Positions 1 through 35,585 of a stretch of 35,585 nucleotides of DNA are shown one piece after another. The DNA comes from Candidatus Woesearchaeota archaeon (GTDB lineage Archaea; Nanobdellota; Nanobdellia; Woesearchaeales; DSVV01). The position numbers and the translations under genes were made by a program. The notes beneath the pieces are model-generated. The model was not told the DNA's origin, did not search any database, and was given only the letters and a program-made list of their open reading frames with translations. Positions within the stretch are counted from its first letter, which is position 1; each line of letters starts with the position of its first letter. The stretch covers positions 1 to 35,585 of the forward strand of contig JACQSP010000090.1 of the NCBI GenBank assembly GCA_016205905.1, given 5' to 3'.

Positions 1-128
1 GTAAATTTCCTGTCACGCTTTAAAGATCATTCAGCCTTATTATTCGCAAAAGAAGTTCAACCCCATTTATAATATTTGTGGGTGTATTTTATATCTTTTC
101 TTAATTTTATAACGATGTGGTAACAAAA

Positions 129-374
129 GTAATGATTTGTTTTATCATTTAATATTTTTTCTCTCACTCTCAACTAGTTTGTGGGACGCAGTCCACCGTT
201 ACATGAAAATGTTTGAAAGCTTGAAAGCTCGAAAGTGCGCCATATGAGTCGTACTTTCAAGCGGTCAAGCTTTCTAACCATCTTACCTTTTTTAGTGAAC
301 GTGTCCAATCAGGTAGGAAACAAAAAAATAAATCAGGGTGAACGTTTGGCTTCGCCATAAAACTAAACAAATAC
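129..374. repeat. Family-1 palindromic MITE-like element; left end degenerate and only approximate
   Basis: Right terminus CTAAACAAATAC (363-374). Left block CTCAACTAGTTTGTGGGACGCAGTCCACCG (169-198) and right block TTGGCTTCGCC (346-356) are shared with copies at 4813, 15975, 18612 and 27752. Internal 25-bp imperfect hairpin 215-239/250-274 (21 WC + 1 GU) is built from ~8-nt TNGAAAGC repeats. Confidence 0.5.
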
Positions 375-383
375 AAAAACAAT

Positions 384-1130
384 TTACAGCACTTTAATCT
401 TTCCAGCTTTTATCTCAAAAACTTCACCTTCTTTTATGAGATTTGTAATAATTTTTTCACAGTCCAAAACATTAGACTTCATAATAATCTCTTCAATGTC
501 AGCGCCGTTTCCAGTATCTAGCTCCTTAATTACATTTAACACCTTCTCAATCTTATTCTCTGTTTTGTTTTCAGTTATGTCTCCTATAATTTCTTCTTCT
601 TGGTAATGTTTTGTTGCATTACTTTCTGTCTTTTCAATTCTTTTTTCACTTTCCTTATTCTCAGCACTTTTTTTTGGTTCTGAACTTTCTTTATATGCTT
701 TCTCCCCGTTTGGTTTTGGAATTATGTTTTGCTTTTTCAGCTCAACTTTTCTCAATTCAATCCATTTCCTGTCTTTCAAAGGCTTGATAATTTCAGGCAC
801 AAGGTAAATTTGGTTATTAAACTCTCTGGGCTTGCCTATAACTCGTATACTTTCGCCGATATTAAACCTTGCAAAATTATATTTGTTTCCAAAATCCCTC
901 ACCTGTATGCTTCCTGTTCCGTCGTCAATAGTAAGGTTGTTAAATCTTTCTTCTGATTGTGTATCGATGACAATAGCGATAATATTAACCCTTGACACTT
1001 TTTTTTCGCCGACAATAACATAGTCAGGCGAAAATTCCTCATTGACTTTTACATAGCTCCCGCTGTTTATATCTTCTATTTTAACAATATATGCAGGCCA
1101 TCTTTCATAAGGCTGTTTTAGTTCTTCCAT
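384..1130 (-). CDS. OB-fold plus C-terminal winged-helix protein, RPA32/Stn1-like ssDNA-binding subunit (putative)
   Basis: 248-aa ORF. OB-like core VSRVNIIAIVID...TIDDGTGSIQVRDF...IGESIRVIGKPREFNNQIYL, then a K/E-rich linker and a wH-like C-terminus IEKVLNVIKEL...IITNLIKEGEVFE. Lies directly downstream of mcm on the same strand. Confidence 0.5.
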   Translation of the reverse strand: MEELKQPYERWPAYIVKIEDINSGSYVKVNEEFSPDYVIVGEKKVSRVNIIAIVIDTQSEERFNNLTIDDGTGSIQVRDFGNKYNFARFNIGESIRVIGKPREFNNQIYLVPEIIKPLKDRKWIELRKVELKKQNIIPKPNGEKAYKESSEPKKSAENKESEKRIEKTESNATKHYQEEEIIGDITENKTENKIEKVLNVIKELDTGNGADIEEIIMKSNVLDCEKIITNLIKEGEVFEIKAGKIKVL

Positions 1131-1176
1131 TGTAAAAAAGTTAAATGGTTTGAAAGTTAGGGGGTTTGATGGTAAT

Positions 1177-1272
1177 AATAAACTGTAAGAAGTAAAAGGT
1201 AGGGGTAAGAAGGAACAACTGCGATGTTATCATCGTACCTCTTACCTCAAACCTCTTACTTTTTACCTTTTT
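1177..1272. repeat. Family-2 palindromic element (AGGTAAG-type heptad arms around a conserved asymmetric core)
   Basis: Core GGAACAACTGCGATGTTATCATCGTACCTCTTACC (1212-1246) recurs at 5788-5823, 26543-26578 and inverted at 18704-18739. Mini-hairpin CGATG-TTAT-CATCG. The right arm ends 1 nt from the mcm stop codon. Confidence 0.75.
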
Positions 1273-4200
1273 TCATATCTTCTGTATCTCTCCTCTTTTT
1301 GGCTCGAATAAGTCACCATTCCTCTTCATTTTTTCAATCAGTTCCATAGTCTTATCTTCTTCAATGCCTTTTTCCTTTGCAGCATCAATTACTGTTTGCA
1401 GAGGTATATTTTTTCCAAGTGTTTCTTCAAGCTCATTAATCAGTTCTCTGACAATTACTATTCTGCTTCTTTCGGTTGTTGAAACACCAGTTGAAATTCT
1501 GTCAATATCTATCTTCCCTGTTTCAGGGTCCATACCTACCTGCTGCAGACAATATTCTAACATGGCTTTTGCTTTTTTTGCGTCTTTTCTGGTTACTTTG
1601 TCACCTAATCTTAGCTTTGCATATGCTTCTGACAGCCTGACAAGGCCTTCAAGCTGTCTTGCAGTTATGGGAATAGTTTTAATTCCTTTACCTTCAGTTG
1701 CCCCAGACGAGCGCATTTGAACATAATAATCTCTTAATTCTTCTATTGCAGCATCAGTTAGTTGCGGGCTCATTCTTTGTTTGGCGTAAACCAAATATTT
1801 TCTTAAAAGCTCAGTAGGTATATCAGGCTCTTCAGTATTTCTCATCTTATGCAGTTCAAGAATAAACTTTGCCATTTGTGTATCTTTTTCCTCGTCAGGA
1901 AGATCCTTTATTGGAAATATTAAATCAAACCTGCTGATTAATGTTGGGGGTAAATCTATTTGTCCGGCAATTGTGCCGTAAGGGTCAAACCGCCCTAATT
2001 TAGGGTTTGCTGCTGCTAATACAGTAGTTTCGCATCTTAATGTCGCCTGGATATTAGCTTTGGAAATGCTGACACTTTGTTGTTCCAATCCTTCGTGCAT
2101 AGCATCCCTGTCTTCGGGCGACATCTTATCCAGCTCGTCCACCATTAGAATACCCTTATTTGCGAGAACCATTGCGCCTGCTTCTAAGCTCCATCCTGAT
2201 AAGAATTCATCTTTGACGACGGCAGCGGTCAATCCCGCGCCGGAATTGTGGCAAATAATTCCGCCAAAACCCGCAACAAAATTTTCATTTTCGGGAACTG
2301 AAATATCGTATACATACTTATGCTTATTTTCAACTTCTTCTATTTTTTTTATTCTGACAAATCCAACATCAGAATTCATGAAGCCAACAAAATCAATTAA
2401 TTCGCTAATCAATTTATCTCCTTCTTCTGTTATTGTAACTTGTATTTGCCTACCCTCTTTTTGTTTATTGAACAGAGTGCTGTGCTCACCAATATATTCT
2501 AAAATTGATTCACCAAACCTTTTTCTTAATTCATTTCCATTCACAACTCCTTCCTGAGCAATAGAACAAAATCTATTAAGCAGCATGGTGTTGCTTAATG
2601 TGTTCGTGGTAATTCTGGTGGATTTGTTCGTCTTTACATTCTTGAAAAAATAGTTTGATAATACCTCTCCAAATTTTTTATATGGCGGCCGTTCATATCT
2701 ATTATCAAATTGTTTTCCTTCTTTCGGGCTTTTTAACTCATAAACATAACCATAATTATGGACATTTCTGCCGTTGATAACTGTTATTTTATCGCAGAAT
2801 TTTTTAGTAAGCGAAGCAATTTTTTTATTATAAAGGAAAATATATAATAAGTCTGACGCCAGTTCTTTTGATTTAGTAACTCCTGCGTCACCTTTGATAT
2901 ATGCTTCAATAAACTCTTGCTGCATTTCTGTGTTAGAATTGAATATTATTTGCGGTATTCTTTTTTCTTTTGCATGCTTATGTGCAACATCACCTAATAA
3001 TTTAACAAAAGTAGTATATGATTCTTTTCCATGAATAACCAGTCTTAAACCATTTTCTCCATGTTTGTTAATGCTAATTTCTTTGTTAAATTTATTCTTT
3101 ACAATATTCTGTAAATCTTTTACAATAGCAGTGTCTTTCTTCCCTAACGTGAATTCAACTTTATAATATTCTTTCTCTTTTGCATGGAGATGCCCTTCTG
3201 CAATAAAATATCCTAATAATCGTGCATACTCTTTATCAATCATGCTTATATTTTTTTGAGCTTTCAAATCATTTGCTCCACTATCAATATTAATATCTAT
3301 TTTTGGTTCTTTTTCATCTTCAATAATAATCTTTTTAGGGATTAATACATAATCATTAGTTCCTAACTCTTGTGAGGTTTTGACCATAATTTTACCATTT
3401 TCAATCGTGTAAATGCTGTGGTCTTTTGTTACAGTTACTTCTCTTCCACTTTCAAGATAAAATTTGAGCAGCTTATCATCAGTAGTATGCCTAAAGACAC
3501 AACTTATCGGTTTCCATTCTAATTTCTTGGTGTCATTATTTAAAGAAAGCGCGAGAATATTCTTTTTTAACGGAACAAAAACATTTTCTTTATTTTCGCT
3601 ATGAGCATCAACAAATTCACCAATCTTTATAATTTGAAGATTATTATTATCTTTGATTAATAAAGATTCATTATATTCTAAACTCACGCCCTTCCCTGAC
3701 ACGTACCTTGCCTTAGGTGCGACGACAGAAGCGCGCTTTAAAATTTGGGATTTCCCGCAACCCGGATCCCCTATCAATAAAATATGTATATCTCCTCTCG
3801 TTTTCACTCCATCTTCTCTATGTTTTGTTACACCACCGACAAACTGCATGCATAATGCTTCCTTAACCCTATCATGCCCAAAAATTCCAGGAGCTAAAGA
3901 ACTTGTTAATTTTTCATAAATTAATGGGTCGCTTGCAAGAACTTTTATTCTTTCTTCATCTTCTGCTGAAATTTCTATATTAGAATAATCCTCCTCGACA
4001 CCTTCTACGCAGTTGGCCTCTATAAGCAAATCAAACTTTGTGCTTTGCCCGCCGGTTTTTAAAATTATGGGTACTTCTTTGATTATGCCAACAACCCTTA
4101 TATTATTACCAGGGTTTGTTCTTTTTTCTGACATTGGGCTTACTAAATCATTTTTTAGGAAGATATTAATTCTTTTTGGCTGCTCACCGCCTTCCATGTC

Positions 4201-4743
4201 TTTGGTAGATTCTTCTAAAACAATACCTTGTGCGTCAACAAGCTCTTTGCTTATCATCTTAAACTTGCCTTTTCTGCCGCAGTTGCATCTGCTTGGCTCC
4301 TTAAACTTTTTCTCGAGCTGAAGAACGGGAATAATATTGCCGCAACTGGGGCATTCAAACCTTGCAGAAGTTACCTGCGGCCTTACATCAGACTTTTGCC
4401 TTACAACACCTTCTGTCCAGATAAATTTGCCCAAATGATTGCTTCTGATATTTCTTATAAGAATATATTGTTCTTTTGGCAGATTTTTTACCCTGACTGT
4501 TATTTGTTTTATATCGTTTGCATTCTCGCCCAAATCAAAATTTTTTATGGCAAGCTCAAATGCTTTAATAGTTTCTTCTGGCTTGTCAAGCAATTCTTCA
4601 GAAACATCTAAATTAAACTTGCACAACTCCTGAAAATCTATAATGAGAACATGTTTGCCCTGCCTTACATTTTCAAATAGCTCTGTTTGGCAGTTTTTCT
4701 CTACAAAATCCTGAAATTTAGTGATTACTTCGTTTACTTCCAT
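1273..4743 (-). CDS. mcm: MCM replicative helicase, intein-containing precursor (1156 aa; 676 aa after splicing)
   Basis: Zn finger CPSCG...CNCG, Walker A GDPGCGKS (aa 325-332), Walker B ILMVDELDKM, AAANP, arginine-finger SRFDLIF and a C-terminal winged helix. The conserved SGKG-V/S-GAGLTAAVV motif is split by 480 aa. Confidence 0.97.
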   Translation of the reverse strand: MEVNEVITKFQDFVEKNCQTELFENVRQGKHVLIIDFQELCKFNLDVSEELLDKPEETIKAFELAIKNFDLGENANDIKQITVRVKNLPKEQYILIRNIRSNHLGKFIWTEGVVRQKSDVRPQVTSARFECPSCGNIIPVLQLEKKFKEPSRCNCGRKGKFKMISKELVDAQGIVLEESTKDMEGGEQPKRINIFLKNDLVSPMSEKRTNPGNNIRVVGIIKEVPIILKTGGQSTKFDLLIEANCVEGVEEDYSNIEISAEDEERIKVLASDPLIYEKLTSSLAPGIFGHDRVKEALCMQFVGGVTKHREDGVKTRGDIHILLIGDPGCGKSQILKRASVVAPKARYVSGKGVSLEYNESLLIKDNNNLQIIKIGEFVDAHSENKENVFVPLKKNILALSLNNDTKKLEWKPISCVFRHTTDDKLLKFYLESGREVTVTKDHSIYTIENGKIMVKTSQELGTNDYVLIPKKIIIEDEKEPKIDINIDSGANDLKAQKNISMIDKEYARLLGYFIAEGHLHAKEKEYYKVEFTLGKKDTAIVKDLQNIVKNKFNKEISINKHGENGLRLVIHGKESYTTFVKLLGDVAHKHAKEKRIPQIIFNSNTEMQQEFIEAYIKGDAGVTKSKELASDLLYIFLYNKKIASLTKKFCDKITVINGRNVHNYGYVYELKSPKEGKQFDNRYERPPYKKFGEVLSNYFFKNVKTNKSTRITTNTLSNTMLLNRFCSIAQEGVVNGNELRKRFGESILEYIGEHSTLFNKQKEGRQIQVTITEEGDKLISELIDFVGFMNSDVGFVRIKKIEEVENKHKYVYDISVPENENFVAGFGGIICHNSGAGLTAAVVKDEFLSGWSLEAGAMVLANKGILMVDELDKMSPEDRDAMHEGLEQQSVSISKANIQATLRCETTVLAAANPKLGRFDPYGTIAGQIDLPPTLISRFDLIFPIKDLPDEEKDTQMAKFILELHKMRNTEEPDIPTELLRKYLVYAKQRMSPQLTDAAIEELRDYYVQMRSSGATEGKGIKTIPITARQLEGLVRLSEAYAKLRLGDKVTRKDAKKAKAMLEYCLQQVGMDPETGKIDIDRISTGVSTTERSRIVIVRELINELEETLGKNIPLQTVIDAAKEKGIEEDKTMELIEKMKRNGDLFEPKRGEIQKI
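2245..3684 (-). mobile_element. Intein (480 aa, MCM aa 354-833) with LAGLIDADG homing-endonuclease domain
   Basis: Begins with Ser (GKGV|SLEYNESLLI) and ends IICHN|S with +1 Ser. Block B TKDH. Two LAGLIDADG motifs, LLGYFIAEGHL and FIEAYIKGDAGV. Removing it restores YVSGKGV-SGAGLTAAVVKDE. Confidence 0.9.
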
Positions 4744-4812
4744 GTTTCAGGAGCTATTTGTTTGCCTGCTCCAACACCCCCTATGTTTTGCAAATGAAAC
4801 TTAAAATAATTA

Positions 4813-5017
4813 GTATTTGTTTAGCTGATTTCTTTTTTATATCTTTTTTATCGCTCTCAACACGTTTGTGGGCGCAGCCACCCGTCTCATGAATTATTAG
4901 TTATTCGTTCTTCGTCATTCGTAACTAAGAACGAAAAACGAATAACAGTTCTATCATGAACGAATACCTGTTTTATCCTAATGAATCGGTGGCTTCGCCT
5001 TATCACTAAACAAATAA
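4813..5017. mobile_element. Family-1 MITE (205 bp) with 8-bp target-site duplication
   Basis: Terminal inverted repeats GTATTTGTTTAG (4813-4824) and CTAAACAAATAA (5006-5017), 11/12 complementary. Flanked by perfect direct repeats AATAATTA (4805-4812 and 5018-5025). Inner inverted pair GGCGCAGCCACC/GGTGGCTTCGCC. Central hairpin 4900-4915/4931-4946 (15/16). Confidence 0.8.
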
Positions 5018-5062
5018 AATAATTATAATAACATATCAAAGACAATAATAATAACTCTAAAA

Positions 5063-5653
5063 TTATTTTTTCTTTGTTTTCTTTAAATTCTCAATTAACT
5101 TGTCAACTGCTTCATCAACTTCCTTGTCGCTCTTTGTTCCTGTGCATACTATTTTTCCGTTGCTGAACAACAAAAAGGTTGCTTTTGCCTGAGGCAGTTT
5201 GTAAACTAGCCCTGGAAATTGTTCTGGCTCGTATTCAGTATTTTCCAATTTCATTGCTAGAACATTCAAGTTTAGGTCCATGCCTACACTTCCGGAAGCA
5301 ACAATATTTTGGATATTAATCTTTGGCTTGATTTTGATTTTTATGTTAATCTTTTCCAAACTTTTGATAATCTTTTTAATGGATTCTTCTACTTTTTCCA
5401 TGCTTCTTGCGCCTGTGCAGACAACTTTGCCAGAGCTGAAGATCAAAGCAGAAGTTTTTGGCTCCCTTATTCTTATGACTAATCCAGGGAATTGTTCAGG
5501 ATTGTATTCTGTATTGCTTAATGTAGCAGCCATCTTTTCCAATGGTATATCATGCTCCAAAGATGTGCTGACAACAATGTTTACAACATGAATATCTCGT
5601 TTTTCTGGCTCTTGTTTAGGTAATTCTTTTTTTGCCAAATTAATCGCCCCCAT
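5063..5653 (-). CDS. tbp: TATA-box-binding protein
   Basis: 196 aa with two TBP repeats: YNPEQFPGLVIRIREPKTSALIFSSGKVVCTGA and YEPEQFPGLVYKLPQAKATFLLFSNGKIVCTGT. Short basic C-terminal tail KKTKKK. Confidence 0.97.
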   Translation of the reverse strand: MGAINLAKKELPKQEPEKRDIHVVNIVVSTSLEHDIPLEKMAATLSNTEYNPEQFPGLVIRIREPKTSALIFSSGKVVCTGARSMEKVEESIKKIIKSLEKINIKIKIKPKINIQNIVASGSVGMDLNLNVLAMKLENTEYEPEQFPGLVYKLPQAKATFLLFSNGKIVCTGTKSDKEVDEAVDKLIENLKKTKKK

Positions 5654-5703
5654 TAATATTTATTTTATCTATTGGTAGTGAGCAAGCAGTTATCTTGCTT
5701 TTA

Positions 5704-5723
5704 CCTTTATAAACCTTTATAAA
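5704..5723 (-). promoter_or_regulatory. Tandem duplicated TATA box upstream of tbp (candidate promoter)
   Basis: CCTTTATAAA occurs twice back to back on the + strand, which reads TTTATAAAGG x2 on the tbp strand. It lies 51-70 nt upstream of the tbp ATG. No TATA-like sequence sits at -27 relative to the ATG. Confidence 0.4.
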
Positions 5724-5755
5724 TAACTATCTCATATTTAAATACTGTGTTTTTT

Positions 5756-5848
5756 AAAGGTAGGAAAGTAAGAGGTTTGAGGTAAGAGGGAACAACTACG
5801 AGATTATCATCGTACCTCTTACCTCTAACCTCTTACATCTAACTCTTT
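5756..5848. repeat. Family-2 palindromic element
   Basis: Left arm AAAGGTAGGAAAGTAAGAGGTTTGAGGTAAGAGGG, core AACAACTACGAGATTATCATCGT, right arm ACCTCTTACCTCTAACCTCTTACATCT. Lies in the divergent tbp/thiI-like spacer. Confidence 0.75.
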
Positions 5849-5893
5849 AATAAACATTATTAATATCCACTATATAACACCCCTTGATTTCCG

Positions 5894-6991
5894 ATGGAAC
5901 TTACCTCAACTAATATGGATTTGTGTATAATAAGGTACGCAGAAATAGCATTGAAAGGCAAAAACAGGCAATTATTCGAGAAAAAGCTAGTTTACAATCT
6001 AAAAAACTGTTTAAAGTTAAATAAATTGCCTTTTGCTGAAATAAAGCGTTTTGAAGGCAGAATTTTTGTTTTTATAGATAAAAATAACGATTTAGATTTA
6101 AATAACCCTAAAAACCATGATTTAAACACAAATACCCAAAAAAAAGAGGGGTTAGAATCAAATCCTTACTCCTTACTAGCTAACGTGTTTGGCGTTTCTT
6201 CTATTAGTTTCCCTGTTGAAAGTACACTTACACTTGAACCTATCCAAACAGCGATAGACAACCTTATCAAGGAGAGAATTAAAGATAAAGTTAATGGCAA
6301 GAACTTTAACACATTTAGGATTACTACAAAGAAACTTGACCAAACTATTTCTAAATCGTCGCATGAATTCGATGTTGAGCTAGGCAGTTATGTTGAAACT
6401 ATATATAAAAAAAAGGTTTCTTTGAAAGAGTTTGATCTTAATATACAGGTTGAGCTAATTCATGGCAAAGCCTATGTATTTTTAGACAAAGTTAAAGGTG
6501 TTGGTGGTTTGCCATATGGTATTGAAGGCAGAACATTGGCTCTGGTAAAGAACAAGCAAGACCTTTTTGCTGCTTTATTAATGATGAAACGAGGGTGTGC
6601 AGTTGTTTGTTTAACTCTTCCTAGCCTCGAATCAACCTTGAGAACCACATTTCTTAATTACGGCGTTAAACCAAAAATTATAAATGTTAATGCCTTTGAC
6701 AATGAAAAGATAGATGAAATAAAATTTAAAGAAAATATAGAAGATATCACTAAACATCATAAAATAAAAGAATTTGATAAAATAACAATAACCGAAACTA
6801 CTAAATTTCATAAAACAGAAGAATTTGATAAAAGAACAATAGAAGAAATTGCTAAATTTCATCAAATTGAATCAATTGTCACTGGGCAAACATTAAATAA
6901 TTTCAAACCATTAACCAATCTGGTTGAGTTCAGGCCATTGATAGGGATGGATGAAGGAGAGATTAGGTGTAAGATTAAAGAAATGATATAA
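5894..6991 (+). CDS. ThiI-like protein (N-terminal ferredoxin-like + THUMP domains) with degenerate PP-loop domain
   Basis: N-terminus IIRYAEIALKGKNRQLFEKKL is typical of ThiI. GVGGLPYGIEGRTLAL is followed by VKNKQD where ThiI has SGGxDS. The C-terminal VTGQTLNN...FRPLIGMDEGEI resembles ThiI TGEsLGQVaSQT...RPLig.dK.EI but lacks SQT. Confidence 0.6.
   Translation: MELTSTNMDLCIIRYAEIALKGKNRQLFEKKLVYNLKNCLKLNKLPFAEIKRFEGRIFVFIDKNNDLDLNNPKNHDLNTNTQKKEGLESNPYSLLANVFGVSSISFPVESTLTLEPIQTAIDNLIKERIKDKVNGKNFNTFRITTKKLDQTISKSSHEFDVELGSYVETIYKKKVSLKEFDLNIQVELIHGKAYVFLDKVKGVGGLPYGIEGRTLALVKNKQDLFAALLMMKRGCAVVCLTLPSLESTLRTTFLNYGVKPKIINVNAFDNEKIDEIKFKENIEDITKHHKIKEFDKITITETTKFHKTEEFDKRTIEEIAKFHQIESIVTGQTLNNFKPLTNLVEFRPLIGMDEGEIRCKIKEMI
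6746..6871 (+). repeat. In-frame 51-bp (17-aa) tandem repeat, about 2.5 copies, inside the ThiI-like CDS
   Basis: ITKHHKIKEFDKITITE / TTKFHKTEEFDKRTIEE / IAKFHQIE (aa 285-326). Confidence 0.8.
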
Positions 6992-7375
6992 AGTGAATAA
7001 ATTGTTTTATTAATATACCAATTCTTAATTGTTTATTCATAAATCTGAAGTATAATCTGTTATAATTTATTTATTGAATTATGAATTATTATTAATGAAT
7101 CAGTATAGTTAATGTTTATTTATTGCTCACTACTCGTTTGTTGGTTGTGGTAGGCTGTTGGTCGTGGACATCATCCCACAATTATTAACGTCGTCCGTTA
7201 TACGACAAACGACATACGACAAACTCGTTTCTGACCACTGAAACCTGACATTAATATGTCCACTGGTTTAAAAGCTCTAAACTCCTCAGCAGTTAGCTCA
7301 ATAGGGCTTTTAATAGATGTCCACTGGACAAGTCGGCGTAAGGTTTATATAGATAGCTGGTTTTACAGTCAACTT

Positions 7376-7768
7376 ATGAAAACTGACAATATTCATAATG
7401 CGTTGGTTGTATTTGAAGGTAAACAGATTAGGCGAGTCTGGGTTGATAACCAATGGTTCTTCTCTGTAATTGATATAATCAGAGTATTAACAGAAAGTGT
7501 TGATGCTAAAGATTATTGGTATAGGCTAAAGCAGAGAGAACAAGAAACAAGTGATGTTCAACTATCGACAATTTGTCGACAGTTGAAACTCCTTGCAGAA
7601 GATGGCAAACTTAGAGAAACTGATTGTGCCAATACAAAAAATATGTTTAGAATAATTCAATCAGTTCCTTCCCCAAAAGCAGAACCGTTTACTATTCAAA
7701 AATTCCGAGACACTGTCGCAGAAATTGTCTTGAAGCCACTACTGCCTTTTGCTGAGGAGAGACAATGA
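7376..7768 (+). pseudogene. Truncated Bro-N domain protein (homology ends about 7690)
   Basis: MKTDNIHNALVVFEGKQIRRVWVDNQWFFSVIDIIRVLTES...DYWYRLKQRE...LSTICRQLKL...FRIIQSVPSPKAEPF matches the N-terminal half of the common ~270-aa Bro-N family. The expected KLWLAKVGYERIEE continuation is absent. The 40 codons upstream of M41 (7256-7375) look non-coding. Confidence 0.6.
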
Positions 7769-7889
7769 CTTTGCACGCCAGTTTTATCTTGTTGAAACTG
7801 AAAAAGAATTTTGGAGTGTAATGGAACTCGACAGGCAAATAAGTTCAATGCTGTATGAAAGGCTTGCCTTAAGCAGTGAAAAAAACAAA
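7752..7889 (+). pseudogene. Fragment of a DUF1016/YhcG-type protein (N-terminal domain only)
   Basis: LRRDNDFARQFYLVETEKEFWSVMELDRQISSMLYERLALSSEKNK fits the YhcG N-terminal pattern (FY..E.....WSvReLeRQI.S.LfERLaLSkdK). No PD-(D/E)xK nuclease part follows, and the frame runs into a repeat arm. Confidence 0.5.
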
Positions 7890-7969
7890 TTAAACAATCA
7901 TAGTGAACGAATGGCTTCGCCAAGGAACGAAAAACAAACAAAAAGAACAGATAATAATAATTCACGACC

Positions 7970-8533
7970 ATGCAAGACATAGTATTCCCCAAACACAACG
8001 AGAAAGAGTTCATTGAAATAGCTGAGAAACTAAGCTATGATGAGCTGTGCTTCTTATACCCTATCGAAGAATTCTTACCCAAACCTAAACAATCTTTTGA
8101 AACAAACATAAAAGTTAGTTATGGCATTTTCTGCTCTTCTTCACAAATACAAAAAGCGAAACAATTGGCTAAATTTGTCGTCGTTAAAGCTGATGAGAAC
8201 CAAAGAAGAATTATTGAATCCTCACCATCAATAATAATTGATTTAGAATCCATTTCTGCCAGAGATTCATTTCATTACAGAAACTCTGGCCTGAACCAAG
8301 TTTTGTGCGGGTTAGCAGCAAAGAATAATGTCAGCATAGGGTTTAATTTTAATTCTGTTCTTAATGCTTCACAGCATGACAGAAACATTATTTTGGGGAG
8401 AATGAAACAGAATATCAACCTCTGCCAAAAATATAAAGTTAGAATGGGGTTTGGGAGTTTTGCGAGGACACCTTACGAGATGAGGAATTATAACGATATA
8501 ATTGGGTTGTTTAGGACGATTGGGCTGCGATGA
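7970..8533 (+). CDS. rnp3: RNase P protein component 3 (Rpp30/Rnp3)
   Basis: 187 aa. The C-terminal ...NVSIGFNFNSVL...RNIILGRMKQNINLCQKYKVRMGFGSFARTPYEMRNYNDIIGLFRTIGL fits the Rpp30 TIM-barrel C-terminal pattern. Confidence 0.7.
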   Translation: MQDIVFPKHNEKEFIEIAEKLSYDELCFLYPIEEFLPKPKQSFETNIKVSYGIFCSSSQIQKAKQLAKFVVVKADENQRRIIESSPSIIIDLESISARDSFHYRNSGLNQVLCGLAAKNNVSIGFNFNSVLNASQHDRNIILGRMKQNINLCQKYKVRMGFGSFARTPYEMRNYNDIIGLFRTIGLR

Positions 8534-8537
8534 TAAT
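8408..8537 (+). repeat. Direct repeat copy A: last 41 codons + stop + 4 nt of rnp3 (att-like)
   Basis: Aligns without indels to 10384-10513 (offset 1976 bp), with about 18 mismatches in 130 by hand count. Confidence 0.85.
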
Positions 8538-8740
8538 ATACTAAAAGTGCAAAATAATATATCGTTATACTAACACATTTCACACATTACACCCATTATA
8601 GCTTCTTCGTTATCAATAGTTTCAAATATGCATTTTGGACGCATTTCAAGCCGCAACACCCACATTATACTAACACATTTATGCTAAGTTTTTCAAATTA
8701 TAACTCTTTATCTCTAACTAAACCGCAACATTTATATAGT

Positions 8741-8788
8741 TGAACATATTTATACTAGTATGAACATATATAAATCAAGGTGAACATA
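8741..8788 (+). promoter_or_regulatory. Three TGAACATA iterons at exact 20-bp spacing over the promoter, SD and start of the AbiEi-like gene
   Basis: TGAACATA at 8741-8748, 8761-8768 and 8781-8788. TATA-like TTTATATAG at 8731-8739. SD AAGGTGA at 8777-8783. Confidence 0.5.
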
Positions 8789-9412
8789 ATGCTTATTACA
8801 AATGGAATGCAAAATATTATTCGTGTTTTGCTTAATTATAAAAACAAGGGTTTTACAACAAGGGAATTAGCTAAAGAAGCGAATGTATCTGTGGGGTTGA
8901 CTGTAAAACTTCTTAGTTCTTTAGCTGCAACAGGCTACATTGTTAAAAAACCAAAGATTAAACTAACCTCATTTAAACTGCTTAATGCGTGGGCTTATAC
9001 AACAAGCATAAAAGAAATAAGCCAGTTATCTTTTAGCGCTGCTGAACGACCAGAATATTTATTTAAAAAAATATCGCTTATTGCAGCGCAAAATAATCTC
9101 AACTATGCATTTACATTATACAGCGCAACAGAATTCGTTAGCCCTTTTGTAGTTCCTAACACCCTAGATTTTTATATTTTAAACAGTGATAAAGAGAAAT
9201 GGGAAACCAGTTTAGTCAAACACAATATTTTTCCAGCAGAAAAAGGGAATATAACTGTTTATCTTGTGGATAAAGATTATTTTTATAATCTTCTTGAGAT
9301 AAATGGCAACAAAATCATATCTTTGCCTCAGTTATATGTTGATTTGTTTTCATTAGGTGGCAGGGGTGAGGAAGCAGCGCAACAGCTTCTTAAGGCAATG
9401 GACAAAGTTTAG
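8789..9412 (+). CDS. AbiEi-like wHTH antitoxin/transcriptional regulator (putative)
   Basis: N-terminal wHTH FTTRELAKEANVSVGLTVKLLSSLAATGYIVKK. C-terminal ISLPQLYVDLFSLGGRGEEAAQQLL resembles the AbiEi C-domain. ATG at 8789 is preferred over the track's GTG at 8780 because the SD AAGGTGA lies 5 nt upstream. Confidence 0.5.
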   Translation: MLITNGMQNIIRVLLNYKNKGFTTRELAKEANVSVGLTVKLLSSLAATGYIVKKPKIKLTSFKLLNAWAYTTSIKEISQLSFSAAERPEYLFKKISLIAAQNNLNYAFTLYSATEFVSPFVVPNTLDFYILNSDKEKWETSLVKHNIFPAEKGNITVYLVDKDYFYNLLEINGNKIISLPQLYVDLFSLGGRGEEAAQQLLKAMDKV

Positions 9413-9500
9413 ACTTTTCATTTCCTGAATAAAACTATGACCCGCCTACAAAAGAAATGCAAAAGTTCAAAAAGTATGGTGTTCATAAAATAGAAAGAAT

Positions 9501-9632
9501 GTATTTGTTTAGCATCTTCAAAATTCCGTATGAAGTTTCGCAGAGGTGACATCCCTGTATGGGGCAAGTCCCCCTGTCACCTTTGCAATTAGGCTCAAAA
9601 TAAATTTTGGCCTTATGATGCTAAACAAATAC
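9501..9632. mobile_element. MITE (132 bp) with family-1 termini, perfect 16-bp TIRs and an 8-bp TSD
   Basis: GTATTTGTTTAGCATC (9501-9516) is the exact reverse complement of GATGCTAAACAAATAC (9617-9632). Flanked by GAAAGAAT at 9493-9500 and 9633-9640. Internal GC-rich hairpin GCAGAGGTGACA/TGTCACCTTTGC. Confidence 0.85.
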
Positions 9633-9669
9633 GAAAGAATATAATTTATTATAATTATGGTGATAAAAC

Positions 9670-10380
9670 ATGTATGATACTCATGAAACAGAAACATCAA
9701 AGAAGTATATGTATGAATTACTAAAACATTCATCTTCAATTAACATAGCTTTGATTGGTGGTTGGGCAGCATACATTTATGTCAATTCTAATTATAGAAA
9801 AGCATTTGGTGTGGATTATTTGATGTCAAGAGATATAGATGTCTTTATTGATGTTAAGCATGAAAAGAGGTTTGCTGACCTCATAAAAAACTTAGGATTT
9901 CAAAAAAGCGCATATCCTTTTAGGTATGAAATCATTTATGATAAAGCATCAAACAAGATAATTACGCAAGAGCAAGCTAAGAAGCACCACATCTTTAATT
10001 TGTTCTACATCTTTTTAGATTTATTCAGCAATAAACCCACAAAACTGCTTGGAACTTGGTGTATAGATTCTTTAAATAGCTCTAAACGAATATTTATAGA
10101 TAATATTCCTGTTTTAGATATAAATTCTCTTATTTTATTAAAGGCAACATCTTTTTTTGAAAGAGAGAAGTTAGACAAAGAATTAAAAGATGCGTGTGAT
10201 TTATACGCGCTTGTATTTTATTCAGAACAAAACCCACAATTAACTGAATTGCTTAAACATGCTTTAGACAAGATATTAAACAGACAAGACTTGTGCGAGT
10301 TTATCTCAGAGCAAGTGTTAAGGGATTCATTAAAGGCAGGCATTGTAAAACGAACGATTAGTAATTACTTGAGTAAATAA
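9670..10380 (+). CDS. AbiEii/DUF1814-like nucleotidyltransferase toxin (putative)
   Basis: LIGGWAAYIY...MSRDIDVFID fits the GG.A...R.(S/T).DID NTase motif. The downstream LILLKATSFFEREKLDKELKDACDLYAL fits K..A...R....KD..DL. SD GGTGA lies 6 nt upstream. Confidence 0.5.
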   Translation: MYDTHETETSKKYMYELLKHSSSINIALIGGWAAYIYVNSNYRKAFGVDYLMSRDIDVFIDVKHEKRFADLIKNLGFQKSAYPFRYEIIYDKASNKIITQEQAKKHHIFNLFYIFLDLFSNKPTKLLGTWCIDSLNSSKRIFIDNIPVLDINSLILLKATSFFEREKLDKELKDACDLYALVFYSEQNPQLTELLKHALDKILNRQDLCEFISEQVLRDSLKAGIVKRTISNYLSK

Positions 10381-10383
10381 TTT

Positions 10384-10513
10384 CAGAACGTCAACCTCTG
10401 CCAAAAATACAAAGTTAGAATAGTTATTGGAAGTTTTGCAAGAGCACCATATGAGATGGGGAATTATAATGATATTATTGGGTTGTTTAGGACGATTGGG
10501 TTGAGATGATAAT
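10384..10513 (+). pseudogene. Direct repeat copy B: orphan 3' fragment of rnp3 (41 codons + stop, no start)
   Basis: Encodes QNVNLCQKYKVRIVIGSFARAPYEMGNYNDIIGLFRTIGLR*, versus QNINLCQKYKVRMGFGSFARTPYEMRNYNDIIGLFRTIGLR* in the intact gene. Begins 3 nt after the NTase stop codon. Confidence 0.85.
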
Positions 10514-10543
10514 GTTTAATAATATTTCTTAATACTTTTGAAA

Positions 10544-11200
10544 TTAATCAATCTCTCCCTCATTCAATTCGCTACTTGTGCAACTAGCGCCAAAATCATT
10601 TTTTATTTTAGCAGTATCACCTTCATCTGATAATGTTCCTGCGTACACACCATTACAGGTTGTAGTTACCTGTGGACTCCACCAATTAAAACTACCATCT
10701 TTTGCCCCACAATATAAAACAACACCATCTTTACTTTCTTTATCGCTATCATAACATAAACCATATATCTTTAGTTTTGGAACTGTTTGTGTGTCAATAT
10801 TATGAGTGAAAGAAAGCGTTATTTTATTTTGGTCTTTTTTCAATATTACTTTATTTATTGGCTTGAAATAGCTAACCTTATCCTCAACTAAAATATCAGG
10901 AGTTGCGCTTGGCGCACTAAAAATATTACTATCACTGTAATAATAATTAGATTCTATCTTTTCCTCTTCCCCATACTTTAATTTACATTTTGTACTGTCA
11001 GTTATCTCTGTCACAGTCGCTGTTACTTTTTTTTCGAATCCACTAAAAAAACCTTTTTCTGTTGAATAATATCCATCTAAACCACTCACTTTCCATGAGC
11101 AGCTCGTAGTCATTGCATCGTCTTCACTATCTGCGCTGCTAATTACAGTCAGTACTAATAAAAAGATTAAAATAAATAATACGAGTATTACCTTTCTCAT
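10544..11200 (-). CDS. Exported Cys-containing protein, unknown function
   Basis: 218 aa. N-terminal signal MRKVILVLFILIFLLVLTVISSA followed by an acidic stretch. Abuts the upstream ORF (11201), suggesting an operon. Confidence 0.6.
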   Translation of the reverse strand: MRKVILVLFILIFLLVLTVISSADSEDDAMTTSCSWKVSGLDGYYSTEKGFFSGFEKKVTATVTEITDSTKCKLKYGEEEKIESNYYYSDSNIFSAPSATPDILVEDKVSYFKPINKVILKKDQNKITLSFTHNIDTQTVPKLKIYGLCYDSDKESKDGVVLYCGAKDGSFNWWSPQVTTTCNGVYAGTLSDEGDTAKIKNDFGASCTSSELNEGEID

Positions 11201-11590
11201 CTAAACCTCTTCCTCTCCAGTTTCTTTAACTTCTTCAACTGCTTTTTCATCTGTTTCAACTGGTTTTATCAATCCATGCTCATACGCGCAGTTATACACC
11301 TTTACCCATGTCGGCATATTTTTGCATTTCTCTTTTATCATCTCGTCATAATAACCATACTTAAAAAGTAATCCGCCAACAATTAATATTACTATTAATG
11401 TAATAGCTACTCCTACCCATACTTTAGGAGAAGGATGTTTATGCTGAGGATATTCTTCTGCATCAACATCTTTTAATGCGTTATTTACTTCATCCTCTGG
11501 CCATTTTGCTTTAAGAAGCGTTTCTTTTATCTCTTTCTTGGAAAAGCCTTTACTTAGCTCTTTTTTGATATATTCTTCTATATTTGTCAT
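11201..11590 (-). CDS. Single-pass membrane protein, unknown function
   Basis: 129 aa. About 45-aa charged helical N-terminus (EYIKKELSKGFSKKEIKETLLKAKWPEDEV), TM segment VWVGVAITLIVILIVGGLLF and an acidic C-terminus. Confidence 0.6.
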   Translation of the reverse strand: MTNIEEYIKKELSKGFSKKEIKETLLKAKWPEDEVNNALKDVDAEEYPQHKHPSPKVWVGVAITLIVILIVGGLLFKYGYYDEMIKEKCKNMPTWVKVYNCAYEHGLIKPVETDEKAVEEVKETGEEEV

Positions 11591-11688
11591 TAATTATATT
11601 TTTGCAAGAATGAGTTTTAATATTTTACTGTTTATAACATCAATATTTCAATATAATTTATCAATAAATGCTTTAAGAAGTCTTTTGT

Positions 11689-12024
11689 CTATTTGCACAC
11701 ATAATTTACTTTCTGGTCAGTTCCTTCAATGTTCTGATAATGAAATATACCTTTTATTTTCTGCTCTTGAATAATATCCTTTATTTTCACAGTCGAAGAA
11801 TTAATTATTTTGAGGTTTGCCTTATTTATTGTATCTAGTGTAACAATACAGTTTGTAAACGTCCCATTATTTGCAATCGTGAACCAAATCTCATCATTAG
11901 AATATTCTGATTTAAAGAATTCAATGTTTTTCGGAAGATAAACTGCTTTGCCAGTTATTAAGTTACTACAGCCTGTCAAAAATATTAATATCAACACTAT
12001 GATGGAAAATTTAATAATCTTCAT
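11689..12024 (-). CDS. Small lipoprotein-like exported protein
   Basis: 111 aa. MKIIKFSIIVLILIFLTGCSN is lipobox-like (LTGC). TATA-like AACTATATATAG lies about 25 nt upstream. Confidence 0.55.
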   Translation of the reverse strand: MKIIKFSIIVLILIFLTGCSNLITGKAVYLPKNIEFFKSEYSNDEIWFTIANNGTFTNCIVTLDTINKANLKIINSSTVKIKDIIQEQKIKGIFHYQNIEGTDQKVNYVCK

Positions 12025-12196
12025 ACTTCAAGTTAATCATTTTAACTATATATAGTTTGTGTTAAAATTTGCGAAAAATCGTGGGTAAATCAGAAACTTT
12101 TATATATGTATTAAATGGGAATAGTTATTAATAGATATAATACTAAATGTATTACTTTTATATCACTTAATAAAAATCAACAAAAAGAGGAAAATT

Positions 12197-15100
12197 ATGA
12201 TAAAAAAGAGAAGATTAATTTTTTTATTTTTGGCAGTACTATTATTAATAATATTAATAATCGTTAGCTCATCAGTTTTAGGGCTTCTTATTCCTCAATC
12301 AGGCAAACAAGTAGGTGATTTAAGCGTAATTGAATCTTACAAAGGCACATCACGATTGTTTTTAGAACTGTTTGTGGGTTGTTTGAGAGAGCAAGATGGA
12401 AATTATATTGGTGCGATACCACACTATAATTCAAGTTTGTTGTTAGACCAAAAAATAAATTTTCCAGATGAGAAGATATATCCAACACCTAAATTTAATA
12501 CGCCGTGGGGAACAGATGATGATAATGATGGTTTCTTAGAAGAAATAATTGGTAATGGTATTGAAGAGATTCCTAAATTAGAAGTTCCATGGCAGCAAGC
12601 ACCTAAATCATATTTGTATGAAGGCAATTGTTACTTGTTTGCTAATTATTGGCATCAATTCTGGAACAAAGGAGAAGAAGTGACACAAAACGATGAAGCA
12701 TTTAGTGTGTTAAAAGAAGATGAATTATATAATGATGATGGAGACAAAACAAAAATAAATGCTGTCGCTCAAATTGACGAATCCAAAGGTTTAGAAGCTC
12801 CGTTTAAAGGAGCGTATTATGTTAGTAGTGATGATTATTCTTATAACGTTTATTGGGAAGGCACTCAAGACAGTGAAAAAACTTGCGAAAATTATGGTGG
12901 ATACTATAAAGATGTAGGCGGCAATAAAGTCAAGAATTGTTGCGGCGACGATTATCTTTGGATAATGAACAGCGTCTATAATTTTGATGGTGATAAAGAA
13001 GGTAAGTCTGTAGATGAGCTTTGCTTGTATGGTTATGTTGACCCAGACACAGGCGAGCCATTAGTAGAATCTTCAGAATCACAAATATACCATACATCTG
13101 CAAAAGTAGGAAATCATCCTTACAGAAACCAAATCTATTGCACTCCTTTGGCAGCAGTTGGTGAAGTATCAGATATACATTACTCTTATGATATTAACAA
13201 TTATGATCCACAAAGCACAACAGAACAGAGAAGATTATTTGTTTATAATAAAGATTCACCAACAACAACAGCAACAGATGTGGGATTGTGGAAAACAGAT
13301 ACTTCTGCTAATTATTGTACACATTATTTTTCAGATAAAACAAATGGTGAAGTAAAAAAAGGAGATAACTTTGAATGGTTAACACCAGAAAAAGCAGGTG
13401 AGATAAATTATTTTGGCGTTGGTAATGGTGGTGCAACAGCTTTTGATAAAGACAACAAACCATCTATTATAAATAAAAAATTCATATTAAATCCTAAAGC
13501 CCCAGACTACATTTACGACGTCATGACCAAACAATTATCTGGTGATAATTACACAGATTCAGATGATTTCACTATTTGTAATTTGTTCTTAGGTGGCACA
13601 TGGACAGGTCATCATTGTTGTGGAAATAAGTATAAAGATGGAACAAAACTTCTTGAAAATTTTAATGATGAAGGAACAGCAAGCAGTATTGATACTGAAA
13701 AAGGAGAGCATTATGTTTTAACCAAGAATAGATTAAAAGCATACAGCCTAAGCGCAGAAATAGAAAGCGGTGAAGTATGGAAAGAGCCAAATAAAGCATG
13801 CTACCAAGGAGAAGCGATGGAAAGTGGCGAGATAAGGAATACCCCTAATAAGTTATCTATTATTAACAAAAAGGGTGAACTTAACTTGTGTTATAATATT
13901 GACGGTCAAATTGACGGTTTACAAGCCATAACTGGTAAAAGTTATGACTTTGAACAATTCAAAGAGAGTGATAATAATTATTTGTTTAATAATGATCCTC
14001 TTACAAAAGATAATGTGATTAGCTCTTGCGGCTCTTTCTATCTCAAAGCCGGCGATGATTTAGTTAGCACAAACAACCGTTTCGCCTACTGCTTCACAAA
14101 CAATACTTGGCTAAGTTTTGATATTATGCCAGAGGATTATGCAGAAGGTACAAACCCTGAGTTTGATATATTGGGAAGATATCCTGCAGAAGGCGATGTA
14201 TTGCACGAATCAGGCATTAATGATGATTTTAAACTTATTAAAAATATGAAAGTTAAATCTGACAAAGGCTGCTGTTTCCAAGGAGATTGTTGGAACGGAA
14301 ATAGTTGTACAGCTAACGGCGCTACAGTTATTGACAAATATGTTGATCCAAAAAAAGTTTATCTCTGCGCAAACGGAGAATGGACATCTGGCGAAGCATC
14401 ATTTAACTGGTACGACGAGAAATTTGCAGGCGAAACTGATCCTTCTCAAACAGGATTAGCATATTGTGTGGATAAATGGTCATGTGCCTGTCCTGAAAAA
14501 GATGCTTATAACTTAGGCGATGAAGATCAGCATGAGATAGACATTTGCGAAACTTATACACAACCTAATTCTCAGTGTACACGAGAGCCTGCGATGTTTA
14601 TCGGCGACAGATTCTGCGAGCCAGAATTTGTGAAAAAAGATGGCGATGGTTATGACTTTAAAGATGCTTCAACAATAACCTCATCACAATGGACATCCCG
14701 AACAACCTATCTCGCAACAGCATTGTTAACCCTCGCGCAACAAAAGAGTTCAAATGAATTTACTTTACAATGCGACACCCCAAAAAGTGTTCTTAACTTT
14801 TACAACCTTGACTTTGCAAAGGATTTGTTTGTGACAGAGCAGGATTATAATAATTTCTGTGCCCTAAAACTTAAAAATAGTGATGGTGATGAGGAGATTT
14901 ATTTAGGCACAACATTAAACCCGCAATTAAAATATGATGAAATACCCGAAGAATTATACCAAACCAAAGAAATCTCTGAGTTTGAGCAATGTACAGACGA
15001 CACTAATTGTATTCAATGCACAGAAGATGACACTAATTGCATTGGTTATGGCTGCTACAAAAAACCAGCTGCCAATGTTGGACAATGTGTTAAACAATGT

Positions 15101-15943
15101 TATGATGATAGTGATTGTGATGAAGGTGAAGAATGTTTTACAGCTGAAGAAGTGCCAGAAGGAGAGATTAAAATAGGTCTTTGCGCTCCAACCTCTGCAA
15201 AAGATGTAGACATGTTTAATATTGAAAATTTAGGAGAATTGTTTTACGGAACATCTGATACAACAGGATTATTAAACAATGAATTCTTGTTTAAATTAAC
15301 CAGCAAGAAATTTGCTGAAGATGAATGTAAAACTATTCTTGAAGGAACTAACCCGCAAAACGGAAATGGTGATGATTTCTTACTCTTTAAAACCTGTGAT
15401 AATGATAATATTGCTTTTAATAATTTTACAAAAGCAATGATATTTAGTAACAATTCGCAAGATGAGAACTTTTTGACTTTAACATACGACGAAGTGACTA
15501 ATAATAATTTAATTAATAATGTTAAGGATATAAAAGATTATTATAAATATGAGGATAACAAAGACAAAATCGCAGAGAAAAAGGAGATGGATATTATTAA
15601 CTCTATATCTGATTTAGATAAAATTTACTATGCACGAAAAGAAGATGGTGATAAAACAATTTTTGGTGTTCTTGAAAGAAAATCTGACCCTGATGCATCA
15701 GGCGATCCCTCTTCAAAGTTAAGATATTTCGCTGTTATTATGTACAAAAACATATTTACAGACAACAAGGTATGCACCGAGCTTGAAAAGACCTCGCCTC
15801 TGCTTTATTGCGGATACAAAGATTATGGCAATGGTGCAACAACGGTTGTAATTATCATTCCATCAACACCAGACTACGACGGCACAGAAGATGCAGTCAT
15901 GAATTATTGGCCAGACTTGACTGCGAAGATTAGATTGAAATAA
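12197..15943 (+). CDS. Giant Cys-rich exported/surface protein 1 (1248 aa)
   Basis: Uninterrupted 1248-codon ORF. Signal-anchor MIKKRRLIFLFLAVLLLIILIIV. Recurring CC motifs NCCGDDYLW, HHCCGNKY and KGCCFQGDCWNG. Cys-dense block QCTDDTNCIQCTEDDTNCIGYGC...QCYDDSDCDEGEEC. SD-like AGAGGA lies 5 nt upstream. Confidence 0.8.
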   Translation: MIKKRRLIFLFLAVLLLIILIIVSSSVLGLLIPQSGKQVGDLSVIESYKGTSRLFLELFVGCLREQDGNYIGAIPHYNSSLLLDQKINFPDEKIYPTPKFNTPWGTDDDNDGFLEEIIGNGIEEIPKLEVPWQQAPKSYLYEGNCYLFANYWHQFWNKGEEVTQNDEAFSVLKEDELYNDDGDKTKINAVAQIDESKGLEAPFKGAYYVSSDDYSYNVYWEGTQDSEKTCENYGGYYKDVGGNKVKNCCGDDYLWIMNSVYNFDGDKEGKSVDELCLYGYVDPDTGEPLVESSESQIYHTSAKVGNHPYRNQIYCTPLAAVGEVSDIHYSYDINNYDPQSTTEQRRLFVYNKDSPTTTATDVGLWKTDTSANYCTHYFSDKTNGEVKKGDNFEWLTPEKAGEINYFGVGNGGATAFDKDNKPSIINKKFILNPKAPDYIYDVMTKQLSGDNYTDSDDFTICNLFLGGTWTGHHCCGNKYKDGTKLLENFNDEGTASSIDTEKGEHYVLTKNRLKAYSLSAEIESGEVWKEPNKACYQGEAMESGEIRNTPNKLSIINKKGELNLCYNIDGQIDGLQAITGKSYDFEQFKESDNNYLFNNDPLTKDNVISSCGSFYLKAGDDLVSTNNRFAYCFTNNTWLSFDIMPEDYAEGTNPEFDILGRYPAEGDVLHESGINDDFKLIKNMKVKSDKGCCFQGDCWNGNSCTANGATVIDKYVDPKKVYLCANGEWTSGEASFNWYDEKFAGETDPSQTGLAYCVDKWSCACPEKDAYNLGDEDQHEIDICETYTQPNSQCTREPAMFIGDRFCEPEFVKKDGDGYDFKDASTITSSQWTSRTTYLATALLTLAQQKSSNEFTLQCDTPKSVLNFYNLDFAKDLFVTEQDYNNFCALKLKNSDGDEEIYLGTTLNPQLKYDEIPEELYQTKEISEFEQCTDDTNCIQCTEDDTNCIGYGCYKKPAANVGQCVKQCYDDSDCDEGEECFTAEEVPEGEIKIGLCAPTSAKDVDMFNIENLGELFYGTSDTTGLLNNEFLFKLTSKKFAEDECKTILEGTNPQNGNGDDFLLFKTCDNDNIAFNNFTKAMIFSNNSQDENFLTLTYDEVTNNNLINNVKDIKDYYKYEDNKDKIAEKKEMDIINSISDLDKIYYARKEDGDKTIFGVLERKSDPDASGDPSSKLRYFAVIMYKNIFTDNKVCTELEKTSPLLYCGYKDYGNGATTVVIIIPSTPDYDGTEDAVMNYWPDLTAKIRLK

Positions 15944-15974
15944 TACACACAATAATATTAATAGAATGAATATG

Positions 15975-16154
15975 ATATTTTTTTAGTTCCTGGGCGAAGC
16001 CACCCGTCTCATGAATAATAATAACTGTTTGTCGTAAGTCGTTTGTCGTTGGTCGTAAACAAAAAACGAAAAAAACAGCTGACGACTTACGACCTACGAC
16101 TAACGACTTACTCGCTCTTTGCTTCGCCTTTGAACTAAAAGAACTAAAAAATAC
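15975..16154. repeat. Family-1 variant palindromic element with GTCGTNN heptad arms
   Basis: Ends ATATTTTTTTAGTTC and GAACTAAAAAATAC are inverted. Contains GGGCGAAGCCACCCGTCTCATGAA. Left arm GTCGTAA GTCGTTT GTCGTTG GTCGTAA (16031-16058) pairs with CGACTTA CGACCTA CGACTAA CGACTTA (16083-16110), about 22/24. No TSD seen. Confidence 0.7.
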
Positions 16155-16184
16155 AATTAAACCATAAAAAATCAAAAATGCACC

Positions 16185-18482
16185 ATGAACAAAACATCCC
16201 AACTCGCAATCTTTATGATTCTTGGAATTGTGTCTGTTATTCTCATAGGTTTGGCATTATTCGGCATTTCTAGCTCGACAGAAAAAGGTTTTGTAACAAA
16301 ACAGTCCCAATTAGGAGAGCTGTTTATCGGCAAAGGTAAATATACTACTTACATTAAAAGCTGTCTTGACCAGGCAACAAAACAAGGTTTAGTATTAGCA
16401 GGTAAACAAGGCGGCGCAATTTATGATAATCAGACCATTGGCGGTAAACAGTCGCAGACAAGCAAATATTATGAATTAGATGGTATAAGAATACATTATT
16501 CATTGCTTTCTCCAACAATAATTAAATTGCCAGAATATCCTTATATTCCAAGTACAATAACATTAACATCTTCCCCTTTTCTAGCTCAAGAACCTTCTAT
16601 TTATGGTGTACCAACACCATTTATTAGTGTCATTAATAATCCGTTCATACCTTTATGCGACAGGTTTGGCCCAAACAATGACCCTAAATCTAATGTGCCT
16701 TACTGCGGCAATGCACCGTACATTTTTGACACTGAAAACATTAACGATCATAACTCTGTCCAAGAATATTTAGGTAAATACATCACGCAAAAAACAAACG
16801 AATGCATAAAACTCGAAACACTGCCAGAGCTTCAAGGATATAACATTATTAAACAAAATTTCAATGTAGACATTATTTTGACAGAATCATCTGTTGTTGC
16901 TAATCTTAACATGACGTTGGCATTATCAACACCGCAGTCAACATTAAAAGAAACCCTGCCGGTGATAGATATCAGCGGTATTTCAGTAGAGAAACATATC
17001 AGGCTAAAACACATATTTGAATTATTGGCAAGAATGAGGCAGGAAGATTCAAAGAATATATTTTTCGAGATAACTAATGCGCAGACATTAAAAACTTGCG
17101 GTCCAAACGAAAATTTGCAGTGCTTAAAGCCAGGAATGATTGTCTCAACCCAGAAATTACCAAATAATGATTATGTTGTCAAGATTACTGACACAGAATC
17201 ATTGATTGACGGAAAGGAGTTTAGTTATCAGGTAATCTTTCAGAATAGAAACCCAACTTTAGATTATTTAACTGCACCAAACTTAAATCCAGAATTTTCT
17301 GATTACAATGCTGTTCTTGTCGAGGGAATGACTCTTGTAATAGATCCTTATGGATATGATCCTGACGAGGATAATCATGAGCAGGGGTTTATGAAAGATT
17401 ATTATTATTACGAGGCAGTTGATGGTTATACTAAATTTGATGCAGACAAGGATAATGACGGAGTGATTGATTGTATTCCGACGACAAACAGCGGTTTAGA
17501 CGGAATAAAAGATTCATTAAAAAGCTGCCTTGTGCAAGACAAGCTGCCGTCAGCATTCAAGGGAAGAAAAGTAACTTATAAACTAACACAACATGATGCC
17601 GGCGAACATATTATCCGAGTAAAAGTCTGCGATAATACAAACAATCCCAAATGTGACTGGCAGGACGTAAAGATTTTTGTTATTCCATTGTTGGCTTTCG
17701 GTACAGATCAGAACGGAAATCCTTTTCCTTTTGATTCAACCAAAGATTACCAAATCTCGGGTTATCCAATTTATTCAACTAATCCAAGTGATACTGTAAC
17801 TTTAGGTGTAAAACAAACAATTACTTCAGAATCATTATTAACACCACAACCACAAGAACCAACTTTGCCTGACACAGAAAACACAGAATCACAACAAGGA
17901 TCAGAAACACAATCAGGAGATGATACTCAAGATTCATCACAATCTTCTCAACCTTCTTCACAACAAGGATATTCTTCGCCAACACAACCTTCAACACATT
18001 CATCCTCGCAACAAACCACACCAATAGTCACGCCAACTATACCTTACGATAACACCGACGTTGATATTCTTATTTCTAGAGCATTAAGCGGCACAAAACT
18101 GCCTTACGAAATGTATTACTTTGAAAACAAATATCTTATAGTGAAAAACACTATTAATAACCAAGGTCCAGAAGTTGTGCCAGAAACAGACGCATTTAGA
18201 CAGTTCGCTGAAAAAGGCGATAATGGAAAACCTAACTTATACATACAAAAAAAGATTTATGGTACCAACCAGCAAAGCGCACTTAACCAAAAGTTAGCTA
18301 CAGGAAAAAACCTGTTTTTTATTTACATCCCTGAGCCATGCACACAAGGAGCGTTCTTCCAAGGATACTGTCATTTTGGTGACAAATGTTATTATAATAT
18401 GAACATAGTTAATCATAATTTTCAAACAGCGTGGGACAATTGTCCTTCTGCAAAACTCTGTACAGAAACAGGGTGTAAATAA
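16185..18482 (+). CDS. Large exported protein 2 (765 aa) with pilin-type N-terminus, Ig-like/Ca-binding-like motifs and an S/T/Q/P linker
   Basis: MNKTSQLAIFMILGIVSVILIGLALFG. DPYGYDPDEDN and DKDNDGVID (DxDxDG-like). Low-complexity TPQPQEPTLPDTENTESQQGSETQSGDDTQDSSQSSQPSSQQGYSSPTQPSTHSSSQQTTP. Cys-rich C-terminus. Confidence 0.75.
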   Translation: MNKTSQLAIFMILGIVSVILIGLALFGISSSTEKGFVTKQSQLGELFIGKGKYTTYIKSCLDQATKQGLVLAGKQGGAIYDNQTIGGKQSQTSKYYELDGIRIHYSLLSPTIIKLPEYPYIPSTITLTSSPFLAQEPSIYGVPTPFISVINNPFIPLCDRFGPNNDPKSNVPYCGNAPYIFDTENINDHNSVQEYLGKYITQKTNECIKLETLPELQGYNIIKQNFNVDIILTESSVVANLNMTLALSTPQSTLKETLPVIDISGISVEKHIRLKHIFELLARMRQEDSKNIFFEITNAQTLKTCGPNENLQCLKPGMIVSTQKLPNNDYVVKITDTESLIDGKEFSYQVIFQNRNPTLDYLTAPNLNPEFSDYNAVLVEGMTLVIDPYGYDPDEDNHEQGFMKDYYYYEAVDGYTKFDADKDNDGVIDCIPTTNSGLDGIKDSLKSCLVQDKLPSAFKGRKVTYKLTQHDAGEHIIRVKVCDNTNNPKCDWQDVKIFVIPLLAFGTDQNGNPFPFDSTKDYQISGYPIYSTNPSDTVTLGVKQTITSESLLTPQPQEPTLPDTENTESQQGSETQSGDDTQDSSQSSQPSSQQGYSSPTQPSTHSSSQQTTPIVTPTIPYDNTDVDILISRALSGTKLPYEMYYFENKYLIVKNTINNQGPEVVPETDAFRQFAEKGDNGKPNLYIQKKIYGTNQQSALNQKLATGKNLFFIYIPEPCTQGAFFQGYCHFGDKCYYNMNIVNHNFQTAWDNCPSAKLCTETGCK

Positions 18483-18611
18483 AGTGTTAATATTAATGTG
18501 ATAGTGCAGGTAATTTCAATTGTACACATTTTGTGTACAACTCAACACCCTGTTCAGTTTCTCTTGCTTTTAACATATTTCAATAGTTTCTAGGATTAGT
18601 ACTATCAGTTA

Positions 18612-18811
18612 ATGTTCTGTTTTTTAATCTTATTTTCCGTTTTCAACTCGTTCTAGGGACGAAGTCCACGTCCACAAATAAAGGTAAGAAGTAAGAGGTT
18701 TGAGGTAAGAGGTACGATGATAACCTCGTAGTTGTTCCCTCTTACCTCCTACTTCTTACCTTTTACCTTTTTTTCATAAGACGTGTGGCTTCGCCTAGGA
18801 ACTAAAAAAAT
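18612..18811. repeat. Composite repeat: family-1 shell enclosing an inverted family-2 core; outer ends approximate
   Basis: Shell blocks CTAGGGACGAAGTCCACGTC (left) and GACGTGTGGCTTCGCCTAGGAACTAAAAA (right) are inverted. The interior 18679-18774 is a full family-2 element whose core (18704-18739) is the reverse complement of the other three. Confidence 0.7.
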
Positions 18812-18897
18812 AAAAAAAGCAATTACTTATTCCCTCGTAACCAGATAAAAACAACATATTTAAATAGTATTAATTAATAGATTAATAGTTATATACT

Positions 18898-21800
18898 ATG
18901 AAACATAAAAAAGAGCTGATGTTACTGATAGTTTTAACTATTTTTCTCTCTCTTGTTTATTCTTTTTCTTATATTATACCATTAGTTTATGCGCAAGATG
19001 ATTGGTGTTATTTTCCTAATTTAGTAGATAAACCATGCACACAAATATTACCTAACACTGAAATCGCGTCAGAAGCTGACTGCAAAGCACACAGTGGTGA
19101 AATATCTTATGAAAATGAATGCACAACTGGTTGTTGCTGTATTTGGAAACCTGTTGACACAAAGTATGAACAGCAAACAGGAACTACTAAAGGATATTGT
19201 AACAGTCTTCCTAGCTCTGTTTTTAATCCTTCTGTTTCAAGCCCTGCATTATGTACAAATTATTGCAATTCTTTAACTGCTCTTTCAGGCGATGAAGGTA
19301 AATTGCCAGCTTGCATGAATGGCATTGATGATGATAATGATGGTCTTACTGATTATCCTATTGATGAAGGATGCTCTGCTAAAGAAGATGATTCAGAAGA
19401 AGCAACAGCATCAGAAAAAGAATGCAGCGATCAGATAGATAATGATGGCGACGGAAAAATAGATTATTATGGATTTTATGAATCTTCTTATCAAGCACAG
19501 GATAATAAAAATTATGCAATATATCAAAACTTGCTTAAACAAGGCAAAACACCAGATCCATGCTGTACCAAATCCTTCGGCTTGTCTGAGAAATGCAGTT
19601 TTGACGAATGTAAGGTAGGAGAAAACAAAAAAGAAGATGGACTTTGCCAGTGCGGAAAAGAGGTTTGCGGTTTCCCTGAAGTTATTAATCCTTTATCTGA
19701 AATAGGCAATATATATGCAACTGGCAAATATTGTTGCGCAGGTAAATGTAGCATTGTACCATGCGGACCTTGTACTGAAGGAGAAACAACTTACGTGATA
19801 GATAATAGTGGTAAGACTACTTATACATGTGAAAATGGAATATTTAAAAAGGGAATAACTGAACCAATTGGCGCTCCAGAGCAATGTTTTGGCGCTGAGA
19901 TAGACGAAGATAATAATGGTGCTACCAATTGTGAGGATACAAAATGTTATACTTTAAAATGTTCAATGGATAAGGGCGCAACTAAAGATTCAGCAGGCAA
20001 CGTAATTATTCCTGATGGTTGTGGAAAAACCCCTAGTCTAAAAGTTTCCTACTTCGACGAGTCAGACGATTTTTGGAAATGCTGTTTCTCTATGGGTGGT
20101 AAAAGCAGAGTTAATGACTGCAAATATAATGACGGTGTTCCTGATACTTGCGGAGCTTGCGAATGTTTAAATCTCCACAAACCAGCGCAAAACCTTAAAG
20201 TACAGCATGTTTATGGCCAAGCAAAGTTAAACCTAAGCTTTTATTTTGAATGCCAAGAGCCAGAAGTTAAGTTAAAAGTGTTAAGATGCGACGGAACAGC
20301 AGGAAGTTGCGGTGTGAATAACGACGGCACAATTACTTTAGAAACAAGCACAAAGTTTGTTGATGTTTCTGATAATATGGATTGTTTATTAGAACAATTA
20401 GATGCAAATGGAAATCCAACGAAAATCGTTTGTTTCGGCGATAATGGTATCTTACAACCAGGACCAAAACAAAGCTTAGACGTTTCAGCAATATTTGACA
20501 CAAAAATCCTGCCAGAAAAAGATTATACTTATGTACTCGAATCTGTTTATCCTGACAAAGAAATAAGTTTTTCTAATGCTTTCAGCATGAAATCCGGATC
20601 AAAGATGTGCTTAAGCCATTCTGGTCATTTTTGTATAAGAAACAATTTAGATTATTTAGGTTCTGAAACAAAAAAATATTCTTGCGACGAGAATAATAAA
20701 CTTCAAGTTGAAAATTGTCAGGGCAGTTCAGGAGAATGGCCTGAAGAAGTTTGCATGGAAACAAAAGATACTAATGGTGTAATTGCCACAACCTGTGCTC
20801 TTAACACTCCTTGCATTTTTTGCGGTAACCCTTTTAATATGTATGGCAGTTTAAGTTTAAGCAGCAGCACATTATCAGTTCCAGAGGAATATTACGGATA
20901 CAAACCAACAACTAATGAAGAAAATTGCTATCTTAATTCCGTATGTTATTATGATTCAACCAATACAATTAAAGATGCGTATGATTCATGCAAGAATATA
21001 GGAAGTTGCTCTAATTATAAATCCGAAAATGCTTGTGCAAATTCACAAAATCCTACTGTAACCAATGTAAAGAACAAATGCCTGCCTTATAATTGTCAAT
21101 GGGTTGCCTTTGAAACTTTCGAGCCTTATGCAATAGAAGCAGGTATTTGCACAGACGCTACCACAAACTATAAAACCTGCGATATGTGCAACAAATTGAC
21201 GTCTAAATTATTTGGCGGTTGTAATCCTGATACTTGTAAAGATAATTTTAAATCAGAAACAACATTGTGTTATTTTGACCAAGTTAAAACCTCGTGCGTA
21301 GAATCTTCTAAAATAACCTGTTCTAATTATGACACAGAAGAAGATTGTCATGCGAGTTACGGTACTGATGATTATGGTGAAGCACATTCTGTCGAGGTAA
21401 ATGTCACTTATGACACTTCAGGAAAAAGAATCTGGGGTGACAATTCTATTATTGAACCCAGCCATGACCTTCTTGATTTTAAAATATGTAAATGGAAAGA
21501 TGATACAGATGCCTGTATAAGAGACGCTAACGGCGACGGCAAGTATGATGTTGCTGGCGAGAAAGCTATTGATATCACACCACCGCAGACAGAAGTTATT
21601 GCGCCGTCAAATGTTGGTCAGATAGAATTAAAATTTGCCATCAATGATCCTACTTTTGAAGGAAGGCCCAGTTCAGGTGAGTTAAAGACATATTATTGTT
21701 TCCCTGACAATACACCATTGCCTAAAGAAATAATAGACCAATATAAAAATCAAACCAATTTCAAAGATGGCACAACTGAAGAAAACATTAATTATTGTTA

Positions 21801-24800
21801 TCCAGATACTTTATTTGTTCCAGATGCAGGAAGCACATCAAAAATACTTTCCATGGAAAGCGGCCAACAAACAATGTTTTTCTATTCAGAAGATGGGGCG
21901 CATAATCTTGAACCTGTTCAATCATTCACGTTTAACATTGATAACAAACCACCAGTAATAACAATTACTCCTTATCTAACACTTGACCAGTCTTATCCGT
22001 TTGAGCAAAGCAGTGTATTATTATCAGTAGAACTCGACGAGAAAGCAACATGTTACGATATTTTTGAAGATTATGACGGCATTAAAAAAATTAATTATGA
22101 GTCAGGTAACTCTTTCCAGGCAGTTTATGATAATTTGGAAGACGGAACTTATCTGTACACAGTTGTATGCGAAGATAAATTGGGCAACAAGATTAATAAA
22201 ACCGCTTCTGTAAAGATTGATGCTGATCAGGAAATACAAGGTTCTTTGCCTGAAGGAGTAATAGATTATAGTCCTGTAAACTTAGAGATTAAGACGACAC
22301 ATAAAAGTCCAAATGATGATTGCAGAATTGGTACAGGCGATACTTTTGATGTGTTAAGCGGTTTTGCCTCAAAAACACAGGCAGACATATTTACTAAATA
22401 TTCTACACCATTCTCTTTGACAGAGAACAAAGTTTACGAGTTCAAGGTAATGTGCAAATTTTCAGGAAAATTGCATAAAGACGAAATCCAGTTTGTCTAC
22501 GACACAACCCCGCCAAAAACCTCATTGACAGATTCTGCTGGAAACACGTTTGATATTTCTAAATGGTACAATAAACAGGAAGCCTCACAATCAGTTTACT
22601 TAAAATGCAATGACGAGCCAGAATATGGTTTTGGATGCAAAGAGACAAAATATTGCATAGAAACAGGTTCAGCCAAATGTAATATTAATTTTGATGCAAG
22701 TTCCACTCCTGCTGTAGGCACTATATATGAATCATACTCAGCAGTTAAAATCTCGCCCACACCACAGCCGCAATGGCTATGCTATCAATCAAAAGAAGAT
22801 ACATACCCCTCAGATTTAAGTTCATACAGTTCATATGGTGGCAGTATTGAAGAAAAACAGTGTGTTAAACTGTTAATAGATTCTAATTCTGGCCCAACAG
22901 TAGAGGTTCCATTATTAAAACCACACACAGAAATGATTAATGCATACGAATATTTCACACCATTGTTCACAATAAACGGCGAAGTTGTTGACAGCGATGC
23001 AGAAGCAAACCCACCACCTCAAAACAAGCTTACTATAGACGTTTATCCTATCACAGAGGATTATTTAAAATCATTAGCGAAGCAAATTGATTCTCAGCAA
23101 GCAGGGCAAGCCCAAGCACCACCACAGCTAAAAGCAACTCAAACATTTACTCTCAATGCAAACAATCAATTCTCACAAGAATTAACCCTTTCATCTGGCC
23201 TTAACAAGATTGTGCTGAGTGCCACTGACCGTTCAGGAAAAACTTCAGGCATTTATGAATATTATATCATGGTTTCAAATTTTGACGGCAATTTGTTTGA
23301 AGTTATCTCTCCGCCAAAAGGTGTTTCTGAGACAAAAGAGTTTGATTTAATTATAGAAACAACTAAAGACCTTCCAGCAGCAGAAAGCTGCGCCTTATCA
23401 ACAAATCCAAAAGTCGGTTTCACGTCACAGATGCAGAAGATTGAAGGCAAGAAATTCAAGAATCACATTAATTTTCCAGGTATGAAAGAAGAAACATATT
23501 ATACTGTTTATGTCAAGTGTACATTTCCAGGTGGTGTGTTTGACATCAAGGAAATTGATTTAATCTGGGACACAACACCGCCGTCAATAGAAAATAGTTT
23601 TATTCAGCCCAGCGACGGAAAAAGTCCGCCGTCAATTATTGAGCCGCCGCTTGAAACAAACCTTACTATAATAACTAATGACAAATCAAGATGTAAGTTC
23701 TCAGAGAAAGAAAACTCAACTTATTTCACAATGTCGCTTTTCAAAGAGTATGAAACACAAAACTTGAGTTATGTGAACGAGCATCCCTTAACCAATCTTG
23801 AGGACAAGAAAAATTATACCTATTATGTCAAGTGCGACAATGGCCCGACAGAGCCTGCTTCGATGCATATTTCTAATGAGGCAAAAATAACTTTCTCAGT
23901 TGACACGTCGCAGTTCACAGGCTTGGAACTGGTTAAGCCTGCCCAATTTATAGGTTACACATCTGTTAATTTTGAGCTTCATACAACAAAAAAATCAACC
24001 GAATGCACTTTTGGCCCAACACAAGAATTAGTTGGCCAATATTCTATGAAAACAGTTACAGAAGGAGTTGATGCATATAAAGTACATACCGGCGGTCCAT
24101 TAACATTAATCGAAGGAGAGCATGACTTTTATTTCGAGTGCCTTACTGCAGCAGAAGGGCCAATCTCAGAAGATTTTGTATTCACTGTTGATTTATCGCC
24201 GCCAGTTGTTCAGGTAAAAACACAGCCATACACGAGCTCATTAAACACATTGACAGCAAACTGGGAAGCTTATGATAATAATACACAAATTAAAGGATAT
24301 AATTATTCAATAGGCACTAAACAAGGTATTGCAGATATATTTGATTGGGCAGTAACTGACAGTGAAAAGAAAACCATACACAATCTAAATTTAAATAATG
24401 AGACCACATACTGGTGGAATGTTAAAGCAATAAACTCTGTTGGTTTAGTCAGCACAATAGCAAGCAACAGCACTTATGTTGATACAACTTATGATCCTGG
24501 TTTTGAAGTTAATATCACTAACATTAATGTTTGCAAAGATGATGTTCTCGACAGTGATGAGACAGATATAGATTGCGGCGGAAGCTGTCAAAAATGCAGT
24601 AATGGCAAAAACTGCAAATCTGAAACAGATTGTATCGGCGGTAAATGCGAAAGTGGAATATGTATTAGTGCAAGCTGTGAAGACAATATACTTAATCAAT
24701 TAGAAACCGATATAGATTGCGGTGGTTCTTGCGCTTCTTGTCAGGAAGGAATGAATTGTAACATAAACAGCGATTGCAGTACGGGATTTTGTAAATCAGG

Positions 24801-25818
24801 ATTTTGTACATTGCCAAGCTGTGATGATAATGTTCAAAACGGACAGGAGCAGGGCATAGATTGTGGCGGCGCTTGTCCAAATATTTGTGAAATTATACCT
24901 TCATATGATGAAGAGGAAACTTGTGATGATGGAATTAAAAATCAAGATGAAACAGGAATAGATTGTGGTGGATCATGTAAAAAATGTGAAACACCTCCAC
25001 AAAAAACAGAACCAACAGACGAGCCTTCAACATGGTGGATATGGTTAATTGTGCTCCTTATTATCGCAGGTATTGGCGGCGGCGGGTATTATTATTATAA
25101 TAATTATATTTTCAAGGCAAAATATCCTAACTCACAACAAAGAATGCAGTCAAGACCTTTATCACCATTCTCACAACCACAACAGCAATCATCAGTACAA
25201 ACCAGAATGCCACAATCAAAACCATTGGGCATAAGGCAGACATTTAACAGATTCTTTAAACCTTTGCCAAGAGAGTTTAGAGAAAAACGTGCACAGGAAA
25301 AACTTAAACAAAGAAGTAAACTATTTGGCGCATTTGAAAGTGCAGGCGAACAAAAAGAAAAATCAGAAATAAAACAAAACTTAACCAGTGCAAGAACAGA
25401 TATGAAAAAAGAAGAACCCAAAACCCCACAACAACCACCTATACAAAAACAAACACCAATCCAACCTAAAATCCAGCCCAAACTTCAGATTTCAGAAGCA
25501 TTTAAACCTGAAACAGGTGCAGCTAAAGAAGAAATAAAACTTAAACAAACAGAGTTAAAAGAAATAAAAGAGACAAAGCCACAACAAAAACAAGAAACTA
25601 AAAAACAGCCTGCACAAAAAGAACAAGCACCTAAACTAAAGGCAAAAGAAATCCTCAAACCTAAAAAGAAAGCAGTTGAGCAGCTGACTAAACCCTCAAC
25701 CAAAGCCCCTTCAGCTATTGAAAAACTTTCAAAGCTGAAAAAAGAATCAGCTATGTCAAAACTAGGCAAAGGCAAGGATGCATTTAAACAATTATCAAAC
25801 ATTGCAAAGAAGAGGTAA
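18898..25818 (+). CDS. Giant surface protein 3 (2306 aa): Sec signal, Cys-rich ectodomain with repeated modules, TM anchor and low-complexity cytoplasmic tail
   Basis: Signal ...IIPLVYA|QDDW. DxDxDG-like motifs (IDDDNDGLTDY, IDNDGDGKIDYY, RDANGDGKYD). Repeated modules begin at ITPPQTEV, NKPPVITI, TTPPKTSL, TTPPSIEN and LSPPVVQV. FN3-like LTANWEAYD...YWWNVKAINSVGL. Four DCGGxC repeats. TM WWIWLIVLLIIAGIGGGGYYYY (from 25033). K/Q/P/E-rich tail of about 240 aa. Confidence 0.85.
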   Translation: MKHKKELMLLIVLTIFLSLVYSFSYIIPLVYAQDDWCYFPNLVDKPCTQILPNTEIASEADCKAHSGEISYENECTTGCCCIWKPVDTKYEQQTGTTKGYCNSLPSSVFNPSVSSPALCTNYCNSLTALSGDEGKLPACMNGIDDDNDGLTDYPIDEGCSAKEDDSEEATASEKECSDQIDNDGDGKIDYYGFYESSYQAQDNKNYAIYQNLLKQGKTPDPCCTKSFGLSEKCSFDECKVGENKKEDGLCQCGKEVCGFPEVINPLSEIGNIYATGKYCCAGKCSIVPCGPCTEGETTYVIDNSGKTTYTCENGIFKKGITEPIGAPEQCFGAEIDEDNNGATNCEDTKCYTLKCSMDKGATKDSAGNVIIPDGCGKTPSLKVSYFDESDDFWKCCFSMGGKSRVNDCKYNDGVPDTCGACECLNLHKPAQNLKVQHVYGQAKLNLSFYFECQEPEVKLKVLRCDGTAGSCGVNNDGTITLETSTKFVDVSDNMDCLLEQLDANGNPTKIVCFGDNGILQPGPKQSLDVSAIFDTKILPEKDYTYVLESVYPDKEISFSNAFSMKSGSKMCLSHSGHFCIRNNLDYLGSETKKYSCDENNKLQVENCQGSSGEWPEEVCMETKDTNGVIATTCALNTPCIFCGNPFNMYGSLSLSSSTLSVPEEYYGYKPTTNEENCYLNSVCYYDSTNTIKDAYDSCKNIGSCSNYKSENACANSQNPTVTNVKNKCLPYNCQWVAFETFEPYAIEAGICTDATTNYKTCDMCNKLTSKLFGGCNPDTCKDNFKSETTLCYFDQVKTSCVESSKITCSNYDTEEDCHASYGTDDYGEAHSVEVNVTYDTSGKRIWGDNSIIEPSHDLLDFKICKWKDDTDACIRDANGDGKYDVAGEKAIDITPPQTEVIAPSNVGQIELKFAINDPTFEGRPSSGELKTYYCFPDNTPLPKEIIDQYKNQTNFKDGTTEENINYCYPDTLFVPDAGSTSKILSMESGQQTMFFYSEDGAHNLEPVQSFTFNIDNKPPVITITPYLTLDQSYPFEQSSVLLSVELDEKATCYDIFEDYDGIKKINYESGNSFQAVYDNLEDGTYLYTVVCEDKLGNKINKTASVKIDADQEIQGSLPEGVIDYSPVNLEIKTTHKSPNDDCRIGTGDTFDVLSGFASKTQADIFTKYSTPFSLTENKVYEFKVMCKFSGKLHKDEIQFVYDTTPPKTSLTDSAGNTFDISKWYNKQEASQSVYLKCNDEPEYGFGCKETKYCIETGSAKCNINFDASSTPAVGTIYESYSAVKISPTPQPQWLCYQSKEDTYPSDLSSYSSYGGSIEEKQCVKLLIDSNSGPTVEVPLLKPHTEMINAYEYFTPLFTINGEVVDSDAEANPPPQNKLTIDVYPITEDYLKSLAKQIDSQQAGQAQAPPQLKATQTFTLNANNQFSQELTLSSGLNKIVLSATDRSGKTSGIYEYYIMVSNFDGNLFEVISPPKGVSETKEFDLIIETTKDLPAAESCALSTNPKVGFTSQMQKIEGKKFKNHINFPGMKEETYYTVYVKCTFPGGVFDIKEIDLIWDTTPPSIENSFIQPSDGKSPPSIIEPPLETNLTIITNDKSRCKFSEKENSTYFTMSLFKEYETQNLSYVNEHPLTNLEDKKNYTYYVKCDNGPTEPASMHISNEAKITFSVDTSQFTGLELVKPAQFIGYTSVNFELHTTKKSTECTFGPTQELVGQYSMKTVTEGVDAYKVHTGGPLTLIEGEHDFYFECLTAAEGPISEDFVFTVDLSPPVVQVKTQPYTSSLNTLTANWEAYDNNTQIKGYNYSIGTKQGIADIFDWAVTDSEKKTIHNLNLNNETTYWWNVKAINSVGLVSTIASNSTYVDTTYDPGFEVNITNINVCKDDVLDSDETDIDCGGSCQKCSNGKNCKSETDCIGGKCESGICISASCEDNILNQLETDIDCGGSCASCQEGMNCNINSDCSTGFCKSGFCTLPSCDDNVQNGQEQGIDCGGACPNICEIIPSYDEEETCDDGIKNQDETGIDCGGSCKKCETPPQKTEPTDEPSTWWIWLIVLLIIAGIGGGGYYYYNNYIFKAKYPNSQQRMQSRPLSPFSQPQQQSSVQTRMPQSKPLGIRQTFNRFFKPLPREFREKRAQEKLKQRSKLFGAFESAGEQKEKSEIKQNLTSARTDMKKEEPKTPQQPPIQKQTPIQPKIQPKLQISEAFKPETGAAKEEIKLKQTELKEIKETKPQQKQETKKQPAQKEQAPKLKAKEILKPKKKAVEQLTKPSTKAPSAIEKLSKLKKESAMSKLGKGKDAFKQLSNIAKKR

Positions 25819-25825
25819 ATTACAC

Positions 25826-25913
25826 ATATACTAAAAGTGTAAAATAATCGAACATTATTTTGCACTTTTGTATATACAAACGTGATTAATTTGTACGAAA
25901 ATTAATCACGTTT
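25826..25913. repeat. Two adjacent perfect or near-perfect hairpins just downstream of the giant gene (possible terminator or mini-palindromic element)
   Basis: HP1: ATATACTAAAAGTGTAAAATAAT (25826-25848), loop CGAAC, ATTATTTTGCACTTTTGTATAT(A) to 25876. HP2: AAACGTGATTAATTT (25878-25892), loop GTACGA, AAATTAATCACGTTT (25899-25913), 15/15. Confidence 0.7.
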
Positions 25914-25923
25914 AGTATATAAT
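25911..25923 (+). promoter_or_regulatory. Candidate TATA/promoter motif TTTAGTATATAAT for the first pilin-like gene
   Basis: The same 13-mer occurs at 28598-28610 upstream of 28641. It lies about 35-37 nt upstream of the ATG, and the SD AAGGTGA lies between motif and ATG. Confidence 0.4.
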
Positions 25924-25955
25924 AAGCAAAAAAAGATACAATCAAAGGTGAAGTT

Positions 25956-26486
25956 ATGAAACTATTTACTAATTTATTAACATCAAAAACAAGCCACATT
26001 AACTCAAAGAAGTCGCAGGTTGAACAAATGTTTTTTTACATTTTGGCCTTGTTTGTTATAGGCACAATGCTGTTATTAGGCATTAAATATATCGGCAAGA
26101 TTGTCAAGCAGGTTGAATCAGTTGACCTTGTTGAGTTCAAAACAAGTTTACAAAATGATGTGGATGTTTTAGTCACAAAATATGGCAGCTGGAAAAAAGC
26201 AACATATACTGTGCCTAAAGAAGTCAAGAAGGTATGTTTTTTTACAATAGATGCTTATAAAAATGGTTGTCCTTCGCTTCCAGACCTTGACGCTGTAATG
26301 TGCGATGCATGGCAGTCTGGCACACAAAACGTAATGACTGTTCCGTTTGTTTTGGAATCACCAATTAATCTCACTAAAATGGTTGTTGATGAAACTAATG
26401 GCTACAAATGTTTCGAGGTTACAGACAGGAAAATCACTTTAAAAATTACAGGTATAGGTAATGGCGTGAAGATTTCAGAGGCGTGA
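25956..26486 (+). CDS. Class III signal (prepilin-like) protein, 176 aa
   Basis: ...INSKKS|QVEQMFFYILALFVIGTMLLLGI shows a basic stretch, a small residue, polar/acidic +1..+3, then about 20 hydrophobic residues. SD AGGTGA lies 6 nt upstream. Confidence 0.6.
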   Translation: MKLFTNLLTSKTSHINSKKSQVEQMFFYILALFVIGTMLLLGIKYIGKIVKQVESVDLVEFKTSLQNDVDVLVTKYGSWKKATYTVPKEVKKVCFFTIDAYKNGCPSLPDLDAVMCDAWQSGTQNVMTVPFVLESPINLTKMVVDETNGYKCFEVTDRKITLKITGIGNGVKISEA

Positions 26487-26488
26487 TT

Positions 26489-26609
26489 AAAAAGGTAAGA
26501 AAGTAAAGATTAAACAGTTAAAAGTAAGAGTAGGGGGTAAGGGGGAACAACTACGATGTTATCATCGTACCTCTTACCTTATACCTCTTACTTTTTACTT
26601 CTTACCTTT
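26489..26609. repeat. Family-2 palindromic element
   Basis: Core GGGAACAACTACGATGTTATCATCGTACCTCTTACC (26543-26578). Starts 3 nt after the stop of 25956..26486. The left arm carries a short insertion (GATTAAACAGTTAA). Confidence 0.75.
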
Positions 26610-26651
26610 AATTCCATCCAATTATTCAACTAACTTACAGTTTCAAATACC

Positions 26652-27749
26652 ATGAACAAAAAAGGTGTGATTGAAATACAGTTCAACTGGATATTTATCT
26701 TTGTTGTAGGTACAGTTATCCTGCTATTCTTTGTTTTTATTGGCAAGTCTTATTTAGAGAACTCTAATCTTAAATTAGCTGGCAAGGTTTTGTATGATCT
26801 AGATTCAATTATGAAAGGTGCAACCTCGTCAACAAAGTCAGCTTCAAAATTAGAAATACCTAATCTTAAACTCAGGTTTACATGTTTTCCAGACTGCACT
26901 GAAGAAGGATGCAGCTCAGATTTTTCTATGGGTGATACTGGCGTTAACAAGCCGACACCCTACCAAGTTATATTCGCTCAAGAGGAGATTAACAGCGACT
27001 TTTTGATAACATGGACACTTGACTGGGGCGTTCCTTTCAAAGTTGCAAATTTTCTTTACTTGACATCACCAAATATAAGATATATTCTCGTCTACAAAAA
27101 TTCAATGGCAGAATCAAAAACTTTTGCAGAAAAAATATTTGCATTAATGTCAGACAATGAATTTCTGAACTCAGAATTGATAGAAGAAGAGCAATTACCT
27201 TCAATCGAAGACCAAGGCCATGACAAGATTAGGTTTGTCTTTTTTTATCAATTTGATGATATCTCTGATAAGACTAATGGAAAAAGTCTATCAGATACAA
27301 CATTTGATGTTCTGGTTCTAACTCCTAGCTTTGAAGGGACAGCCATCTTCTTGTCAGATAAACAAGTTATGAAAGAATTTAGCTATGACGAGCAGAAGAA
27401 GATTGGATATTTTGGTAAAGAAGCATTGGTTGGAGCAATATTTTCAGAAGATGAGAATTTCTTTGAGTGCAATATGCGAAAATCATTCAATCATCTAAAC
27501 CGAATTTATGATGTTTACAGATATAGAGCACTTTATCTTGCAAAATATATCGCTGACAATGATCAATTCTCACACTGCTCCCAAGTTTACAATGAATTTG
27601 CATCACTTCCAGACGAGACAATAGAATATCCTCAAGAACTTACAGAAGATGCTTATAAGACACCATTTTATTCAATCACAAAGATATTTCAGATAGCTGA
27701 AGATACAAATAATAAGGCAATAATTAACTCGTGCCCGAGACTGTATTGA
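26652..27749 (+). CDS. Class III signal (prepilin-like) protein, 365 aa
   Basis: MNKKG|VIEIQFNWIFIFVVGTVILLFFVF closely resembles the archaeal KKGQ-ISLEF class III signal consensus. Confidence 0.6.
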   Translation: MNKKGVIEIQFNWIFIFVVGTVILLFFVFIGKSYLENSNLKLAGKVLYDLDSIMKGATSSTKSASKLEIPNLKLRFTCFPDCTEEGCSSDFSMGDTGVNKPTPYQVIFAQEEINSDFLITWTLDWGVPFKVANFLYLTSPNIRYILVYKNSMAESKTFAEKIFALMSDNEFLNSELIEEEQLPSIEDQGHDKIRFVFFYQFDDISDKTNGKSLSDTTFDVLVLTPSFEGTAIFLSDKQVMKEFSYDEQKKIGYFGKEALVGAIFSEDENFFECNMRKSFNHLNRIYDVYRYRALYLAKYIADNDQFSHCSQVYNEFASLPDETIEYPQELTEDAYKTPFYSITKIFQIAEDTNNKAIINSCPRLY

Positions 27750-27751
27750 TT

Positions 27752-27956
27752 ATATTTGTTTAGCATTAATGTTTTTTTACTTTACACAATTTTACTACAT
27801 ACATTATATTATTGCTCACAGCACGTTTGTGGGACGCAGTCCCCGTCTCATGAAAAATCTTAAATTTTTTTTAAATGGCTGTATAAAAAACCCCCTATTA
27901 CCAACTAATAAAGCAAATAAAAACTTAAAAGCATCAAATAATAACTAAACAAATAC
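27752..27956. mobile_element. Family-1 MITE (205 bp) with 8-bp TSD (7/8)
   Basis: Ends ATATTTGTTTAG (27752-27763) and CTAAACAAATAC (27945-27956). Flanks TATTGATT (27744-27751, containing the upstream gene's TGA stop) and TATTAATT (27957-27964). Left block ATTGCTCACAGCACGTTTGTGGGACGCAGTCCCCGTCTCATGAA is present; the right GGCTTCGCC block is missing. Confidence 0.75.
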
Positions 27957-28044
27957 TATTAATTGAATTATGTCAACCATATAATTTAAATGAATAGTTA
28001 TGCACACAATTTAAGATAATACTTGCATTATTTAAACTAAAAAA

Positions 28045-28584
28045 ATGAAACCTACCACATATATCAAACACACCAAACAAAAACATGCGCAATTAAAAAT
28101 CGGCGAGTCTATCTTAGTTCTAATTATCTTTTTTATTCTGCTGACAATGGGTTTGGTATTTTATGCAAAGGTCCAGACACATTTAACCAAAGAAGATAAT
28201 GATGAATTTAATGCAAAACGTTCCATAGACATGGCTTTGGCTGTCAAATTTCTTCCTGAATTGCAGTGCACTGTGCAGGCAACAGAAGAGTTTGATTGTA
28301 TAGATATTGCTAAACTTTATATTTTTGGTGAAGTCTTAAAAAACAAGCCAGTTTATCAGAGATATTATGCGCAACTGTTTCCTAATGCAAAAATCATTAT
28401 AAAACAGGCATTTGCATCAGAGGGACCAATGATGCCGAAAGATGGCATTTTGTTGTTTGATAACAAATATGTAGAAGAGAAGCAAGCAGGCTCATTAAAT
28501 ATATTATTTTTTCCAGTCACACTTTACGATCCTTTAACAGATTCAAATAGTTTTGGATTTATTGAATTAGAGGTATATGGATAA
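28045..28584 (+). CDS. Class III signal (prepilin-like) protein, 179 aa
   Basis: ...KHAQLKIG|ESILVLIIFFILLTMGLVFYA. Confidence 0.5.
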   Translation: MKPTTYIKHTKQKHAQLKIGESILVLIIFFILLTMGLVFYAKVQTHLTKEDNDEFNAKRSIDMALAVKFLPELQCTVQATEEFDCIDIAKLYIFGEVLKNKPVYQRYYAQLFPNAKIIIKQAFASEGPMMPKDGILLFDNKYVEEKQAGSLNILFFPVTLYDPLTDSNSFGFIELEVYG

Positions 28585-28596
28585 CCTTTTTTATAC

Positions 28597-28610
28597 TTTT
28601 AGTATATAAT
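28597..28610 (+). promoter_or_regulatory. Candidate TATA/promoter motif TTTTAGTATATAAT
   Basis: Shares TTTAGTATATAAT with 25911-25923. Centre lies about 35 nt upstream of the ATG at 28641. Confidence 0.4.
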
Positions 28611-28640
28611 CAATCAAATAATTAATAAAAATATGTAAAA

Positions 28641-29216
28641 ATGAAACATAAAAGAATCAATAAAGCGCAGACAGAAATCATGGGATTAATGATTATAGTA
28701 GTTATAGTAACATTAATAGTGTTATTCGTTGTTTCTGTTGTTTATTTCAAGCCAAAAGAAGATCCATTGCAAAGTTTCATTCAGAAAGATTTGTCGACGA
28801 GCATAATCAGTGCAATGCTGAAGACAGGATCTGGATGCACTAAAGACACGACAATGGAAGATTTGTTTATTGATATGGTTAAAGCAGGAGGAGGAAGCAC
28901 AATTATTTGCAAAAATAGTGAGAAACTGTCCATTATATACAAAGACAATCCAGATTGTCAGAATATAGTTAATGGAAGAAATGCTCTTGATTGCGGTGTT
29001 TCACAAATACTTAAACCATTAGAAGAAAGAGGTCAGCCATTTCATTTTGTTGTCAAAGTGCAGAACAATGCGCCGTATATCAACAAATCATACCTATCAG
29101 AAGAGTTTGCAAGAGCAAAGAGTATGGAAGTAACACCTTATACACTTCCAATCTATCCAACTGACCAAGTATTAGAAATATGGTTATGTATGGGTGGCGA
29201 ATGTCCGGAGATATAA
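28641..29216 (+). CDS. Class III signal (prepilin-like) protein, 191 aa
   Basis: MKHKRINKA|QTEIMGLMIIVVIVTLIVLFVV, with a Cys-containing globular part. Confidence 0.6.
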   Translation: MKHKRINKAQTEIMGLMIIVVIVTLIVLFVVSVVYFKPKEDPLQSFIQKDLSTSIISAMLKTGSGCTKDTTMEDLFIDMVKAGGGSTIICKNSEKLSIIYKDNPDCQNIVNGRNALDCGVSQILKPLEERGQPFHFVVKVQNNAPYINKSYLSEEFARAKSMEVTPYTLPIYPTDQVLEIWLCMGGECPEI

Positions 29217-29323
29217 GCTAAATCATAAGATTATTGTTAAATATACATAATCTTTATATATTAGACTTAACAAATAATTATAAAAGATATAATAATAAAA
29301 ACAAACCAAACGAGGTGGAGCAA

Positions 29324-29599
29324 ATGTTTAAAAAAGGTGATTTGTCGCTTAATATGATTATTGTTGCAATTATTGCATTGCTTGTTTTAGTTATTATCGC
29401 TGCAATATTTACAGGAAGATTAGCTTTGTTTAATATAGGAATTTCTGATTGCCTGAAAGTAAAAGGCGCGCAATGCATGTTTGAATGCGGTGATGGATAT
29501 GTACAGGACAAGACAAGCAAATGTTTGACTGAAGAGAAAAAGGTTGACCCTAACCAAGTCTGCTGCATACCGCAGGACTTTACTGAAATTCAGGAGTAA
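29324..29599 (+). CDS. Short class III signal (prepilin-like) protein, 91 aa, six Cys; candidate major subunit
   Basis: MFKKG|DLSLNMIIVAIIALLVLVIIAAIF. Strong SD GAGGTGGAG (29312-29320) lies 3-4 nt upstream of the ATG at 29324, so the track's 29234 start is rejected. C-terminal part is CLKVKGAQCMFECGDG...KC...VCC. Confidence 0.65.
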   Translation: MFKKGDLSLNMIIVAIIALLVLVIIAAIFTGRLALFNIGISDCLKVKGAQCMFECGDGYVQDKTSKCLTEEKKVDPNQVCCIPQDFTEIQE

Positions 29600-29612
29600 T
29601 TTATTATTTTTA

Positions 29613-29655
29613 ATTTTTTGTTTCGTTCCAAGGCGCAGCCACCCGTTTCACTATT
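29613..29655. repeat. Solo left arm of the family-1 repeat
   Basis: TTTTTGTTTCGTTCCAAGGCGCAGCCACCCGTTTCAC. It is the reverse complement of the arm at 7911-7945 and resembles 15981-16010. No partner arm lies nearby. Confidence 0.6.
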
Positions 29656-29744
29656 TTAATTAGTTTATTTTTTTAAGTTTACTTTTCTAATAAAACTATT
29701 AAAAAGATATTAATCAGATAACCAAACACCATTTTTCTGTTAAC

Positions 29745-29753
29745 TTTTAAATA
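29745..29753 (+). promoter_or_regulatory. TATA box for a leaderless transcript of the AbrB-PhoU gene
   Basis: TTTTAAATA is centred 27 nt upstream of the ATG at 29776, and there is no SD. Confidence 0.5.
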
Positions 29754-29775
29754 CTAGTTTAACTTTCTTATCCTT

Positions 29776-30693
29776 ATGAAACGAAAAGTTATCCAAATCG
29801 CAGACAAAACCTTTGTAATTTCACTGCCATCTGAATGGGTCAAGCGTTTTAACATCAGTAAAGGCGACGAAATAGATTTAAAAGAGTTCAATGATGGCTT
29901 AATTATTTCTTCTCAAAATCAGCTTGGAGCAACAAGCTCTATAAGAATTAATATCGCGAATCTTAATGAACGTGTTATCAGATGGTATCTTTCTGCACTG
30001 CATAAGGCAGGTTATGATGAAATTGAAATAAATTATATTGACAAAGACCAGCTTAAATTAATCTACGAATTAATGAAAAACCTTTTCACAGGATTTAACA
30101 TAATCTCTGAAACAAAAAATGTTGTTGTGCTAAAATCTATTTCTAAAGAGAACAAAGAGGAATTTGATGCTGCATTAAGGCGCTCATTCCGTATTACAAT
30201 CTCAATGGGCAGTGAGCTTATTGAATGTTTAAAAACTAAAAATTATGAAAGATTGCCATTAATCAAAGAAAAAGAGCTCCTTAACAATCAATTGACTAAC
30301 TTTTGCGAAAGGCTGGTTAACAAGCACAGGTTTGAAAAATCAGTGTTTCTGTATACAATAATCTGGAACCTCGAAAAAATCTGCGATAATTACAAATATA
30401 TAATTAATGAACTAGGTAAACAAGATACAAACATTAACCTCAAAACACCAATTTCAAAGGAGCTTATTAACATTTTTGAGCTTGCCAATAATTACCTTGA
30501 GCAGTATTATGATTTGTTATTTAATTTTGACATCAAAAAATTAAATACTATTGACGAGAATAAAAAACAAATCAATTCAAAAACATCAGCTTTAAAATTA
30601 AGCGGTCTTGATAAAGAAATTCTTAATCATTTAATTGTTTTGATAACACAAACAACTGATTTCTCTGCTTCAATTATTGCGATGAATGTTTAA
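29776..30693 (+). CDS. AbrB/SpoVT-domain + PhoU-like domain regulator
   Basis: N-terminus MKRKVIQIADKTFVISLPSEWVKRFNISKGDEIDL is an AbrB/SpoVT swapped-hairpin pattern. The helical remainder fits the archaeal AbrB-PhoU architecture. Confidence 0.6.
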   Translation: MKRKVIQIADKTFVISLPSEWVKRFNISKGDEIDLKEFNDGLIISSQNQLGATSSIRINIANLNERVIRWYLSALHKAGYDEIEINYIDKDQLKLIYELMKNLFTGFNIISETKNVVVLKSISKENKEEFDAALRRSFRITISMGSELIECLKTKNYERLPLIKEKELLNNQLTNFCERLVNKHRFEKSVFLYTIIWNLEKICDNYKYIINELGKQDTNINLKTPISKELINIFELANNYLEQYYDLLFNFDIKKLNTIDENKKQINSKTSALKLSGLDKEILNHLIVLITQTTDFSASIIAMNV

Positions 30694-30791
30694 ATGAAAA
30701 CAACGAAAAACCAATTGTTAAAAATCAACAACCAAAAACTAATGGTTAAGGTTAATAACTAATAAAAATACCAGAAACCAACAATTAACAA

Positions 30792-33137
30792 TTAATTATG
30801 TTCAAAATAATCCTTCAACATCCTCAGTCCAGTATCTCTTCTAACAAATTCTGTGCAGTGATCAATATAGAAGTCTGTATATTCTTTTTTAACCACACTA
30901 ATAGATTCCAATGCATTTGTTAAGATTTGCGCCCTCAATGGCTGCACTCTTGGCCTAGATGGAGAGCTCCAGGCAAAACATAATGCAACTGCCCTTTCGT
31001 AGACAGAATTAAGATATTTCAGGGCAAATAATTTCTGCTCCTGTTCATCAGGTTCTTTCCATTGTTCATGTGGTTTTTCATATATTATTCCTCTATCTAA
31101 TTTATTTGATAATGTATTTGATGCTTCTGTATTTTGTATTTTTTGTATTTTAAGTGCCCTAAAATATGAATATTCCTTAAAATAATGTTTTGCTGCGTTT
31201 ATTCTGAACACCCAGCTCATTTTTCCTGAATAGTTTAACAGATTAACTAATTCCTGCGCCTGTTCAATCGTCCCTTTCTCGTCCCAGTCAATTGCAATGA
31301 TTCTTTCCTGCCTTAATTCTGGGATTAAGCCTGTTTCAATTATCCAGTTTTCAGGATGTGCATCTTTGTTGAATACATAATTAGGTGTTAATCGTTCGTC
31401 TGAAATATATCCTAAACGCAATTTGTCCACAATTTTACTTTCGACATTATACTCCTGCCTTAGTTTTCCAACTCTGTCCTCAAAATATTCTTTAGAATTT
31501 CTTGTTTTTTTCCCTTGTATCGGCATTTTTGCATGAATAAATGCAAGCACAGTAAGGATTTCTTTAGTAATCTCTTCTGTTTCTGGTTCAGAACAATTAT
31601 TTATTTTTTCCAATAATGTTTGCCCGACACTTCTTCTCATGACCTGCACAATTTTGTTATCACAATCTATAACAAGTAAATCTTCGCTGAATCCAAGCGT
31701 TTGAAGTGTCTCAATTCTCTTCTTTATACTTCTTTTAGTTTCATACCTTTTTTTACCTTCACTATCATATTTTTCTTCATCTTTAGAATCATACATTAAA
31801 TCATCTAATGTTCTAGAATACATTTCCCGTGCTTGGCAAAGATTGGCATTTGCCTTTTCTGTTTCACCACGAGAATCCTGTTTGTAAATATAAGTCGCAT
31901 TTAGGAATTTGCTTGCTTCGCCGCTTATCTGCCTCACTTGCTTCGTTGTTTCTCCGCAGCTTTCAAGCACATACTTTTCATCAGATTCAATCTTTTGGTA
32001 TATTGCTTTATGAATTTCAACTGCCTTCTTTTTCTCGTCGTCATTTCCAGCTTCAAGCTCTTCAGCATACAATACTTTCAGCTCAAGGCTGTCAGGGAAT
32101 ACTTCTAGTGCTTCTTCAAATGTTTTGAGGCACTTAGTATGTTCTCCGCGTACTTTATAACTATATGCTCTGTTGCAATACAATACTAAAATATCTTTAT
32201 TCAGTTTTCCTTCATTTCTTGCTTTTTTCAGCCTTTTTTTCAATTGCAGTGTTTCTAAAAATTCAGTTAGGTACATATTCAATCTTTCTATAAATAAATT
32301 AAATCTCATAAACCTGACATTTTTTTTATAAGGTAATTTTTCATGGGCTTTTCTTAGCTCAAACAACGCATTATTATCATCACTCATCATTGAATAAGCA
32401 TATGCCTTTGAAAGGTTTGCAGCATAATCCTCAAGAGAAAGATGCTCCATTTCTTCACTAATCTCCAAATATCTTTTATAGCCTCTTCTGAACAAATTAT
32501 ACACTAATCTTAAACCCAGCCATGTAACTTTTCTCTGCTCAGGGTTGCATAATGGCTTTAATGATTCAAATACTGCCTGTGTTACCCCTAAAAATGGGGC
32601 AGAAGATATGGCTAAATAAGCAAAGCTTCTGGAAACATACCCTTTAATGAAATTAATAAACCCCATTCTCTCATTCTCAAGAGGAGGCATTAACCAGCTA
32701 GGCTCAAGAATGACATACTCACCATATCTTGGCTCAATTCTGTGATCATGAAACAACCCCTTTAGTAAATACATATCAAACCTAATCATCTCATTATGTA
32801 CTAGAAACCATAACGCAAATCCAGCAGCAAAAGGATGGTTTAATATTTTCCAGACACCTTTAGGCACAACTTTTACCCTTTCCTCAGCTCTGTGCTGGTG
32901 TGCATAAAGGCTTGCATATAGAAAAACTGACCCAATTCCAGCGTCTATCATGGTCGGATTAATTGTCTCAGTCACACTGCTAAAACTATCTAATTTATGC
33001 ATTAGCAGTGTTTCAAGCCCAAAATAAACAGGCGCAATTATTTCAGGATAGTGCCTTTTAAAGAACTCTTTTACTCTTTCAGCTTTTTCAAGCTTAGAAC
33101 TGCTTATACTCTTATTTACTCGTTCAACAAGATTCAT
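30792..33137 (-). CDS. Large protein (781 aa): hydrophobic N-terminal region, TPR-like middle, APH/choline-kinase-like C-terminal domain (putative)
   Basis: Hydrophobic segments GIGSVFLYASLYA, HPFAAGFALWFLV and FAYLAISSAPFLGV. TPR-like YCNRAYSYKVRGEHTKCLKTFEEALEVFPD. Kinase-like FNKDAHPENWII (D.HP.N catalytic loop) and IIAIDWDEKG (IDW[DE]). Confidence 0.4.
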   Translation of the reverse strand: MNLVERVNKSISSSKLEKAERVKEFFKRHYPEIIAPVYFGLETLLMHKLDSFSSVTETINPTMIDAGIGSVFLYASLYAHQHRAEERVKVVPKGVWKILNHPFAAGFALWFLVHNEMIRFDMYLLKGLFHDHRIEPRYGEYVILEPSWLMPPLENERMGFINFIKGYVSRSFAYLAISSAPFLGVTQAVFESLKPLCNPEQRKVTWLGLRLVYNLFRRGYKRYLEISEEMEHLSLEDYAANLSKAYAYSMMSDDNNALFELRKAHEKLPYKKNVRFMRFNLFIERLNMYLTEFLETLQLKKRLKKARNEGKLNKDILVLYCNRAYSYKVRGEHTKCLKTFEEALEVFPDSLELKVLYAEELEAGNDDEKKKAVEIHKAIYQKIESDEKYVLESCGETTKQVRQISGEASKFLNATYIYKQDSRGETEKANANLCQAREMYSRTLDDLMYDSKDEEKYDSEGKKRYETKRSIKKRIETLQTLGFSEDLLVIDCDNKIVQVMRRSVGQTLLEKINNCSEPETEEITKEILTVLAFIHAKMPIQGKKTRNSKEYFEDRVGKLRQEYNVESKIVDKLRLGYISDERLTPNYVFNKDAHPENWIIETGLIPELRQERIIAIDWDEKGTIEQAQELVNLLNYSGKMSWVFRINAAKHYFKEYSYFRALKIQKIQNTEASNTLSNKLDRGIIYEKPHEQWKEPDEQEQKLFALKYLNSVYERAVALCFAWSSPSRPRVQPLRAQILTNALESISVVKKEYTDFYIDHCTEFVRRDTGLRMLKDYFEHN

Positions 33138-33314
33138 ATAGCTACCTGTTTCTGCTATAACTCTGCTATATCTTTTTCTATATCTCTATAACACCTTAAA
33201 ATCTACTAAAAAGCCATCTTATTAGGTGGAATATTTAACAAACATTTAAATATATCTAAAAAAGATAACTCTAGATAAGCATAGTGCAGTGCGTAGTATC
33301 ATTTTATTATCACC

Positions 33315-33440
33315 ATGCTAACTAAACTTAAACTAAGCAAAAAAGCAGATTGGGAATCATTAGTAAAAACCATAATTATACTTTTAGTATTTATAGCACT
33401 GGTATTGTCTGTAATTGGGCTATTAAGAATTTTGAAATAA
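33315..33440 (+). CDS. Small ORF absent from the ORF track (41 aa): class III signal-like mini-pilin or small membrane peptide
   Basis: ATG 33315, TAA 33438-33440. MLTKLKLSKKA|DWESLVKTIIILLVFIALVLSVIGLLRILK. Below the 60-aa cutoff of the ORF track. Same strand as, and 89 nt upstream of, two pilin-like paralogs. Confidence 0.4.
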   Translation: MLTKLKLSKKADWESLVKTIIILLVFIALVLSVIGLLRILK

Positions 33441-33528
33441 GGAAGGTCATAATCAGCCCCACTAAATCAACCAATCAAACATAGAATATACTAAAAGTCA
33501 TTAATTTTCATACAAAAACAAGTTAATT

Positions 33529-34419
33529 ATGTTCAAACACAAAAAAATAGGAATAGCCTTGCCAAGGCTTACGCAAATTATATTAGTTTTGCTGTTTTTT
33601 GTAGTTGCATTAGTCATTGCTCCAAGCTTTCTTAACTGGTCTGGCCTTAAATCAAAGGAAGAGGTTTGCAAATTTACCATCGGCGCTGAACAGTTTACAA
33701 AGGTTGGCTCTTTCAGTGTTATAAGAGAAAAATGTCCGCAAAGCATGGTCAGGATTTACAATGACAAAATTACTAAAGACAATAAACCTTTGCTTTTCAA
33801 GTTTAAAGAGGGCGAAAAAACTAAAGTTCAGACAACATTCAAGGATAATTTGCCAGAAGAGTTTGTTTATAAAACAATAGCTGACGAGATGGTTGCCTGT
33901 TGGGATAAGTTTGGCCATGGCAAAGATATATTTGAAGCTAATTTATTGTCTACAAACAAAAATTGTGCAAGATGCGCTTTGGTAACATTTGATACAAGTG
34001 TCATAAGTTCTGGTTCTTTAGGGTCTTTAAATGGCTTGGCTGAGTTTATGTCTTCAAACAAAATTTCAACAGGCAACATTAAGGGAACAGAAGAAACATA
34101 TTATGATCATCTTTATATGAATGCAATATCTAATAAACACAATGTTAATCTGCTTGTGATGGGCGAGGACTTGTCAGATTCTGATGAAAAAGATCTGCCG
34201 TATTACAATCCTCAATCCTTGGTTATTGATCAATCAACTTCAATAATACCTTCTGCAGTTAACACTTATCAGATTATTTACTTTGTCTGGAGCACACAGA
34301 ATATTGTTCAGGTATTAGATCAATTAGGATTAAGCGCAAAATTTGACGTGCCTTCACATATATTTTTAGTTCAAAGCGACCAAATCACCACTTATCTTTG
34401 CGAGAATTTTATGAATTAA
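33529..34419 (+). CDS. Class III signal (prepilin-like) protein, 296 aa; paralog of 34517..35482
   Basis: MFKHKKIG|IALPRLTQIILVLLFFVVALVIA. Shared core ...C...CP...IADEMVACWDKF...C.RCALVTFD...LNGLAEFM... Confidence 0.55.
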   Translation: MFKHKKIGIALPRLTQIILVLLFFVVALVIAPSFLNWSGLKSKEEVCKFTIGAEQFTKVGSFSVIREKCPQSMVRIYNDKITKDNKPLLFKFKEGEKTKVQTTFKDNLPEEFVYKTIADEMVACWDKFGHGKDIFEANLLSTNKNCARCALVTFDTSVISSGSLGSLNGLAEFMSSNKISTGNIKGTEETYYDHLYMNAISNKHNVNLLVMGEDLSDSDEKDLPYYNPQSLVIDQSTSIIPSAVNTYQIIYFVWSTQNIVQVLDQLGLSAKFDVPSHIFLVQSDQITTYLCENFMN

Positions 34420-34516
34420 TAAGAAACAATTAAAAAATTCAATAACTTATTTAATAAATAAAAAAAGATAAAGATAAAATAGAAAAGGATAAAATAAATC
34501 AACCATTTTTTTAGCC

Positions 34517-35482
34517 ATGAACATTAAAACAAAAACCTTAAAAATATGCACTAAAAAATCACAAATGATGGCGTTTACCCTCGTCGGTGTACTTATTATG
34601 CTGTTTTTATTGTTTATTTTATTGTTTGAATCAAATCTTTTTATTAAATACAAAGAAACAACAGCTCTTAATAATTGCAGGCAATCAACAATGCTGGCAT
34701 CTTTCAAACAGCCGGCTGTTTTGGCAACATTAACAGGAGCGCAGACGCCAATTGAGAAATCCGGCAAGGACATAAATTGCCCAATTATCTATAAAAATAT
34801 TAAAGAATACAATGGCAAAGATAACCCCAAAGAAAGTGATAATTATTACATAAACAAAATTATAGCCGACCAAATGGCAGGGTGTTGGTATAAATTTAAT
34901 GAAGGCAATGTAAATCTGTTCTCTAAAGTTCATGGTGAAACAACCGAATACTGTGTTGTTTGCAGCGTCGTCTCATTCGAAGAAGATGCGAAAAACCAAG
35001 AAGTGAATGGCTTGTTAAATTTTATGGCAACAAAAAAGACACCCGCATTATTTGGAGCAAAGACATACATAGAATATTTATCCGGCGTGGCAACAGACCA
35101 GGAAATGCAAAAAAAGATTAAAGAGCAGGATACTTCTTCAATAAACACAGCAAGTGATTATGTTATCTTATTCTATTATCCAAAAAAAGGGTATTATTCT
35201 GAGTCAGAAGCAGTTGTTTTAGGCTCAAAAGTAGGTGGTGGTGTTGGTGCAGCCCTTACTTTAGTGCTCAAATATCTGCCGCAGGCAAAAGCAGTCAGTT
35301 GGATTGGCGGCAAATGGTTTATTATGGGCTCGTCTGCAATGGGCGGTTGGATTGGCAGTTTCTTTGGCCACGGCAAAGGTTATGAGTATGGCGCTCAGGT
35401 TTTATTATTGCCTTACCATCAGGAAATGCTTAAAGAAATGAAATGCGAGATGCCAGTGCCGCTGGGTTATAGGCCGGAATGA
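34517..35482 (+). CDS. Class III signal (prepilin-like) protein, 321 aa; paralog with extra Gly-rich hydrophobic C-terminus
   Basis: ...CTKKS|QMMAFTLVGVLIMLFLLFILLF. Shared core IADQMAGCWYKF...YCVVCSVVSFEED...VNGLLNFM. C-terminal GSKVGGGVGAALTLVL...GGKWFIMGSSAMGGWIGSFFGHGKG. Confidence 0.55.
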   Translation: MNIKTKTLKICTKKSQMMAFTLVGVLIMLFLLFILLFESNLFIKYKETTALNNCRQSTMLASFKQPAVLATLTGAQTPIEKSGKDINCPIIYKNIKEYNGKDNPKESDNYYINKIIADQMAGCWYKFNEGNVNLFSKVHGETTEYCVVCSVVSFEEDAKNQEVNGLLNFMATKKTPALFGAKTYIEYLSGVATDQEMQKKIKEQDTSSINTASDYVILFYYPKKGYYSESEAVVLGSKVGGGVGAALTLVLKYLPQAKAVSWIGGKWFIMGSSAMGGWIGSFFGHGKGYEYGAQVLLLPYHQEMLKEMKCEMPVPLGYRPE

Positions 35483-35585
35483 TACTGATGTGATTTTCTG
35501 TTTATTGAGGATTTTGAATAATCTATGCATATAATCTTATGAAACTTTTTTTGATAAACTTTTTTCTGATTAACTTTATAAATAA

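Follow-up and report, generated by a model that had tools for sequence, protein, structure and literature searches.

A modular MITE family in a woesearchaeal genome carries the ends of single-ORF IS66-family insertion sequences of DPANN archaea

The window analyzed here is one whole contig (C67, 35,585 nucleotides) of the assembly of a Woesearchaeota MAG, G000, which comprises 1.38 Mb in 154 contigs at 33.6% G+C and has an estimated completeness of 76.6%. Three short repeats lie between genes of this window, and each is bracketed by a pair of 8-mers (Table 1). Two other genomes serve for comparison: G001, which belongs to the same genus, and G002, which belongs to another genus of the same family. 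The initial annotation had read the three repeats as copies of a MITE family with 8-bp target-site duplications (TSDs). When the coordinates, lengths and flanks were read again, the three copies, their termini and the flanking 8-mers were found to be as it gave them, and so was the perfect 16-bp TIR of copy 2. The ORF check returned no ORF of at least 80 aa that overlaps any of the three copies, which are thus non-coding.

The architecture differs among the copies. The A-arm of copy 1 consists of the terminus, a T-rich stretch, a GGCGCAGCC mini-hairpin and GTCTCATGAA; a TTATTCGT-type palindrome forms the center, and the B-arm runs through GGTGGCTTCGCC into the right terminus, whose last base is A, not C. 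ORF 26652-27749 ends shortly before copy 3, which begins 3 nt past the stop codon; the A-arm of this copy contains a GGACGCAGTCC mini-hairpin, and its right half is A/T-rich and bears no B-arm hairpin. The longer copies had been described as sharing internal blocks that are themselves inverted. This is correct for the block ...CGTTTGTGGG(A)CGCAG(T)CC..GTCTCATGAA, with its short CGCAG hairpin, which both 205-bp copies have; of the two, only 4813-5017 has the inverted block GGTGGCTTCGCC as well. The equal length of these two copies is fortuitous, as their right halves bear no relation to each other. Copy 2 occupies part of the 257 bp that separate both genes of an AbiE-like cassette (ORFs 8780-9412 and 9670-10380), and its insertion might uncouple the co-transcription of the two. 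Whole copies, treated as single strands, fold far better than shuffled sequence (-33.4 kcal/mol and z -6.4 for copy 1; -32.5 kcal/mol and z -8.4 for copy 2). Any element whose ends are inverted repeats would be expected to fold in this way.

Table 1. Copies and fragments of the MITE family in the window, with flanking duplications. C6 and C32 are contigs of G001.
Feature	Coordinates	Strand	Remarks
TSD left, copy 1	4805..4812	.	AATAATTA; occurs once at the orthologous empty site G001:C6
MITE copy 1, 205 bp	4813..5017	+	without counterpart at the orthologous G001 site
TSD right, copy 1	5018..5025	.	AATAATTA
TSD left, copy 2	9493..9500	.	GAAAGAAT
MITE copy 2, 132 bp, young 'GCATC' subfamily	9501..9632	+	perfect 16-bp TIR GTATTTGTTTAGCATC
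TSD right, copy 2	9633..9640	.	GAAAGAAT
TSD left, copy 3	27744..27751	.	TATTGATT; the orthologous G001:C32 site has a single TATTAAT
MITE copy 3, 205 bp	27752..27956	+	orthologous G001 site without element
TSD right, copy 3	27957..27964	.	TATTAATT
Older copy	133..374	+	left terminus degenerate, left boundary approximate; exact right terminus 363-374
Older copy	15975..16154	-	B-arm, GTCGT-type palindrome, degenerate second end
Older copy	18614..18812	+	A-arm (GGACGAAGTCC hairpin), GGTAAGAGG-type palindrome, B-arm
A-arm fragment	7120..7250	+	left of Bro-N-like pseudogene remnant
B-arm fragment	7880..7947	+	right of Bro-N-like pseudogene remnant
Solo B-arm fragment	29615..29677	-	GGCGCAGCC hairpin

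Three older copies and three arm fragments in the window had been overlooked. The copy at 133..374 presents a AAGCTTGAAAG-type palindrome at its center. The termini at 15975..16154 read ATATTTTTTTAG and ACTAAAAAATAC, with no recognizable TSD around them, and those of 18614..18812 have decayed, so that the boundaries of this copy are approximate. Two of the arm fragments enclose an ORF at 7256-7768, which was considered as a transposase and rejected. Read by eye, its 170 aa resemble a Bro-N/antirepressor-like domain, and the fragments that come next resemble a YhcG/DUF1016-type gene; we take the ORF as a Bro-N-like pseudogene remnant. Related stretches are present in G001 on contigs C25, C61 and C32. 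It looks like the remnant of a decayed mobile element.

The window holds another repeat, of about 100 nt, that is built of two hairpins, ATATACTAAAAGTG…CACTTTTGTATATAC and AAACGTGATTAATTT…AATTAATCACGTTT (25826-25925), with partial copies at 8536-8568, 28573-28612 and 33486-33516. G000 has about 64 loci of this repeat and G001 over 40, at 86-99% identity. Three of its four copies in the window lie directly upstream of a gene start, and the repeat may itself be mobile or carry a promoter.

The terminus is conserved well beyond the window. The 12-mer GTATTTGTTTAG occurs 66 times in G000 (29 forward and 37 reverse), compared with 1 + 0 occurrences of the reversed control pattern. Among 41 genomes of the family and the order, G000 has 66 occurrences, G001 59 and G002 10, and the 38 other relatives stay at the control level of two or fewer. 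Pairing of termini in G000 yields 22 elements at up to one mismatch and 37 at up to two, with lengths of 132-380 bp. A BLAST search with the paired copies delimits 287 regions that together cover 35.5 kb, or 2.6% of the assembly; with fragments counted in, this amounts to a density of ~207 per Mb. The copy number is thus high, and 59 of the 287 regions are found at contig ends, which makes the family a main cause of the fragmentation of this assembly. All paired copies are intergenic, and many start 2-40 nt past a stop codon. They are present in both orientations, in tandem, convergent and divergent spacers at 19:6:3, near the genome-wide proportions. Rfam matched no family in the window.

The footprint of insertion is exactly 8 bp. 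Among 36 scorable terminus pairs, six have perfect 8-bp flank repeats and nine have repeats at up to one mismatch; the same 36 pairs gave no perfect repeat at k=4-7 or k=9-11. A match of at least 6/8 was observed in 13 of the 36, compared with 2.5% of controls in which left and right flanks had been mismatched, and controls reached 7/8 or better in only 0.5%. For the other 23 pairs no TSD is convincing, as one would expect of old copies, though recombination between copies would fit as well.

Comparison with G001, with which the window is collinear at 80-90% identity, shows that the insertions are polymorphic between the two species. Two of the three window copies have an empty site there. At the site of copy 1 (contig C6) the emptiness is clean, as ...CTTAAAATAATTATAAC... 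runs on uninterrupted with a single AATAATTA. At the site of copy 3 (contig C32) the element is absent and one TATTAAT is left, with a diverged right flank; a 93% identical variant of copy 3 occupies a non-orthologous position, G001:C31:7143-7349, with a 7/8 TSD of its own. The older copy 15975-16154, on the other hand, is common to both species at the orthologous site. Copy 2 belongs to a subfamily of 132-134 bp. G000 has 12 copies of it (88-96% identical), seven of which lie at contig ends, and searches of G001 and G002 found no copy. As G000 is the only one of the three searched genomes to have this subfamily, its spread most probably postdates the divergence from G001. Shared and lineage-specific insertions together argue that the family moved before the species split and, most likely, after it. 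The initial annotation had proposed a genome-wide search for the termini, a table of TSD lengths, a search for empty sites and a search for a transposase gene with the same TIR on both sides; all of these speak for a MITE family, the last with the restriction given below.

The main subfamily has a modular build, with an A-arm, a central palindrome and a B-arm. Inward from the terminus, the A-arm has a T-rich stretch of 30-60 nt, then a mini-hairpin and then GTCTCATGAA. The B-arm repeats the same mini-hairpin and terminus in inverted orientation, without the T-rich insert. The central palindromes are of several unrelated types, made of TTATTCGT, GTCGTAAGTCGT, AAGCTTGAAAG or GGTAAGAGG units. The mini-hairpin itself is a C-GNA-G loop that occurs in G000 as GGCGCAGCC (64 times), GGCGAAGCC (46), GGACGCAGTCC (67) and GGACGAAGTCC (35); its stems differ by a compensating A:T insertion, with 110 occurrences of GGCGNAGCC and 102 of GGACGNAGTCC. 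Altogether there are more than 210 instances of GNA mini-hairpins of the GGCGAAGCC, GGCGCAGCC and GGACGNAGTCC kinds. GNA loops of the GCGAAGC type form unusually stable DNA mini-hairpins.

At least four unrelated interiors are held within the same termini: the A-arm/palindrome/B-arm type, the 132-bp type, the A/T-rich 205-bp type and a 204-bp type in G002. The last has one perfect and one register-shifted 8-bp duplication. Unrelated interiors behind common termini are what mobilization in trans through the ends alone predicts. One case shows that the center can differ at a single site: between 15975-16154 and its G001 ortholog (C32:~7482-7680) the termini, the subterminal arm and the flanks are the same, and the central part is entirely different. 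The center has thus been replaced in place, or the site has been hit twice. A palindrome whose GGTAAGAGG-type arms enclose the asymmetric core AACAACTACGATG-TTAT-CATCG is present at about 81 loci in G000; in the window it stands solo at 1174-1271, 5751-5848 and 26506-26603, and inside a MITE at 18680-18775. This double occurrence, solo and as a MITE center, suggests that the modules move or recombine independently.

A transposase that could serve these ends was sought in the assembly itself, in relatives and in viral contigs. None of the profiles PF00872, PF12762, PF01610 and PF03050 has a match in the 76.6%-complete assembly of G000, where the best tblastn hit for an IS66-type transposase has an E-value of 1.3. 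An IS66-type transposase was likewise not found in G001 by PF03050 profile and sequence search, nor did the search of viral contigs for a transposase and for the 20-nt terminus give anything. The lack of the gene in two assemblies is weak evidence of true absence, since G000 is incomplete and breaks at repeats, and since elsewhere these ISs often lie on 2-3-kb contigs. Several candidates were rejected. Two wide terminus pairs in G001 (1.6 kb on C55 and 2.4 kb on C12) are in each case two MITEs that flank ordinary genes. Two non-MITE-like termini on contig C17 of G000 have no transposase-like ORF between or beside them, as read by eye. The DDE_Tnp_1 elements on C136 of G000, C21 of G001 and C119 and C46 of G002 do not have the MITE terminus; the one on C136 (L001, ~110-1527) encodes 374 aa and has CAGACATTCCGAA-type inverted ends. 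An IS6-like element on C69 of G000 (~1440-2310), with a single PF13610 match (E 3e-10), has other ends as well.

Closer to the goal, G002 carries C-terminal fragments of an IS66-type transposase at no fewer than eight contig ends, and 10 of the 13 positions in the terminus beside them, GTACTTATTAAGC, agree with the MITE terminus. These fragments belong to one multi-copy element (L036-L043, on contigs C3, C45, C63, C109, C54, C18, C95 and C16) whose body is missing from the assembly, an example of how MAGs lose such ISs. A profile search found PF03050 in 28 of 201 genomes of the order, and at two of these loci the ends match exactly. L028 (1563 bp, 439-aa ORF) and L029 (1594 bp, 452-aa ORF) bear GTATTTGTTTAGC at both ends and are flanked by perfect 8-bp TSDs, AAAAAATT and ACAAAAAT, respectively. 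Their products match PF03050 (DDE_Tnp_IS66) at E-values of 1.2e-33 and 1.7e-32, each over profile positions 2-283 of 284. In each, one transposase-sized ORF fills the element and leaves no room for the tnpA and tnpB of classical IS66. The two transposases are just 53% identical, so conservation of the terminus extends over a clade.

Searching the GTDB species genomes with an alignment of these two transposases yielded 35 loci, of which 22 are complete elements of 1.41-1.81 kb. All 22 have the MITE terminus, or a variant of it with one or two mismatches, at both ends, and 13 of them have perfect 8-bp TSDs. The hosts are mostly MAGs labeled Nanoarchaeota, Woesearchaeota, Micrarchaeota, Nanohalarchaeota and Altiarchaeota, and the elements mostly lie on 2-3-kb contigs. 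Five loci (L065, L068, L071, L075 and L088) show the DPANN terminus in MAGs labeled Methanosarcinales, Syntrophales, Thermoplasmatota and Spirochaetales; several of their contigs measure 2-3.5 kb, and mis-binning or transfer between a DPANN archaeon and its neighbors may account for them. The left end of the IS (GTATTTGTTTAGCTGATTTC, then TG) is identical to the first 20-22 nt of the MITE A-arm. At the right end 13-15 nt are common with the B-arm and nothing further inside is; the internal sequence of the MITEs does not derive from the IS. Within the order, IS66 termini grade from the classical GTAAGCGTC (L014) through GTAAGTAAT, GTAACTAAT and GTACTTATT to GTATTTGTT, and the elements of this series have 8-bp duplications wherever these can be scored. 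By sequence, then, the partner is very probably a clade of single-ORF IS66-family (ISBst12-like) elements that resides in DPANN MAGs. The initial annotation had thought of IS6, IS256 or IS1595, a guess that the termini do not bear out; the transposase bounded by the same TIR for which it had advised to look exists in other DPANN genomes, and none was found in the G000 assembly.

We consider it very probable that the repeats are non-autonomous MITEs that use the ends of these DPANN-wide single-ORF IS66 (ISBst12-like) insertion sequences. In the mechanism that we propose, an IS66-type DDE transposase would recognize the terminal 13 bp, GTATTTGTTTAGC, and on the A-arm side recognition would extend to some 20-22 bp (GTATTTGTTTAGCTGATTTC). 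The enzyme would then cut A/T-rich intergenic DNA with a stagger of 8 bp and insert the element there, and repair would give rise to the 8-bp duplication. That such a transposase moves these MITEs is suggested by their ends; a source copy would be present in this lineage now, or would have been recently, and the 76.6%-complete assembly contains none. The copies might instead be immobile fossils, left behind when the IS66 source was lost, with all copies, the 132-bp subfamily included, older than that loss. The failure to find an IS66 transposase in G000 or G001 fits such an account, as do the decay of termini or TSDs in most copies and the fact that even the 132-bp copies are not identical to one another. 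Set against it are the incompleteness of an assembly whose contigs break at repeats (59 MITE regions and seven of the twelve 132-bp copies are at contig ends), the ease with which ISs on 2-3-kb contigs are lost in binning, and the 132-bp subfamily, not found in G001 or G002, which most likely spread after the split. On balance we regard the fossil scenario as possible but rather unlikely.

Two other explanations fare worse. The repeats could be first of all structures with a function, whether as terminators, as a family of small RNAs or as protein-binding hairpins, in which case the 8-mers beside them would be incidental. The strong folds (z -8.4 and -6.4), the mini-hairpin that is kept through a compensatory A:T insertion (110 GGCGNAGCC against 102 GGACGNAGTCC) and the many copies that begin 2-40 nt after a stop codon would suit this; TSDs of exactly 8 bp, a clean empty site, copies in both orientations, ends identical to those of a transposase-bearing IS and the lack of an Rfam match make it very improbable. 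Some copies may have been co-opted secondarily, which would leave the identity of the element as a MITE unchanged. Mobilization by another family that makes 8-bp TSDs deserves hardly any credence. Such a duplication is compatible with IS6, IS256, IS1595 and ISL3, and an IS6-like gene does exist on C69; yet neither this element nor the DDE_Tnp_1 element of C136 is bounded by the MITE terminus, PF00872, PF12762 and PF01610 are without a match in G000, no IS of these families bounded by GTATTTGTTTAG was found, and at each end of 22 IS66-type elements stands the MITE terminus or one nearly identical to it. What the IS66 model leaves unexplained are the GNA mini-hairpins and the central palindromes, neither of which has a counterpart in the IS. 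We see a small chance, and judge it improbable, that the hairpin modules spread by themselves, copied in place between MITEs through templating or recombination, with a possible secondary use as terminators or 3'-end structures, or else that the transposase comes from an extrachromosomal or foreign source in a lineage that lacks the gene. This modular hairpin content is the sole part of the family that might hide something new.

The family is otherwise well supported and, in kind, ordinary selfish DNA. A single family accounts for ~2.6% of a reduced genome and for a large share of its contig breaks, and very small, probably symbiotic archaea thus still carry expanding selfish DNA. The hairpins of this family have repeatedly passed for RNA genes or regulatory structures. 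With the terminus and its IS66-type partner known, such elements can be masked in DPANN MAGs. Their insertions, some common with the sister species and others lineage-specific, can be used as markers of lineage history. A little-studied branch of IS66, the ISBst12 group, is extended to a clade found across DPANN MAGs; a literature search turned up no work connecting IS66 with DPANN MITEs. In a MITE census, a Woesearchaea genome was among the archaea of highest MITE density, with 105 per Mb (PMC11602168).

By every defining feature tested the family is a MITE family, and its ends assign it to the ISBst12 branch of IS66. It resembles the known prokaryotic MITEs (the Correia elements of Neisseria, the pneumococcal RUP and the SM elements of Sulfolobus) in being short and non-coding, with TIRs and a TSD of fixed length, and in lying between genes in many copies that fold into long hairpins. 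It differs from them in that one IS66-type terminus encloses several unrelated interiors, and in the modular composition of its main subfamily from GNA mini-hairpins and swappable central palindromes. For the partner, the closest described system is ISDge4 of Deinococcus geothermalis, a member of the ISBst12 group with the TIR GTAACTGCTCAGCA, an 8-bp direct repeat and one transposase of 449 aa (PMC12898284). The partner ISs have the same organization, with a single ORF of ~440-450 aa that matches PF03050, a length of 1.4-1.8 kb and 8-bp duplications. They also have the same TIR pattern, GTA..TG.T.AGC, and GTATTTGTTTAGCT agrees with the ISDge4 TIR at 9 of 14 positions. IS66 elements at large make 8-bp direct repeats and have inverted repeats beginning GTAAGCG (PMC11946415). 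In contrast to this classical terminus, the one described here reads GTATTTG..., starting with GTAT and not GTAA, and it agrees with ISDge4 in starting with GTA and in having AGC at positions 11-13. The window differs from the ISBst12 group in holding non-coding derivatives only, and the clade to which their ends point, known from sequence, has DPANN archaea as its hosts.

Follow-up and report, generated by a model that had tools for sequence, protein, structure and literature searches.

The window, the whole 35,585-nucleotide stretch of DNA analysed here, is contig C67 of a Woesearchaeota-type metagenome-assembled genome (G000; 1.38 Mb in 154 contigs, 33.6% G+C), which is 76.6% complete, with about 23% unassembled. 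It carries four copies of a palindromic repeat of about 95 bases, with units of 93–121 nt, which we refer to as the rod. The copy under study (copy 2) lies on the forward strand at 5756–5848, between the divergently transcribed tbp and thiI-like genes. Copy 1 (1177–1272, +) fills the spacer between the mcm and RPA32-like genes, with its right end directly against the stop codon of mcm, while copy 3 (26489–26609, +) begins 2 nt past the stop codon of the open reading frame at 25956–26486. Copy 4 (18679–18774, −) occupies the centre of a decayed copy of a larger, GTATTTGTTTAG-type MITE, whose outer shell is recognizable on the left at approximately 18590–18678 (+) by CCGNTNNCAAC-type short repeats and a GGGACGAAGTCCAC hairpin, and on the right at approximately 18775–18830 (+) by a GTGGCTTCGCC hairpin and GGAACTAAA. 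The mcm gene itself (1273–4743, −) contains, according to Pfam hits, an intein with a LAGLIDADG domain inside its P-loop domain. Together with tbp and further genes, this mcm identifies the organism as an archaeon. When the window was searched with a 35-nt core pattern, allowing up to 3 mismatches, exactly four sites were returned (1212–1246, 5789–5823 and 26544–26578 on the forward strand and 18704–18738 on the reverse strand), and 100 shuffled windows gave no match. The four copies listed in the preliminary description are thus genuine, with 4 core sites against 0 expected by chance.

As a single strand the repeat folds into a long imperfect rod composed of two arms of ~34 bp, a 7-nt bulge, GAACAAC, on one side only and a 7-bp mini-hairpin closed by a TTAT loop. 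In the flagged copy, sequence, folding and alignment define a purine-rich, SD-like left arm of 34 nt (5756–5789, +), and folding together with related centres places the bulge at 5790–5796 (+), which we read as an unmatched ACGAC-type unit. The mini-hairpin, TACGAGA-TTAT-CATCGTA, follows at 5797–5814 (+) and the pyrimidine-rich, anti-SD-like right arm at 5815–5848 (+), both assigned from sequence and fold. Compared with the family consensus, TACGATG-TTAT-CATCGTA, this mini-hairpin has two substitutions that weaken it. Two substitutions are also found in the core of copy 1 (AAGGAAC...CTGCG), whose left arm runs outward to about position 1140 through GGTTTGATGG-type units. Bulge variants among the copies are AACAAC, AATGAC and AACGAC. 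Folded as DNA, the copies have energies of −17 to −28 kcal/mol and z-scores of −5.1 to −8.0. For the flagged copy, folding is as good on one strand as on the other (−23.8 versus −23.0 kcal/mol). The folding therefore bears out the earlier observation that an unpaired segment beside the mini-hairpin makes the element asymmetric.

To place the four copies in the context of their genome, we took a census of the assembly with a 27-nt core (up to 3 mismatches) and with an HMM of the 93-nt unit. The core search yielded 47 canonical copies, all of them intergenic and in both orientations. The HMM marked 72 places, which comprise these 47, a further 9 canonical copies truncated where a contig ends and about 16 rods that share the arm units and have a deleted or different centre, the last group being recovered also by an arm-based search. 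The genome therefore contains at least 56 rods. A contig end lies within 150 nt of at least 14 of the 47 canonical copies, as is typical of repeats that break assemblies, and so the true copy number must be higher. Across 37 full copies, column identity is highest in the mini-hairpin (97%) and the proximal 9-bp stems (96–98%), lower in the bulge (88%) and falls through the mid arms (82–83%) to the distal arms (55–63%). The left proximal stem, which lies outside the search pattern, diverges by 4–7% within each of three subfamilies, compared with 20–28% for the left distal arm, where indels of unit length account for part of the value. The arms consist of degenerate 7–8-nt units of GGTAAGAG type around a 25-nt centre and are strongly biased in composition, with 2.6% C in the left arm and 4% G in the right. 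In the hairpin register, 86.7% of cells pair, compared with 39–50% in slid controls (24 copies, 40 pairs). Thus, the census confirmed that the core is conserved in other copies of the genome. The earlier statement that a strictly conserved core is accompanied by drifting arms holds genome-wide as a gradient in the 37 copies; it fails in that the core is not universal, given the roughly 16 rods with other or deleted centres.

About half of the rod copies occupy the exact middle of a member of a larger MITE family, the one that hosts copy 4. This host MITE has GTATTTGTTTAG inverted ends, of which the genome contains about 88, and a shell of small G+C-rich hairpins with about 100 matches each. 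Its 8-bp target duplications can be read directly in the window, as AATAATTA at 4813–5017 and GAAAGAAT at 9501–9632; further window copies with such ends and 8-bp duplications lie at 27752–27956, about 177–400 and about 15975–16200, and the central rods differ among them. A census of the shells showed that their centres are exchangeable, with at least four types of rod, distinguished by their units (GGTAAGAG, GCTTGAAAG, GTCGTAA and TTCGTTAT), as well as AT-rich fillers. In the window an F-type rod (TTCGTTAT units) is found at 4863, a D-type rod (GCTTGAAAG units) near 207 and an E-type rod (GTCGTAA units) near 16015. The rod studied here occurs in both orientations relative to the shell, each orientation being tied to a subfamily, AATGAC or AACAAC. 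Other copies form the centre of outer rods built of GGTTTGATGG or GGCTTGTAA units, again in both orientations, and a few stand alone in unique spacers.

The structure of the centres offers an explanation for the asymmetry. The variant-centre rods contain symmetric or near-symmetric ACGAC/GTCGT motifs; in one of them, on contig C53, TACGAC...GTCGTA encloses the same TGCGATGTTA segment. The canonical centre has two units on the left (GAACGAC or GAACAAC, followed by TACGATG) and one on the right (CATCGTA). The asymmetric core is therefore best read as containing one unmatched ACGAC-type tandem unit, a difference of the kind that slippage would produce in arms built of 7–8-nt units. On this interpretation the one-sided bulge would be an unpaired extra unit rather than a sign of a dedicated binding site, and the earlier suggestion that the asymmetry argues for specific binding would lose its basis.

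The rods are themselves targets for other small elements. A double-hairpin element of ~94 nt (GTGGACTTTAA...TTAAAGTCCAC, TATATGCACGGA...TCCGTGCATATA) is present in the right arm of three rods outside the window (C109:34–127, C62 and C82), at TTATA^CTTC and with TATA on both sides, and a relative of it is found in the sister species (L070, about 1310–1400) within the MITE orthologous to that of copy 4. At C43:1102–1215 an element of ~115 nt with two hairpins (CTGTGACC..GGTCACAG and AATGCCGACAAT..ATTGTCGGCATT) lies within a rod arm, with TTACTT on both sides, and its hairpin recurs at about 8 places in the genome. Two further palindromes are also abundant, TATAGTAAGTGAC-loop-GTCACTTACTATA at about 25 places and AATGGAATTAGTTT-GTTCGA-AAACTAATTCCATT at about 20, often at contig ends.

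We compared the rod-bearing sites with those of the sister species (G001), the one other species of the genus, and of a member of another genus of the same family (G002). In at least 7 orthologous spacers of one or the other, no rod is present; these comprise the three window loci of copies 1–3 and four sites elsewhere. At the flagged copy, G002 has the same divergent arrangement of tbp and thiI-like genes, and its sequence is conserved with the window up to ...AAATACTGTGTTTTT and resumes at TTAATAAAG..., with the right junction just before TTAATAAAC; what the window has in addition is the 93-nt rod. The spacer of copy 1 measures 141 nt in the window compared with an unrelated 61 nt in G001 and 0 nt in G002, and that of copy 3 measures 163 nt compared with 64 nt and 17 nt, respectively. 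Elsewhere, the whole composite at C22:11114 is missing from the sister species (27 versus 347 nt), and the element or composite is missing at C88:9906 (45 versus 269 nt) and at C88:3676 (84 versus 150 nt). At C134:6691, where the sister species has about 55–60 nt compared with 170 nt, the flanks are conserved right up to both junctions. Clear target duplications were seen at none of the compared junctions; elsewhere in the AT-rich spacers the two species cannot be aligned, the intergenic DNA of G001 being too diverged for clean junctions.

At two sites the sister species retains the same outer palindrome and has a different centre. The host MITE of copy 4 has a clear orthologue there, with the same outer flanks on both sides, in which the centre is an AT-rich filler carrying a nested double-hairpin element; no remnant of this filler flanks the rod in the window. 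At C22:1584 the sister species has a decayed rod with one of its own types of centre at the site where our genome has the canonical one. More generally, G001 contains dozens of the same shells together with rods whose arms are of GGTAAGATGG/GGTTTGATGG type and whose centres, of several different kinds, contain ACGAC. Centres thus change while the surrounding palindrome stays in place, and the best explanation is that dispersed copies recombine or undergo gene conversion with one another; simple nested insertion would have left halves of the old centre on either side of the new one. Either state could be the ancestral one at these two sites.

The rod is species-specific, with no bona fide copy in 227 related genomes. 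A strict core pattern had no match in 40 relatives, the sister species included, and a looser pattern matched once among 27 family members, in a diverged G001 copy. Since that single copy is all the pattern search returned, we make no claim for conservation of the 'GAACA..TACGA' core motif across species. An arm-pair pattern was likewise absent from 200 genomes of the order, with the exception of one contig (JACPBN010000069.1, contig C60 of the genome listed as both G041 and G114; locus L033) that is 99.9% identical to contig C44 of our genome over 1.6 kb and then diverges. The public MAG that includes this contig represents another family, so misbinning or a chimeric contig is the probable explanation. 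It recurred in an exact-core scan of genome contigs, where the sole match was a contig that is essentially C44, and the corresponding scans of metagenome and viral contigs returned nothing. No rod was found at 80 metagenomic tbp loci, none of which is closer than the sister species, and a search with two flanking proteins returned no encoding contig on record. The rod thus displays insertion polymorphism at orthologous sites, as a MITE does, over at least 7 spacers and 80 tbp loci. The comparison with Rfam gave no match at gathering score in the window; the best sub-threshold match, 31.7 bits against a gathering score of 72, was to a generic miRNA-precursor hairpin and appeared on both strands. 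No known Rfam family or named repeat therefore explains the element.

We next consider which enzyme might mobilize the rod. The assembly encodes a single Y1/IS200-like gene (C4:1079–1540; PF01797, 106 bits), located in a locus (L032, C4:957–1548) that directly adjoins a shell hairpin of the large MITE. Identical hairpins, CCCAGCAC-TTTA-GTGCTGGG, lie on either side of the gene; they occur at 3 places only, including a solo copy at C53:5567, and are unrelated to the rod centre. No rod flanks the gene. Neither TnpB (PF07282) nor an IS66-type DDE transposase (PF03050) was found in the 77% complete assembly. In the same assembly no gene-bearing element is bounded by the MITE inverted ends, since the regions so bounded hold ordinary genes only, and no termini shared with an autonomous insertion sequence were detected. 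Minimum-free-energy folding used to place the ends of the elements ran into the AT-rich flanks, and HMM-anchored ends served instead for the duplication search. At these ends no consistent direct repeat was found across about 40 copies, and a fixed terminal motif for the rod itself was not established.

Taken together, these data lead us to read the rod, with moderate confidence, as a lineage-specific, non-coding palindromic repeat module of the MITE/foldback type that acts at the level of DNA. It is short, non-coding and multicopy with inverted-repeat arms (93–121 nt, at least 56 copies), as MITEs are, and its behaviour is that of selfish mobile DNA rather than of a regulatory RNA. According to this reading, the rod would have expanded recently in this one Woesearchaeota species, multiplying mainly as a passenger of its transposing host MITE. 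It may also spread by recombination or gene conversion among dispersed copies, with arms or shells providing the homology, so that the centre of an existing palindrome is replaced. The three window copies in unique DNA mean that recombination between repeats cannot explain every copy, and occasional solo insertion by a putative enzyme may have contributed. Conservation of the centre could reflect youth and copying as a block, and perhaps also a requirement of the copying process, while the arms would change faster through slippage and recombination of their tandem units. Conservation that is high at the centre and falls outward is the reverse of what is seen in classical terminal-inverted-repeat MITEs, and youth alone is insufficient to account for it.

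That gradient also bears on the possibility that the rod is a conventional MITE in its own right, which we regard as rather unlikely. The arms would then be long terminal inverted repeats for a transposase whose gene lies in the 23% of the genome that is unassembled or on an element since lost, and the copies at palindrome centres would be nested insertions that prefer such centres. Consistent with this, solo copies occupy unique spacers that relatives have without the rod, many copies start with AAAGGTAAG and finish with CTTACCTTT, and other small elements have nested in rod arms, where they are accompanied by duplications (TATA and TTACTT, for example). Moreover, TTAA or TTTAA is present at both junctions of window copies 2 and 3; TTAA is ambiguous as a target duplication, however, because it is itself palindromic and extends the hairpin. 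The reading is further weakened by the failure to find a consistent direct repeat at the ends of some 40 copies or any parent element, by the ends being the least conserved part of the rod, and by the swapped sites, where no remnant of a previous centre lies beside the rod.

It is also conceivable, if unlikely, that rods spread by a process aimed at palindrome centres, which would overwrite them with one 43-nt asymmetric cassette. Such a process might involve insertion at a hairpin apex, or breakage at the tip of a cruciform followed by repair from a dispersed copy, and the cassette might be the cis-site of a putative archaeal enzyme. If true, this would account for the onion-like nesting of palindromes as well as the outward fall in conservation, and it would represent a mode of propagation not described for archaeal MITEs.

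A REP- or REPIN-like system, in which a trans-acting enzyme, HUH/Y1-type or another domesticated one, would recognize the conserved centre as single-stranded DNA and copy the rods, seems to us quite improbable. Conservation of the rod is highest in a small, imperfect hairpin and the unpaired segment beside it, a geometry resembling that of IS200/IS605 and REP recognition sites, and the genome does have the single-copy Y1 transposase gene. That gene, however, is served by its own hairpins, with no rod beside it, and about 16 rods persist with other or deleted centres. In addition, the terminal REPs of a REPIN are conserved around a variable spacer, the opposite of what we observe in the rod, and REPINs have been stated to be undetected in archaea (10.1101/2021.07.10.451892). 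Neither a single-copy RAYT gene flanked by the repeats nor conserved ends around a variable spacer were seen here.

A structured RNA or cis-regulatory mRNA element, in which the anti-SD-like arm would mask the SD-like arm and thereby affect ribosome access, mRNA stability or termination, is very unlikely. The resemblance of the arms to SD and anti-SD sequences pointed out in the preliminary description is real, because the organism does use SD sequences. Its genes have the motif (A/G)AGGTGA(T), with AGGTG, GGTGA and GAGGT enriched 7–10 fold at a start 9–12 nt upstream of the start codon (AGGTG and GGTGA about 10-fold), and the arms match the SD core GAGGT/AAGGT. Hairpin stability is high (z-scores as low as −8), the hairpin is followed by T-runs in either orientation, and some copies lie inside apparent operons and end right beside the SD of the next gene. 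Nevertheless, as the element is palindromic, the arm that faces any downstream gene is always the pyrimidine arm and cannot supply an SD. The context of the copies is also random, which further argues against the proposed influence on ribosome access: co-directional, divergent and convergent spacers hold 20, 7 and 6 copies compared with 21.5, 5.5 and 6.0 expected (p = 0.76 for random placement by spacer number and 0.89 by spacer length), and the two orientations in co-directional spacers number 12 and 8 (p = 0.50).

Signals of selection on an RNA were equally lacking, and the suggestion that the asymmetry argues for an RNA is not supported. Mismatches in the arms show no strand bias and no excess of G·U on either strand (G·T 72 versus A·C 92, p = 0.14), and both strands fold alike. 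The covariation analysis proposed earlier gave a score of 0.093 compared with 0.090 for shuffles, 178 of 500 of which reach it (24 copies, 40 pairs). In these 24 copies the mini-hairpin has no double changes, only single and mostly disruptive ones. Compensatory covariation and strand-specific constraint were thus absent, as was an Rfam match, the generic hairpin matches reaching at most 31.7 bits and occurring on both strands, and at the same genes no relative has the element. The flagged copy lies between the TATA boxes of the divergent tbp and thiI-like genes, upstream of both promoters as we place them, and hence is probably in neither mRNA. Separately, readings of the centre as a K-turn, a bulge-helix-bulge motif or a C/D box were rejected by inspection of the sequence against their consensus features. 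Least likely of all is a structure that benefits the host and is kept by selection, for example a cruciform or protein-binding site with a role in chromosome organization or replication, for although the centre is conserved more than the arms and the density is high for a small genome, the rod is species-specific (the sister species is without it and has other centres), its placement among spacers is random, and copies are interrupted by other elements and have centres that decay by deletion.

Read as a palindromic module of the MITE/foldback type, the rod adds a new and as yet unnamed element to the small palindromic interspersed repeats (MITE, foldback or REP-like). Prokaryotic MITEs that can form a hairpin over their whole length include the Correia/NEMIS elements of Neisseria, pneumococcal RUP and BOX, enterobacterial ERIC and SM1–SM4 of Sulfolobus. 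Like these, the rod is about 100 nt long, non-coding, intergenic and palindromic, with tens of copies in both orientations, and it is confined to one lineage, varies in presence at orthologous sites, nests with other elements and breaks assemblies. It differs in that target duplications, fixed termini and a parent insertion sequence were not established for the rod itself, in that conservation peaks at the centre rather than the ends, and in that many copies form the centre of another MITE. With the REPs, REPINs and BIMEs of bacteria it shares an abundant extragenic palindrome, a conserved small stem-loop, mosaic modular combinations of the kind found in BIMEs and a single-copy Y1/HUH gene; unlike REP/REPIN systems with a RAYT, the Y1 gene has unrelated hairpins and is not flanked by the repeat, and the rod conserves its centre where REPINs conserve their ends. 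Foldback (FB-type) transposons resemble the rod, by analogy only, in their long inverted arms of short tandem sub-repeats, in variable arm length and in a central loop that differs or flips, whereas they are eukaryotic, measure kilobases and are associated with transposase genes of their own. Haloarchaea and cyanobacteria have PATEs, palindrome-associated elements that derive from IS200/IS605 and are likewise small, hairpin-bearing, non-autonomous archaeal repeats without target duplications. They carry the two distinct subterminal hairpins of the parent insertion sequence, however, while the rod is a single long palindrome and a matching IS200/IS605 element is absent here.

The rods matter mainly for annotation. 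At 23 or more contig ends it is a rod that interrupts the assembly, and in conserved operons such as that of mcm and the RPA32-like gene rods take up entire spacers. Their resemblance to structured RNAs and SD sites can also misdirect searches for non-coding RNAs, operons and promoters in DPANN genomes. An archaeon of 1.4–2 Mb that is probably symbiotic carries well over a hundred small palindromic elements, comprising at least 56 rods and roughly 100 copies of the host MITE, a load that fits the published MITE density of a Woesearchaea genome, which is among the most MITE-dense in archaea (PMC11602168). Two features are atypical compared with textbook MITEs, namely the swapping of centres at orthologous elements and the fall in conservation outward from the centre, and together, given strain-resolved long-read data, they could show how archaea maintain and homogenize palindromic DNA.

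Follow-up and report, generated by a model that had tools for sequence, protein, structure and literature searches.

An AbiE-type gene pair without an integrase at the 3′-end of the archaeal RNase P gene rnp3, probably acquired by a single crossover

Analysis of a 35,585 bp stretch of the Candidatus Woesearchaeota archaeon assembly GCA_016205905.1 (contig JACQSP010000090.1; hereafter the window) revealed a small integrase-less cassette, between 8538 bp and 10,383 bp, which carried an AbiEi/AbiEii-type gene pair and which probably entered by a Campbell-type single crossover at the end of rnp3 (Table 1). Cassette entry would have been one reciprocal crossover between the chromosomal 3′-end of rnp3 and a diverged copy of it on an incoming circular DNA, within a zone corresponding to about 8381 bp–8452 bp of the window. 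The carried rnp3 copy would then have become the working end of the gene (copy A) and the native end would have persisted further downstream as a relic (copy B). Loss of the cassette is probably counteracted by the putative toxin-antitoxin pair.

Table 1. Features of the rnp3 locus, numbered from the first nucleotide of the window
Feature	Position (bp)	Strand	Basis or remark
rnp3 (RNase P protein subunit Rpp30), target gene	7970–8533	+	PF01876; last 126 nt within copy A
Copy A, gene-attached rnp3 end, attL-like	8408–8537	+	Repeat search
Cassette leader	8538–8788	+	TATACTAACACATTT twice: 8566–8580, 8666–8680
AbiEi-like antitoxin/regulator gene (putative)	8789–9412	+	207 aa from ATG 8789; upstream GTG 8780 would give 210 aa
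MITE (9501–9632, 132 nt) with target-site duplication	9493–9640	.	Splits AbiEi-AbiEii operon
AbiEii-like nucleotidyltransferase gene (putative toxin)	9670–10,380	+	Pol-beta fold (predicted); PF08843 edge
Copy B, putatively displaced rnp3 end, attR-like, continuous with native downstream DNA	10,384–10,513	+	Repeat search; L008/L094 alignments
Native convergent downstream gene, 218-aa predicted secreted protein, right chromosomal flank	10,544–11,200	-	Homology to L008/L094 gene

Copies A and B were the sole direct-repeat family reported by the repeat search and aligned without gaps over 130 nt (86% identity, spacing 1976 bp). A base-by-base count gave 18 mismatches in 17 codons, of which 11 were synonymous and 6 non-synonymous, and the rnp3 frame of both copies ended in NYNDIIGLFRTIGLR followed by a stop codon. 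A first-pass annotation, made from the sequence alone, had described an indel-free 130-nucleotide repeat with about 18 mismatches and two open frames, and in this it was exact. The blastn E-value of the pair (~2e-35) excludes a chance origin, and the homology ended sharply on either side. The pN/pS between the copies was 0.13 (pS 0.48), with a probability of ≤0.001 for at least 11 synonymous changes among 18 under neutral substitution. This low ratio indicates that each copy diverged as a working gene end, in different genomes, and not as a decaying in-situ duplicate, which bears out the annotation's case against a recent simple duplication. As the longest uninterrupted identity was ≤24 nt, the two copies form a poor present-day substrate for homologous recombination.

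The DNA between the copies comprised the AbiEi_2 gene, the AbiEii-like gene, a leader of 251 nt and a MITE of 132 nt, and no more; the earlier description of a two-gene insert was correct as to genes. The AbiEii-like ORF stopped at a TAA codon (10,378 bp–10,380 bp) which left 3 nt before copy B, as had been noted from the sequence. The left junction was recovered at 100% identity in contigs L001–L003 (covering 7402 bp–9529 bp) and the right junction, also at 100% identity, in L004–L006 (9500 bp–12,060 bp); these contigs came from independent Logan assemblies of four sequencing runs.

The rnp3 product matched PF01876 (RNase_P_p30) with 52.2 bits against a cut-off of 35, so it had been named rightly as the RNase P p30 gene; the NCBIfam RNase P component 3 models matched it below their cut-offs. 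Most of its 80 homologues carried PF01876, and its 90% protein cluster consisted of a single sequence. The AbiEi-like protein showed a match to PF09952 (AbiEi_2) of 29.2 bits, above the Pfam cut-off of 21, which agreed with its first assignment, and a match to HTH_11 of 17.9 bits, under the cut-off of 25; PF09952 was recorded in almost all of the 46 AbiEi homologues. The AbiEii-like protein scored 21.7 bits against PF08843, just under the cut-off of 22.5, and its PADLOC AbiEii match was weak. PF08843 was matched by 10 of 30 AbiEii-like homologues (best E-value 8.8e-08), and others matched NTP_transf_5 or Aminoglyc_resit; the motifs GG...DID and KDxCDxY were invariant across the family. An AlphaFold model (pLDDT 93.8) confirmed a predicted Pol-beta nucleotidyltransferase fold, and Foldseek returned generic Pol-beta nucleotidyltransferases only, with LnuA, ANT(2'')-Ia and poly(A) polymerases as the best matches. 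What had been called an AbiEii-like gene is thus a nucleotidyltransferase of the Pol-beta type whose AbiEii family match is borderline. PDB sequence searches with AbiEi and AbiEii returned nothing.

From its families, the pair is predicted to be a toxin-antitoxin or abortive-infection system. The order of a wHTH AbiEi_2 protein and then a nucleotidyltransferase with the Pol-beta fold is that of the type IV system AbiE; the window differs in that the toxin lies just under the Pfam AbiEii cut-off, the genes are 257 nt apart and the function is predicted. This spacing was made up of the MITE and other inserted DNA, compared to an 8-nt gene overlap in the related locus L010. AbiE and other compact defence genes have been reported to be enriched in DPANN archaea (PMC12988326). 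A readthrough fusion of AbiEii with copy B, which is in frame in the window, was rejected as it was not conserved: L094 was frame-shifted and L010 had a MITE at this point. Locus L095 (P0155), in which part of AbiEii continues into a transposase-like tail, was left out of the comparisons; its coverage was 0.77 and it may be chimeric.

Evidence for the direction of the exchange came from a sister lineage. An empty site, which the first-pass annotation had proposed seeking in relatives, was found in contig L008, where ThiI, rnp3 and the homologue of the native downstream gene followed in direct succession. The near-isogenic contigs L094 and L093, which came from two JGI samples and were identical over the array, carried three cassettes at the rnp3 end (DUF4143 ATPase, AbiE, DUF4143 ATPase) with four rnp3-end copies (c1–c4) between and around them, and the downstream gene followed c4. 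An alignment of L008 with L094 in the c1 register showed 0 mismatches in 1085 nt, and in the c4 register 0 mismatches between positions 1014 and 1384 of L008; the two stretches overlapped in a 72-nt block. The distal copy c4 was identical to the empty-site allele, whereas the gene-attached copy c1 departed from it past the position equivalent to 8452 bp. This pattern identifies the distal copy of L094 as native and the gene-attached copy as imported, and shows that in this pair the incoming DNA supplied the working gene end. The replacement 3′-end that the annotation had proposed is therefore matched in L008/L094 and is extended to the window by analogy. Copies c1 and c3, each to the left of one of the two DUF4143 cassettes, had a common 3′ signature, AGATTTGAATG, which is a prediction of sequential Campbell insertion. 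Empty (L008) and occupied (L092) alleles co-occurred in sample ERZ28564412; near-isogenic alleles of both kinds in one metagenome indicate that the process is recent and traceable in existing read data.

Every unit of L094, whether of one gene or two, came with a separate rnp3 fragment. Where these fragments began on the left varied by cassette type (equivalent to ~8340 bp, ~8381 bp and 8408 bp), and the cassettes started 4 nt (AbiE) or ~10 nt (ATPase cassettes) after the rnp3 stop. The shared rnp3-end segments were 130–200 nt long with 80–94% identity, and the inserts measured 1.4–2 kb, held one or two genes and were of mixed orientation. The rnp3 end in this Woesearchaeota clade is shown to be a reused landing site for several unrelated cassettes (AbiE, an archaeal ATPase and two AAA_14-DUF4143 ATPases), which can pile up in tandem. 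Contig L009 was rejected as a second empty site, as its downstream gene was a DUF4143 ATPase cassette homologous to ATPase2 of L094.

By analogy with c1 of L094, copy A of the window would be the end supplied by the incoming cassette. Between 8453 bp and 8530 bp its nearest sequence, with 9 mismatches in 78 nt, was c2, which precedes the AbiE cassette of L094 on the left. Copy B carried R172G, a change at a residue invariant in 29 Rpp30 sequences, and the L008 and L094 alignments continued from copy B into the downstream gene. Exact-protein look-ups with rnp3, AbiEii and the downstream gene gave cassette-bearing contigs only, with no empty-site allele or circular form of the window's own lineage, so the native copy in the window is assigned by analogy. 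Fragment trees and shared-site counts over 110–130 nt were noisy and conflicting (copy B of L092 shared sites with L008, window copy B and L009 alike), picked out no native copy and were dropped as a test of it.

The cassette-plus-fragment unit recurred in L010 (84% identity) and in L092/L094 (89–91%), and the AbiEii stop/fragment junction was conserved in three lineages that were 9–16% diverged. Three more distant AbiE loci, and other Woesearchaeota cassettes encoding ParE, HEPN-MNT or DUF4143, were bracketed by diverged, unrelated direct repeats of 70–200 nt and had no integrases. In L085 a 68-nt duplication began at the rnp3 stop. A second rnp3 fragment or nearby AbiE pair was found in 0 of 80 GTDB Woesearchaeota loci, and rnp3 was consequently rejected as a general Woesearchaeota hotspot. 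These 80 loci also contained no duplicated rnp3 end without a cassette, the arrangement which the annotation had named as speaking against insertion. IMG/VR scans with the rnp3 profile, AbiEii and a DNA pattern returned nothing related, and a virus or plasmid carrier was set aside on this result; no integrase-bearing relative at the site was found in viral contigs or the 80 GTDB loci.

No recombinase domain was detected in the scanned ORFs of the 35.6-kb window, in 14 kb of L094 or in any cassette, which confirms the reported absence of an integrase; the window insert retains attL-like and attR-like ends without integration or transfer genes. As no cassette encodes a recombinase, the crossover would have been made in trans. 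Its most likely agent, which we put at about an even chance, is host homologous recombination acting on excised or circularised cassettes, and a trans-acting site-specific recombinase, which could be encoded elsewhere in these genomes, comes second as a tentative candidate. Host recombination is favoured because the left limits of the fragments vary by cassette type, because the exchange zone in L008/L094 is the longest perfect-identity block, and because other Woesearchaeota cassettes (AbiE, ParE, HEPN-MNT and DUF4143) have unrelated diverged repeats of 70–130 nt and no integrases. How unrelated cassettes first reached the spot just past the rnp3 stop is not accounted for by homologous recombination on its own. 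Of the site-specific integration read from the sequence at first, the integration footprint stands and the site specificity is doubtful, since a homologous single crossover gives the same footprint and is favoured by several facts.

An integron-type origin was rejected. The six rnp3-end copies showed no single-strand fold (DNA fold z between -1.24 and +1.14), nor did the bracketing repeats at other loci (z between -0.96 and +1.39), and there were no Rfam matches. The neighbours of rnp3 encoded ThiI, TBP, MCM and secreted proteins, and intI with an adjacent attI was absent. A tRNA gene as target was likewise rejected, as searches of the window and of the bracketing repeats elsewhere gave no tRNA.

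Of the explanations that compete with a homologous single crossover, the one that carries some weight, although we doubt it, supposes non-autonomous, CIME- or satellite-like elements with an attP that included the rnp3 end, moved by a recombinase of the tyrosine or serine type whose gene lies elsewhere in the genome or on a helper. At least three to four unrelated cassettes sit on one gene end and start 4–10 nt from the rnp3 stop, the AbiEii stop/fragment junction has been kept across its three lineages, tandem accretion and integrase-less elements that keep att sites are well documented (PMC5704250), and archaeal elements are known to insert into the 3′-distal parts of protein genes and to occur in arrays (PMC6563490). 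The negative recombinase search of the window, L094 and every cassette counts against it, as do shared segments of 130–200 nt compared to crenarchaeal att sites of 29–69 bp (PMC6563490), the varying 5′ limits of the fragments, and the other DPANN cassettes, whose quite different bracketing sequences would require many specificities in very small genomes. It is unlikely that the cassette is the remnant of a larger integrase-bearing element (provirus, plasmid or integrative element) in which internal deletions spared the toxin-antitoxin pair and the att sites. The presence of an rnp3 fragment in each L094 unit indicates that the units recombine and not a large element, the survival of DUF4143 cassettes is not explicable by a toxin-antitoxin pair, several further cassettes lack an integrase and IMG/VR holds nothing related. 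Such decay would agree with the larger insert of L010, where an archaeal ATPase gene takes the place of rnp3 upstream of the AbiE pair, with the distant AbiE pair beside T4SS-like genes in L102, and with toxin-antitoxin pairs being its likeliest survivors. A deleted neighbour would also fit the leader between 8538 bp and 8697 bp, whose 15-nt motif TATACTAACACATTT was found only there and upstream of ATPase1 in L093/L094.

Very little probability is given to cutting of empty rnp3 ends by AAA_14-DUF4143 proteins (ATPase plus PD-(D/E)XK-superfamily domain), with homing-like repair copying the array in and AbiE as a passenger. DUF4143 has been placed in the PD-(D/E)XK nuclease superfamily (PMC3424549), and its genes make up two of the three L094 cassettes, follow rnp3 in L009 and occur in the repeat-bracketed L039 cassette, but the window has no such gene, the L099 and L102 cassettes have none either, and homing itself does not produce target duplications. 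It is scarcely credible that the repeat is an assembly artefact or that the rnp3 end was duplicated in tandem, in situ, independently of the cassette. Only the bare presence of the repeat speaks for this reading, which is refuted by the synonymous-biased divergence of copies A and B, the empty site in L008, the junctions in independent assemblies of four runs together with the array in two JGI samples, and the survey of 80 other Woesearchaeota loci.

In Sulfolobus, She et al. (2001) are said to have described successive integrations into tRNA genes that left target-gene fragments bounding the captured DNA, with an SSV-type integrase gene reportedly split on integration. The rnp3 locus differs in having a protein gene as target and no integrase remnant. 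The annotation had contrasted well-known tRNA targets with a protein-coding target here; this contrast falls, as e14 integrates into the 3′-end of icd in Escherichia coli (PMC13626634) and 14 of 68 thaumarchaeal elements use the 3′-distal part of a protein gene (PMC6563490). Integration into protein-gene 3′-ends is therefore already known, and the integrase-less, small, stacked inserts are a variant of it. As at rnp3, e14/phage 21 in icd (with the icdC pseudogene) is a mobile element within the 3′-end of an essential/core protein gene whose reading frame runs on into the element; the displaced C-terminus is found as a pseudogene on the opposite side and the two ends differ mostly synonymously, and excision of e14 re-joins icd to its displaced end (PMC13626634). 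However, e14 is a prophage of 15 kb that encodes an integrase, compared to tandem integrase-less inserts of 1.4–2 kb in a DPANN host. The thaumarchaeal elements, some of which can bring a new stop codon to the target gene, resemble the rnp3 cassettes in being archaeal, in using protein-gene ends, in tandem re-use of sites and in the comparison of empty and occupied sites; they differ as proviruses, casposons and integrative-conjugative elements with integrases or casposases and short att sites or target-site duplications, whereas the rnp3 cassettes have 130–200-nt segments and no recombinase (PMC6563490). Streptococcal CIMEs likewise keep attL/attR after loss of their integration genes and form tandem arrays by successive att insertions (PMC5704250), but a CIME is by definition what remains of a decayed ICE or IME, and a related integrase moves it in cis; no parent element or integrase was seen for the rnp3 cassettes. 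Integron arrays and CALINs, including archaeal ones, also have one- or two-gene cassettes, often toxin-antitoxin, and repeats of ~60–140 nt, and arrays of this type without an adjacent integrase are common (PMC9668308). In the rnp3 array, by contrast, the separating repeats are a coding gene end without a fold, intI/attI are absent and orientation is mixed.

The genomes of DPANN archaea are tiny and poor in CRISPR and restriction systems, and the rnp3 locus offers a concrete, testable route by which these archaea could gain defence genes. Since the cassettes carry their own copy of the end of an essential gene, insertion would be harmless; the carried rnp3 ends appear, from their pN/pS of 0.13–0.2, to be kept functional by selection. 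The locus also shows that a foreign origin is possible for a portion of an essential gene, here that of an RNase P subunit. Should the mechanism prove to work without an integrase, such gene flow would escape many island finders that rely on integrases. A wider reading, which we advance as speculative, is that DPANN archaea (Woesearchaeota) have a general integrase-free route for capture and exchange of small defence, toxin-antitoxin and ATPase cassettes, with a 70–200-nt piece of a host gene as the ‘address’, single crossover, exchange of the host gene end for the functional copy on the cassette, and stacking. Host recombination or another enzyme, possibly the DUF4143 ATPase-nuclease, would then do an integron-like job, and the rnp3 end would be one hotspot.

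The leader from 8698 bp onwards formed a conserved AbiEi promoter/operator region in which GAACATA occurred three times (8742 bp, 8762 bp and 8782 bp) with a 20-nt period; cassette homology began at 8698 bp relative to L094/L092 and at 8720 bp relative to L010. Upstream TATA-like and operator-like sequences suggest that the rnp3-end cassettes carry their own promoters. The MITE had perfect 16-nt terminal inverted repeats and an 8-bp target-site duplication, GAAAGAAT, and its empty site in L011/L094 read ATAGAAACAATATAATTT. It had no coding capacity, its DNA fold gave z = -8.4 and related copies were present elsewhere in the window. The MITE hit the window cassette at a later stage.

A repeat search revealed 8408-8537 and 10384-10513 (copies A and B) to be the sole long direct repeat near the cassette, a gap-free pair of 130 nt with 86% nucleotide identity (blastn E-value ~2e-35). 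Base-by-base comparison showed exactly 18 mismatches, with homology that stopped abruptly on both sides, and both copies terminated in ...NYNDIIGLFRTIGLR followed by a stop codon. This agreed exactly with the first-pass annotation, which had described a gap-free 130-nt duplicate with about 18 mismatches and both frames open; its placement of the toxin stop 3 nt ahead of copy B was also confirmed by ORF 9670-10380. The window derives from a contig of a metagenome-assembled Candidatus Woesearchaeota genome. Logan assemblies of four sequencing runs recovered 7402-9529 and 9500-12060 at 100% identity and were interrupted only at the MITE. As these assemblies reproduced both junctions (rnp3/cassette and cassette/copy B/downstream gene), the junctions are independently supported.

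P0002, the nearest relative of rnp3 at 83% amino-acid identity, was encoded on L008, a sister-lineage contig in which ThiI and rnp3 were followed directly by the homologue of window gene 10544-11200. L008 is thus the empty site that had been suggested as a check in related genomes, as its rnp3 adjoins the native downstream gene without a cassette. A DNA-pattern scan of JGI metagenomes identified L093 and L094, two contigs each with four same-strand rnp3-end copies (c1 to c4, numbered from rnp3 outward) between which cassettes are stacked. They came from two different samples and were identical across the entire array. Alignment of L008 with L094 showed no differences across 1085 nt ending within c1, and again none from inside c4 onward; the two identical stretches overlapped by a 72-nt block equivalent to window 8381-8452. 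By this alignment L008 and L094 are near-isogenic empty and occupied alleles of a recent polymorphism. L008 and L092, which carries part of the array, were from one and the same metagenome. The gene end was duplicated by insertion, and the end now joined to the gene is an imported one: in L094 the distal c4 aligns as the native end and the gene-attached c1 as foreign past the exchange zone. This bore out the proposal that the incoming element supplied a replacement 3′-end. By analogy, copy B of the window would be the native end and copy A the imported end.

Outside the array, L093 and L094 differed at 29 positions over 8.2 kb, all in short patches (L094 13695-13738, 13946-13961 and 14197-14201) of the downstream secreted-protein gene, the homologue of window 10544-11200; this gene has hypervariable patches, and all else is identical. 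Another contig, L011, was identical to L094 10921-11827, and its final 38 nt (L011 908-945) departed exactly at the start of c3, with no match among the other sequences compared. Either the tail marks another junction within the exchange zone or the assembly simply ends there. The AbiEii gene of L094 (11102-11845) lacked its own stop codon and extended 11 codons into c3; in the window, copy B was in frame with AbiEii, separated by a single TAA. As it is not conserved, readthrough between AbiEii and the rnp3 fragment is probably meaningless.

Comparison of copies A and B in the rnp3 frame showed that 17 codons differ, 11 synonymously and 6 non-synonymously. The pN/pS was 0.13 for A and B (pS 0.48), 0.13 for c2 and c4, 0.20 for c3 and c4 and 0.16 for c1 and c2; under the neutral expectation, the probability of at least 11 synonymous differences among 18 is at most 0.001. 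The mostly synonymous differences indicate that the carried ends were functional gene ends while they diverged in separate genomes, and the bias between A and B is incompatible with an old duplication made in situ and simply in decay. The invariant arginine R172 was lost in copy B, as expected of a displaced relic. Under sequential Campbell insertion, the copy left of a cassette should bear the end type of that cassette. The 3′ signature AGATTTGAATG, which in c3 changes the stop codon into RKI-stop, was common to c1 and c3, both of which lie left of DUF4143 cassettes. Over 8453-8530, copy A was nearest to c2, left of the L094 AbiE cassette (9/78 mismatches; copy B differed at 11 positions and c4 at 14), which fits the Campbell model and is not significant. 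Trees of the rnp3-end fragments were too noisy to assign the native copy.

Features of the window and of the compared loci
Feature	Sequence	Coordinates	Details
RNase P p30 (rnp3)	window	7970-8533	PF01876, 52 bits (cut-off 35)
AbiEi	window	8789-9412	AbiEi_2, 29 bits (cut-off 21); weak N-terminal HTH
AbiEii-like nucleotidyltransferase	window	9670-10380	AbiEii, 21.7 bits (cut-off 22.5)
MITE	window	9501-9632	132 nt; 16-nt perfect terminal repeats; 8-bp target duplication GAAAGAAT; DNA fold z = -8.4
rnp3 array	L094		ThiI; rnp3 ending in c1; AAA_14-DUF4143 ATPase (-); c2; AbiEi + AbiEii; c3; second DUF4143 ATPase (-); c4; native downstream gene
rnp3 locus	L010		archaeal ATPase gene; AbiEi/AbiEii; rnp3 fragment split by MITE-like element; same downstream genes as window
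AbiE locus	L097	5250-8821	repeat 80 nt, 90% identity
AbiE locus	L099	7104-9063	repeat 81 nt, 78% identity, = 5′-end of neighbouring gene
AbiE locus	L102	829-1653, 7184-10057	three ~99-nt copies around AbiE pair and second two-gene cassette; also a duplicated glycosyltransferase 3′-end
Bracketed gene set	L039	5590-7838	ParE pair and DUF4143 ATPase
Bracketed gene set	L089	12796-15557	AbiEii-like gene and MNT/HEPN pairs
Bracketed gene set	L085	10554-12339	secreted-protein gene; repeat begins at rnp3 stop

The cassette of L010 was 84% identical to that of the window, and on L009 rnp3 was followed by a DUF4143 cassette. The differing contents of L009, L010, L094 and the window indicate that the rnp3 site bears different cassette sets by lineage. 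The junction of the AbiEii stop with the rnp3 fragment was conserved in the window and L094, and approximately in L010. Among 80 species-representative rnp3 loci of Woesearchaeota, not one contained a further rnp3 fragment or had an AbiE pair close by, so the rnp3 hotspot is specific to this clade. L010 also encoded a second, distant AbiEi/AbiEii-like pair (3693-5051, minus strand), 1.6 kb downstream of the first and past two native downstream genes. A second insertion adjoining rnp3 in the window, between it and ThiI (7002-7886), was missing in L008 and L094. A palindromic intergenic repeat has had its left half replaced by this insertion, within which lie a Bro-N gene in truncated form (7256-7768; PADLOC candidate PDC-S13, E = 3.9e-43) and part of DUF1016_N (7749-7982).

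The identification of an AbiEi-like gene held, with AbiEi_2 above its cut-off and PF09952 carried by almost all 46 homologues. The accompanying AbiEii-like toxin was upheld in its fold and fell just under the AbiEii cut-off: PF08843 was reached by 10/30 homologues, the remainder matching sister nucleotidyltransferase families, and the best matches to an AlphaFold model built from the family alignment (pLDDT 93.8) were Pol-beta-fold nucleotidyltransferases (LnuA, ANT(2'')-Ia and poly(A) polymerases). As the antitoxin is a family member and the toxin is at the edge of its family, 'AbiE-like' is a fair label, and the pair would be expected to act as a toxin-antitoxin system. The two genes were 257 nt apart in the window and overlapped by 8 nt in L010; the site of the intervening MITE was unoccupied in L011 and L094, and the gap is secondary, not original. 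At its ends, TATTTGTTTAG...CTAAACAAATA, the MITE (insertion 9493-9640) matched a family of palindromic intergenic repeats of ~200 nt, members of which lie at window 4813-5017, 27752-27956, about 170-374 and 7899-7945, and also in L008 and L010. GAACATA occurred three times at an exact 20-nt period (8742-8791), ahead of AbiEi and reaching over its start codon, was kept in L010 and L094, and is probably the AbiEi operator/promoter. Just right of copy A, the 15-nt motif TATACTRACACATTT was present at 8566-8580 and 8666-8680; it also occurred twice upstream of the first ATPase cassette gene of L094 (9591-9605 and 9625-9639), likewise in L093, and nowhere else among ~100 loci. It could be a common cis site of the cassettes or a leftover of a deleted ATPase cassette.

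Diverged direct repeats also flanked AbiE on both sides in three more remote loci (L097, L099 and L102; toxin identity 47-55%). The second cassette of L102 encoded an MNT-type nucleotidyltransferase and a protein of 142 aa whose sole match, to CYTH, was weak, and on the same contig a glycosyltransferase 3′-end was duplicated around a methyltransferase gene. A scan of 80 control loci (1.19 Mb) for repeat pairs of 60-400 nt, 65-97% identity and 0.5-8 kb spacing revealed 16 direct pairs, some of them paralogues or intergenic repeat elements, versus at most 2 inverted pairs. Three of the direct pairs enclosed small gene sets (L039, L085 and L089). The bracketing repeats of these six loci were 68-140 nt long with 68-93% identity; none folded, and none of the loci encoded an integrase. 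These findings suggest that insertions of this kind are common in Woesearchaeota.

Insertion may have involved a circularised form of the cassette and one reciprocal crossover, and we lean towards host homologous recombination as the agent. Four features argue for this route: the length of the shared segments (130-200 nt), 5′ limits that vary by cassette type (equivalent to ~8340, 8381 and 8408), an exchange zone that maps to the longest block of identity, and bracketing sequences at the other loci that are unrelated. A site-specific recombinase acting in trans is a strong rival, since the rnp3 stop is followed within 4-10 nt by the start of each unrelated cassette and different lineages have kept the AbiE junction. 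No recombinase domain was found in the window ORFs, L094 or any cassette, in line with the integrase absence noted in the first-pass annotation. Decay of a larger element and homing driven by DUF4143 are weaker rivals. The toxin-antitoxin pair plausibly stabilises the insert, by comparison with known pairs of this kind on islands.

The closest analogue is the insertion of e14/phage 21 in icd of E. coli, which left an icdC pseudogene with synonymous differences (PMC13626634). Archaeal elements in 3′-distal parts of protein genes, also as tandem arrays (PMC6563490), and integrase-less CIMEs with accretion (PMC5704250) are known. Archaeal integrons exist and depend on folded attC sites and IntI (PMC9668308); the rnp3 array, tested for both, had neither, and the rnp3-end copies are not attC-like because they showed no single-strand fold (z from -1.2 to +1.1). 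Searches for tRNAs and Rfam families were negative, nothing related to the rnp3 end or to AbiEii was found in IMG/VR, and literature searches returned no paper naming Rpp30 as an integration site. New here are rnp3 as target, DPANN as host group, the stacking of integrase-free one- or two-gene cassettes, every one with a long functional gene end of its own, and the signs of wider occurrence in Woesearchaeota.

Elsewhere in the window, an MCM helicase gene (1273-4743, minus strand) contained an intein with a LAGLIDADG homing-endonuclease domain. Three very large ORFs (12197-15943, 1248 aa; 16185-18482, 765 aa; 18898-25818, 2306 aa), with no Pfam match or faint Ig-like matches only, probably encode surface proteins.

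What the first reader, a model, noticed from the sequence alone, without database searches (positions are those of the whole stretch)
12197..25818. Three giant Cys-rich exported proteins directly upstream of the pilin-like cassette: candidate adhesin or host-contact module
Three same-strand ORFs of 1248, 765 and 2306 aa occupy 13.6 kb, separated only by repeat-filled spacers, and are followed immediately by the pilin-like genes. All have export signals. All carry dozens of cysteines, including recurring CC dipeptides (NCCGDDY, HHCCGNKY, GCCFQGDC; GCCCIWKP, DPCCTKS, KYCCAGKC, WKCCFSMG), and DxDxDG-type acidic motifs (IDDDNDGLTDY, IDNDGDGKIDYY, DKDNDGVID). I could assign no enzymatic domain. Devoting more than a third of a window that also holds core replication and transcription genes to such proteins suggests cell-cell or host attachment. 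That functional reading is inference.
Basis: partly seen in the sequence, partly recalled or inferred. Interest (0 to 1): 0.7.

Follow-up and report, generated by a model that had tools for sequence, protein, structure and literature searches.

The report
Pilin-linked giant surface-protein operon (Woesearchaeota)
Three huge exported proteins of this tiny groundwater archaeon belong to a conserved nine-gene cluster with pilin-like proteins that probably builds a cell-surface attachment structure, a lineage-specific version of known archaeal pilus loci built from protein families with no described relatives.

Summary
The three ORFs are real genes at the stated coordinates: A 1248 aa, B 765 aa, C 2306 aa. 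The window is a whole contig of a Candidatus Woesearchaeota MAG.

A and C are Cys-rich (42 and 110 Cys), and 38/42 and 99/110 of those Cys are invariant across orthologs. B is not Cys-rich (16 Cys, no CC).

The three genes and the five downstream pilin-like genes form one block, A-B-C-p1-p2-p3-p4-p5. A divergent small membrane gene, u2, sits upstream. Gene order is kept in about a dozen species-level Woesearchaeota/Nanobdellota genomes, down to 23-30% identity, with overlapping junctions in several, which suggests an operon.

B is itself a giant prepilin-like protein. It has the motif [KR][GAS]|Q followed by a hydrophobic helix, and a predicted roughly 70-residue N-terminal helix. A and C have ordinary Sec-type signals. 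C is a type-I membrane protein with a Cys-rich distal region, Ca-binding-type acidic repeats, about 8 Ig-like domains, four Cys-knot repeats, a TM anchor and a cytoplasmic tail.

One lineage carries a candidate A24 prepilin peptidase next to A. No assembly ATPase or platform gene lies within 10 kb of any locus.

A and B match no Pfam, NCBIfam or PDB family. The architecture matches the known plan of archaeal type IV pilus loci, so this is a new variant of a known kind. The adhesion or host-contact function is inferred, not shown.

The parts
11201..11590 (-). u2: small membrane protein, divergent from A. It has a cytoplasmic N-terminal motif (MTNxxxYIKKELxKGFSKxEIKxxLxKAxW) followed by one TM segment. 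It is the conserved neighbour of the block.
   Evidence: Orthologs lie next to A in L004, L007, L011, L013, L014, L017, L018 and L019. No family match.
12197..15943 (+). A: 1248-aa Sec-exported protein with no TM anchor. It has 42 Cys (38 invariant), an invariant TWTGHHCCG motif and a conserved C-terminus YWxDLTAKLR. Family and fold are unknown.
   Evidence: No Pfam, NCBIfam or PDB match. Only 36 clusters at 50% identity match among 1.84 billion proteins. The AF2 model failed, pLDDT 35.7.
15976..16151 (.). A-B spacer repeats: hairpin at 16034-16111 built from GTTTGTC/ACGACTT heptamers, flanked by GCGAAGC/GCTTCGC inverted copies.
   Evidence: RNA fold -32.4 kcal/mol, z -5.5. Absent from the orthologous junctions, which overlap or are 1-10 nt apart in L004, L007 and L008.
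16185..18482 (+). B: 765-aa giant prepilin-like (modular pilin) protein. Class III-type signal MNKTS|QLAIFMILG...; N-terminal helices res 3-49 and 52-74; conserved core to about res 500-540 with two beta-sandwich modules and an IDPYGYDPDED loop; S/T/Q/P linker 547-619; small 6-Cys C-terminal domain.
   Evidence: Motif conserved in 14 of the 15 orthologs whose N-terminus is present. Q6 and F10 are invariant. AF2 pLDDT 71.6, mostly 80-95 over res 50-540. Foldseek returned only weak cadherin and Ig-like hits. No Pfam or PDB match. The C-terminal extension is modular across the family.
18676..18818 (.). B-C spacer palindromic element (AGGTAAG/CCTCTTA heptamers). Copies of the same element lie at 5768-5847 and 26529-26609.
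   Evidence: RNA fold -45.5 kcal/mol, z -8.2.
18898..25818 (+). C: 2306-aa type-I membrane protein with a Sec signal (res 1-32) and 110 Cys (99 invariant).
18994..21537 (+). C distal region (res 33-880): very Cys-rich, with CCC/CC motifs. It contains two MopE/TSP3-like acidic double-disulfide (Ca-binding-type) repeats at res 130-190 (19285-19467).
   Evidence: NF033662 at 24.5 bits, below its cut-off. Res 130-190 align at 45-57% identity to repeats in many Myxococcota and other proteins. This is the least conserved extracellular part, 31-44% identity.
21550..24507 (+). C stalk (res 885-1870): about 8 Ig-like/fn3-like domains. Each begins with a D-x-x-P-P strand and most have one invariant Cys pair 33-47 residues apart.
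   Evidence: Big_13 hits in 8/11 orthologs, best E 6.7e-8; the window copy scores 23.4 bits against a cut-off of 27; fn3 in one ortholog. PP motifs. Cys pairs.
24532..24987 (+). C membrane-proximal repeats: four Cys-knot repeats of 34-48 aa with the signature C-x-D-x3-N-x2-E-x-x-I-D-C-G-G-x-C-x2-C.
   Evidence: Direct DNA repeat family D2 with spacings of 144, 144 and 102 nt. Sequence. Cys invariant.
25030..25815 (+). C TM anchor (res 2045-2067) and a K/Q/P/E-rich, low-complexity cytoplasmic tail of about 240 aa with a small conserved basic patch (K2135, R2139, F2146).
   Evidence: The tail is the least conserved part, 22-33% identity.
25956..26486 (+). p1: prepilin-like protein, KKS|QVEQMFFYILALFVIG, 4 invariant Cys.
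26652..27749 (+). p2: large (365 aa) prepilin-like protein, KKG|VIEIQFNWIFIFVVG, 6 invariant Cys.
   Evidence: No PDB match.
28045..28584 (+). p3: prepilin-like protein, KHA|QLKIGESILVLIIFF, 2 invariant Cys.
28641..29216 (+). p4: prepilin-like protein, NKA|QTEIMGLMIIVVIV, 6 Cys (5 invariant).
29324..29599 (+). p5: 91-aa prepilin-like protein, MFKKG|DLSLNMIIVAIIALLVL, 6 Cys. It is the smallest and best conserved subunit (72%) and the candidate major subunit. The true start is M31 of the listed TTG ORF (29234-29599).

Best explanation
The three ORFs are the large subunits of a conserved nine-gene cell-surface module found only in Woesearchaeota and close relatives. The module is u2 <- -> A-B-C-p1-p2-p3-p4-p5, and it is of the type-IV-filament (archaeal type IV pilus-like) kind.

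Proposed mechanism:
1. Six products (B and p1-p5) are made as prepilins with class III signals. An A24-type prepilin peptidase cuts them after [KR][GAS].
2. Their hydrophobic N-terminal helices assemble into a short fibre or tip complex. In this reading p5 is the small major-type subunit, p1-p4 are minor subunits, and B is a giant modular pilin that displays beta-sandwich modules and a lineage-variable C-terminal module.
3. A is exported by Sec without an anchor and rides on this complex, playing a PilY1-like role without any detectable homology to PilY1.
4. C is exported by Sec and stays in the membrane through its C-terminal helix. It forms a long, disulfide- and probably Ca2+-stiffened Ig-domain stalk whose Cys-rich distal end reaches outwards, and whose cytoplasmic tail links to the cell interior.
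5. Together they mediate attachment to a partner cell or a surface.

What is shown: gene reality, the conserved block, the two kinds of signal, the domain make-up of C, the pilin-like N-terminal helix of B, and conservation of the cysteines.

What is inferred: processing by the peptidase, filament assembly by an ATPase and platform encoded elsewhere, the roles assigned to p5, A and C, and adhesion or host contact as the function.
For: - Orthologs of A, B and C exist only in Woesearchaeota-type MAGs.
- Gene order A-B-C-p1..p5 is conserved in L001-L016 and L019. The flanks differ: MCM-TBP in L004, radical SAM in L007 and L008, the ribosomal operon and SecY in L023.
- Junctions overlap or are 1-26 nt apart in L004, L007 and L008, which points to an operon.
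- The class III motif [KR][GAS]|Q plus about 20 hydrophobic residues is conserved in B, p1, p3 and p4. Variant motifs are conserved in p2 and p5. A and C have short Sec-type h-regions with AxA-like cleavage sites.
- B's AF2 model has an N-terminal helix spanning res 3-74 followed by globular domains.
- Between the pilin-like families, only the N-termini align, as is usual among pilins.
- In L008, L015 and L016 a 6-TM protein divergent from A hits Peptidase_A24 across the whole profile (E 3e-5 and 1e-3). It carries both Asp motifs, YEDIRxSRIxN and AGDGKLF.
- C has Ig-like, fn3 and TSP3/MopE-type repeats and a C-terminal TM anchor.
- Even numbers of invariant Cys in p1-p3 and p5, and in nearly all of A and C, fit extracellular disulfides.
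- Makarova et al. 2016 (PMC4858521) describe archaeal T4P loci with this same composition. They list one large protein with a C-terminal TM anchor, one large signal-peptide protein ('adhesin or minor pilin') and several small minor pilins, almost all with conserved cysteines. They also describe pilin sets served in trans by ATPase/TadC modules.
- Preprint 10.64898/2026.04.22.720090 reports large Ig-rich adhesin-like proteins in many archaeal type 4 filament (TFF) loci.
Against: - No secretion ATPase or platform gene lies within 10 kb of the block. No Walker A motif was found in the ORFs of the 11 loci scanned, and no such Pfam family is recorded for the loci.
- One paper states that T4P components are missing from DPANN genomes (10.1101/2020.05.14.094862).
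- No curated pilin model (Pfam or NCBIfam) matches B or p1-p5.
- The peptidase hit is below Pfam's threshold, is seen next to the block in one lineage only, and is not in this window.
- The unusually high conservation of p1-p5 is atypical for pilins and adhesins.
- There is no structural or family evidence at all for A.
- There are no expression data.
Confidence: 0.55

Rival explanations
1. Envelope scaffold. C is the S-layer-like wall protein of these cells, anchored by its C-terminal helix. A, B and the small pilin-like proteins are envelope-associated partners, for example priming or anchoring the layer. They are not an adhesive appendage.
For: - A C-terminal TM anchor on a roughly 2000-aa extracellular domain is the classical archaeal S-layer topology (established knowledge). 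Makarova et al. call the equivalent T4P-locus protein 'S-layer-like'.
- The block is syntenic with housekeeping genes (MCM, TBP, RNase P; ribosomal operon/SecY in L023).
- It evolves as slowly as those genes.
- Only one copy was seen per contig.
Against: - 4.8% Cys with 99 invariant Cys is atypical for S-layer proteins.
- C has only 14 N-x-S/T sequons in 2306 aa.
- No S-layer family hit was found.
- The family is small and confined to part of the Woesearchaeota: 10 full-length C orthologs and 14 species loci.
- This reading does not explain six prepilin-type signals or the adjacent A24-like peptidase.
Confidence: 0.2
2. A class III-signal complex that forms no filament, or a pseudopilus. B and p1-p5 are processed like pilins but form a membrane-anchored, bindosome-like or T2SS-pseudopilus-like assembly. 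Its job would be to display, export or hold A (and C) for substrate capture rather than cell-cell adhesion.
For: - Five small or medium pilin-like proteins with one large one (p2, 365 aa) mirror the five-pseudopilin sets of bacterial T2SS and T4P tip complexes (established knowledge; sizes).
- A has a Sec signal, no anchor and a strongly conserved C-terminus.
- No filament ATPase lies nearby.
Against: - No substrate-binding, enzymatic or transporter domain was detected in any of the nine proteins.
- No ABC transporter or secretion ATPase is in the neighbourhood.
- Archaeal pseudopilus-type secretion has no experimental precedent, to my knowledge.
Confidence: 0.15
3. Mere adjacency. A, B and C are three unrelated giant surface proteins that happen to lie next to a pilin cassette, with no functional linkage.
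For: In this window the genes are separated by spacers of 137-415 nt that carry their own TATA-like boxes and hairpins. A Bro-N gene is inserted between B and C in close relatives.
Against: - The order is conserved down to 23-30% identity with changing flanks.
- Coding junctions overlap in L004, L007 and L008.
- B shares the prepilin signal of p1, p3 and p4.
Confidence: 0.03

Closest known systems
Archaeal type IV pilus loci with large accessory proteins. Examples are Thermoproteales subclades 4B/4G in Makarova, Koonin & Albers 2016 (PMC4858521) and TFF systems with Ig-rich adhesin-like proteins (preprint 10.64898/2026.04.22.720090).
   Same: The parts list is the same: several small class III-signal proteins; one large protein with a C-terminal TM helix ('S-layer-like'); one large signal-peptide protein ('adhesin or minor pilin'); conserved cysteines in almost all components; pilin sets that can be served in trans by ATPase/TadC.
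   Different: - No ATPase, platform or MinD gene lies in or near the locus.
- There are three giants instead of two.
- None of the proteins matches a described family.
- The host lineage is Woesearchaeota (DPANN).
- Sequence conservation is unusually high, whereas the 4G systems are described as extremely fast evolving.
Methanococcus maripaludis Epd pilus (archaeal TFF 'system 1', also reported in a few DPANN).
   Same: It is a multi-gene cluster with several minor pilins, a very small major pilin, an adhesin-like protein, a class III-signal protein carrying a binding domain, and a dedicated peptidase, EpdA. The +1 Gln after [KR]G is recalled from memory of EpdE.
   Different: The Epd cluster includes its ATPase and two platform genes. 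No sequence similarity was detected. No giant Cys-rich proteins are described for it.
Bacterial T4aP minor-pilin/PilY1 tip complex (FimU-PilVWXE + PilY1) and T2SS GspH-K pseudopilus tip (established knowledge).
   Same: Both have about five pilin-like subunits, including one large one, plus a Sec-exported non-pilin protein of about 1100-1250 aa with Ca-binding-type motifs encoded in the same operon. This is a functional analogy for A.
   Different: A has no PilY1/DUF2341/beta-propeller match. The domain of life differs. There is no homology beyond the N-terminal pilin helices.
Modular type IV pilins of Streptococcus sanguinis (PilB, PilC; PMC8179133).
   Same: A pilin module is fused to bulky adhesive modules, so the fibre itself carries the adhesin (title and abstract seen). 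B has the same logic: an N-terminal pilin helix, beta-sandwich modules and a swappable C-terminal module.
   Different: B's modules are not vWA or lectin domains and match nothing known. B is archaeal, and its size ranges from 470 to 1339 aa across the family.
Type IV pili of episymbiotic Saccharibacteria (PMC12206443) and of Nanoarchaeota (PMC6142677).
   Same: These are ultra-small symbionts in which T4P-type structures are implicated in host binding.
   Different: Those systems have identified machinery genes and show diversifying surface components. Here the machinery is unseen and the components are strongly conserved.

Membership tests
Type IV pilin-like (class III signal peptide) proteins: B, p1-p5 | A short, positively charged N-terminus; then [KR]-[G/A/S] at -2/-1; then about 20 hydrophobic residues directly after the cleavage site. 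| tested here: met
   The motif table across orthologs shows it in B (14 of the 15 orthologs whose N-terminus is present) and in p1-p5 in all loci. The pattern-based scan used was of my own design, not FlaFind or SignalP. Q6 and F10 of B are invariant in 22 sequences.
Type IV pilin-like (class III signal peptide) proteins: B, p1-p5 | A long N-terminal alpha-helix (alpha1, about 50 residues) followed by a globular domain. | tested here: met
   Tested for B only. The AF2 model has helices 3-49 and 52-74, then a well-predicted globular region.
Type IV pilin-like (class III signal peptide) proteins: B, p1-p5 | A match to a curated pilin, archaellin or class III-signal model. | tested here: not met
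   No Pfam or NCBIfam pilin model reaches E<=0.1-1 for the window proteins. A Pfam scan of 31 orthologs found none either. Pilin models are known to be insensitive, so this weakens the membership claim but does not exclude it.
Type IV filament system (whole machine) | A cognate prepilin (class III signal) peptidase of family A24. | tested here: inconclusive
   A 365-aa 6-TM gene divergent from A is present in L008, L015 and L016. It scores PF01478 E 3.1e-5 and 1.2e-3 (24.8 and 19.6 bits against a cut-off of 26.5) over profile positions 4-102 of 104. Both Asp motifs are present. There is no NCBIfam or PDB support. It is absent from this window and the other loci.
Type IV filament system (whole machine) | A secretion ATPase (FlaI/PilB type) and a polytopic platform protein (FlaJ/TadC). 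| tested here: not met
   None lies within 10 kb. No Walker A motif was found in the ORFs of the 11 loci scanned. No T2SE or T2SF Pfam family is recorded for the loci, nor among the window proteins scanned. Presence in the rest of the genome could not be tested with these tools.
PilY1-type tip adhesin (for A) | A PilY1 beta-propeller, DUF2341 or vWA domain. | tested here: not met
   No Pfam hit for A or any of its 6 homologs at E<=0.01 or E<=0.1. A profile search against PDB was empty. The analogy is functional only.
Archaeal S-layer protein (for C) | A large extracellular domain with a C-terminal membrane anchor. | tested here: met
   Sec-type signal, TM at res 2045-2067, then a cytoplasmic tail.
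Archaeal S-layer protein (for C) | A match to an S-layer domain family; low Cys content; heavy glycosylation; very high abundance; lattice formation. | tested here: not met
   No S-layer family hit in 11 orthologs. Cys is 4.8%. There are 14 sequons. Abundance and lattice formation cannot be tested here.
Bacterial Ig-like (Big_13) / fn3 repeat adhesin stalk (for C) | Repeated beta-sandwich domains of about 100 aa that match the family models. | tested here: inconclusive
   The window copy scores 23.4 bits against a cut-off of 27. Eight of 11 orthologs hit Big_13, best E 6.7e-8, and one hits fn3. The periodic D-x-x-P-P starts and Cys pairs support about 8 domains. No structure model was made for C.
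MopE/TSP3-like acidic double-disulfide (Ca-binding type) repeat (for the DxDxDG motifs) | C-x-D-x-D-N-D-G-D-G-x-x-D-type repeat that matches NF033662, PF11617 or PF18884. | tested here: inconclusive
   NF033662 scores 24.5 bits against a cut-off of 41. TSP3_bac hits one ortholog. C res 130-190 align at 45-57% identity to many copies in repeat proteins that carry these domains. Metal binding itself was not tested.

The most novel reading that the evidence does not exclude
The block encodes a surface machine of a previously undescribed kind, specific to Woesearchaeota. Six prepilin-like subunits and three giant disulfide- or metal-rich proteins (two of them, A and the B core, with folds unrelated to anything known) would assemble without a dedicated pilus ATPase or platform. 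It would be the structure through which these DPANN cells dock onto, and perhaps exchange material with, their partners. In this reading A, with its invariant HHCC centre, acts as a metal-dependent effector rather than a passive adhesin.
Probability: 0.15. Interest if true: 0.8.

Novelty: new variant of a known kind. Interest (0 to 1): 0.5.

Why it matters
Woesearchaeota are abundant, uncultured DPANN archaea that are thought to depend on partner cells, and the molecules that would make such contact are unknown.

This work defines a concrete candidate apparatus of nine genes. It is conserved at housekeeping level across species and can be traced as a unit. It contains three protein families with no annotation (A, the B core, and the distal region of C) and a giant modular pilin.

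The block gives cultivation, cryo-ET, proteomic and metatranscriptomic studies specific targets. It also bears on conflicting statements in the literature about whether DPANN have type IV pilus systems. If the assembly genes turn out to be absent from these genomes, the way these prepilin-like proteins are used would itself be new.

Tried and rejected
- AF2 on A (res 49-1248, 7-sequence alignment) gave pLDDT 35.7. The model is unusable, so no fold search was run on it.
- Sequence and profile searches against PDB for A, B, C and p2, and a single-sequence search with the candidate peptidase, found nothing significant.
- Pfam and NCBIfam scans of all members of the A and B families found nothing.
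- Foldseek with the B model against PDB and BFVD returned only generic cadherin and Ig-like beta-sandwich matches, with TM <= 0.12 on the query. I therefore do not call B a cadherin.
- hhalign between the pilin-like families aligned only the N-terminal helices.
- Motif checks found no CxxCH or HExxH in A, B or C. I therefore dropped the multihaem/electron-transfer and zinc-protease ideas.
- A BLASTP self-comparison of C did not resolve its repeats.
- The sigma-70 promoter and terminator scan is not informative for an archaeon.
- Rfam and tRNA scans of the window were empty, so the spacer hairpins are not known RNAs.
- Literature searches found no paper describing this cluster.
- I rejected the idea that the ORFs are artefacts, because orthologs exist.
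- I rejected the idea that the three proteins are paralogs of each other. The all-against-all BLASTP listed no window A, B or C hit to another family.

Full report
**Origin and reality of the genes.** The window is a whole 35,585-nt contig of a Candidatus Woesearchaeota MAG; ORF A is NCBI HY636_04350. It carries archaeal core genes: MCM with an intein, TBP, RNase P p30 and ThiI. All quoted CC and DxDxDG motifs are present. Each ORF has orthologs, so they are genes and not chance ORFs.

**Cysteines.** A has 42 Cys (3.4%) and C has 110 (4.8%). B has only 16 (2.1%) and no CC, so 'all carry dozens of cysteines' is wrong for B. The other proteins in the window have about 1-2.7% Cys. The cysteines are under selection. 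In A, 38/42 are invariant in a 7-sequence alignment, against 13.5% of other residues. In C, 99/110 are invariant in an 11-sequence alignment, against 8.2%. None of the three contains CxxCH or HExxH.

**The conserved unit is larger than the finding.**
- Contigs that encode orthologs show the same order: A (877-1387 aa; 2013 aa in L020), B (500-1124 aa), C (2053-2405 aa; up to about 2890 aa in the most distant loci), then five small genes of about 160, 360, 170-200, 180-200 and 90 aa.
- BLASTP confirms one-to-one orthology of all eight genes between the window and L004/L009, L007 and L008. The L008 values are C 29.5%, A 23%, B 32% and p1-p5 30-38%.
- A scan of one genome per GTDB species with the B profile found 14 loci. 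All are Woesearchaeota/Nanobdellota-type MAGs. Four labelled 'Methanosarcinales' are probably mislabelled. One is the closed 1.84-Mb chromosome OY970338.1.
- The order A-B-C-p1... is kept in L010-L016 and L019. L020-L023 keep B-C, with a larger or absent A.
- The flanks differ. L004 has MCM-TBP-ThiI-RNase P, L007 and L008 have radical-SAM genes, and L023 has the ribosomal operon with SecY. The block itself is therefore the conserved unit.
- A small divergent gene, u2 (window 11201-11590, minus strand), is also conserved next to A.
- In L004, L007 and L008 the coding junctions overlap or are 1-26 nt apart, except the B-C gap (64-215 nt), which indicates an operon.
- The long, hairpin-filled spacers of this window are lineage-specific insertions. 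So is the Bro-N gene that lies between B and C in L001, L010 and L013.

**Two kinds of export signal.**
- Across orthologs, B begins [KR]-[G/A/S]|Q-[LIVM]-[ATS]-[ILM]-F followed by about 20 hydrophobic residues. Q6 and F10 are invariant in 22 sequences.
- The same K-[S/A]|Q signature opens p1, p3 and p4. p2 has K-[G/A]|x-I-E-x-Q-F-N-W, and p5 has K-K-G|D/Q-x-S-L-N.
- This is the class III (prepilin) signal pattern of archaeal pilins, by established knowledge. My scan was a simple pattern-plus-hydropathy test.
- A and C have short h-regions and AxA-like sites typical of Sec signal peptides. This is inferred by inspection.
- The AF2 model of B (22-sequence alignment, mean pLDDT 71.6, mostly 80-95 over res 50-540) shows helices 3-49 and 52-74, as in a pilin alpha1. 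These are followed by an alpha/beta region, two beta-sandwich modules (about 318-500), a disordered S/T/Q/P linker (547-619) and a small Cys-containing C-terminal domain.
- Foldseek found only weak cadherin and Ig-type matches.
- The C-terminal extension of B is modular across the family. It is absent in the 470-525-aa forms. It is 230-340 aa with 6-8 Cys in the window type. It is 530-780 aa with 32-46 Cys in others. B is therefore a giant modular pilin-like protein and not a third Cys-rich protein.
- Profile-profile comparison aligns the pilin-like families to each other only at their N-termini.

**A candidate peptidase.** In L008, L015 and L016 the gene divergent from A encodes a 365-aa, 6-TM protein. 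It hits Pfam Peptidase_A24 over the whole profile, but just below threshold (E 3.1e-5 and 1.2e-3). It also has a faint Arc_PepC_II hit. Both catalytic Asp contexts are present: YEDIRxSRIxN and AGDGKLF. NCBIfam and PDB searches gave no support. The gene is not in this window. This is independent but limited evidence that the block's products are prepilin-type substrates.

**Architecture of C.**
- Sec signal at res 1-32.
- A distal region (33-880) packed with invariant Cys, including CCC and CC.
- Two acidic repeats at 130-190 that align at 45-57% identity to MopE/TSP3-type repeats in many proteins. NF033662 is sub-threshold.
- About eight Ig-like/fn3-like domains at 885-1870. Each starts with D-x-x-P-P, and most have an invariant Cys pair. 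Big_13 hits 8/11 orthologs, best E 6.7e-8.
- Four Cys-knot repeats of 34-48 aa at 1879-2030.
- A TM helix at 2045-2067, then a cytoplasmic K/Q/P-rich tail of about 240 aa.
- The membrane-proximal stalk is the best conserved part (46-57%). The distal region (31-44%) and the tail (22-33%) are the least conserved.

**A remains opaque.**
- No Pfam, NCBIfam or PDB match for it or for its family profile.
- Only 36 clusters at 50% identity match it among 1.84 billion representatives. Those with names are all Woesearchaeota hypotheticals.
- The AF2 model failed (pLDDT 35.7).
- Notable invariant features are TWTGHHCCG, CCGDDYxWIMN, GCCFxGDCW, WxCACP and the C-terminus YWxDLTAKLR.

**What is missing.** No secretion ATPase or platform gene lies within 10 kb of the block. 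No Walker A motif was found in the ORFs of the 11 loci scanned, and no such Pfam family is recorded for the loci. Whole genomes could not be scanned. The literature conflicts. He et al. state that T4P components are missing in DPANN. Jarett et al. and the 2026 TFF census report them in Nanoarchaeota and a few DPANN. Makarova et al. show that pilin sets can be served in trans by ATPase/TadC modules.

**Conservation.** Between the window and the L004/L009 genome, p1-p5 are 56-72% identical, C is 48%, B is 44% and A is 42%. The comparison genes are MCM 57%, ThiI 54% and RNase P p30 45%. This is housekeeping-level constraint. It fits a multi-subunit structure with many internal contacts and argues against rapidly diversifying host-specific adhesins.

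**Interpretation.**
- The parts list matches the general plan of archaeal type IV pilus loci described by Makarova et al. 2016. It has several small class III-signal proteins. It has one large protein with a C-terminal TM anchor, one large signal-peptide protein, and conserved cysteines throughout.
- It also matches the Ig-rich adhesin-like proteins noted in many archaeal TFF loci.
- My best reading (confidence about 0.55) is a Woesearchaeota-specific type-IV-filament-like surface module. B is a modular pilin, p1-p5 are the small subunits, A is a non-anchored partner in a PilY1-like role without homology to PilY1, and C is a membrane-anchored stalk.
- Adhesion to a partner cell or a surface is the most plausible function, but it is inferred only.
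- The rivals are an S-layer-like envelope role for C (0.2), a non-filament bindosome or pseudopilus-type complex (0.15) and mere adjacency (0.03).

**Novelty and scores.** No paper describing this cluster was found. The kind of system is known. The variant is new in five ways:
- three giants, one of them a 765-aa pilin;
- three unannotated protein families;
- no linked assembly genes;
- unusual conservation;
- a DPANN lineage for which contact structures are unknown.

I rate it a new variant of a known kind, with interest 0.5.

Noticed in passing
window 5768-5847, 18676-18772, 26529-26609 (partial copy 1236-1268); separate hairpin 16034-16111: A family of long, near-perfect palindromic elements built from heptamer repeats (AGGTAAG / CCTCTTA) with a shared core GGTAAGAGG..ACGATGATAAC..CCTCTTACC. 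They sit in intergenic spacers. RNA fold z-scores are -4 to -8. No Rfam match. The orthologous junctions in L004, L007 and L008 are tight, so these look like MITE-like or terminator-like insertions specific to this lineage.
   Followed up: partly
window 1273-4743 (-): The MCM helicase gene is interrupted by an intein with a LAGLIDADG homing-endonuclease domain. The same arrangement is in L004.
   Followed up: no
window 8780-9412 and 9670-10380 (+): An AbiEi-like antitoxin / AbiEii-like nucleotidyltransferase toxin pair lies between RNase P p30 and the surface module. The AbiEii hit is just below the Pfam cut-off.
   Followed up: no
window 7256-7768 (+); L001 16356-17189 (-); L010 10036-10869 (-); L013 13200-14027 (+): Bro-N domain genes. 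In close and distant relatives one is inserted between B and C inside the operon (Pfam Bro-N call in L001-L003; L010 and L013 recognised by a similar N-terminal sequence). In this window a Bro-N gene sits upstream instead. This suggests a mobile gene that repeatedly lands in this region.
   Followed up: partly
window 33529-34419 and 34517-35482 (+): Two paralogous 296- and 321-aa proteins (28% identity) with N-terminal hydrophobic anchors. The second starts ...TKKS|QMMAFTLVGVLIML, the same class III-like motif as B. They may be further pilin-like proteins 4 kb downstream of p5. No family match.
   Followed up: partly
window 11689-12024 (-); L013 5118-5861; L014 3102-3869 and neighbours: u3 has a lipobox-like signal (LIFLTGC). 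In L013, a bacterial-type prolipoprotein diacylglyceryl transferase gene lies just upstream of the block (Lgt, PF01790, E 4e-56). L014 has an ORF with an Lgt-like N-terminus at the same position. Several lipobox proteins lie alongside. This is unusual for archaea.
   Followed up: partly
L008 2523-3620 (-), L015 1835-2932 (-), L016 5946-7043 (-): A candidate A24 prepilin peptidase, divergent from gene A. It has no Pfam hit on record for that gene, and it has a long extra C-terminal half.
   Followed up: yes
L017 11443-19960: In this genome the position of C holds unrelated genes. One is a 1345-aa subtilase (Peptidase_S8, E 5e-37) with PKD and MopE-type motifs. The block is therefore not invariant.
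   Followed up: no
L010 11489-18212: The C ortholog of the RIFCSPHIGHO2_02_FULL_33_21 genome is split into two overlapping ORFs (533 and 1772 aa). This is either a frameshift or an assembly error.
   Followed up: no
L013, L014, L015, L017 record titles: Four MAGs labelled 'uncultured Methanosarcinales archaeon' carry this block, which is otherwise Woesearchaeota-specific. Their taxonomic labels are probably wrong.
   Followed up: no
window 6728-6866: A 51-nt tandem repeat (2.7 copies, 77% matches) lies inside the 3' part of the ThiI-like gene. The L004 ortholog is about 90 aa shorter.
   Followed up: no

Follow-up and report, generated by a model that had tools for sequence, protein, structure and literature searches.

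Facing heptanucleotide arrays as an exchangeable module of a MITE in groundwater Woesearchaeota

Introduction

The repeated intergenic elements of this archaeal DNA have a conserved outer shell, which is a lineage-specific MITE of groundwater Woesearchaeota, and a variable centre. Where that centre is a periodic stem, made of two facing arrays of 7-nt or, in one family, 8-nt units, the stem is a module separable from the shell. The window, by which we mean the whole analysed stretch of 35,585 nucleotides, has a GC content of ~34% and is archaeal, with an MCM gene carrying an intein, a TBP gene and an RNase P p30 gene. The genomes of DPANN archaea are tiny and usually called streamlined. Many of the gene gaps examined, in the 35.6-kb window and in partial loci of a sister genome, are filled by what look like layered selfish repeats, and no repeat elements of Woesearchaeota were described in the literature searched.

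Results

Anatomy and predicted fold of element E4

Element E4 (positions 15975-16154) occupies the gap between two large genes on the same strand. Its parts are as follows.

15975..15986, plus strand: left terminus ATATTTTTTTAG, a diverged form of the family terminus GTATTTGTTTAG
15993..16001, plus strand: A-type mini-hairpin GGC-GAA-GCC with a GNA triloop, left subterminal shell
16002..16014, plus strand: inner shell ACCCGTCTCATGA
16031..16058, plus strand: left arm, four heptamers GTCGTAA GTCGTTT GTCGTTG GTCGTAA (lag-7 identity 0.72, P = 0.0004)
16059..16081, plus strand: apical loop ACAAAAAACGAAAAAAACAGCTG, 23 nt, A-rich
16082..16111, plus strand: right arm, four heptamers ACGACTT ACGACCT ACGACTA ACGACTT (16082-16109), then AC (lag-7 identity 0.74, P < 0.0002)
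16120..16128, plus strand: degenerate right mini-hairpin TGCTTCGCC; the right-side inner shell is lost
16132..16154, plus strand: right end, GAACTAAAA duplicated (x2) and running into terminus CTAAAAAATAC (TRF period 9, 2.0 copies, 16132-16149)

Read from left to right, the T-rich terminus ATATTTTTTTAG is followed by TTCCTG, the mini-hairpin GGCGAAGCC, ACCCGTCTCATGA, the left arm, the loop, the right arm, TGCTTCGCC, the two copies of GAACTAAAA and finally CTAAAAAATAC. The arms of the hairpin had been described as tandem repeats of 7-8 nt, and this is indeed their make-up, with four GTCGTNN units (16031-16058) lying opposite four ACGACNN units (16082-16109). TRF likewise returned period-7 arrays at 16027-16056 and 16082-16111. 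In the predicted fold the arms pair over 10 + 5 + 8 bp with two 1x1 mismatches. Folded as DNA, the whole element reaches -32.4 kcal/mol (z -5.6 versus shuffles) and, folded as RNA, -59.8 kcal/mol (z -7.5 versus shuffles).

No target duplication is left at E4 (TGAATATG versus AATTAAAC). The copy at the same site in the sister genome has GTATTTTTTTAG as its left terminus; in the pairwise comparison the stretch TATTTTTTTAGTTCC...CATGAAT (about 15976-16016) showed zero mismatches, and the adjoining spacer differed. Furthermore, a 20-mer of the E4 loop is common to four sister-genome copies.

The shell is a MITE

The termini of the shell are 12-bp inverted repeats, GTATTTGTTTAG and CTAAACAAATAC. 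A search allowing at most two substitutions, for inverted pairs 90-420 nt apart, gave 20 terminus pairs as candidate elements, with a perfect 8-bp target duplication in five and one mismatch in a further four; the chance of a perfect 8-bp match is an estimated ~3e-5 per pair at this base composition. The MITE is 130-250 bp long and non-coding, and its copies lie in both orientations. All 56 shell cores found in 184 kb were outside ORFs (56/56), and no orientation rule relative to neighbouring genes was seen, with A-type ends facing 20 gene 3' ends and 14 starts and B-type ends facing 11 and 7, respectively. The inverted termini, the 8-bp duplications, the position of the ends outside ORFs and the lack of an orientation rule together identify the shell as a MITE, and these footprints point to its mobilisation.

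Alignment of 56 ends showed subterminal regions of ~45 nt that fall into two types. Type A reads GTATTTGTTTAG-TTCC-NN-GGCGMAGCC-ACCCGTCTCATGA, and type B reads GTATTTGTTTAG, ~30 nt, then CGCTCWCAAC-NCGTTTGTG-GGACGMAGTCC-ACCGTCTCATGA. The pairing of the mini-hairpin is kept in both forms (GGC-GMA-GCC and GGAC-GMA-GTCC), the B-type stem being lengthened by one paired A and T; it is not kept in a third end variant, GGCATGTCC. Within the window, GGGCGMAGCCACCCGTYTCA occurs four times versus 0.00 expected and GGCTTCGCC, with one mismatch allowed, 11 times versus 1.7 expected. The shell word GGCGMAGCCACCCGTYTCA has three exact window matches, at 4871, 15993 and 29632. The other copies in the window are listed below.

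161..374, plus strand: E1, with B end GGACGCAGTCC at 184-194, 8-nt arms TTGAAAGC at 211-239 and 250-278, A end GGCTTCGCC at 348-356 and terminus CTAAACAAATAC at 363-374
1174..1271, plus strand: stand-alone GGTAAGA/TACCTCT heptamer hairpin lacking a MITE shell, starting 2 nt past the MCM stop codon
4813..5017, plus strand: E2, complete MITE of 205 bp with perfect 8-bp duplication AATAATTA; arms TATTCGT/TCTTCGT/CATTCGT at 4894-4922 opposite 4924-4952
5751..5848, plus strand: stand-alone GGTAAGA-type heptamer hairpin in the gap that separates the divergent TBP and ThiI-like genes
7120..7952, plus strand: E3, left core replaced; one-armed ACGACAA x3 at 7202-7224, a ~650-nt insert and a right A end at 7913-7921
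9501..9632, plus strand: MITE of 132 bp with the same termini and perfect duplication GAAAGAAT; unrelated GC-rich core, no mini-hairpin shell
18640..18826, plus strand: E5, with B end at 18657-18667, GGTAAGA-type heptamer hairpin at 18680-18772 and A end at 18787-18795
26490..26615, plus strand: stand-alone GGTAAGA-type heptamer hairpin between two same-strand genes
27752..27956, plus strand: MITE copy of 205 bp with an AT-rich core lacking heptamers; target duplication TATTGATT/TATTAATT, B end at 27832-27842
29625..29658, plus strand: solitary A-type end (half element)

A copy homologous to E1 is present at L021 (3670-3854), and the ~650-nt insert of E3 carries a Bro-N ORF and a DUF1016_N fragment.

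The about 400 kb examined contained no autonomous transposon that has these termini. As candidates for an autonomous parent, terminus pairs 420-4000 nt apart turned out to be only neighbouring MITE ends, and inverted repeats of at least 17 nt lying 600-3500 nt apart were such ends too, except for a single unrelated 22-nt repeat that brackets ordinary genes. A viral origin was rejected on the 0 matches that either shell end gave in viral contigs. No empty site was seen, both available orthologous sites (E3 and E4) being occupied in both species; hence these two insertions are older than the split.

The arms are periodic at seven or eight nucleotides

The periodicity of the heptamer arms is real and statistically solid. 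Autocorrelation of the 15 window arms, whose limits were set after inspection of the sequence, gave a best lag of 7 in 13 and of 8 in both E1 arms, so that the suggested autocorrelation check came out at 7 or 8 in every arm. Shuffling gave P <= 0.0064 in 12 of the 15 (maximum over lags 2-12); for the other three, which are degenerate left arms in stand-alone copies c1, c2 and c3, it gave P = 0.12, 0.54 and 0.04, respectively. The other arrays named in the original prediction were also recovered by TRF with a period of 7, at 4894-4922, 7202-7224, 18682-18714/18738-18768, 1236-1268, 5768-5840 and 26568-26609, and the array near 212-239 with a period of 8, at 213-235.

A wider TRF census (at least 2.8 copies) covered 184 kb, comprising the window and 19 sister-genome loci, i.e. 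part of one relative's genome; the relatives' loci were gathered by exact-word scans, which biases the census towards copies with intact shell words. It contained 33 period-7 arrays versus a mean of 2.3 in first-order Markov shuffles, and 10 period-8 arrays versus 1.1. A chance pattern in AT-rich palindromes might be argued from the few units in each arm (3-5), but the excess in this census, the preference for lag 7 or 8 in 15 of 15 arms with P <= 0.0064 in 12, and the recurrence of the same arrays in a second species have already refuted that explanation, and its probability is negligible.

The periodic stem is separable from the shell

Arrays of 7- or 8-nt units containing GC were present in 12 of 33 non-redundant two-ended shells, or 13 if the sub-threshold L054 is included; E4, with its degenerate right core, stands outside these 33. 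The remaining ~60% of two-ended shells hold AT-rich fillers or other small hairpins. The shell-periodicity link drawn in the original prediction therefore fails in the relative, where most shell copies are aperiodic, and a chance origin of the period is excluded all the same. Nor is the periodic stem a property of the shell, as had been supposed, since the hairpins also occur shell-less. Conversely, 31 of 43 non-redundant arrays lie at most 160 nt from a shell core.

The module has a recurrent layout, in which two facing arrays of 3-5 heptamers (octamers in one family) flank a loop of 18-33 nt. About six unit families were distinguished: GTCGTNN, GGTAAGA, AGGTGCT, the 8-mer TTGAAAGC, TATTCGT and the one-armed GACGTAA / ACGACAA. 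The GTCGTNN family consists of E4 and four copies in the sister genome. The GGTAAGA hairpin is shell-less at three window sites and in another Woesearchaeota MAG (L049), and lies within a shell at 18640-18826; the AGGTGCT hairpin stands alone in an operon spacer (L066, 6950-7045). One-armed arrays also exist, at L045 and in E3. The idea that the stem has a different sequence in each copy thus holds in part: the core does differ between copies, but within a family the units, and even the sequence in which their variants follow one another, are common to the copies.

Cores are exchanged between conserved ends

Among 185,579 species genomes the shell word GGCGMAGCCACCCGTYTCA was confined, chance GC-rich bacterial matches aside, to a single Rifle-aquifer MAG of Woesearchaeota (JAGVYH01, 19 loci). 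The window was not among the matches returned, and its genome therefore differs from the Rifle MAG. The Rifle MAG, here called the sister genome, is syntenic with window positions 5836-16653 at 78-92% identity; for the two element sites that both genomes share, the figure is 82-92%.

At the E4 site the flanks and left end of the Rifle relative match the window through ...GTCTCATGAAT, and there are zero mismatches from TATTTTTTTAG on; its interior is AT-rich filler of unrelated sequence, after which comes a double-hairpin module. At the E3 site, where flanks and one end are likewise retained, a simple element of ~120 nt in the relative corresponds to a replaced left core, the ACGACAA array and the ~650-nt insert in the window. 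Similarly, in metagenome contigs from the source community, one left end leads into TTGAAAG-type, GGTAAGA-type or AT-rich interiors. These two sites and the contigs agree with the earlier proposal of a conserved outer shell whose core varies among copies. Cores and ends reassort as well, the GTCGT core being found between the end pairs A/A, B-flank+A/A, B/A and B/GGCATGTCC. Insertion would have split the resident interior, which was instead replaced; recombination through the conserved ends is the better fit. Exact-word scans located the hairpin modules in this lineage and one further Woesearchaeota MAG only; viral contigs contained none.

Behaviour of the arms and loops

Unit number, scored among paralogous copies, changes in whole-unit steps: three GTCGT units make up the left arm of L054 versus four in other copies (-7 nt), and, relative to L033, L024 is one left-arm unit shorter (-7 nt) and L111 is missing 14 nt from its right arm. 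Slippage-driven growth of the stem, as first suggested for these elements, is consistent with such steps of -7, -7 and -14 nt. The apical loop of the AGGTGCT family also flips with respect to the shell, four shell-borne copies having one orientation and three the other (n=7).

The 5-nt cores of the units (GTCGT, GGT) are invariant; the spacers are variable, and the order of their variants is conserved in paralogs and across species. The motif TCGTA[AC] stands at the arm-loop junction of every hairpin family. Its extended form TCGTA[AC]C occurs eight times in the window versus 2.7 expected, five of these at apices, although four of the five are homologous copies. Moreover, the GGTAAGA and AGGTGCT families have a similar tip, CGAT..ATCGTAMC, on different arms.

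Both strands of the modules fold about equally, with no consistent bias across 21 modules, and a strand-specific RNA signature (G-U versus A-C asymmetry, or a difference in strand energy) was looked for and rejected. No compensatory double changes were present in the AGGTGCT family (0/25 pairs). No gene enclosed by an array pair was found in about 400 kb: the 18 listed inverted array pairs, some of them redundant loci, are all 18-33 nt apart, which speaks against a gene-bearing palindromic cassette of IVS-like kind, and the E3 insert was rejected as a gene-enclosing heptamer cassette on account of its single arm.

Rfam gave 0 matches at gathering score; at an E-value threshold the sole match was that of 18678-18772 to a plant miRNA hairpin, with 33 bits versus a gathering score of 72. 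Several known classes were also considered and set aside. A C/D-box sRNA was suggested by CATGATGA at some ends, but the partner side is fully paired and lacks CUGA and, by eye, most copies have no box. Integron attC sites, CRISPR repeats, tRNA-like structures and tmRNA were rejected, there being no R''/R' cores, no arrays and no tRNA, and a terminator or leader role was rejected for want of an orientation rule relative to genes. Shine-Dalgarno mimicry (AGGTG, GAGGT) was treated as coincidence, only two of ~6 unit families resembling a ribosome-binding site.

Discussion

On balance we consider it probable that the modules are heptamer simple-sequence arrays, palindromic in layout, that slippage lengthens or shortens and recombination passes from one MITE copy to another, with no dedicated reader needed. 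The shell would have been moved in trans, presumably by a putative DDE-type transposase. Slipped-strand mispairing could give rise to the arms and change their length in whole-unit steps; template switching or arm-to-arm recombination might keep them mirror images, the loop being flipped by the same events; and the hairpins may pass between MITE copies mainly via homologous recombination or gene conversion through the conserved ends. The whole-unit differences, loop flips, equal folding of the strands, lack of compensation, lack of an enclosed gene and lack of an Rfam match favour a palindrome acting at the level of DNA. Slippage as the generator, recombination as the route of exchange and the absence of a specific function are what we infer from these patterns, and the element looks like selfish or neutral DNA, not like a new RNA or a defined protein-binding device.

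Slippage alone leaves the two-armed layout and the invariant cores with their fixed spacer order unexplained. An invariant core with ordered spacers is the pattern that iterated binding sites would show, and the TCGTA[AC] junction motif hints at common descent or a recognised site. The invariant cores, TCGTA[AC] and the common tip would all be accounted for by a recognised site, or by common descent in which the arms changed in concert. A structure- or loop-specific reader protein, in line with the other early suggestion for these elements, gained no support but may exist. A protein that reads the loop CGAT..ATCGTAMC and/or the 5-nt cores is central to a second explanation, under which the heptamer hairpins are mobile or enzyme-maintained palindromes (REPIN/RAYT- or IVS-like) and the MITE is their landing site or vehicle. 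Shell-less copies in two species speak for it, as do the TCGTA[AC] apex common to families with unrelated arms (GGTAAGA, AGGTGCT, TATTCGT and TTGAAAGC), the invariant unit cores with their varying spacers, and the flip and flop states of the loop, which may be compared with hairpin-resolved replicons. We nevertheless think it unlikely, given that about 400 kb held no candidate enzyme gene and no gene-enclosing array pair, that the hairpins have neither a target duplication nor a fixed insertion site, and that 0/25 pairs within a family carried compensatory double changes. Replacement of the resident interior by the E4-site core, as opposed to insertion into it, again fits recombination better, and in the exact-word scans the modules were restricted to this lineage and one other Woesearchaeota MAG and absent from viral contigs. 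Somewhat less likely still, in our estimate, is that the heptamer-armed hairpins form a distinct palindromic class, with a putative enzyme that recognises CGAT..ATCGTAMC and lays down or reads 7-nt steps, and with the MITE only as carrier.

Folding models raise the further prospect that the elements are structured RNA (3'-end stabilisers, processing sites, terminator aids or small-RNA precursors) once transcribed together with adjacent genes, in which the periodic arms would be variation tolerated by a stem that need only pair; we hold this to be improbable. The predicted folds are certainly stable, at -59.8 kcal/mol (z -7.5) for E4 and -20 to -69 kcal/mol for two-armed cores, and the consensus fold contains several G-U pairs. 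Many copies lie just past stop codons, one of them (the hairpin at 1174-1271) beginning 2 nt past that of the MCM gene; 31 ends face gene 3' ends versus 21 facing starts, and the T-rich termini meet incoming transcription from both sides. Yet the strands fold equally, neither being consistently favoured, the elements lie in both orientations and also in divergent promoter gaps, compensatory changes are absent, no Rfam family is reached at gathering score, the shell came by transposition according to its target duplications, and the sequencing runs containing the locus are DNA only. Far less credible, and already contradicted by the census, is an origin of the heptamers as subterminal sites bound by the transposase of the MITE itself, which would have come to face each other once the parent element had lost its middle. 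Inverted short arrays are the expected remnant of an internally deleted transposon (cf. the subterminal repeats of Ac/Ds and En/Spm), and 8-bp duplications suit a cut-and-paste type of element. The same termini are, however, combined with four unrelated unit sequences, so that the shell's own transposase cannot be what binds the units. Termini together with shell are found with four or more unrelated units and mostly with no array, the arrays are central, 45-90 nt inside the ends, and they also occur in the absence of any termini.

The shell resembles the prokaryotic MITEs (Neisseria Correia/NEMIS, pneumococcal RUP, cyanobacterial Nezha and Sulfolobus SM-type; PMC10969869) in being small, non-coding and intergenic, with terminal inverted repeats, fixed-length target duplications (8 bp here), many copies in both orientations and the capacity of the whole element to form a hairpin. 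It differs from them in its two kinds of end (A and B) with a GNA-triloop mini-hairpin, in that no parent insertion sequence was found in about 400 kb, in its swappable centre, often a heptamer-armed palindrome that is also found outside the MITE, and in its host, a DPANN archaeon. Pneumococcal BOX (boxA-boxB(n)-boxC) and enterobacterial BIMEs are likewise mosaic intergenic repeats whose conserved outer modules enclose an inner module variable in number or kind, but they lack terminal inverted repeats with target duplications, and their inner units measure 35-45 nt; the inner module described here consists instead of two inverted arrays of short, 7-nt units. REP and REPIN sequences (RAYT, Y1 transposase) share the palindromic, hairpin-forming intergenic doublets with no coding region and a small conserved hairpin in each half. 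REPINs, in contrast, make no target duplication; they carry a conserved GTAG beside the hairpin, and their genomes encode a RAYT. The shell was accordingly rejected as a REP/REPIN, as it has 8-bp duplications and the bases 5' of its mini-hairpin vary (TGTGG, CCTGG, CTAGG, CCAAGG), with no fixed GTAG.

The arms themselves resemble heptameric SSRs (Calothrix/Nostoc STRR, Xanthomonas GGGAATC and Beggiatoaceae TAACTGA; PMC4692102, PMC4679880), which are intergenic tandem arrays of few to several 7-nt units whose length varies between relatives. The arrays described here are also head-to-tail 7-nt intergenic units above chance, with a unit number that varies among paralogous copies. Those genomes have essentially one unit sequence each, mostly in direct arrays; here there are about six unit families, whose arrays nearly always face each other across a loop and lie mostly in a MITE. 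Both sources describe heptamers as the over-represented class of long SSR in prokaryotes and give polymerase slippage as the proposed cause (PMC4679880, PMC4692102, both citing Mrazek 2007). In Xanthomonas the heptamer arrays are sometimes inverted pairs and potential stem-loops (PMC4692102). The arrays described here depart from these known heptameric arrays in being palindromic, with several unit families per genome, and MITE-borne.

These elements extend the long-noted and unexplained excess of heptanucleotide repeats from bacteria to archaea. They also provide a natural example of MITE ends that persist at a site across a species split as the core is replaced, and others of simple-sequence arrays lying as mirror images and of loops that flip. 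If the hairpins did prove to have an enzyme of their own, they would be a new kind of mobile element. In practical terms, the elements can pass for RNA genes and they break metagenome assemblies: metagenome contigs end at the element, where summed depth rises ~60-120-fold, a figure that is not a copy number.

Tandem and hairpin modules within the MITEs

The B end, the subterminal MITE end carrying the GGACGMAGTCC mini-hairpin, has as its outer flank a unit of approximately 20 nt, TTTYCGCTCWCAAYNNGTT. Some MITE copies carry two or three of these units in tandem, which gives the element a second tandem repeat in its interior. A further type of module, found in or beside MITEs, is a double hairpin consisting of TATAGCAAAGGCA..TGCCTTTGCTATA together with GTGGACTTTAA..TTAAAGTCCAC, several copies of which are present with covarying stems. 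The sites of both modules are given below; L007 and L021 are loci of the sister genome (Woesearchaeota MAG, Rifle aquifer, JAGVYH01):

L012 ~990-1040, tandem TTTYCGCTCWCAAYNNGTT
L021 ~3840-3900, tandem TTTYCGCTCWCAAYNNGTT
L041 ~2490-2540, tandem TTTYCGCTCWCAAYNNGTT
L043 ~1255-1300, tandem TTTYCGCTCWCAAYNNGTT
L007 7560-7660, double hairpin
L021 2090-2185, double hairpin
L023 6100-6200, double hairpin
L037 4860-4940, double hairpin

Variant copies and a related spacer

In the region of window 7256-7982, the MITE copy E3 holds an insert of approximately 650 nt. It contains a 170-aa ORF with a Bro-N domain (PF02498, E 1.4e-8) and, after it, part of a DUF1016_N protein from the C-terminal side. The insert looks like cargo, either captured or decayed; the sister genome has no counterpart of it at the E3 site.

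Behind the RNase P p30 gene is an AbiE-like cassette region, within which lies a 132-bp MITE (window 9501-9632), with an inverted terminus perfect over 16 bp and the duplication GAAAGAAT; its termini are common to the family and its hairpin core is GC-rich and different.

The spacer that precedes the ThiI-like gene, located at 5751-5848 in the window, has its sister-genome equivalent at L074 5990-6170, which carries a non-periodic palindrome of approximately 170 nt, TATGTGCATAGC...GCTATGCACATA, which differs from the hairpin of the window. Upstream of this palindrome synteny with the window is lost.

A second palindromic repeat

Unrelated to the MITE and heptamer hairpins is a second palindromic repeat, comprising two small hairpins enclosed by ATATACTAAAAGT...ACGTTTAGTATAT:

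25826-25920, two enclosed hairpins
8536-8568, further site
28573-28612, further site
33486-33516, further site

The 98-nt copy displays 96% identity to sister-genome L048 4613-4710 and L007 3533-3626, above the gene identity between the window and that genome (82-88% only), and the 13-mer was observed six times against 0.14 expected. These figures suggest that the repeat spread recently or else is under strong constraint.

Gene-internal features

The MCM helicase gene (window 1273-4743, minus strand) contains an intein that includes an endonuclease domain of the LAGLIDADG type (PF14890, PF14528). The ThiI/THUMP-like gene has an internal 51-nt tandem repeat (window 6728-6866; 2.7 copies, 77% matches), in frame with 17 codons per unit.

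Follow-up and report, generated by a model that had tools for sequence, protein, structure and literature searches.

A conserved Woesearchaeota gene island encoding proteins with class III (prepilin-like) N-termini, candidate subunits of a type IV pilus-like surface filament

A block of genes kept across Woesearchaeota encodes at least 10 unannotated proteins that start in the manner of type IV pilins. The window analysed here, a Candidatus Woesearchaeota MAG contig taken in full (35.6 kb), contains as part of this block a cassette of five ORFs on the + strand (176, 365, 179, 191 and 91 aa). We favour, with a confidence a little above even, the explanation that the island genes encode the subunits of a type IV pilus-like surface filament, whose machinery would be encoded elsewhere and for which a giant neighbouring protein may be adhesive.

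Results

The sequence-only reading had described five consecutive same-strand ORFs sharing one type of N-terminus, and all five were recovered from the window sequence, each with a single N-terminal hydrophobic segment straight after a K/R-rich stretch ending in G, A or S (Table 1). When related genomes were examined for synteny, as had been proposed, the same five families were found in the same order: the GTDB species-genome collection gave 263 matching stretches, with the full quartet in 54 of the 70 loci having enough sequence, its order fixed, and the 365-179-191 trio in 71 loci. This recurrence is far beyond chance. The 176-, 365-, 179- and 191-aa genes are each single-copy, and the 91-aa gene is present 0 to 5 times per locus, most often 3, as would be expected of a major subunit; this gene dosage agrees with the pattern of one short and four larger subunits that had been drawn from ORF sizes. 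The families are large and restricted to Woesearchaeota/Nanoarchaeota-type records, and none was found on viral contigs. They are new families, the globular parts of the cassette proteins having no match in Pfam, NCBIfam or PDB, just as the failure to recognise them by eye had indicated.

Table 1. Genes of the island in the window, with predicted processing sites (arrow)
Position	Strand	Product	N-terminus	Remarks
16185..18482	+	765-aa protein with pilin-like start	MNKTS↓QLAIFMILG...	First island gene, upstream of giant protein
18898..25818	+	2306-aa giant cysteine-rich surface protein, candidate adhesin		Sequence, transmembrane prediction, Cys count
25956..26486	+	176-aa pilin-like protein	SKKS↓QVEQMFFYIL	Site after residue 20; mature part from near 26016
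26652..27749	+	365-aa pilin-like protein	NKKG↓VIEIQFNWIF	Largest of the four single-copy "minor" subunits
28045..28584	+	179-aa pilin-like protein	KHA↓QLKIGESILVL	Corrected site, after residue 15
28641..29216	+	191-aa pilin-like protein	INKA↓QTEIMGL	
29324..29599	+	91-aa short pilin-like protein, candidate major subunit	MFKKG↓DLSLNMIIVAIIAL	
29776..30693	+	AbrB/MazE-type DNA-binding domain protein, candidate local regulator		Pfam MazE_antitoxin, E 1.3e-8
33315..33440	+	41-aa micro-ORF	MLTKLKLSKKA↓DWESLVKTIIILLVFIALVLSVIGLLRILK	Little beyond pilin-like N-terminus
33529..34419	+	296-aa pilin-like protein	KKIG↓IALPRL...	Paralogue of the 34517 gene
34517..35482	+	321-aa pilin-like protein	TKKS↓QMMAFTLVG...	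Last gene ahead of contig end

The N-terminus is the best-conserved region in every family and, by hhalign, the only one common to the families, the globular domains being mutually unrelated; we counted this for the pilin reading, since the same is seen in pilin superfamilies. Across hundreds of orthologues the class III-like N-termini proposed for these proteins behave as a conserved prepilin-type processing motif. A basic leader of variable length (about 4 to 30 residues) precedes the predicted site, positions -2 and -3 are mostly K/R (-2 in 55/57, 72/76 and 67/69 orthologues of the 176-, 179- and 191-aa families, respectively), and position -1 is exclusively A, S or G (58/58, 76/76 and 69/69). 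Gln follows at +1 (55/58, 76/76 and 69/69). Further in, position +3, +4 or +6 is an invariant E or Q, and about 22 (22-30) hydrophobic residues come next. Judged by sequence, the motif is the class III (prepilin) pattern and is closest to the EppA-type pilins of Methanococcus. An approximate FlaFind-type regular expression matched only the 91-aa protein, because E at +3 breaks its pattern, and the pilin Pfam models PF04021, PF07790 and PF01917 gave no hit at E <= 1.

Among 59 aligned orthologues of the 176-aa protein, which had no hit in Pfam or NCBIfam, +4 is Q in 50/58 and G42 is conserved in 59/59. For the 365-aa protein, whose 105 homologues are all annotated as hypothetical, the N-terminal consensus is KK[GA]x.E.QFNWIF with W13 and G20 invariant. 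The 191-aa family, which forms 511 clusters in the representative library when grouped at 50% identity, has E at +3 and G at +6 in 72/72. In the 179-aa protein the site had been placed at KIG↓ES, which we rejected, because conservation among 80 orthologues (Q16 in 76/76, and E21, the +6 residue, in 78/78) indicates that cleavage is most likely at KHA↓Q. The 91-aa ORF is the ATG-started form of a 121-aa TTG ORF at 29234, and orthologues favour the ATG. Its family, whose members are about 80-100 aa long, numbers at least 1606 proteins and has the consensus KKAQGLSxNxIIIAAIALxVLVVLxxIFTGR and a C..C..C..C..CC pattern, the C-terminal mini-domain of the window's member containing six Cys, and N-terminal conservation is highest in this family (0.71 vs 0.40 for the rest).

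Structure prediction agreed in part with what had been expected of pilins. Both AlphaFold models begin with a long helix and have a β-sheet further along the chain. In the 365-aa model (pLDDT 91.1, pTM 0.86) the helix spans residues 3-59, 57 residues in all, and is followed by the β-sheet, an α/β part and a helical part; in the 191-aa model (pLDDT 90.9) helices 9-35 and 42-61 form one kinked N-terminal helix (9-61), followed by three short helices and a four-stranded sheet at 134-184. The globular domains, on the other hand, showed no similarity to solved pilins or pseudopilins in Foldseek searches (best hits E 0.02 and 0.23, TM <= 0.24), and neither protein was matched by a PDB sequence search.

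The five genes do not stand alone: they form the conserved core of a larger Woesearchaeota-specific island, which also takes in the 765-aa gene, the giant protein, the micro-ORF and the 296/321-aa paralogues. The four extra proteins that had been added to make a set of nine are real. In 18 loci the giant gene is preceded by a homologue of the 765-aa protein, which itself had no hit in Pfam or NCBIfam, and full-length copies begin with [KR][GAS]Q[ILV]T.F.I.G before a hydrophobic (transmembrane) segment. The giant protein contains 110 Cys and starts with a Sec-type signal peptide; its other features are a transmembrane segment (2043-2066), a cytoplasmic tail rich in Lys, Gln and Pro, and weak matches to Big_13 and acidic double-disulfide repeats. 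A homologue lies immediately upstream of the cassette in 42 of the 62 loci with enough upstream sequence, and the signal peptide and K-rich C-terminus are mostly shared among the orthologues sampled. A homologue of the candidate regulator, which also had a weak PhoU-like Pfam hit under the curated cutoff, adjoins the cassette in 10 loci.

Downstream, a near-identical copy of the micro-ORF is present at the same position in the closest relative (L004), and 41 of 83 loci have comparable ORFs of 30-62 aa within the island, at about 9 times the density of the flanks. The 296- and 321-aa families align over their full length with an hhalign probability of 100%, and in other genomes these paralogues directly follow the 91-aa genes. 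Across the fetched loci the 321-aa family counts 69 members, mostly 1-2 in each island, with G/A/S at -1 in 34/37 and K/R at -2/-3. Fuller islands in other genomes run to about 20 consecutive genes with the same N-terminus, enzymes included: members of 400-1041 aa carry SLT, M23 or M15/VanY peptidoglycan hydrolase domains, and such pilin-headed hydrolases form the island end there.

The absence of assembly machinery in cis, noted earlier for the window, extends to its relatives. The 19 larger ORFs of the window contain no ATPase, platform protein or peptidase by Pfam, the three short ORFs (10544-12024) and an NCBIfam scan of the 2306-aa protein gave no machinery component, and none of about 88 loci has an ATPase, a platform protein or an A24 peptidase within 10 kb of the cassette. 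A lineage without peptidase or ATPase would have spoken against a pilus, but surveys report flaI, flaJ and flaK in Woesearchaeota MAGs (PMC11606122, PMC5994134, PMC8407392). Archaeal type IV filament system 1 has also been reported in some DPANN (10.64898/2026.04.22.720090).

Discussion

In the filament that we propose, each protein would be inserted in the membrane via its N-terminal hydrophobic helix, a class III signal peptidase of the FlaK/PibD/EppA type encoded elsewhere would trim the basic leader after the conserved G/A/S, and the mature helices would be polymerised by a secretion ATPase and a platform protein, both likewise encoded elsewhere. The multi-copy 91-aa protein would be the major subunit, and the single-copy, fixed-order 176-, 365-, 179- and 191-aa proteins may act as minor pilins, priming or capping the filament by analogy with the minor-pilin quartets known from bacterial type IV pili, type II secretion and Com systems. 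The co-encoded giant protein could provide adhesion, probably to a partner cell. Several points weigh against this filament: about 88 loci show no machinery genes near the cassette, pilin Pfam models and solved pilin structures gave no match, the giant protein has its own C-terminal membrane anchor and would not need a pilus for its display, and type IV pilus components have been described as missing in DPANN genomes (10.1101/2020.05.14.094862).

The closest parallel is with the Epd pili of Methanococcus maripaludis (system 1 / Makarova clade 1), whose EppA substrates have a leader of 5-13 aa ending in G, with Q at +1 and E at +5, and which combine a 74-aa major pilin with larger minor pilins encoded in at least 4 loci, the ATPase and two platform genes being separate (PMC3875500). 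Here, too, a short basic leader ends in a small residue, Gln at +1 is followed within a few positions by a conserved acidic residue, the candidate major pilin is very short (about 80-100 aa), it comes with several putative minor pilins of 130-300 aa, and the genes lie away from any ATPase/platform locus. A further shared feature is the number of minor pilin-like proteins, at least 5 per locus (PMC4858521). In contrast to the Epd proteins, those of Woesearchaeota have no DUF361/Class_IIIsignal Pfam match, accept A, S or G at -1 instead of G only, and have Cys-rich globular domains without a fold match; there is no EppA gene in the locus, whereas EppA lies within the epd operon, and the island is tied to the giant Cys-rich membrane protein and elsewhere to peptidoglycan hydrolases. 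The acidic residue occupies +3 or +6 where the Epd proteins have it at +5, which counts against the filament reading.

The bacterial sets GspH-I-J-K with GspG, FimU-PilV-W-X with PilA and the adhesin PilY1, and ComGD-GG with ComGC also place four single-copy pilin-like genes in fixed order beside a short major-subunit gene. Within the quartet one member far exceeds the others in size (365 aa here, GspK or PilW/X there), and a very large gene, for a candidate adhesin here, shares the operon-like block as pilY1 does. This likeness is one of gene count and layout, the proteins having no sequence or Foldseek similarity and no G↓F/M-x-x-x-E motif, and the giant protein, unlike PilY1, is held by its own transmembrane segment. 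The very short subunits recall the Flp pilins of Tad pili, but they lack the Flp motif with its E-Y pair, only 1 of 66 members had a Pfam hit to Flp1_like, a weak one, and no TadV/CpaA-type peptidase was seen.

In the fuller islands some 20 same-headed consecutive genes, enzymes among them, exceed the needs of any known pilus, and they fit a general surface-anchoring signal equally well. The proteins might be class III-processed and yet build no long pilus, forming instead a short pseudopilus or bindosome-like surface scaffold to which enzymes, binding proteins and the giant adhesin would be tethered, with the class III signal as the lineage's general route of surface display; we give this a modest chance of being right. 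Sulfolobus offers a precedent in sugar-binding surface proteins that have class III signals (10.64898/2026.04.22.720090) and rely on type IV filament-type machinery from other loci, and the hydrolase-bearing members resemble them in joining a pilin-like N-terminus to non-pilin functional domains; globular domains unrelated to each other and to known pilins would also suit such cargo. However, the island contains no substrate-binding domains or ABC transporters, and no functional domain could be recognised in the core proteins of the window. The amplified 91-aa protein and the helix-only micro-ORFs, almost without such a domain, look like structural subunits, and the fact that the four larger genes are single-copy and strictly ordered points to a stoichiometric assembly more than to a mixed cargo.

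Alternatively, the N-termini could be uncleaved signal anchors of bitopic proteins whose transmembrane helices, perhaps with the anchor of the giant protein, pack into a membrane complex with no pilus machinery. The lack of machinery near the cassette and of any pilin family or fold match would be accounted for, the conserved polar Q, E and N in the transmembrane helix can also serve helix-helix packing, and type IV pilus components were described as missing in DPANN genomes by He et al. (10.1101/2020.05.14.094862). We nevertheless consider it improbable: an anchor does not need a strictly small -1 residue (203/203 A/S/G in three families), nor an invariant Gln right after it despite a freely varying leader length, proven EppA substrates show the same pattern, and flaK-type peptidases are on record for the lineage. 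A third possibility, cleavage of ordinary Sec signal peptides by signal peptidase I to release soluble Cys-rich proteins, is very improbable. A basic n-region and a hydrophobic stretch are common to all signal peptides, and the neighbouring giant protein has a typical one, but in the cassette proteins the stretch runs for 22-30 residues and is better conserved than any other part of each protein; no small-x-small cleavage motif follows it, and the high-confidence models make it the first half of a 50-57-residue helix that continues into the folded domain.

Woesearchaeota are tiny and probably symbiotic. If the filament explanation that we favour is right, the island would encode filament subunits beside a giant adhesin in a group that is often said to lack pili.

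Conservation, gene order and gene dosage of the cassette

The five consecutive same-strand ORFs that had been claimed from the sequence alone were reproduced by the ORF listing of the window. The last of them was listed as a 121-aa ORF with a TTG start; its orthologues start at an internal ATG (29324), which gives the 91-aa form discussed here. For the 365-aa ORF an identical hypothetical protein (locus tag HY636_04370) is on record from a Candidatus Woesearchaeota MAG; its 105 database homologues are all hypothetical and without a Pfam domain, their named sources being Woesearchaeota, Nanoarchaeota or unclassified archaea only. When one genome per GTDB species was scanned for the cassette, 263 matching stretches were obtained, 80 of which were fetched with 10-kb flanks and used to build the family profiles. 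The gene order in these loci is fixed: a homologue of the 765-aa protein (in some loci), a giant protein, the 176-, 365-, 179- and 191-aa genes, the 91-aa gene, one or two copies of the 296/321-aa family, and further 91-aa-like genes. The quartet of larger genes was complete and in order in 54 of the 70 loci with enough sequence, the 365-179-191 trio was in order in 71 loci, and the giant gene lay directly upstream of the cassette in 42 of 62. In other genomes the cassette genes often abut or overlap, consistent with an operon. Since the families are conserved, chance or ORF artefacts can be ruled out as the source of the pattern.

The four larger genes are single-copy, and the 91-aa gene is present in 0-5 copies per locus, most commonly three; this dosage agrees with the pattern of one short and four larger subunits noted in the sequence-only reading. 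The 91-aa family has at least 1606 members, and clustering at 50% identity divides the 191-aa family into 511 clusters. The helix is best conserved in the 91-aa protein, which has only about 55 residues beyond it. Together with the multiple gene copies, this fits a major subunit, with the other four proteins as minor pilins. A viral origin of the island was rejected, as no relative was found in IMG/VR. Many of the GTDB records that carry this Woesearchaeota-type cassette (loci L011, L012, L014, L021, L023, L065 and others) are titled "uncultured Methanosarcinales archaeon", and one "Candidatus Binatia bacterium"; probably these titles are wrong or the contigs were misbinned.

The N-terminal motif

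Each of the five proteins has a single N-terminal hydrophobic segment right behind a K/R-rich stretch ending in G, A or S. The alignments showed a leader of highly variable length (about 4-30 residues), followed by [KR][KR][GAS], conserved polar residues and a hydrophobic helix, with the hydropathy segments beginning 1-6 residues past the predicted cleavage site in all five proteins. The residue before this site (-1) is limited to A, S or G in every orthologue of the 176-aa (58/58), 179-aa (76/76) and 191-aa (69/69) families, in which K/R predominates at -2/-3, and the 365- and 91-aa families share a KK[GA] consensus. Gln at +1 was found in 55/58, 76/76 and 69/69 orthologues of the same three families; it is also the consensus of the 91-aa family (KKAQG) and common in the 365-aa family, and within the window it occurs in three of the five cassette proteins and in the 765- and 321-aa proteins. 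The 191-aa family has an invariant Glu at +3 (72/72) and the 179-aa family one at +6 (78/78). Glu at +3 is also the consensus of the 365-aa family (KK[GA]x.E.QFNWIF, with W13 and G20 invariant), and the polar residue is found elsewhere in the 176-aa family (Q at +4) and in the 91-aa family (N at +5/+6; consensus KKAQGLSxNxIIIAAIAL). The N-terminus is the best-conserved part of each family, with a mean top-residue frequency of 0.59-0.71 versus 0.40-0.46 for the remainder.

The class III-type N-termini proposed earlier, with a small residue at -1, K/R at -2/-3 and a hydrophobic helix, are therefore kept across orthologues. The exact site had to be revised for the 179-aa protein, in which cleavage had been placed at KIG-E and orthologue conservation puts the likely site at KHA-Q. 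A FlaFind-type expression, applied in an approximate form, matched at the correct site in the 91-aa protein only, because Glu at +3 breaks the pattern in the others. The combination of a residue that is always small, an invariant Gln behind it and a leader of free length looks like a processing site and is not needed by a plain membrane anchor. Uncleaved signal anchors that form a membrane complex are a distinctly unlikely explanation of the cassette, and ordinary Sec signals, which fit these N-termini poorly, are a very improbable one. Derivation of the five proteins by duplication of one ancestral pilin was also considered; in hhalign comparisons between families, similarity was limited to the first 30-80 residues (probability up to 86%), except that the 296- and 321-aa proteins are full-length paralogues.

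Predicted structures and globular domains

The AlphaFold models were of high confidence for the 365-aa protein (pLDDT 91.1, pTM 0.86) and the 191-aa protein (pLDDT 90.9); an alignment for the modelling was built from representative-library matches. The former has a helix (3-59) followed by a β-sheet (64-148), an α/β part and a helical bundle. In the latter, a helix (9-35) begins exactly at the predicted site and continues through a Pro-rich kink into a second helix (42-61), followed by three short helices and four β-strands (134-184); this model, with its helix, loop and four-stranded sheet, appears pilin-like in outline only. In Foldseek searches of the PDB the best E value was 0.021 for the 365-aa and 0.23 for the 191-aa model, TM was <= 0.24, and the top 50 contained no pilin; full-length models were used, in which the protruding helix may lower sensitivity. 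PDB sequence-profile searches with the 365-, 191- and 91-aa alignments returned insignificant transmembrane-helix matches only. Among these PDB profile matches, a chain named "type IV pilin PilA" (E 3.4) and one named "flagellin-like protein" (E 1.4) were rejected as non-significant. Pfam and NCBIfam scans of the five cassette proteins, the four extra pilin-like proteins and the giants gave nothing meaningful. Because both Foldseek and the PDB sequence profiles were empty, the globular folds are either new or diverged past recognition. The sequence-only reading had held that folds unrelated to pilins would refute it; taken strictly, this is what the Foldseek and PDB searches gave, although the globular domains of pilins are notoriously variable.

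Invariant Cys residues were found in the 191-aa family (C66, C90 and C183) and in the 365-aa family (C273, C309 and C361), and the 91-aa family has six. The C-terminal half of the 91-aa protein is a mini-domain with these six Cys arranged as C..C..C..C..CC; weak β-defensin Pfam matches occurred in two of the 66 members of this family (best E 7.8e-5).

The wider island and its setting

A pilin-like N-terminus with a hydrophobic segment was found in 10 of the 24 window ORFs examined, all located within 16185-18482, 25956-29599 or 33315-35482, and in no housekeeping protein among them. In other genomes the block reaches about 20 consecutive genes, nearly all beginning with [KR][KR][GAS] and a hydrophobic helix. 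In the window, a gene for an AbrB/MazE-PhoU regulator and a TPR gene on the minus strand stand between the core and the 296- and 321-aa genes. The same holds for the closest relative, L004 (90% identity), whose island stops after the 321-aa gene. The AbrB/MazE-type gene, which has a weak PhoU-like match, is a candidate local regulator; it borders the cassette in the window and in nine further loci, in either orientation. The giant protein contains 110 Cys and a Sec signal peptide. Its single transmembrane segment, at the C-terminal end, leads into a cytoplasmic tail of some 240 residues in which Lys, Gln and Pro abound; a K-rich tail is common to most sampled orthologues.

"Helix-only" micro-ORFs of 30-62 aa, which consist of little beyond the pilin-like leader and helix and often a Gly-rich tail, were found inside the island in 41 of 83 loci, about nine times denser than in the flanks, and may be Flp-like minimal subunits. 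At its distal end, the island of other genomes contains a family in which a shared N-terminal region is joined to interchangeable SLT, M23, M23+SLT or M15/VanY peptidoglycan hydrolase domains, all but one of the domain matches being above Pfam cutoffs. The members whose N-terminus was read begin pilin-like. This family is absent from the window, and from L004 within 2.7 kb; it bears on what the island does but lies outside the coordinates at issue here. Archaea are not known to have murein, and the hydrolases of the island therefore point to bacterial cell walls, which suggests these as their target.

Coordinates of the island genes and neighboring features in the window and in related loci of other genomes (L numbers)
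Feature	Source	Position	Strand
Cassette, 176 aa	Window	25956-26486	+
Cassette, 365 aa	Window	26652-27749	+
Cassette, 179 aa	Window	28045-28584	+
Cassette, 191 aa	Window	28641-29216	+
Cassette, 91 aa	Window	29324-29599	+
Six-Cys half of 91-aa protein	Window	29450-29599	+
765-aa protein	Window	16185-18482	
Giant, 2306 aa	Window	18898-25818	
296-aa protein	Window	33529-34419	
321-aa protein	Window	34517-35482	
Micro-ORF (41 aa)	Window	33315-33440	
Micro-ORF	L004	16290-16415	
Micro-ORF	L002	12167-12334	
Micro-ORF	L002	14430-14588	
Micro-ORF	L084	10608-10715	
Hydrolase-bearing protein	L087	16390-19515	
Hydrolase-bearing protein	L089	13708-14910	
Hydrolase-bearing protein	L088	18027-19832	
Hydrolase-bearing protein	L011	12822-14159	
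Hydrolase-bearing protein	L074	14078-15361	
Hydrolase-bearing protein	L008	19234-20475	
Hydrolase-bearing protein	L025	14514-16502	
Hydrolase-bearing protein	L037	18852-19811	
Hydrolase-bearing protein	L069	18225-19301	
Hydrolase-bearing protein	L079	9779-10927	
AbrB/MazE-type gene	Window	29776-30693	
1248-aa Cys-rich protein	Window	12197-15943	
Intein-bearing MCM helicase gene	Window	1273-4743	-
BRO-N protein and AbiEi/AbiEii-like pair	Window	7256-7768, 8780-10380	
GxGD protease gene	L010	5338-6279	

The housekeeping genes of the window encode an intein-bearing MCM, TBP, RNase P p30 and ThiI, which confirm that the DNA is archaeal. The G+C content is about 31-37% across the window, with no compositional break in the region, and no tRNA genes or Rfam families were found in it. 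The intein that splits the MCM gene contains a LAGLIDADG homing endonuclease domain. Between the housekeeping genes sit genes for a BRO-N domain protein and for an AbiEi/AbiEii-like toxin-antitoxin pair, which hint at mobile-element or defence content. Upstream of the island lies the gene of a 1248-aa protein, which contains 42 Cys and has a hydrophobic anchor at its N-terminus; Pfam and NCBIfam gave no match for it, and the fetched flanks no homologue.

Search for the assembly machinery

The sequence-only reading was also borne out in that ATPase, platform protein and peptidase are all missing from the window. In about 88 loci, the 10 kb on either side of the cassette contained no FlaK/PibD/EppA peptidase, ATPase or platform protein. 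Motif scans (PilB-type Walker A, GxGD) and hydropathy screens of all ORFs in 83 loci yielded no candidates, and Pfam assigned the ten best multi-transmembrane candidates to SpoIIM, weak M50, Vut_1 and cation efflux proteins and one presenilin/SPP-type protease, with no A24 peptidase or PilC among them. Gene tables of seven long-contig loci contained no T2SSE, T2SSF or A24 family, and the 91-aa paralogues on long contigs always belonged to the same island and were never beside an ATPase. Long contigs that bear the island include Ga0394877_0000001 (868 kb), Ga0315289_10000002 (497 kb) and CAYHAM010000001.1 (390 kb). In a single locus (L010), the gene right after the 191-aa gene encodes an intramembrane protease of the presenilin/signal-peptide-peptidase type (GxGD), which may be a coincidence.

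The literature is divided on pilus machinery in DPANN. Type IV pilus components are missing in DPANN according to He et al. (10.1101/2020.05.14.094862), and three comparative studies reported flaI, flaJ and flaK in most Woesearchaeota MAGs (PMC11606122, PMC5994134, PMC8407392); several such systems have been reported in Nanoarchaeota. On the latter reports, a class III peptidase, an ATPase and a platform protein are all present in the lineage.

Comparison with known systems

The Epd pilins of M. maripaludis have a leader of 5-13 residues ending in Gly, with conserved Gln at +1 and Glu at +5; a 74-aa major pilin is accompanied by minor pilins in two size ranges, 130-156 aa and 200-299 aa, and the pilin genes lie in at least four loci, with the ATPase and two platform genes encoded separately (PMC3875500). 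Makarova et al. noted that the loci of that clade each encode at least five minor-pilin-like proteins (PMC4858521). A 2026 preprint, in which standalone pilin loci are also mentioned, assigns "system 1" to methanogens and to some DPANN (10.64898/2026.04.22.720090). The window set agrees with Epd/system 1 in the type of signal, in its size classes and in lying apart from the machinery, and shares with Epd the +1 Gln, which is near-invariant in three window families. However, no DUF361 match (PF04021, Class_IIIsignal) was found in the window proteins (E <= 1) or in the 66 members of the 91-aa alignment (E <= 0.1). Furthermore, the acidic residue of the island families is at +3 or +6 instead of +5, the residue at -1 may be A or S, and the island domains are Cys-rich with conserved Cys. 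Four single-copy genes, a major subunit and a large adhesin next door also recall the bacterial GspHIJK+G, FimU-PilVWX+PilA/PilY1 and ComGD-GG+GC sets; this analogy is one of layout only, since no Pfam, NCBIfam or PDB profile links the cassette to GspHIJK, FimU-PilVWX or ComGD-GG and their G-(F/M)xxxE motif differs.

Interpretation and significance

On balance, we favor the reading that the cassette encodes pilin-like proteins that undergo class III processing and form a lineage-specific type IV filament, whose machinery is encoded elsewhere and which works with the giant adhesin. The large number and the enzymatic nature of the pilin-headed proteins would suit a bindosome- or pseudopilus-like display scaffold instead, which we consider unlikely. 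An extension of the filament reading, which we put forward tentatively and regard as doubtful, is that this Woesearchaeota-specific filament is a host-attack organelle in which four novel minor pilins prime a pilus of tiny disulfide-knotted subunits, and which, together with a giant Cys-rich adhesin and, in many genomes, pilin-headed hydrolases (SLT, M23, M15/VanY), attaches to and locally breaches the walls of bacterial hosts. Type IV pilin-like proteins as a kind are already known; in the literature searched, we found neither these families and folds nor their fixed cassette with its giant Cys-rich protein, nor a link to murein hydrolases headed by a pilin-like N-terminus.

Few uncultured DPANN archaea are as widespread as the Woesearchaeota. 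The products of the island, a deeply conserved block of about 10 to 20 genes, are annotated as hypothetical and without a Pfam domain, so that current annotation has missed it wholly. If its proteins are real pilins, they would represent several new pilin families with new folds and an archaeal counterpart to the bacterial layout in which four minor pilins accompany a major pilin and an adhesin, and the peptidoglycan hydrolases linked to them would indicate bacterial hosts. For antibodies, cryo-ET and metaproteomics in enrichment cultures, the island offers two concrete candidates, the 91-aa subunit and the giant adhesin. The study apparently behind many of the related groundwater MAGs attributed pili-bearing episymbionts to CPR bacteria, on the grounds that DPANN were without type IV pilus components (10.1101/2020.05.14.094862). 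If the host-attack reading were true, an archaeon would be turning a lytic toolkit carried on a pilus against bacteria, and some of the "pili-bearing ultra-small cells" on groundwater hosts need not be CPR bacteria.
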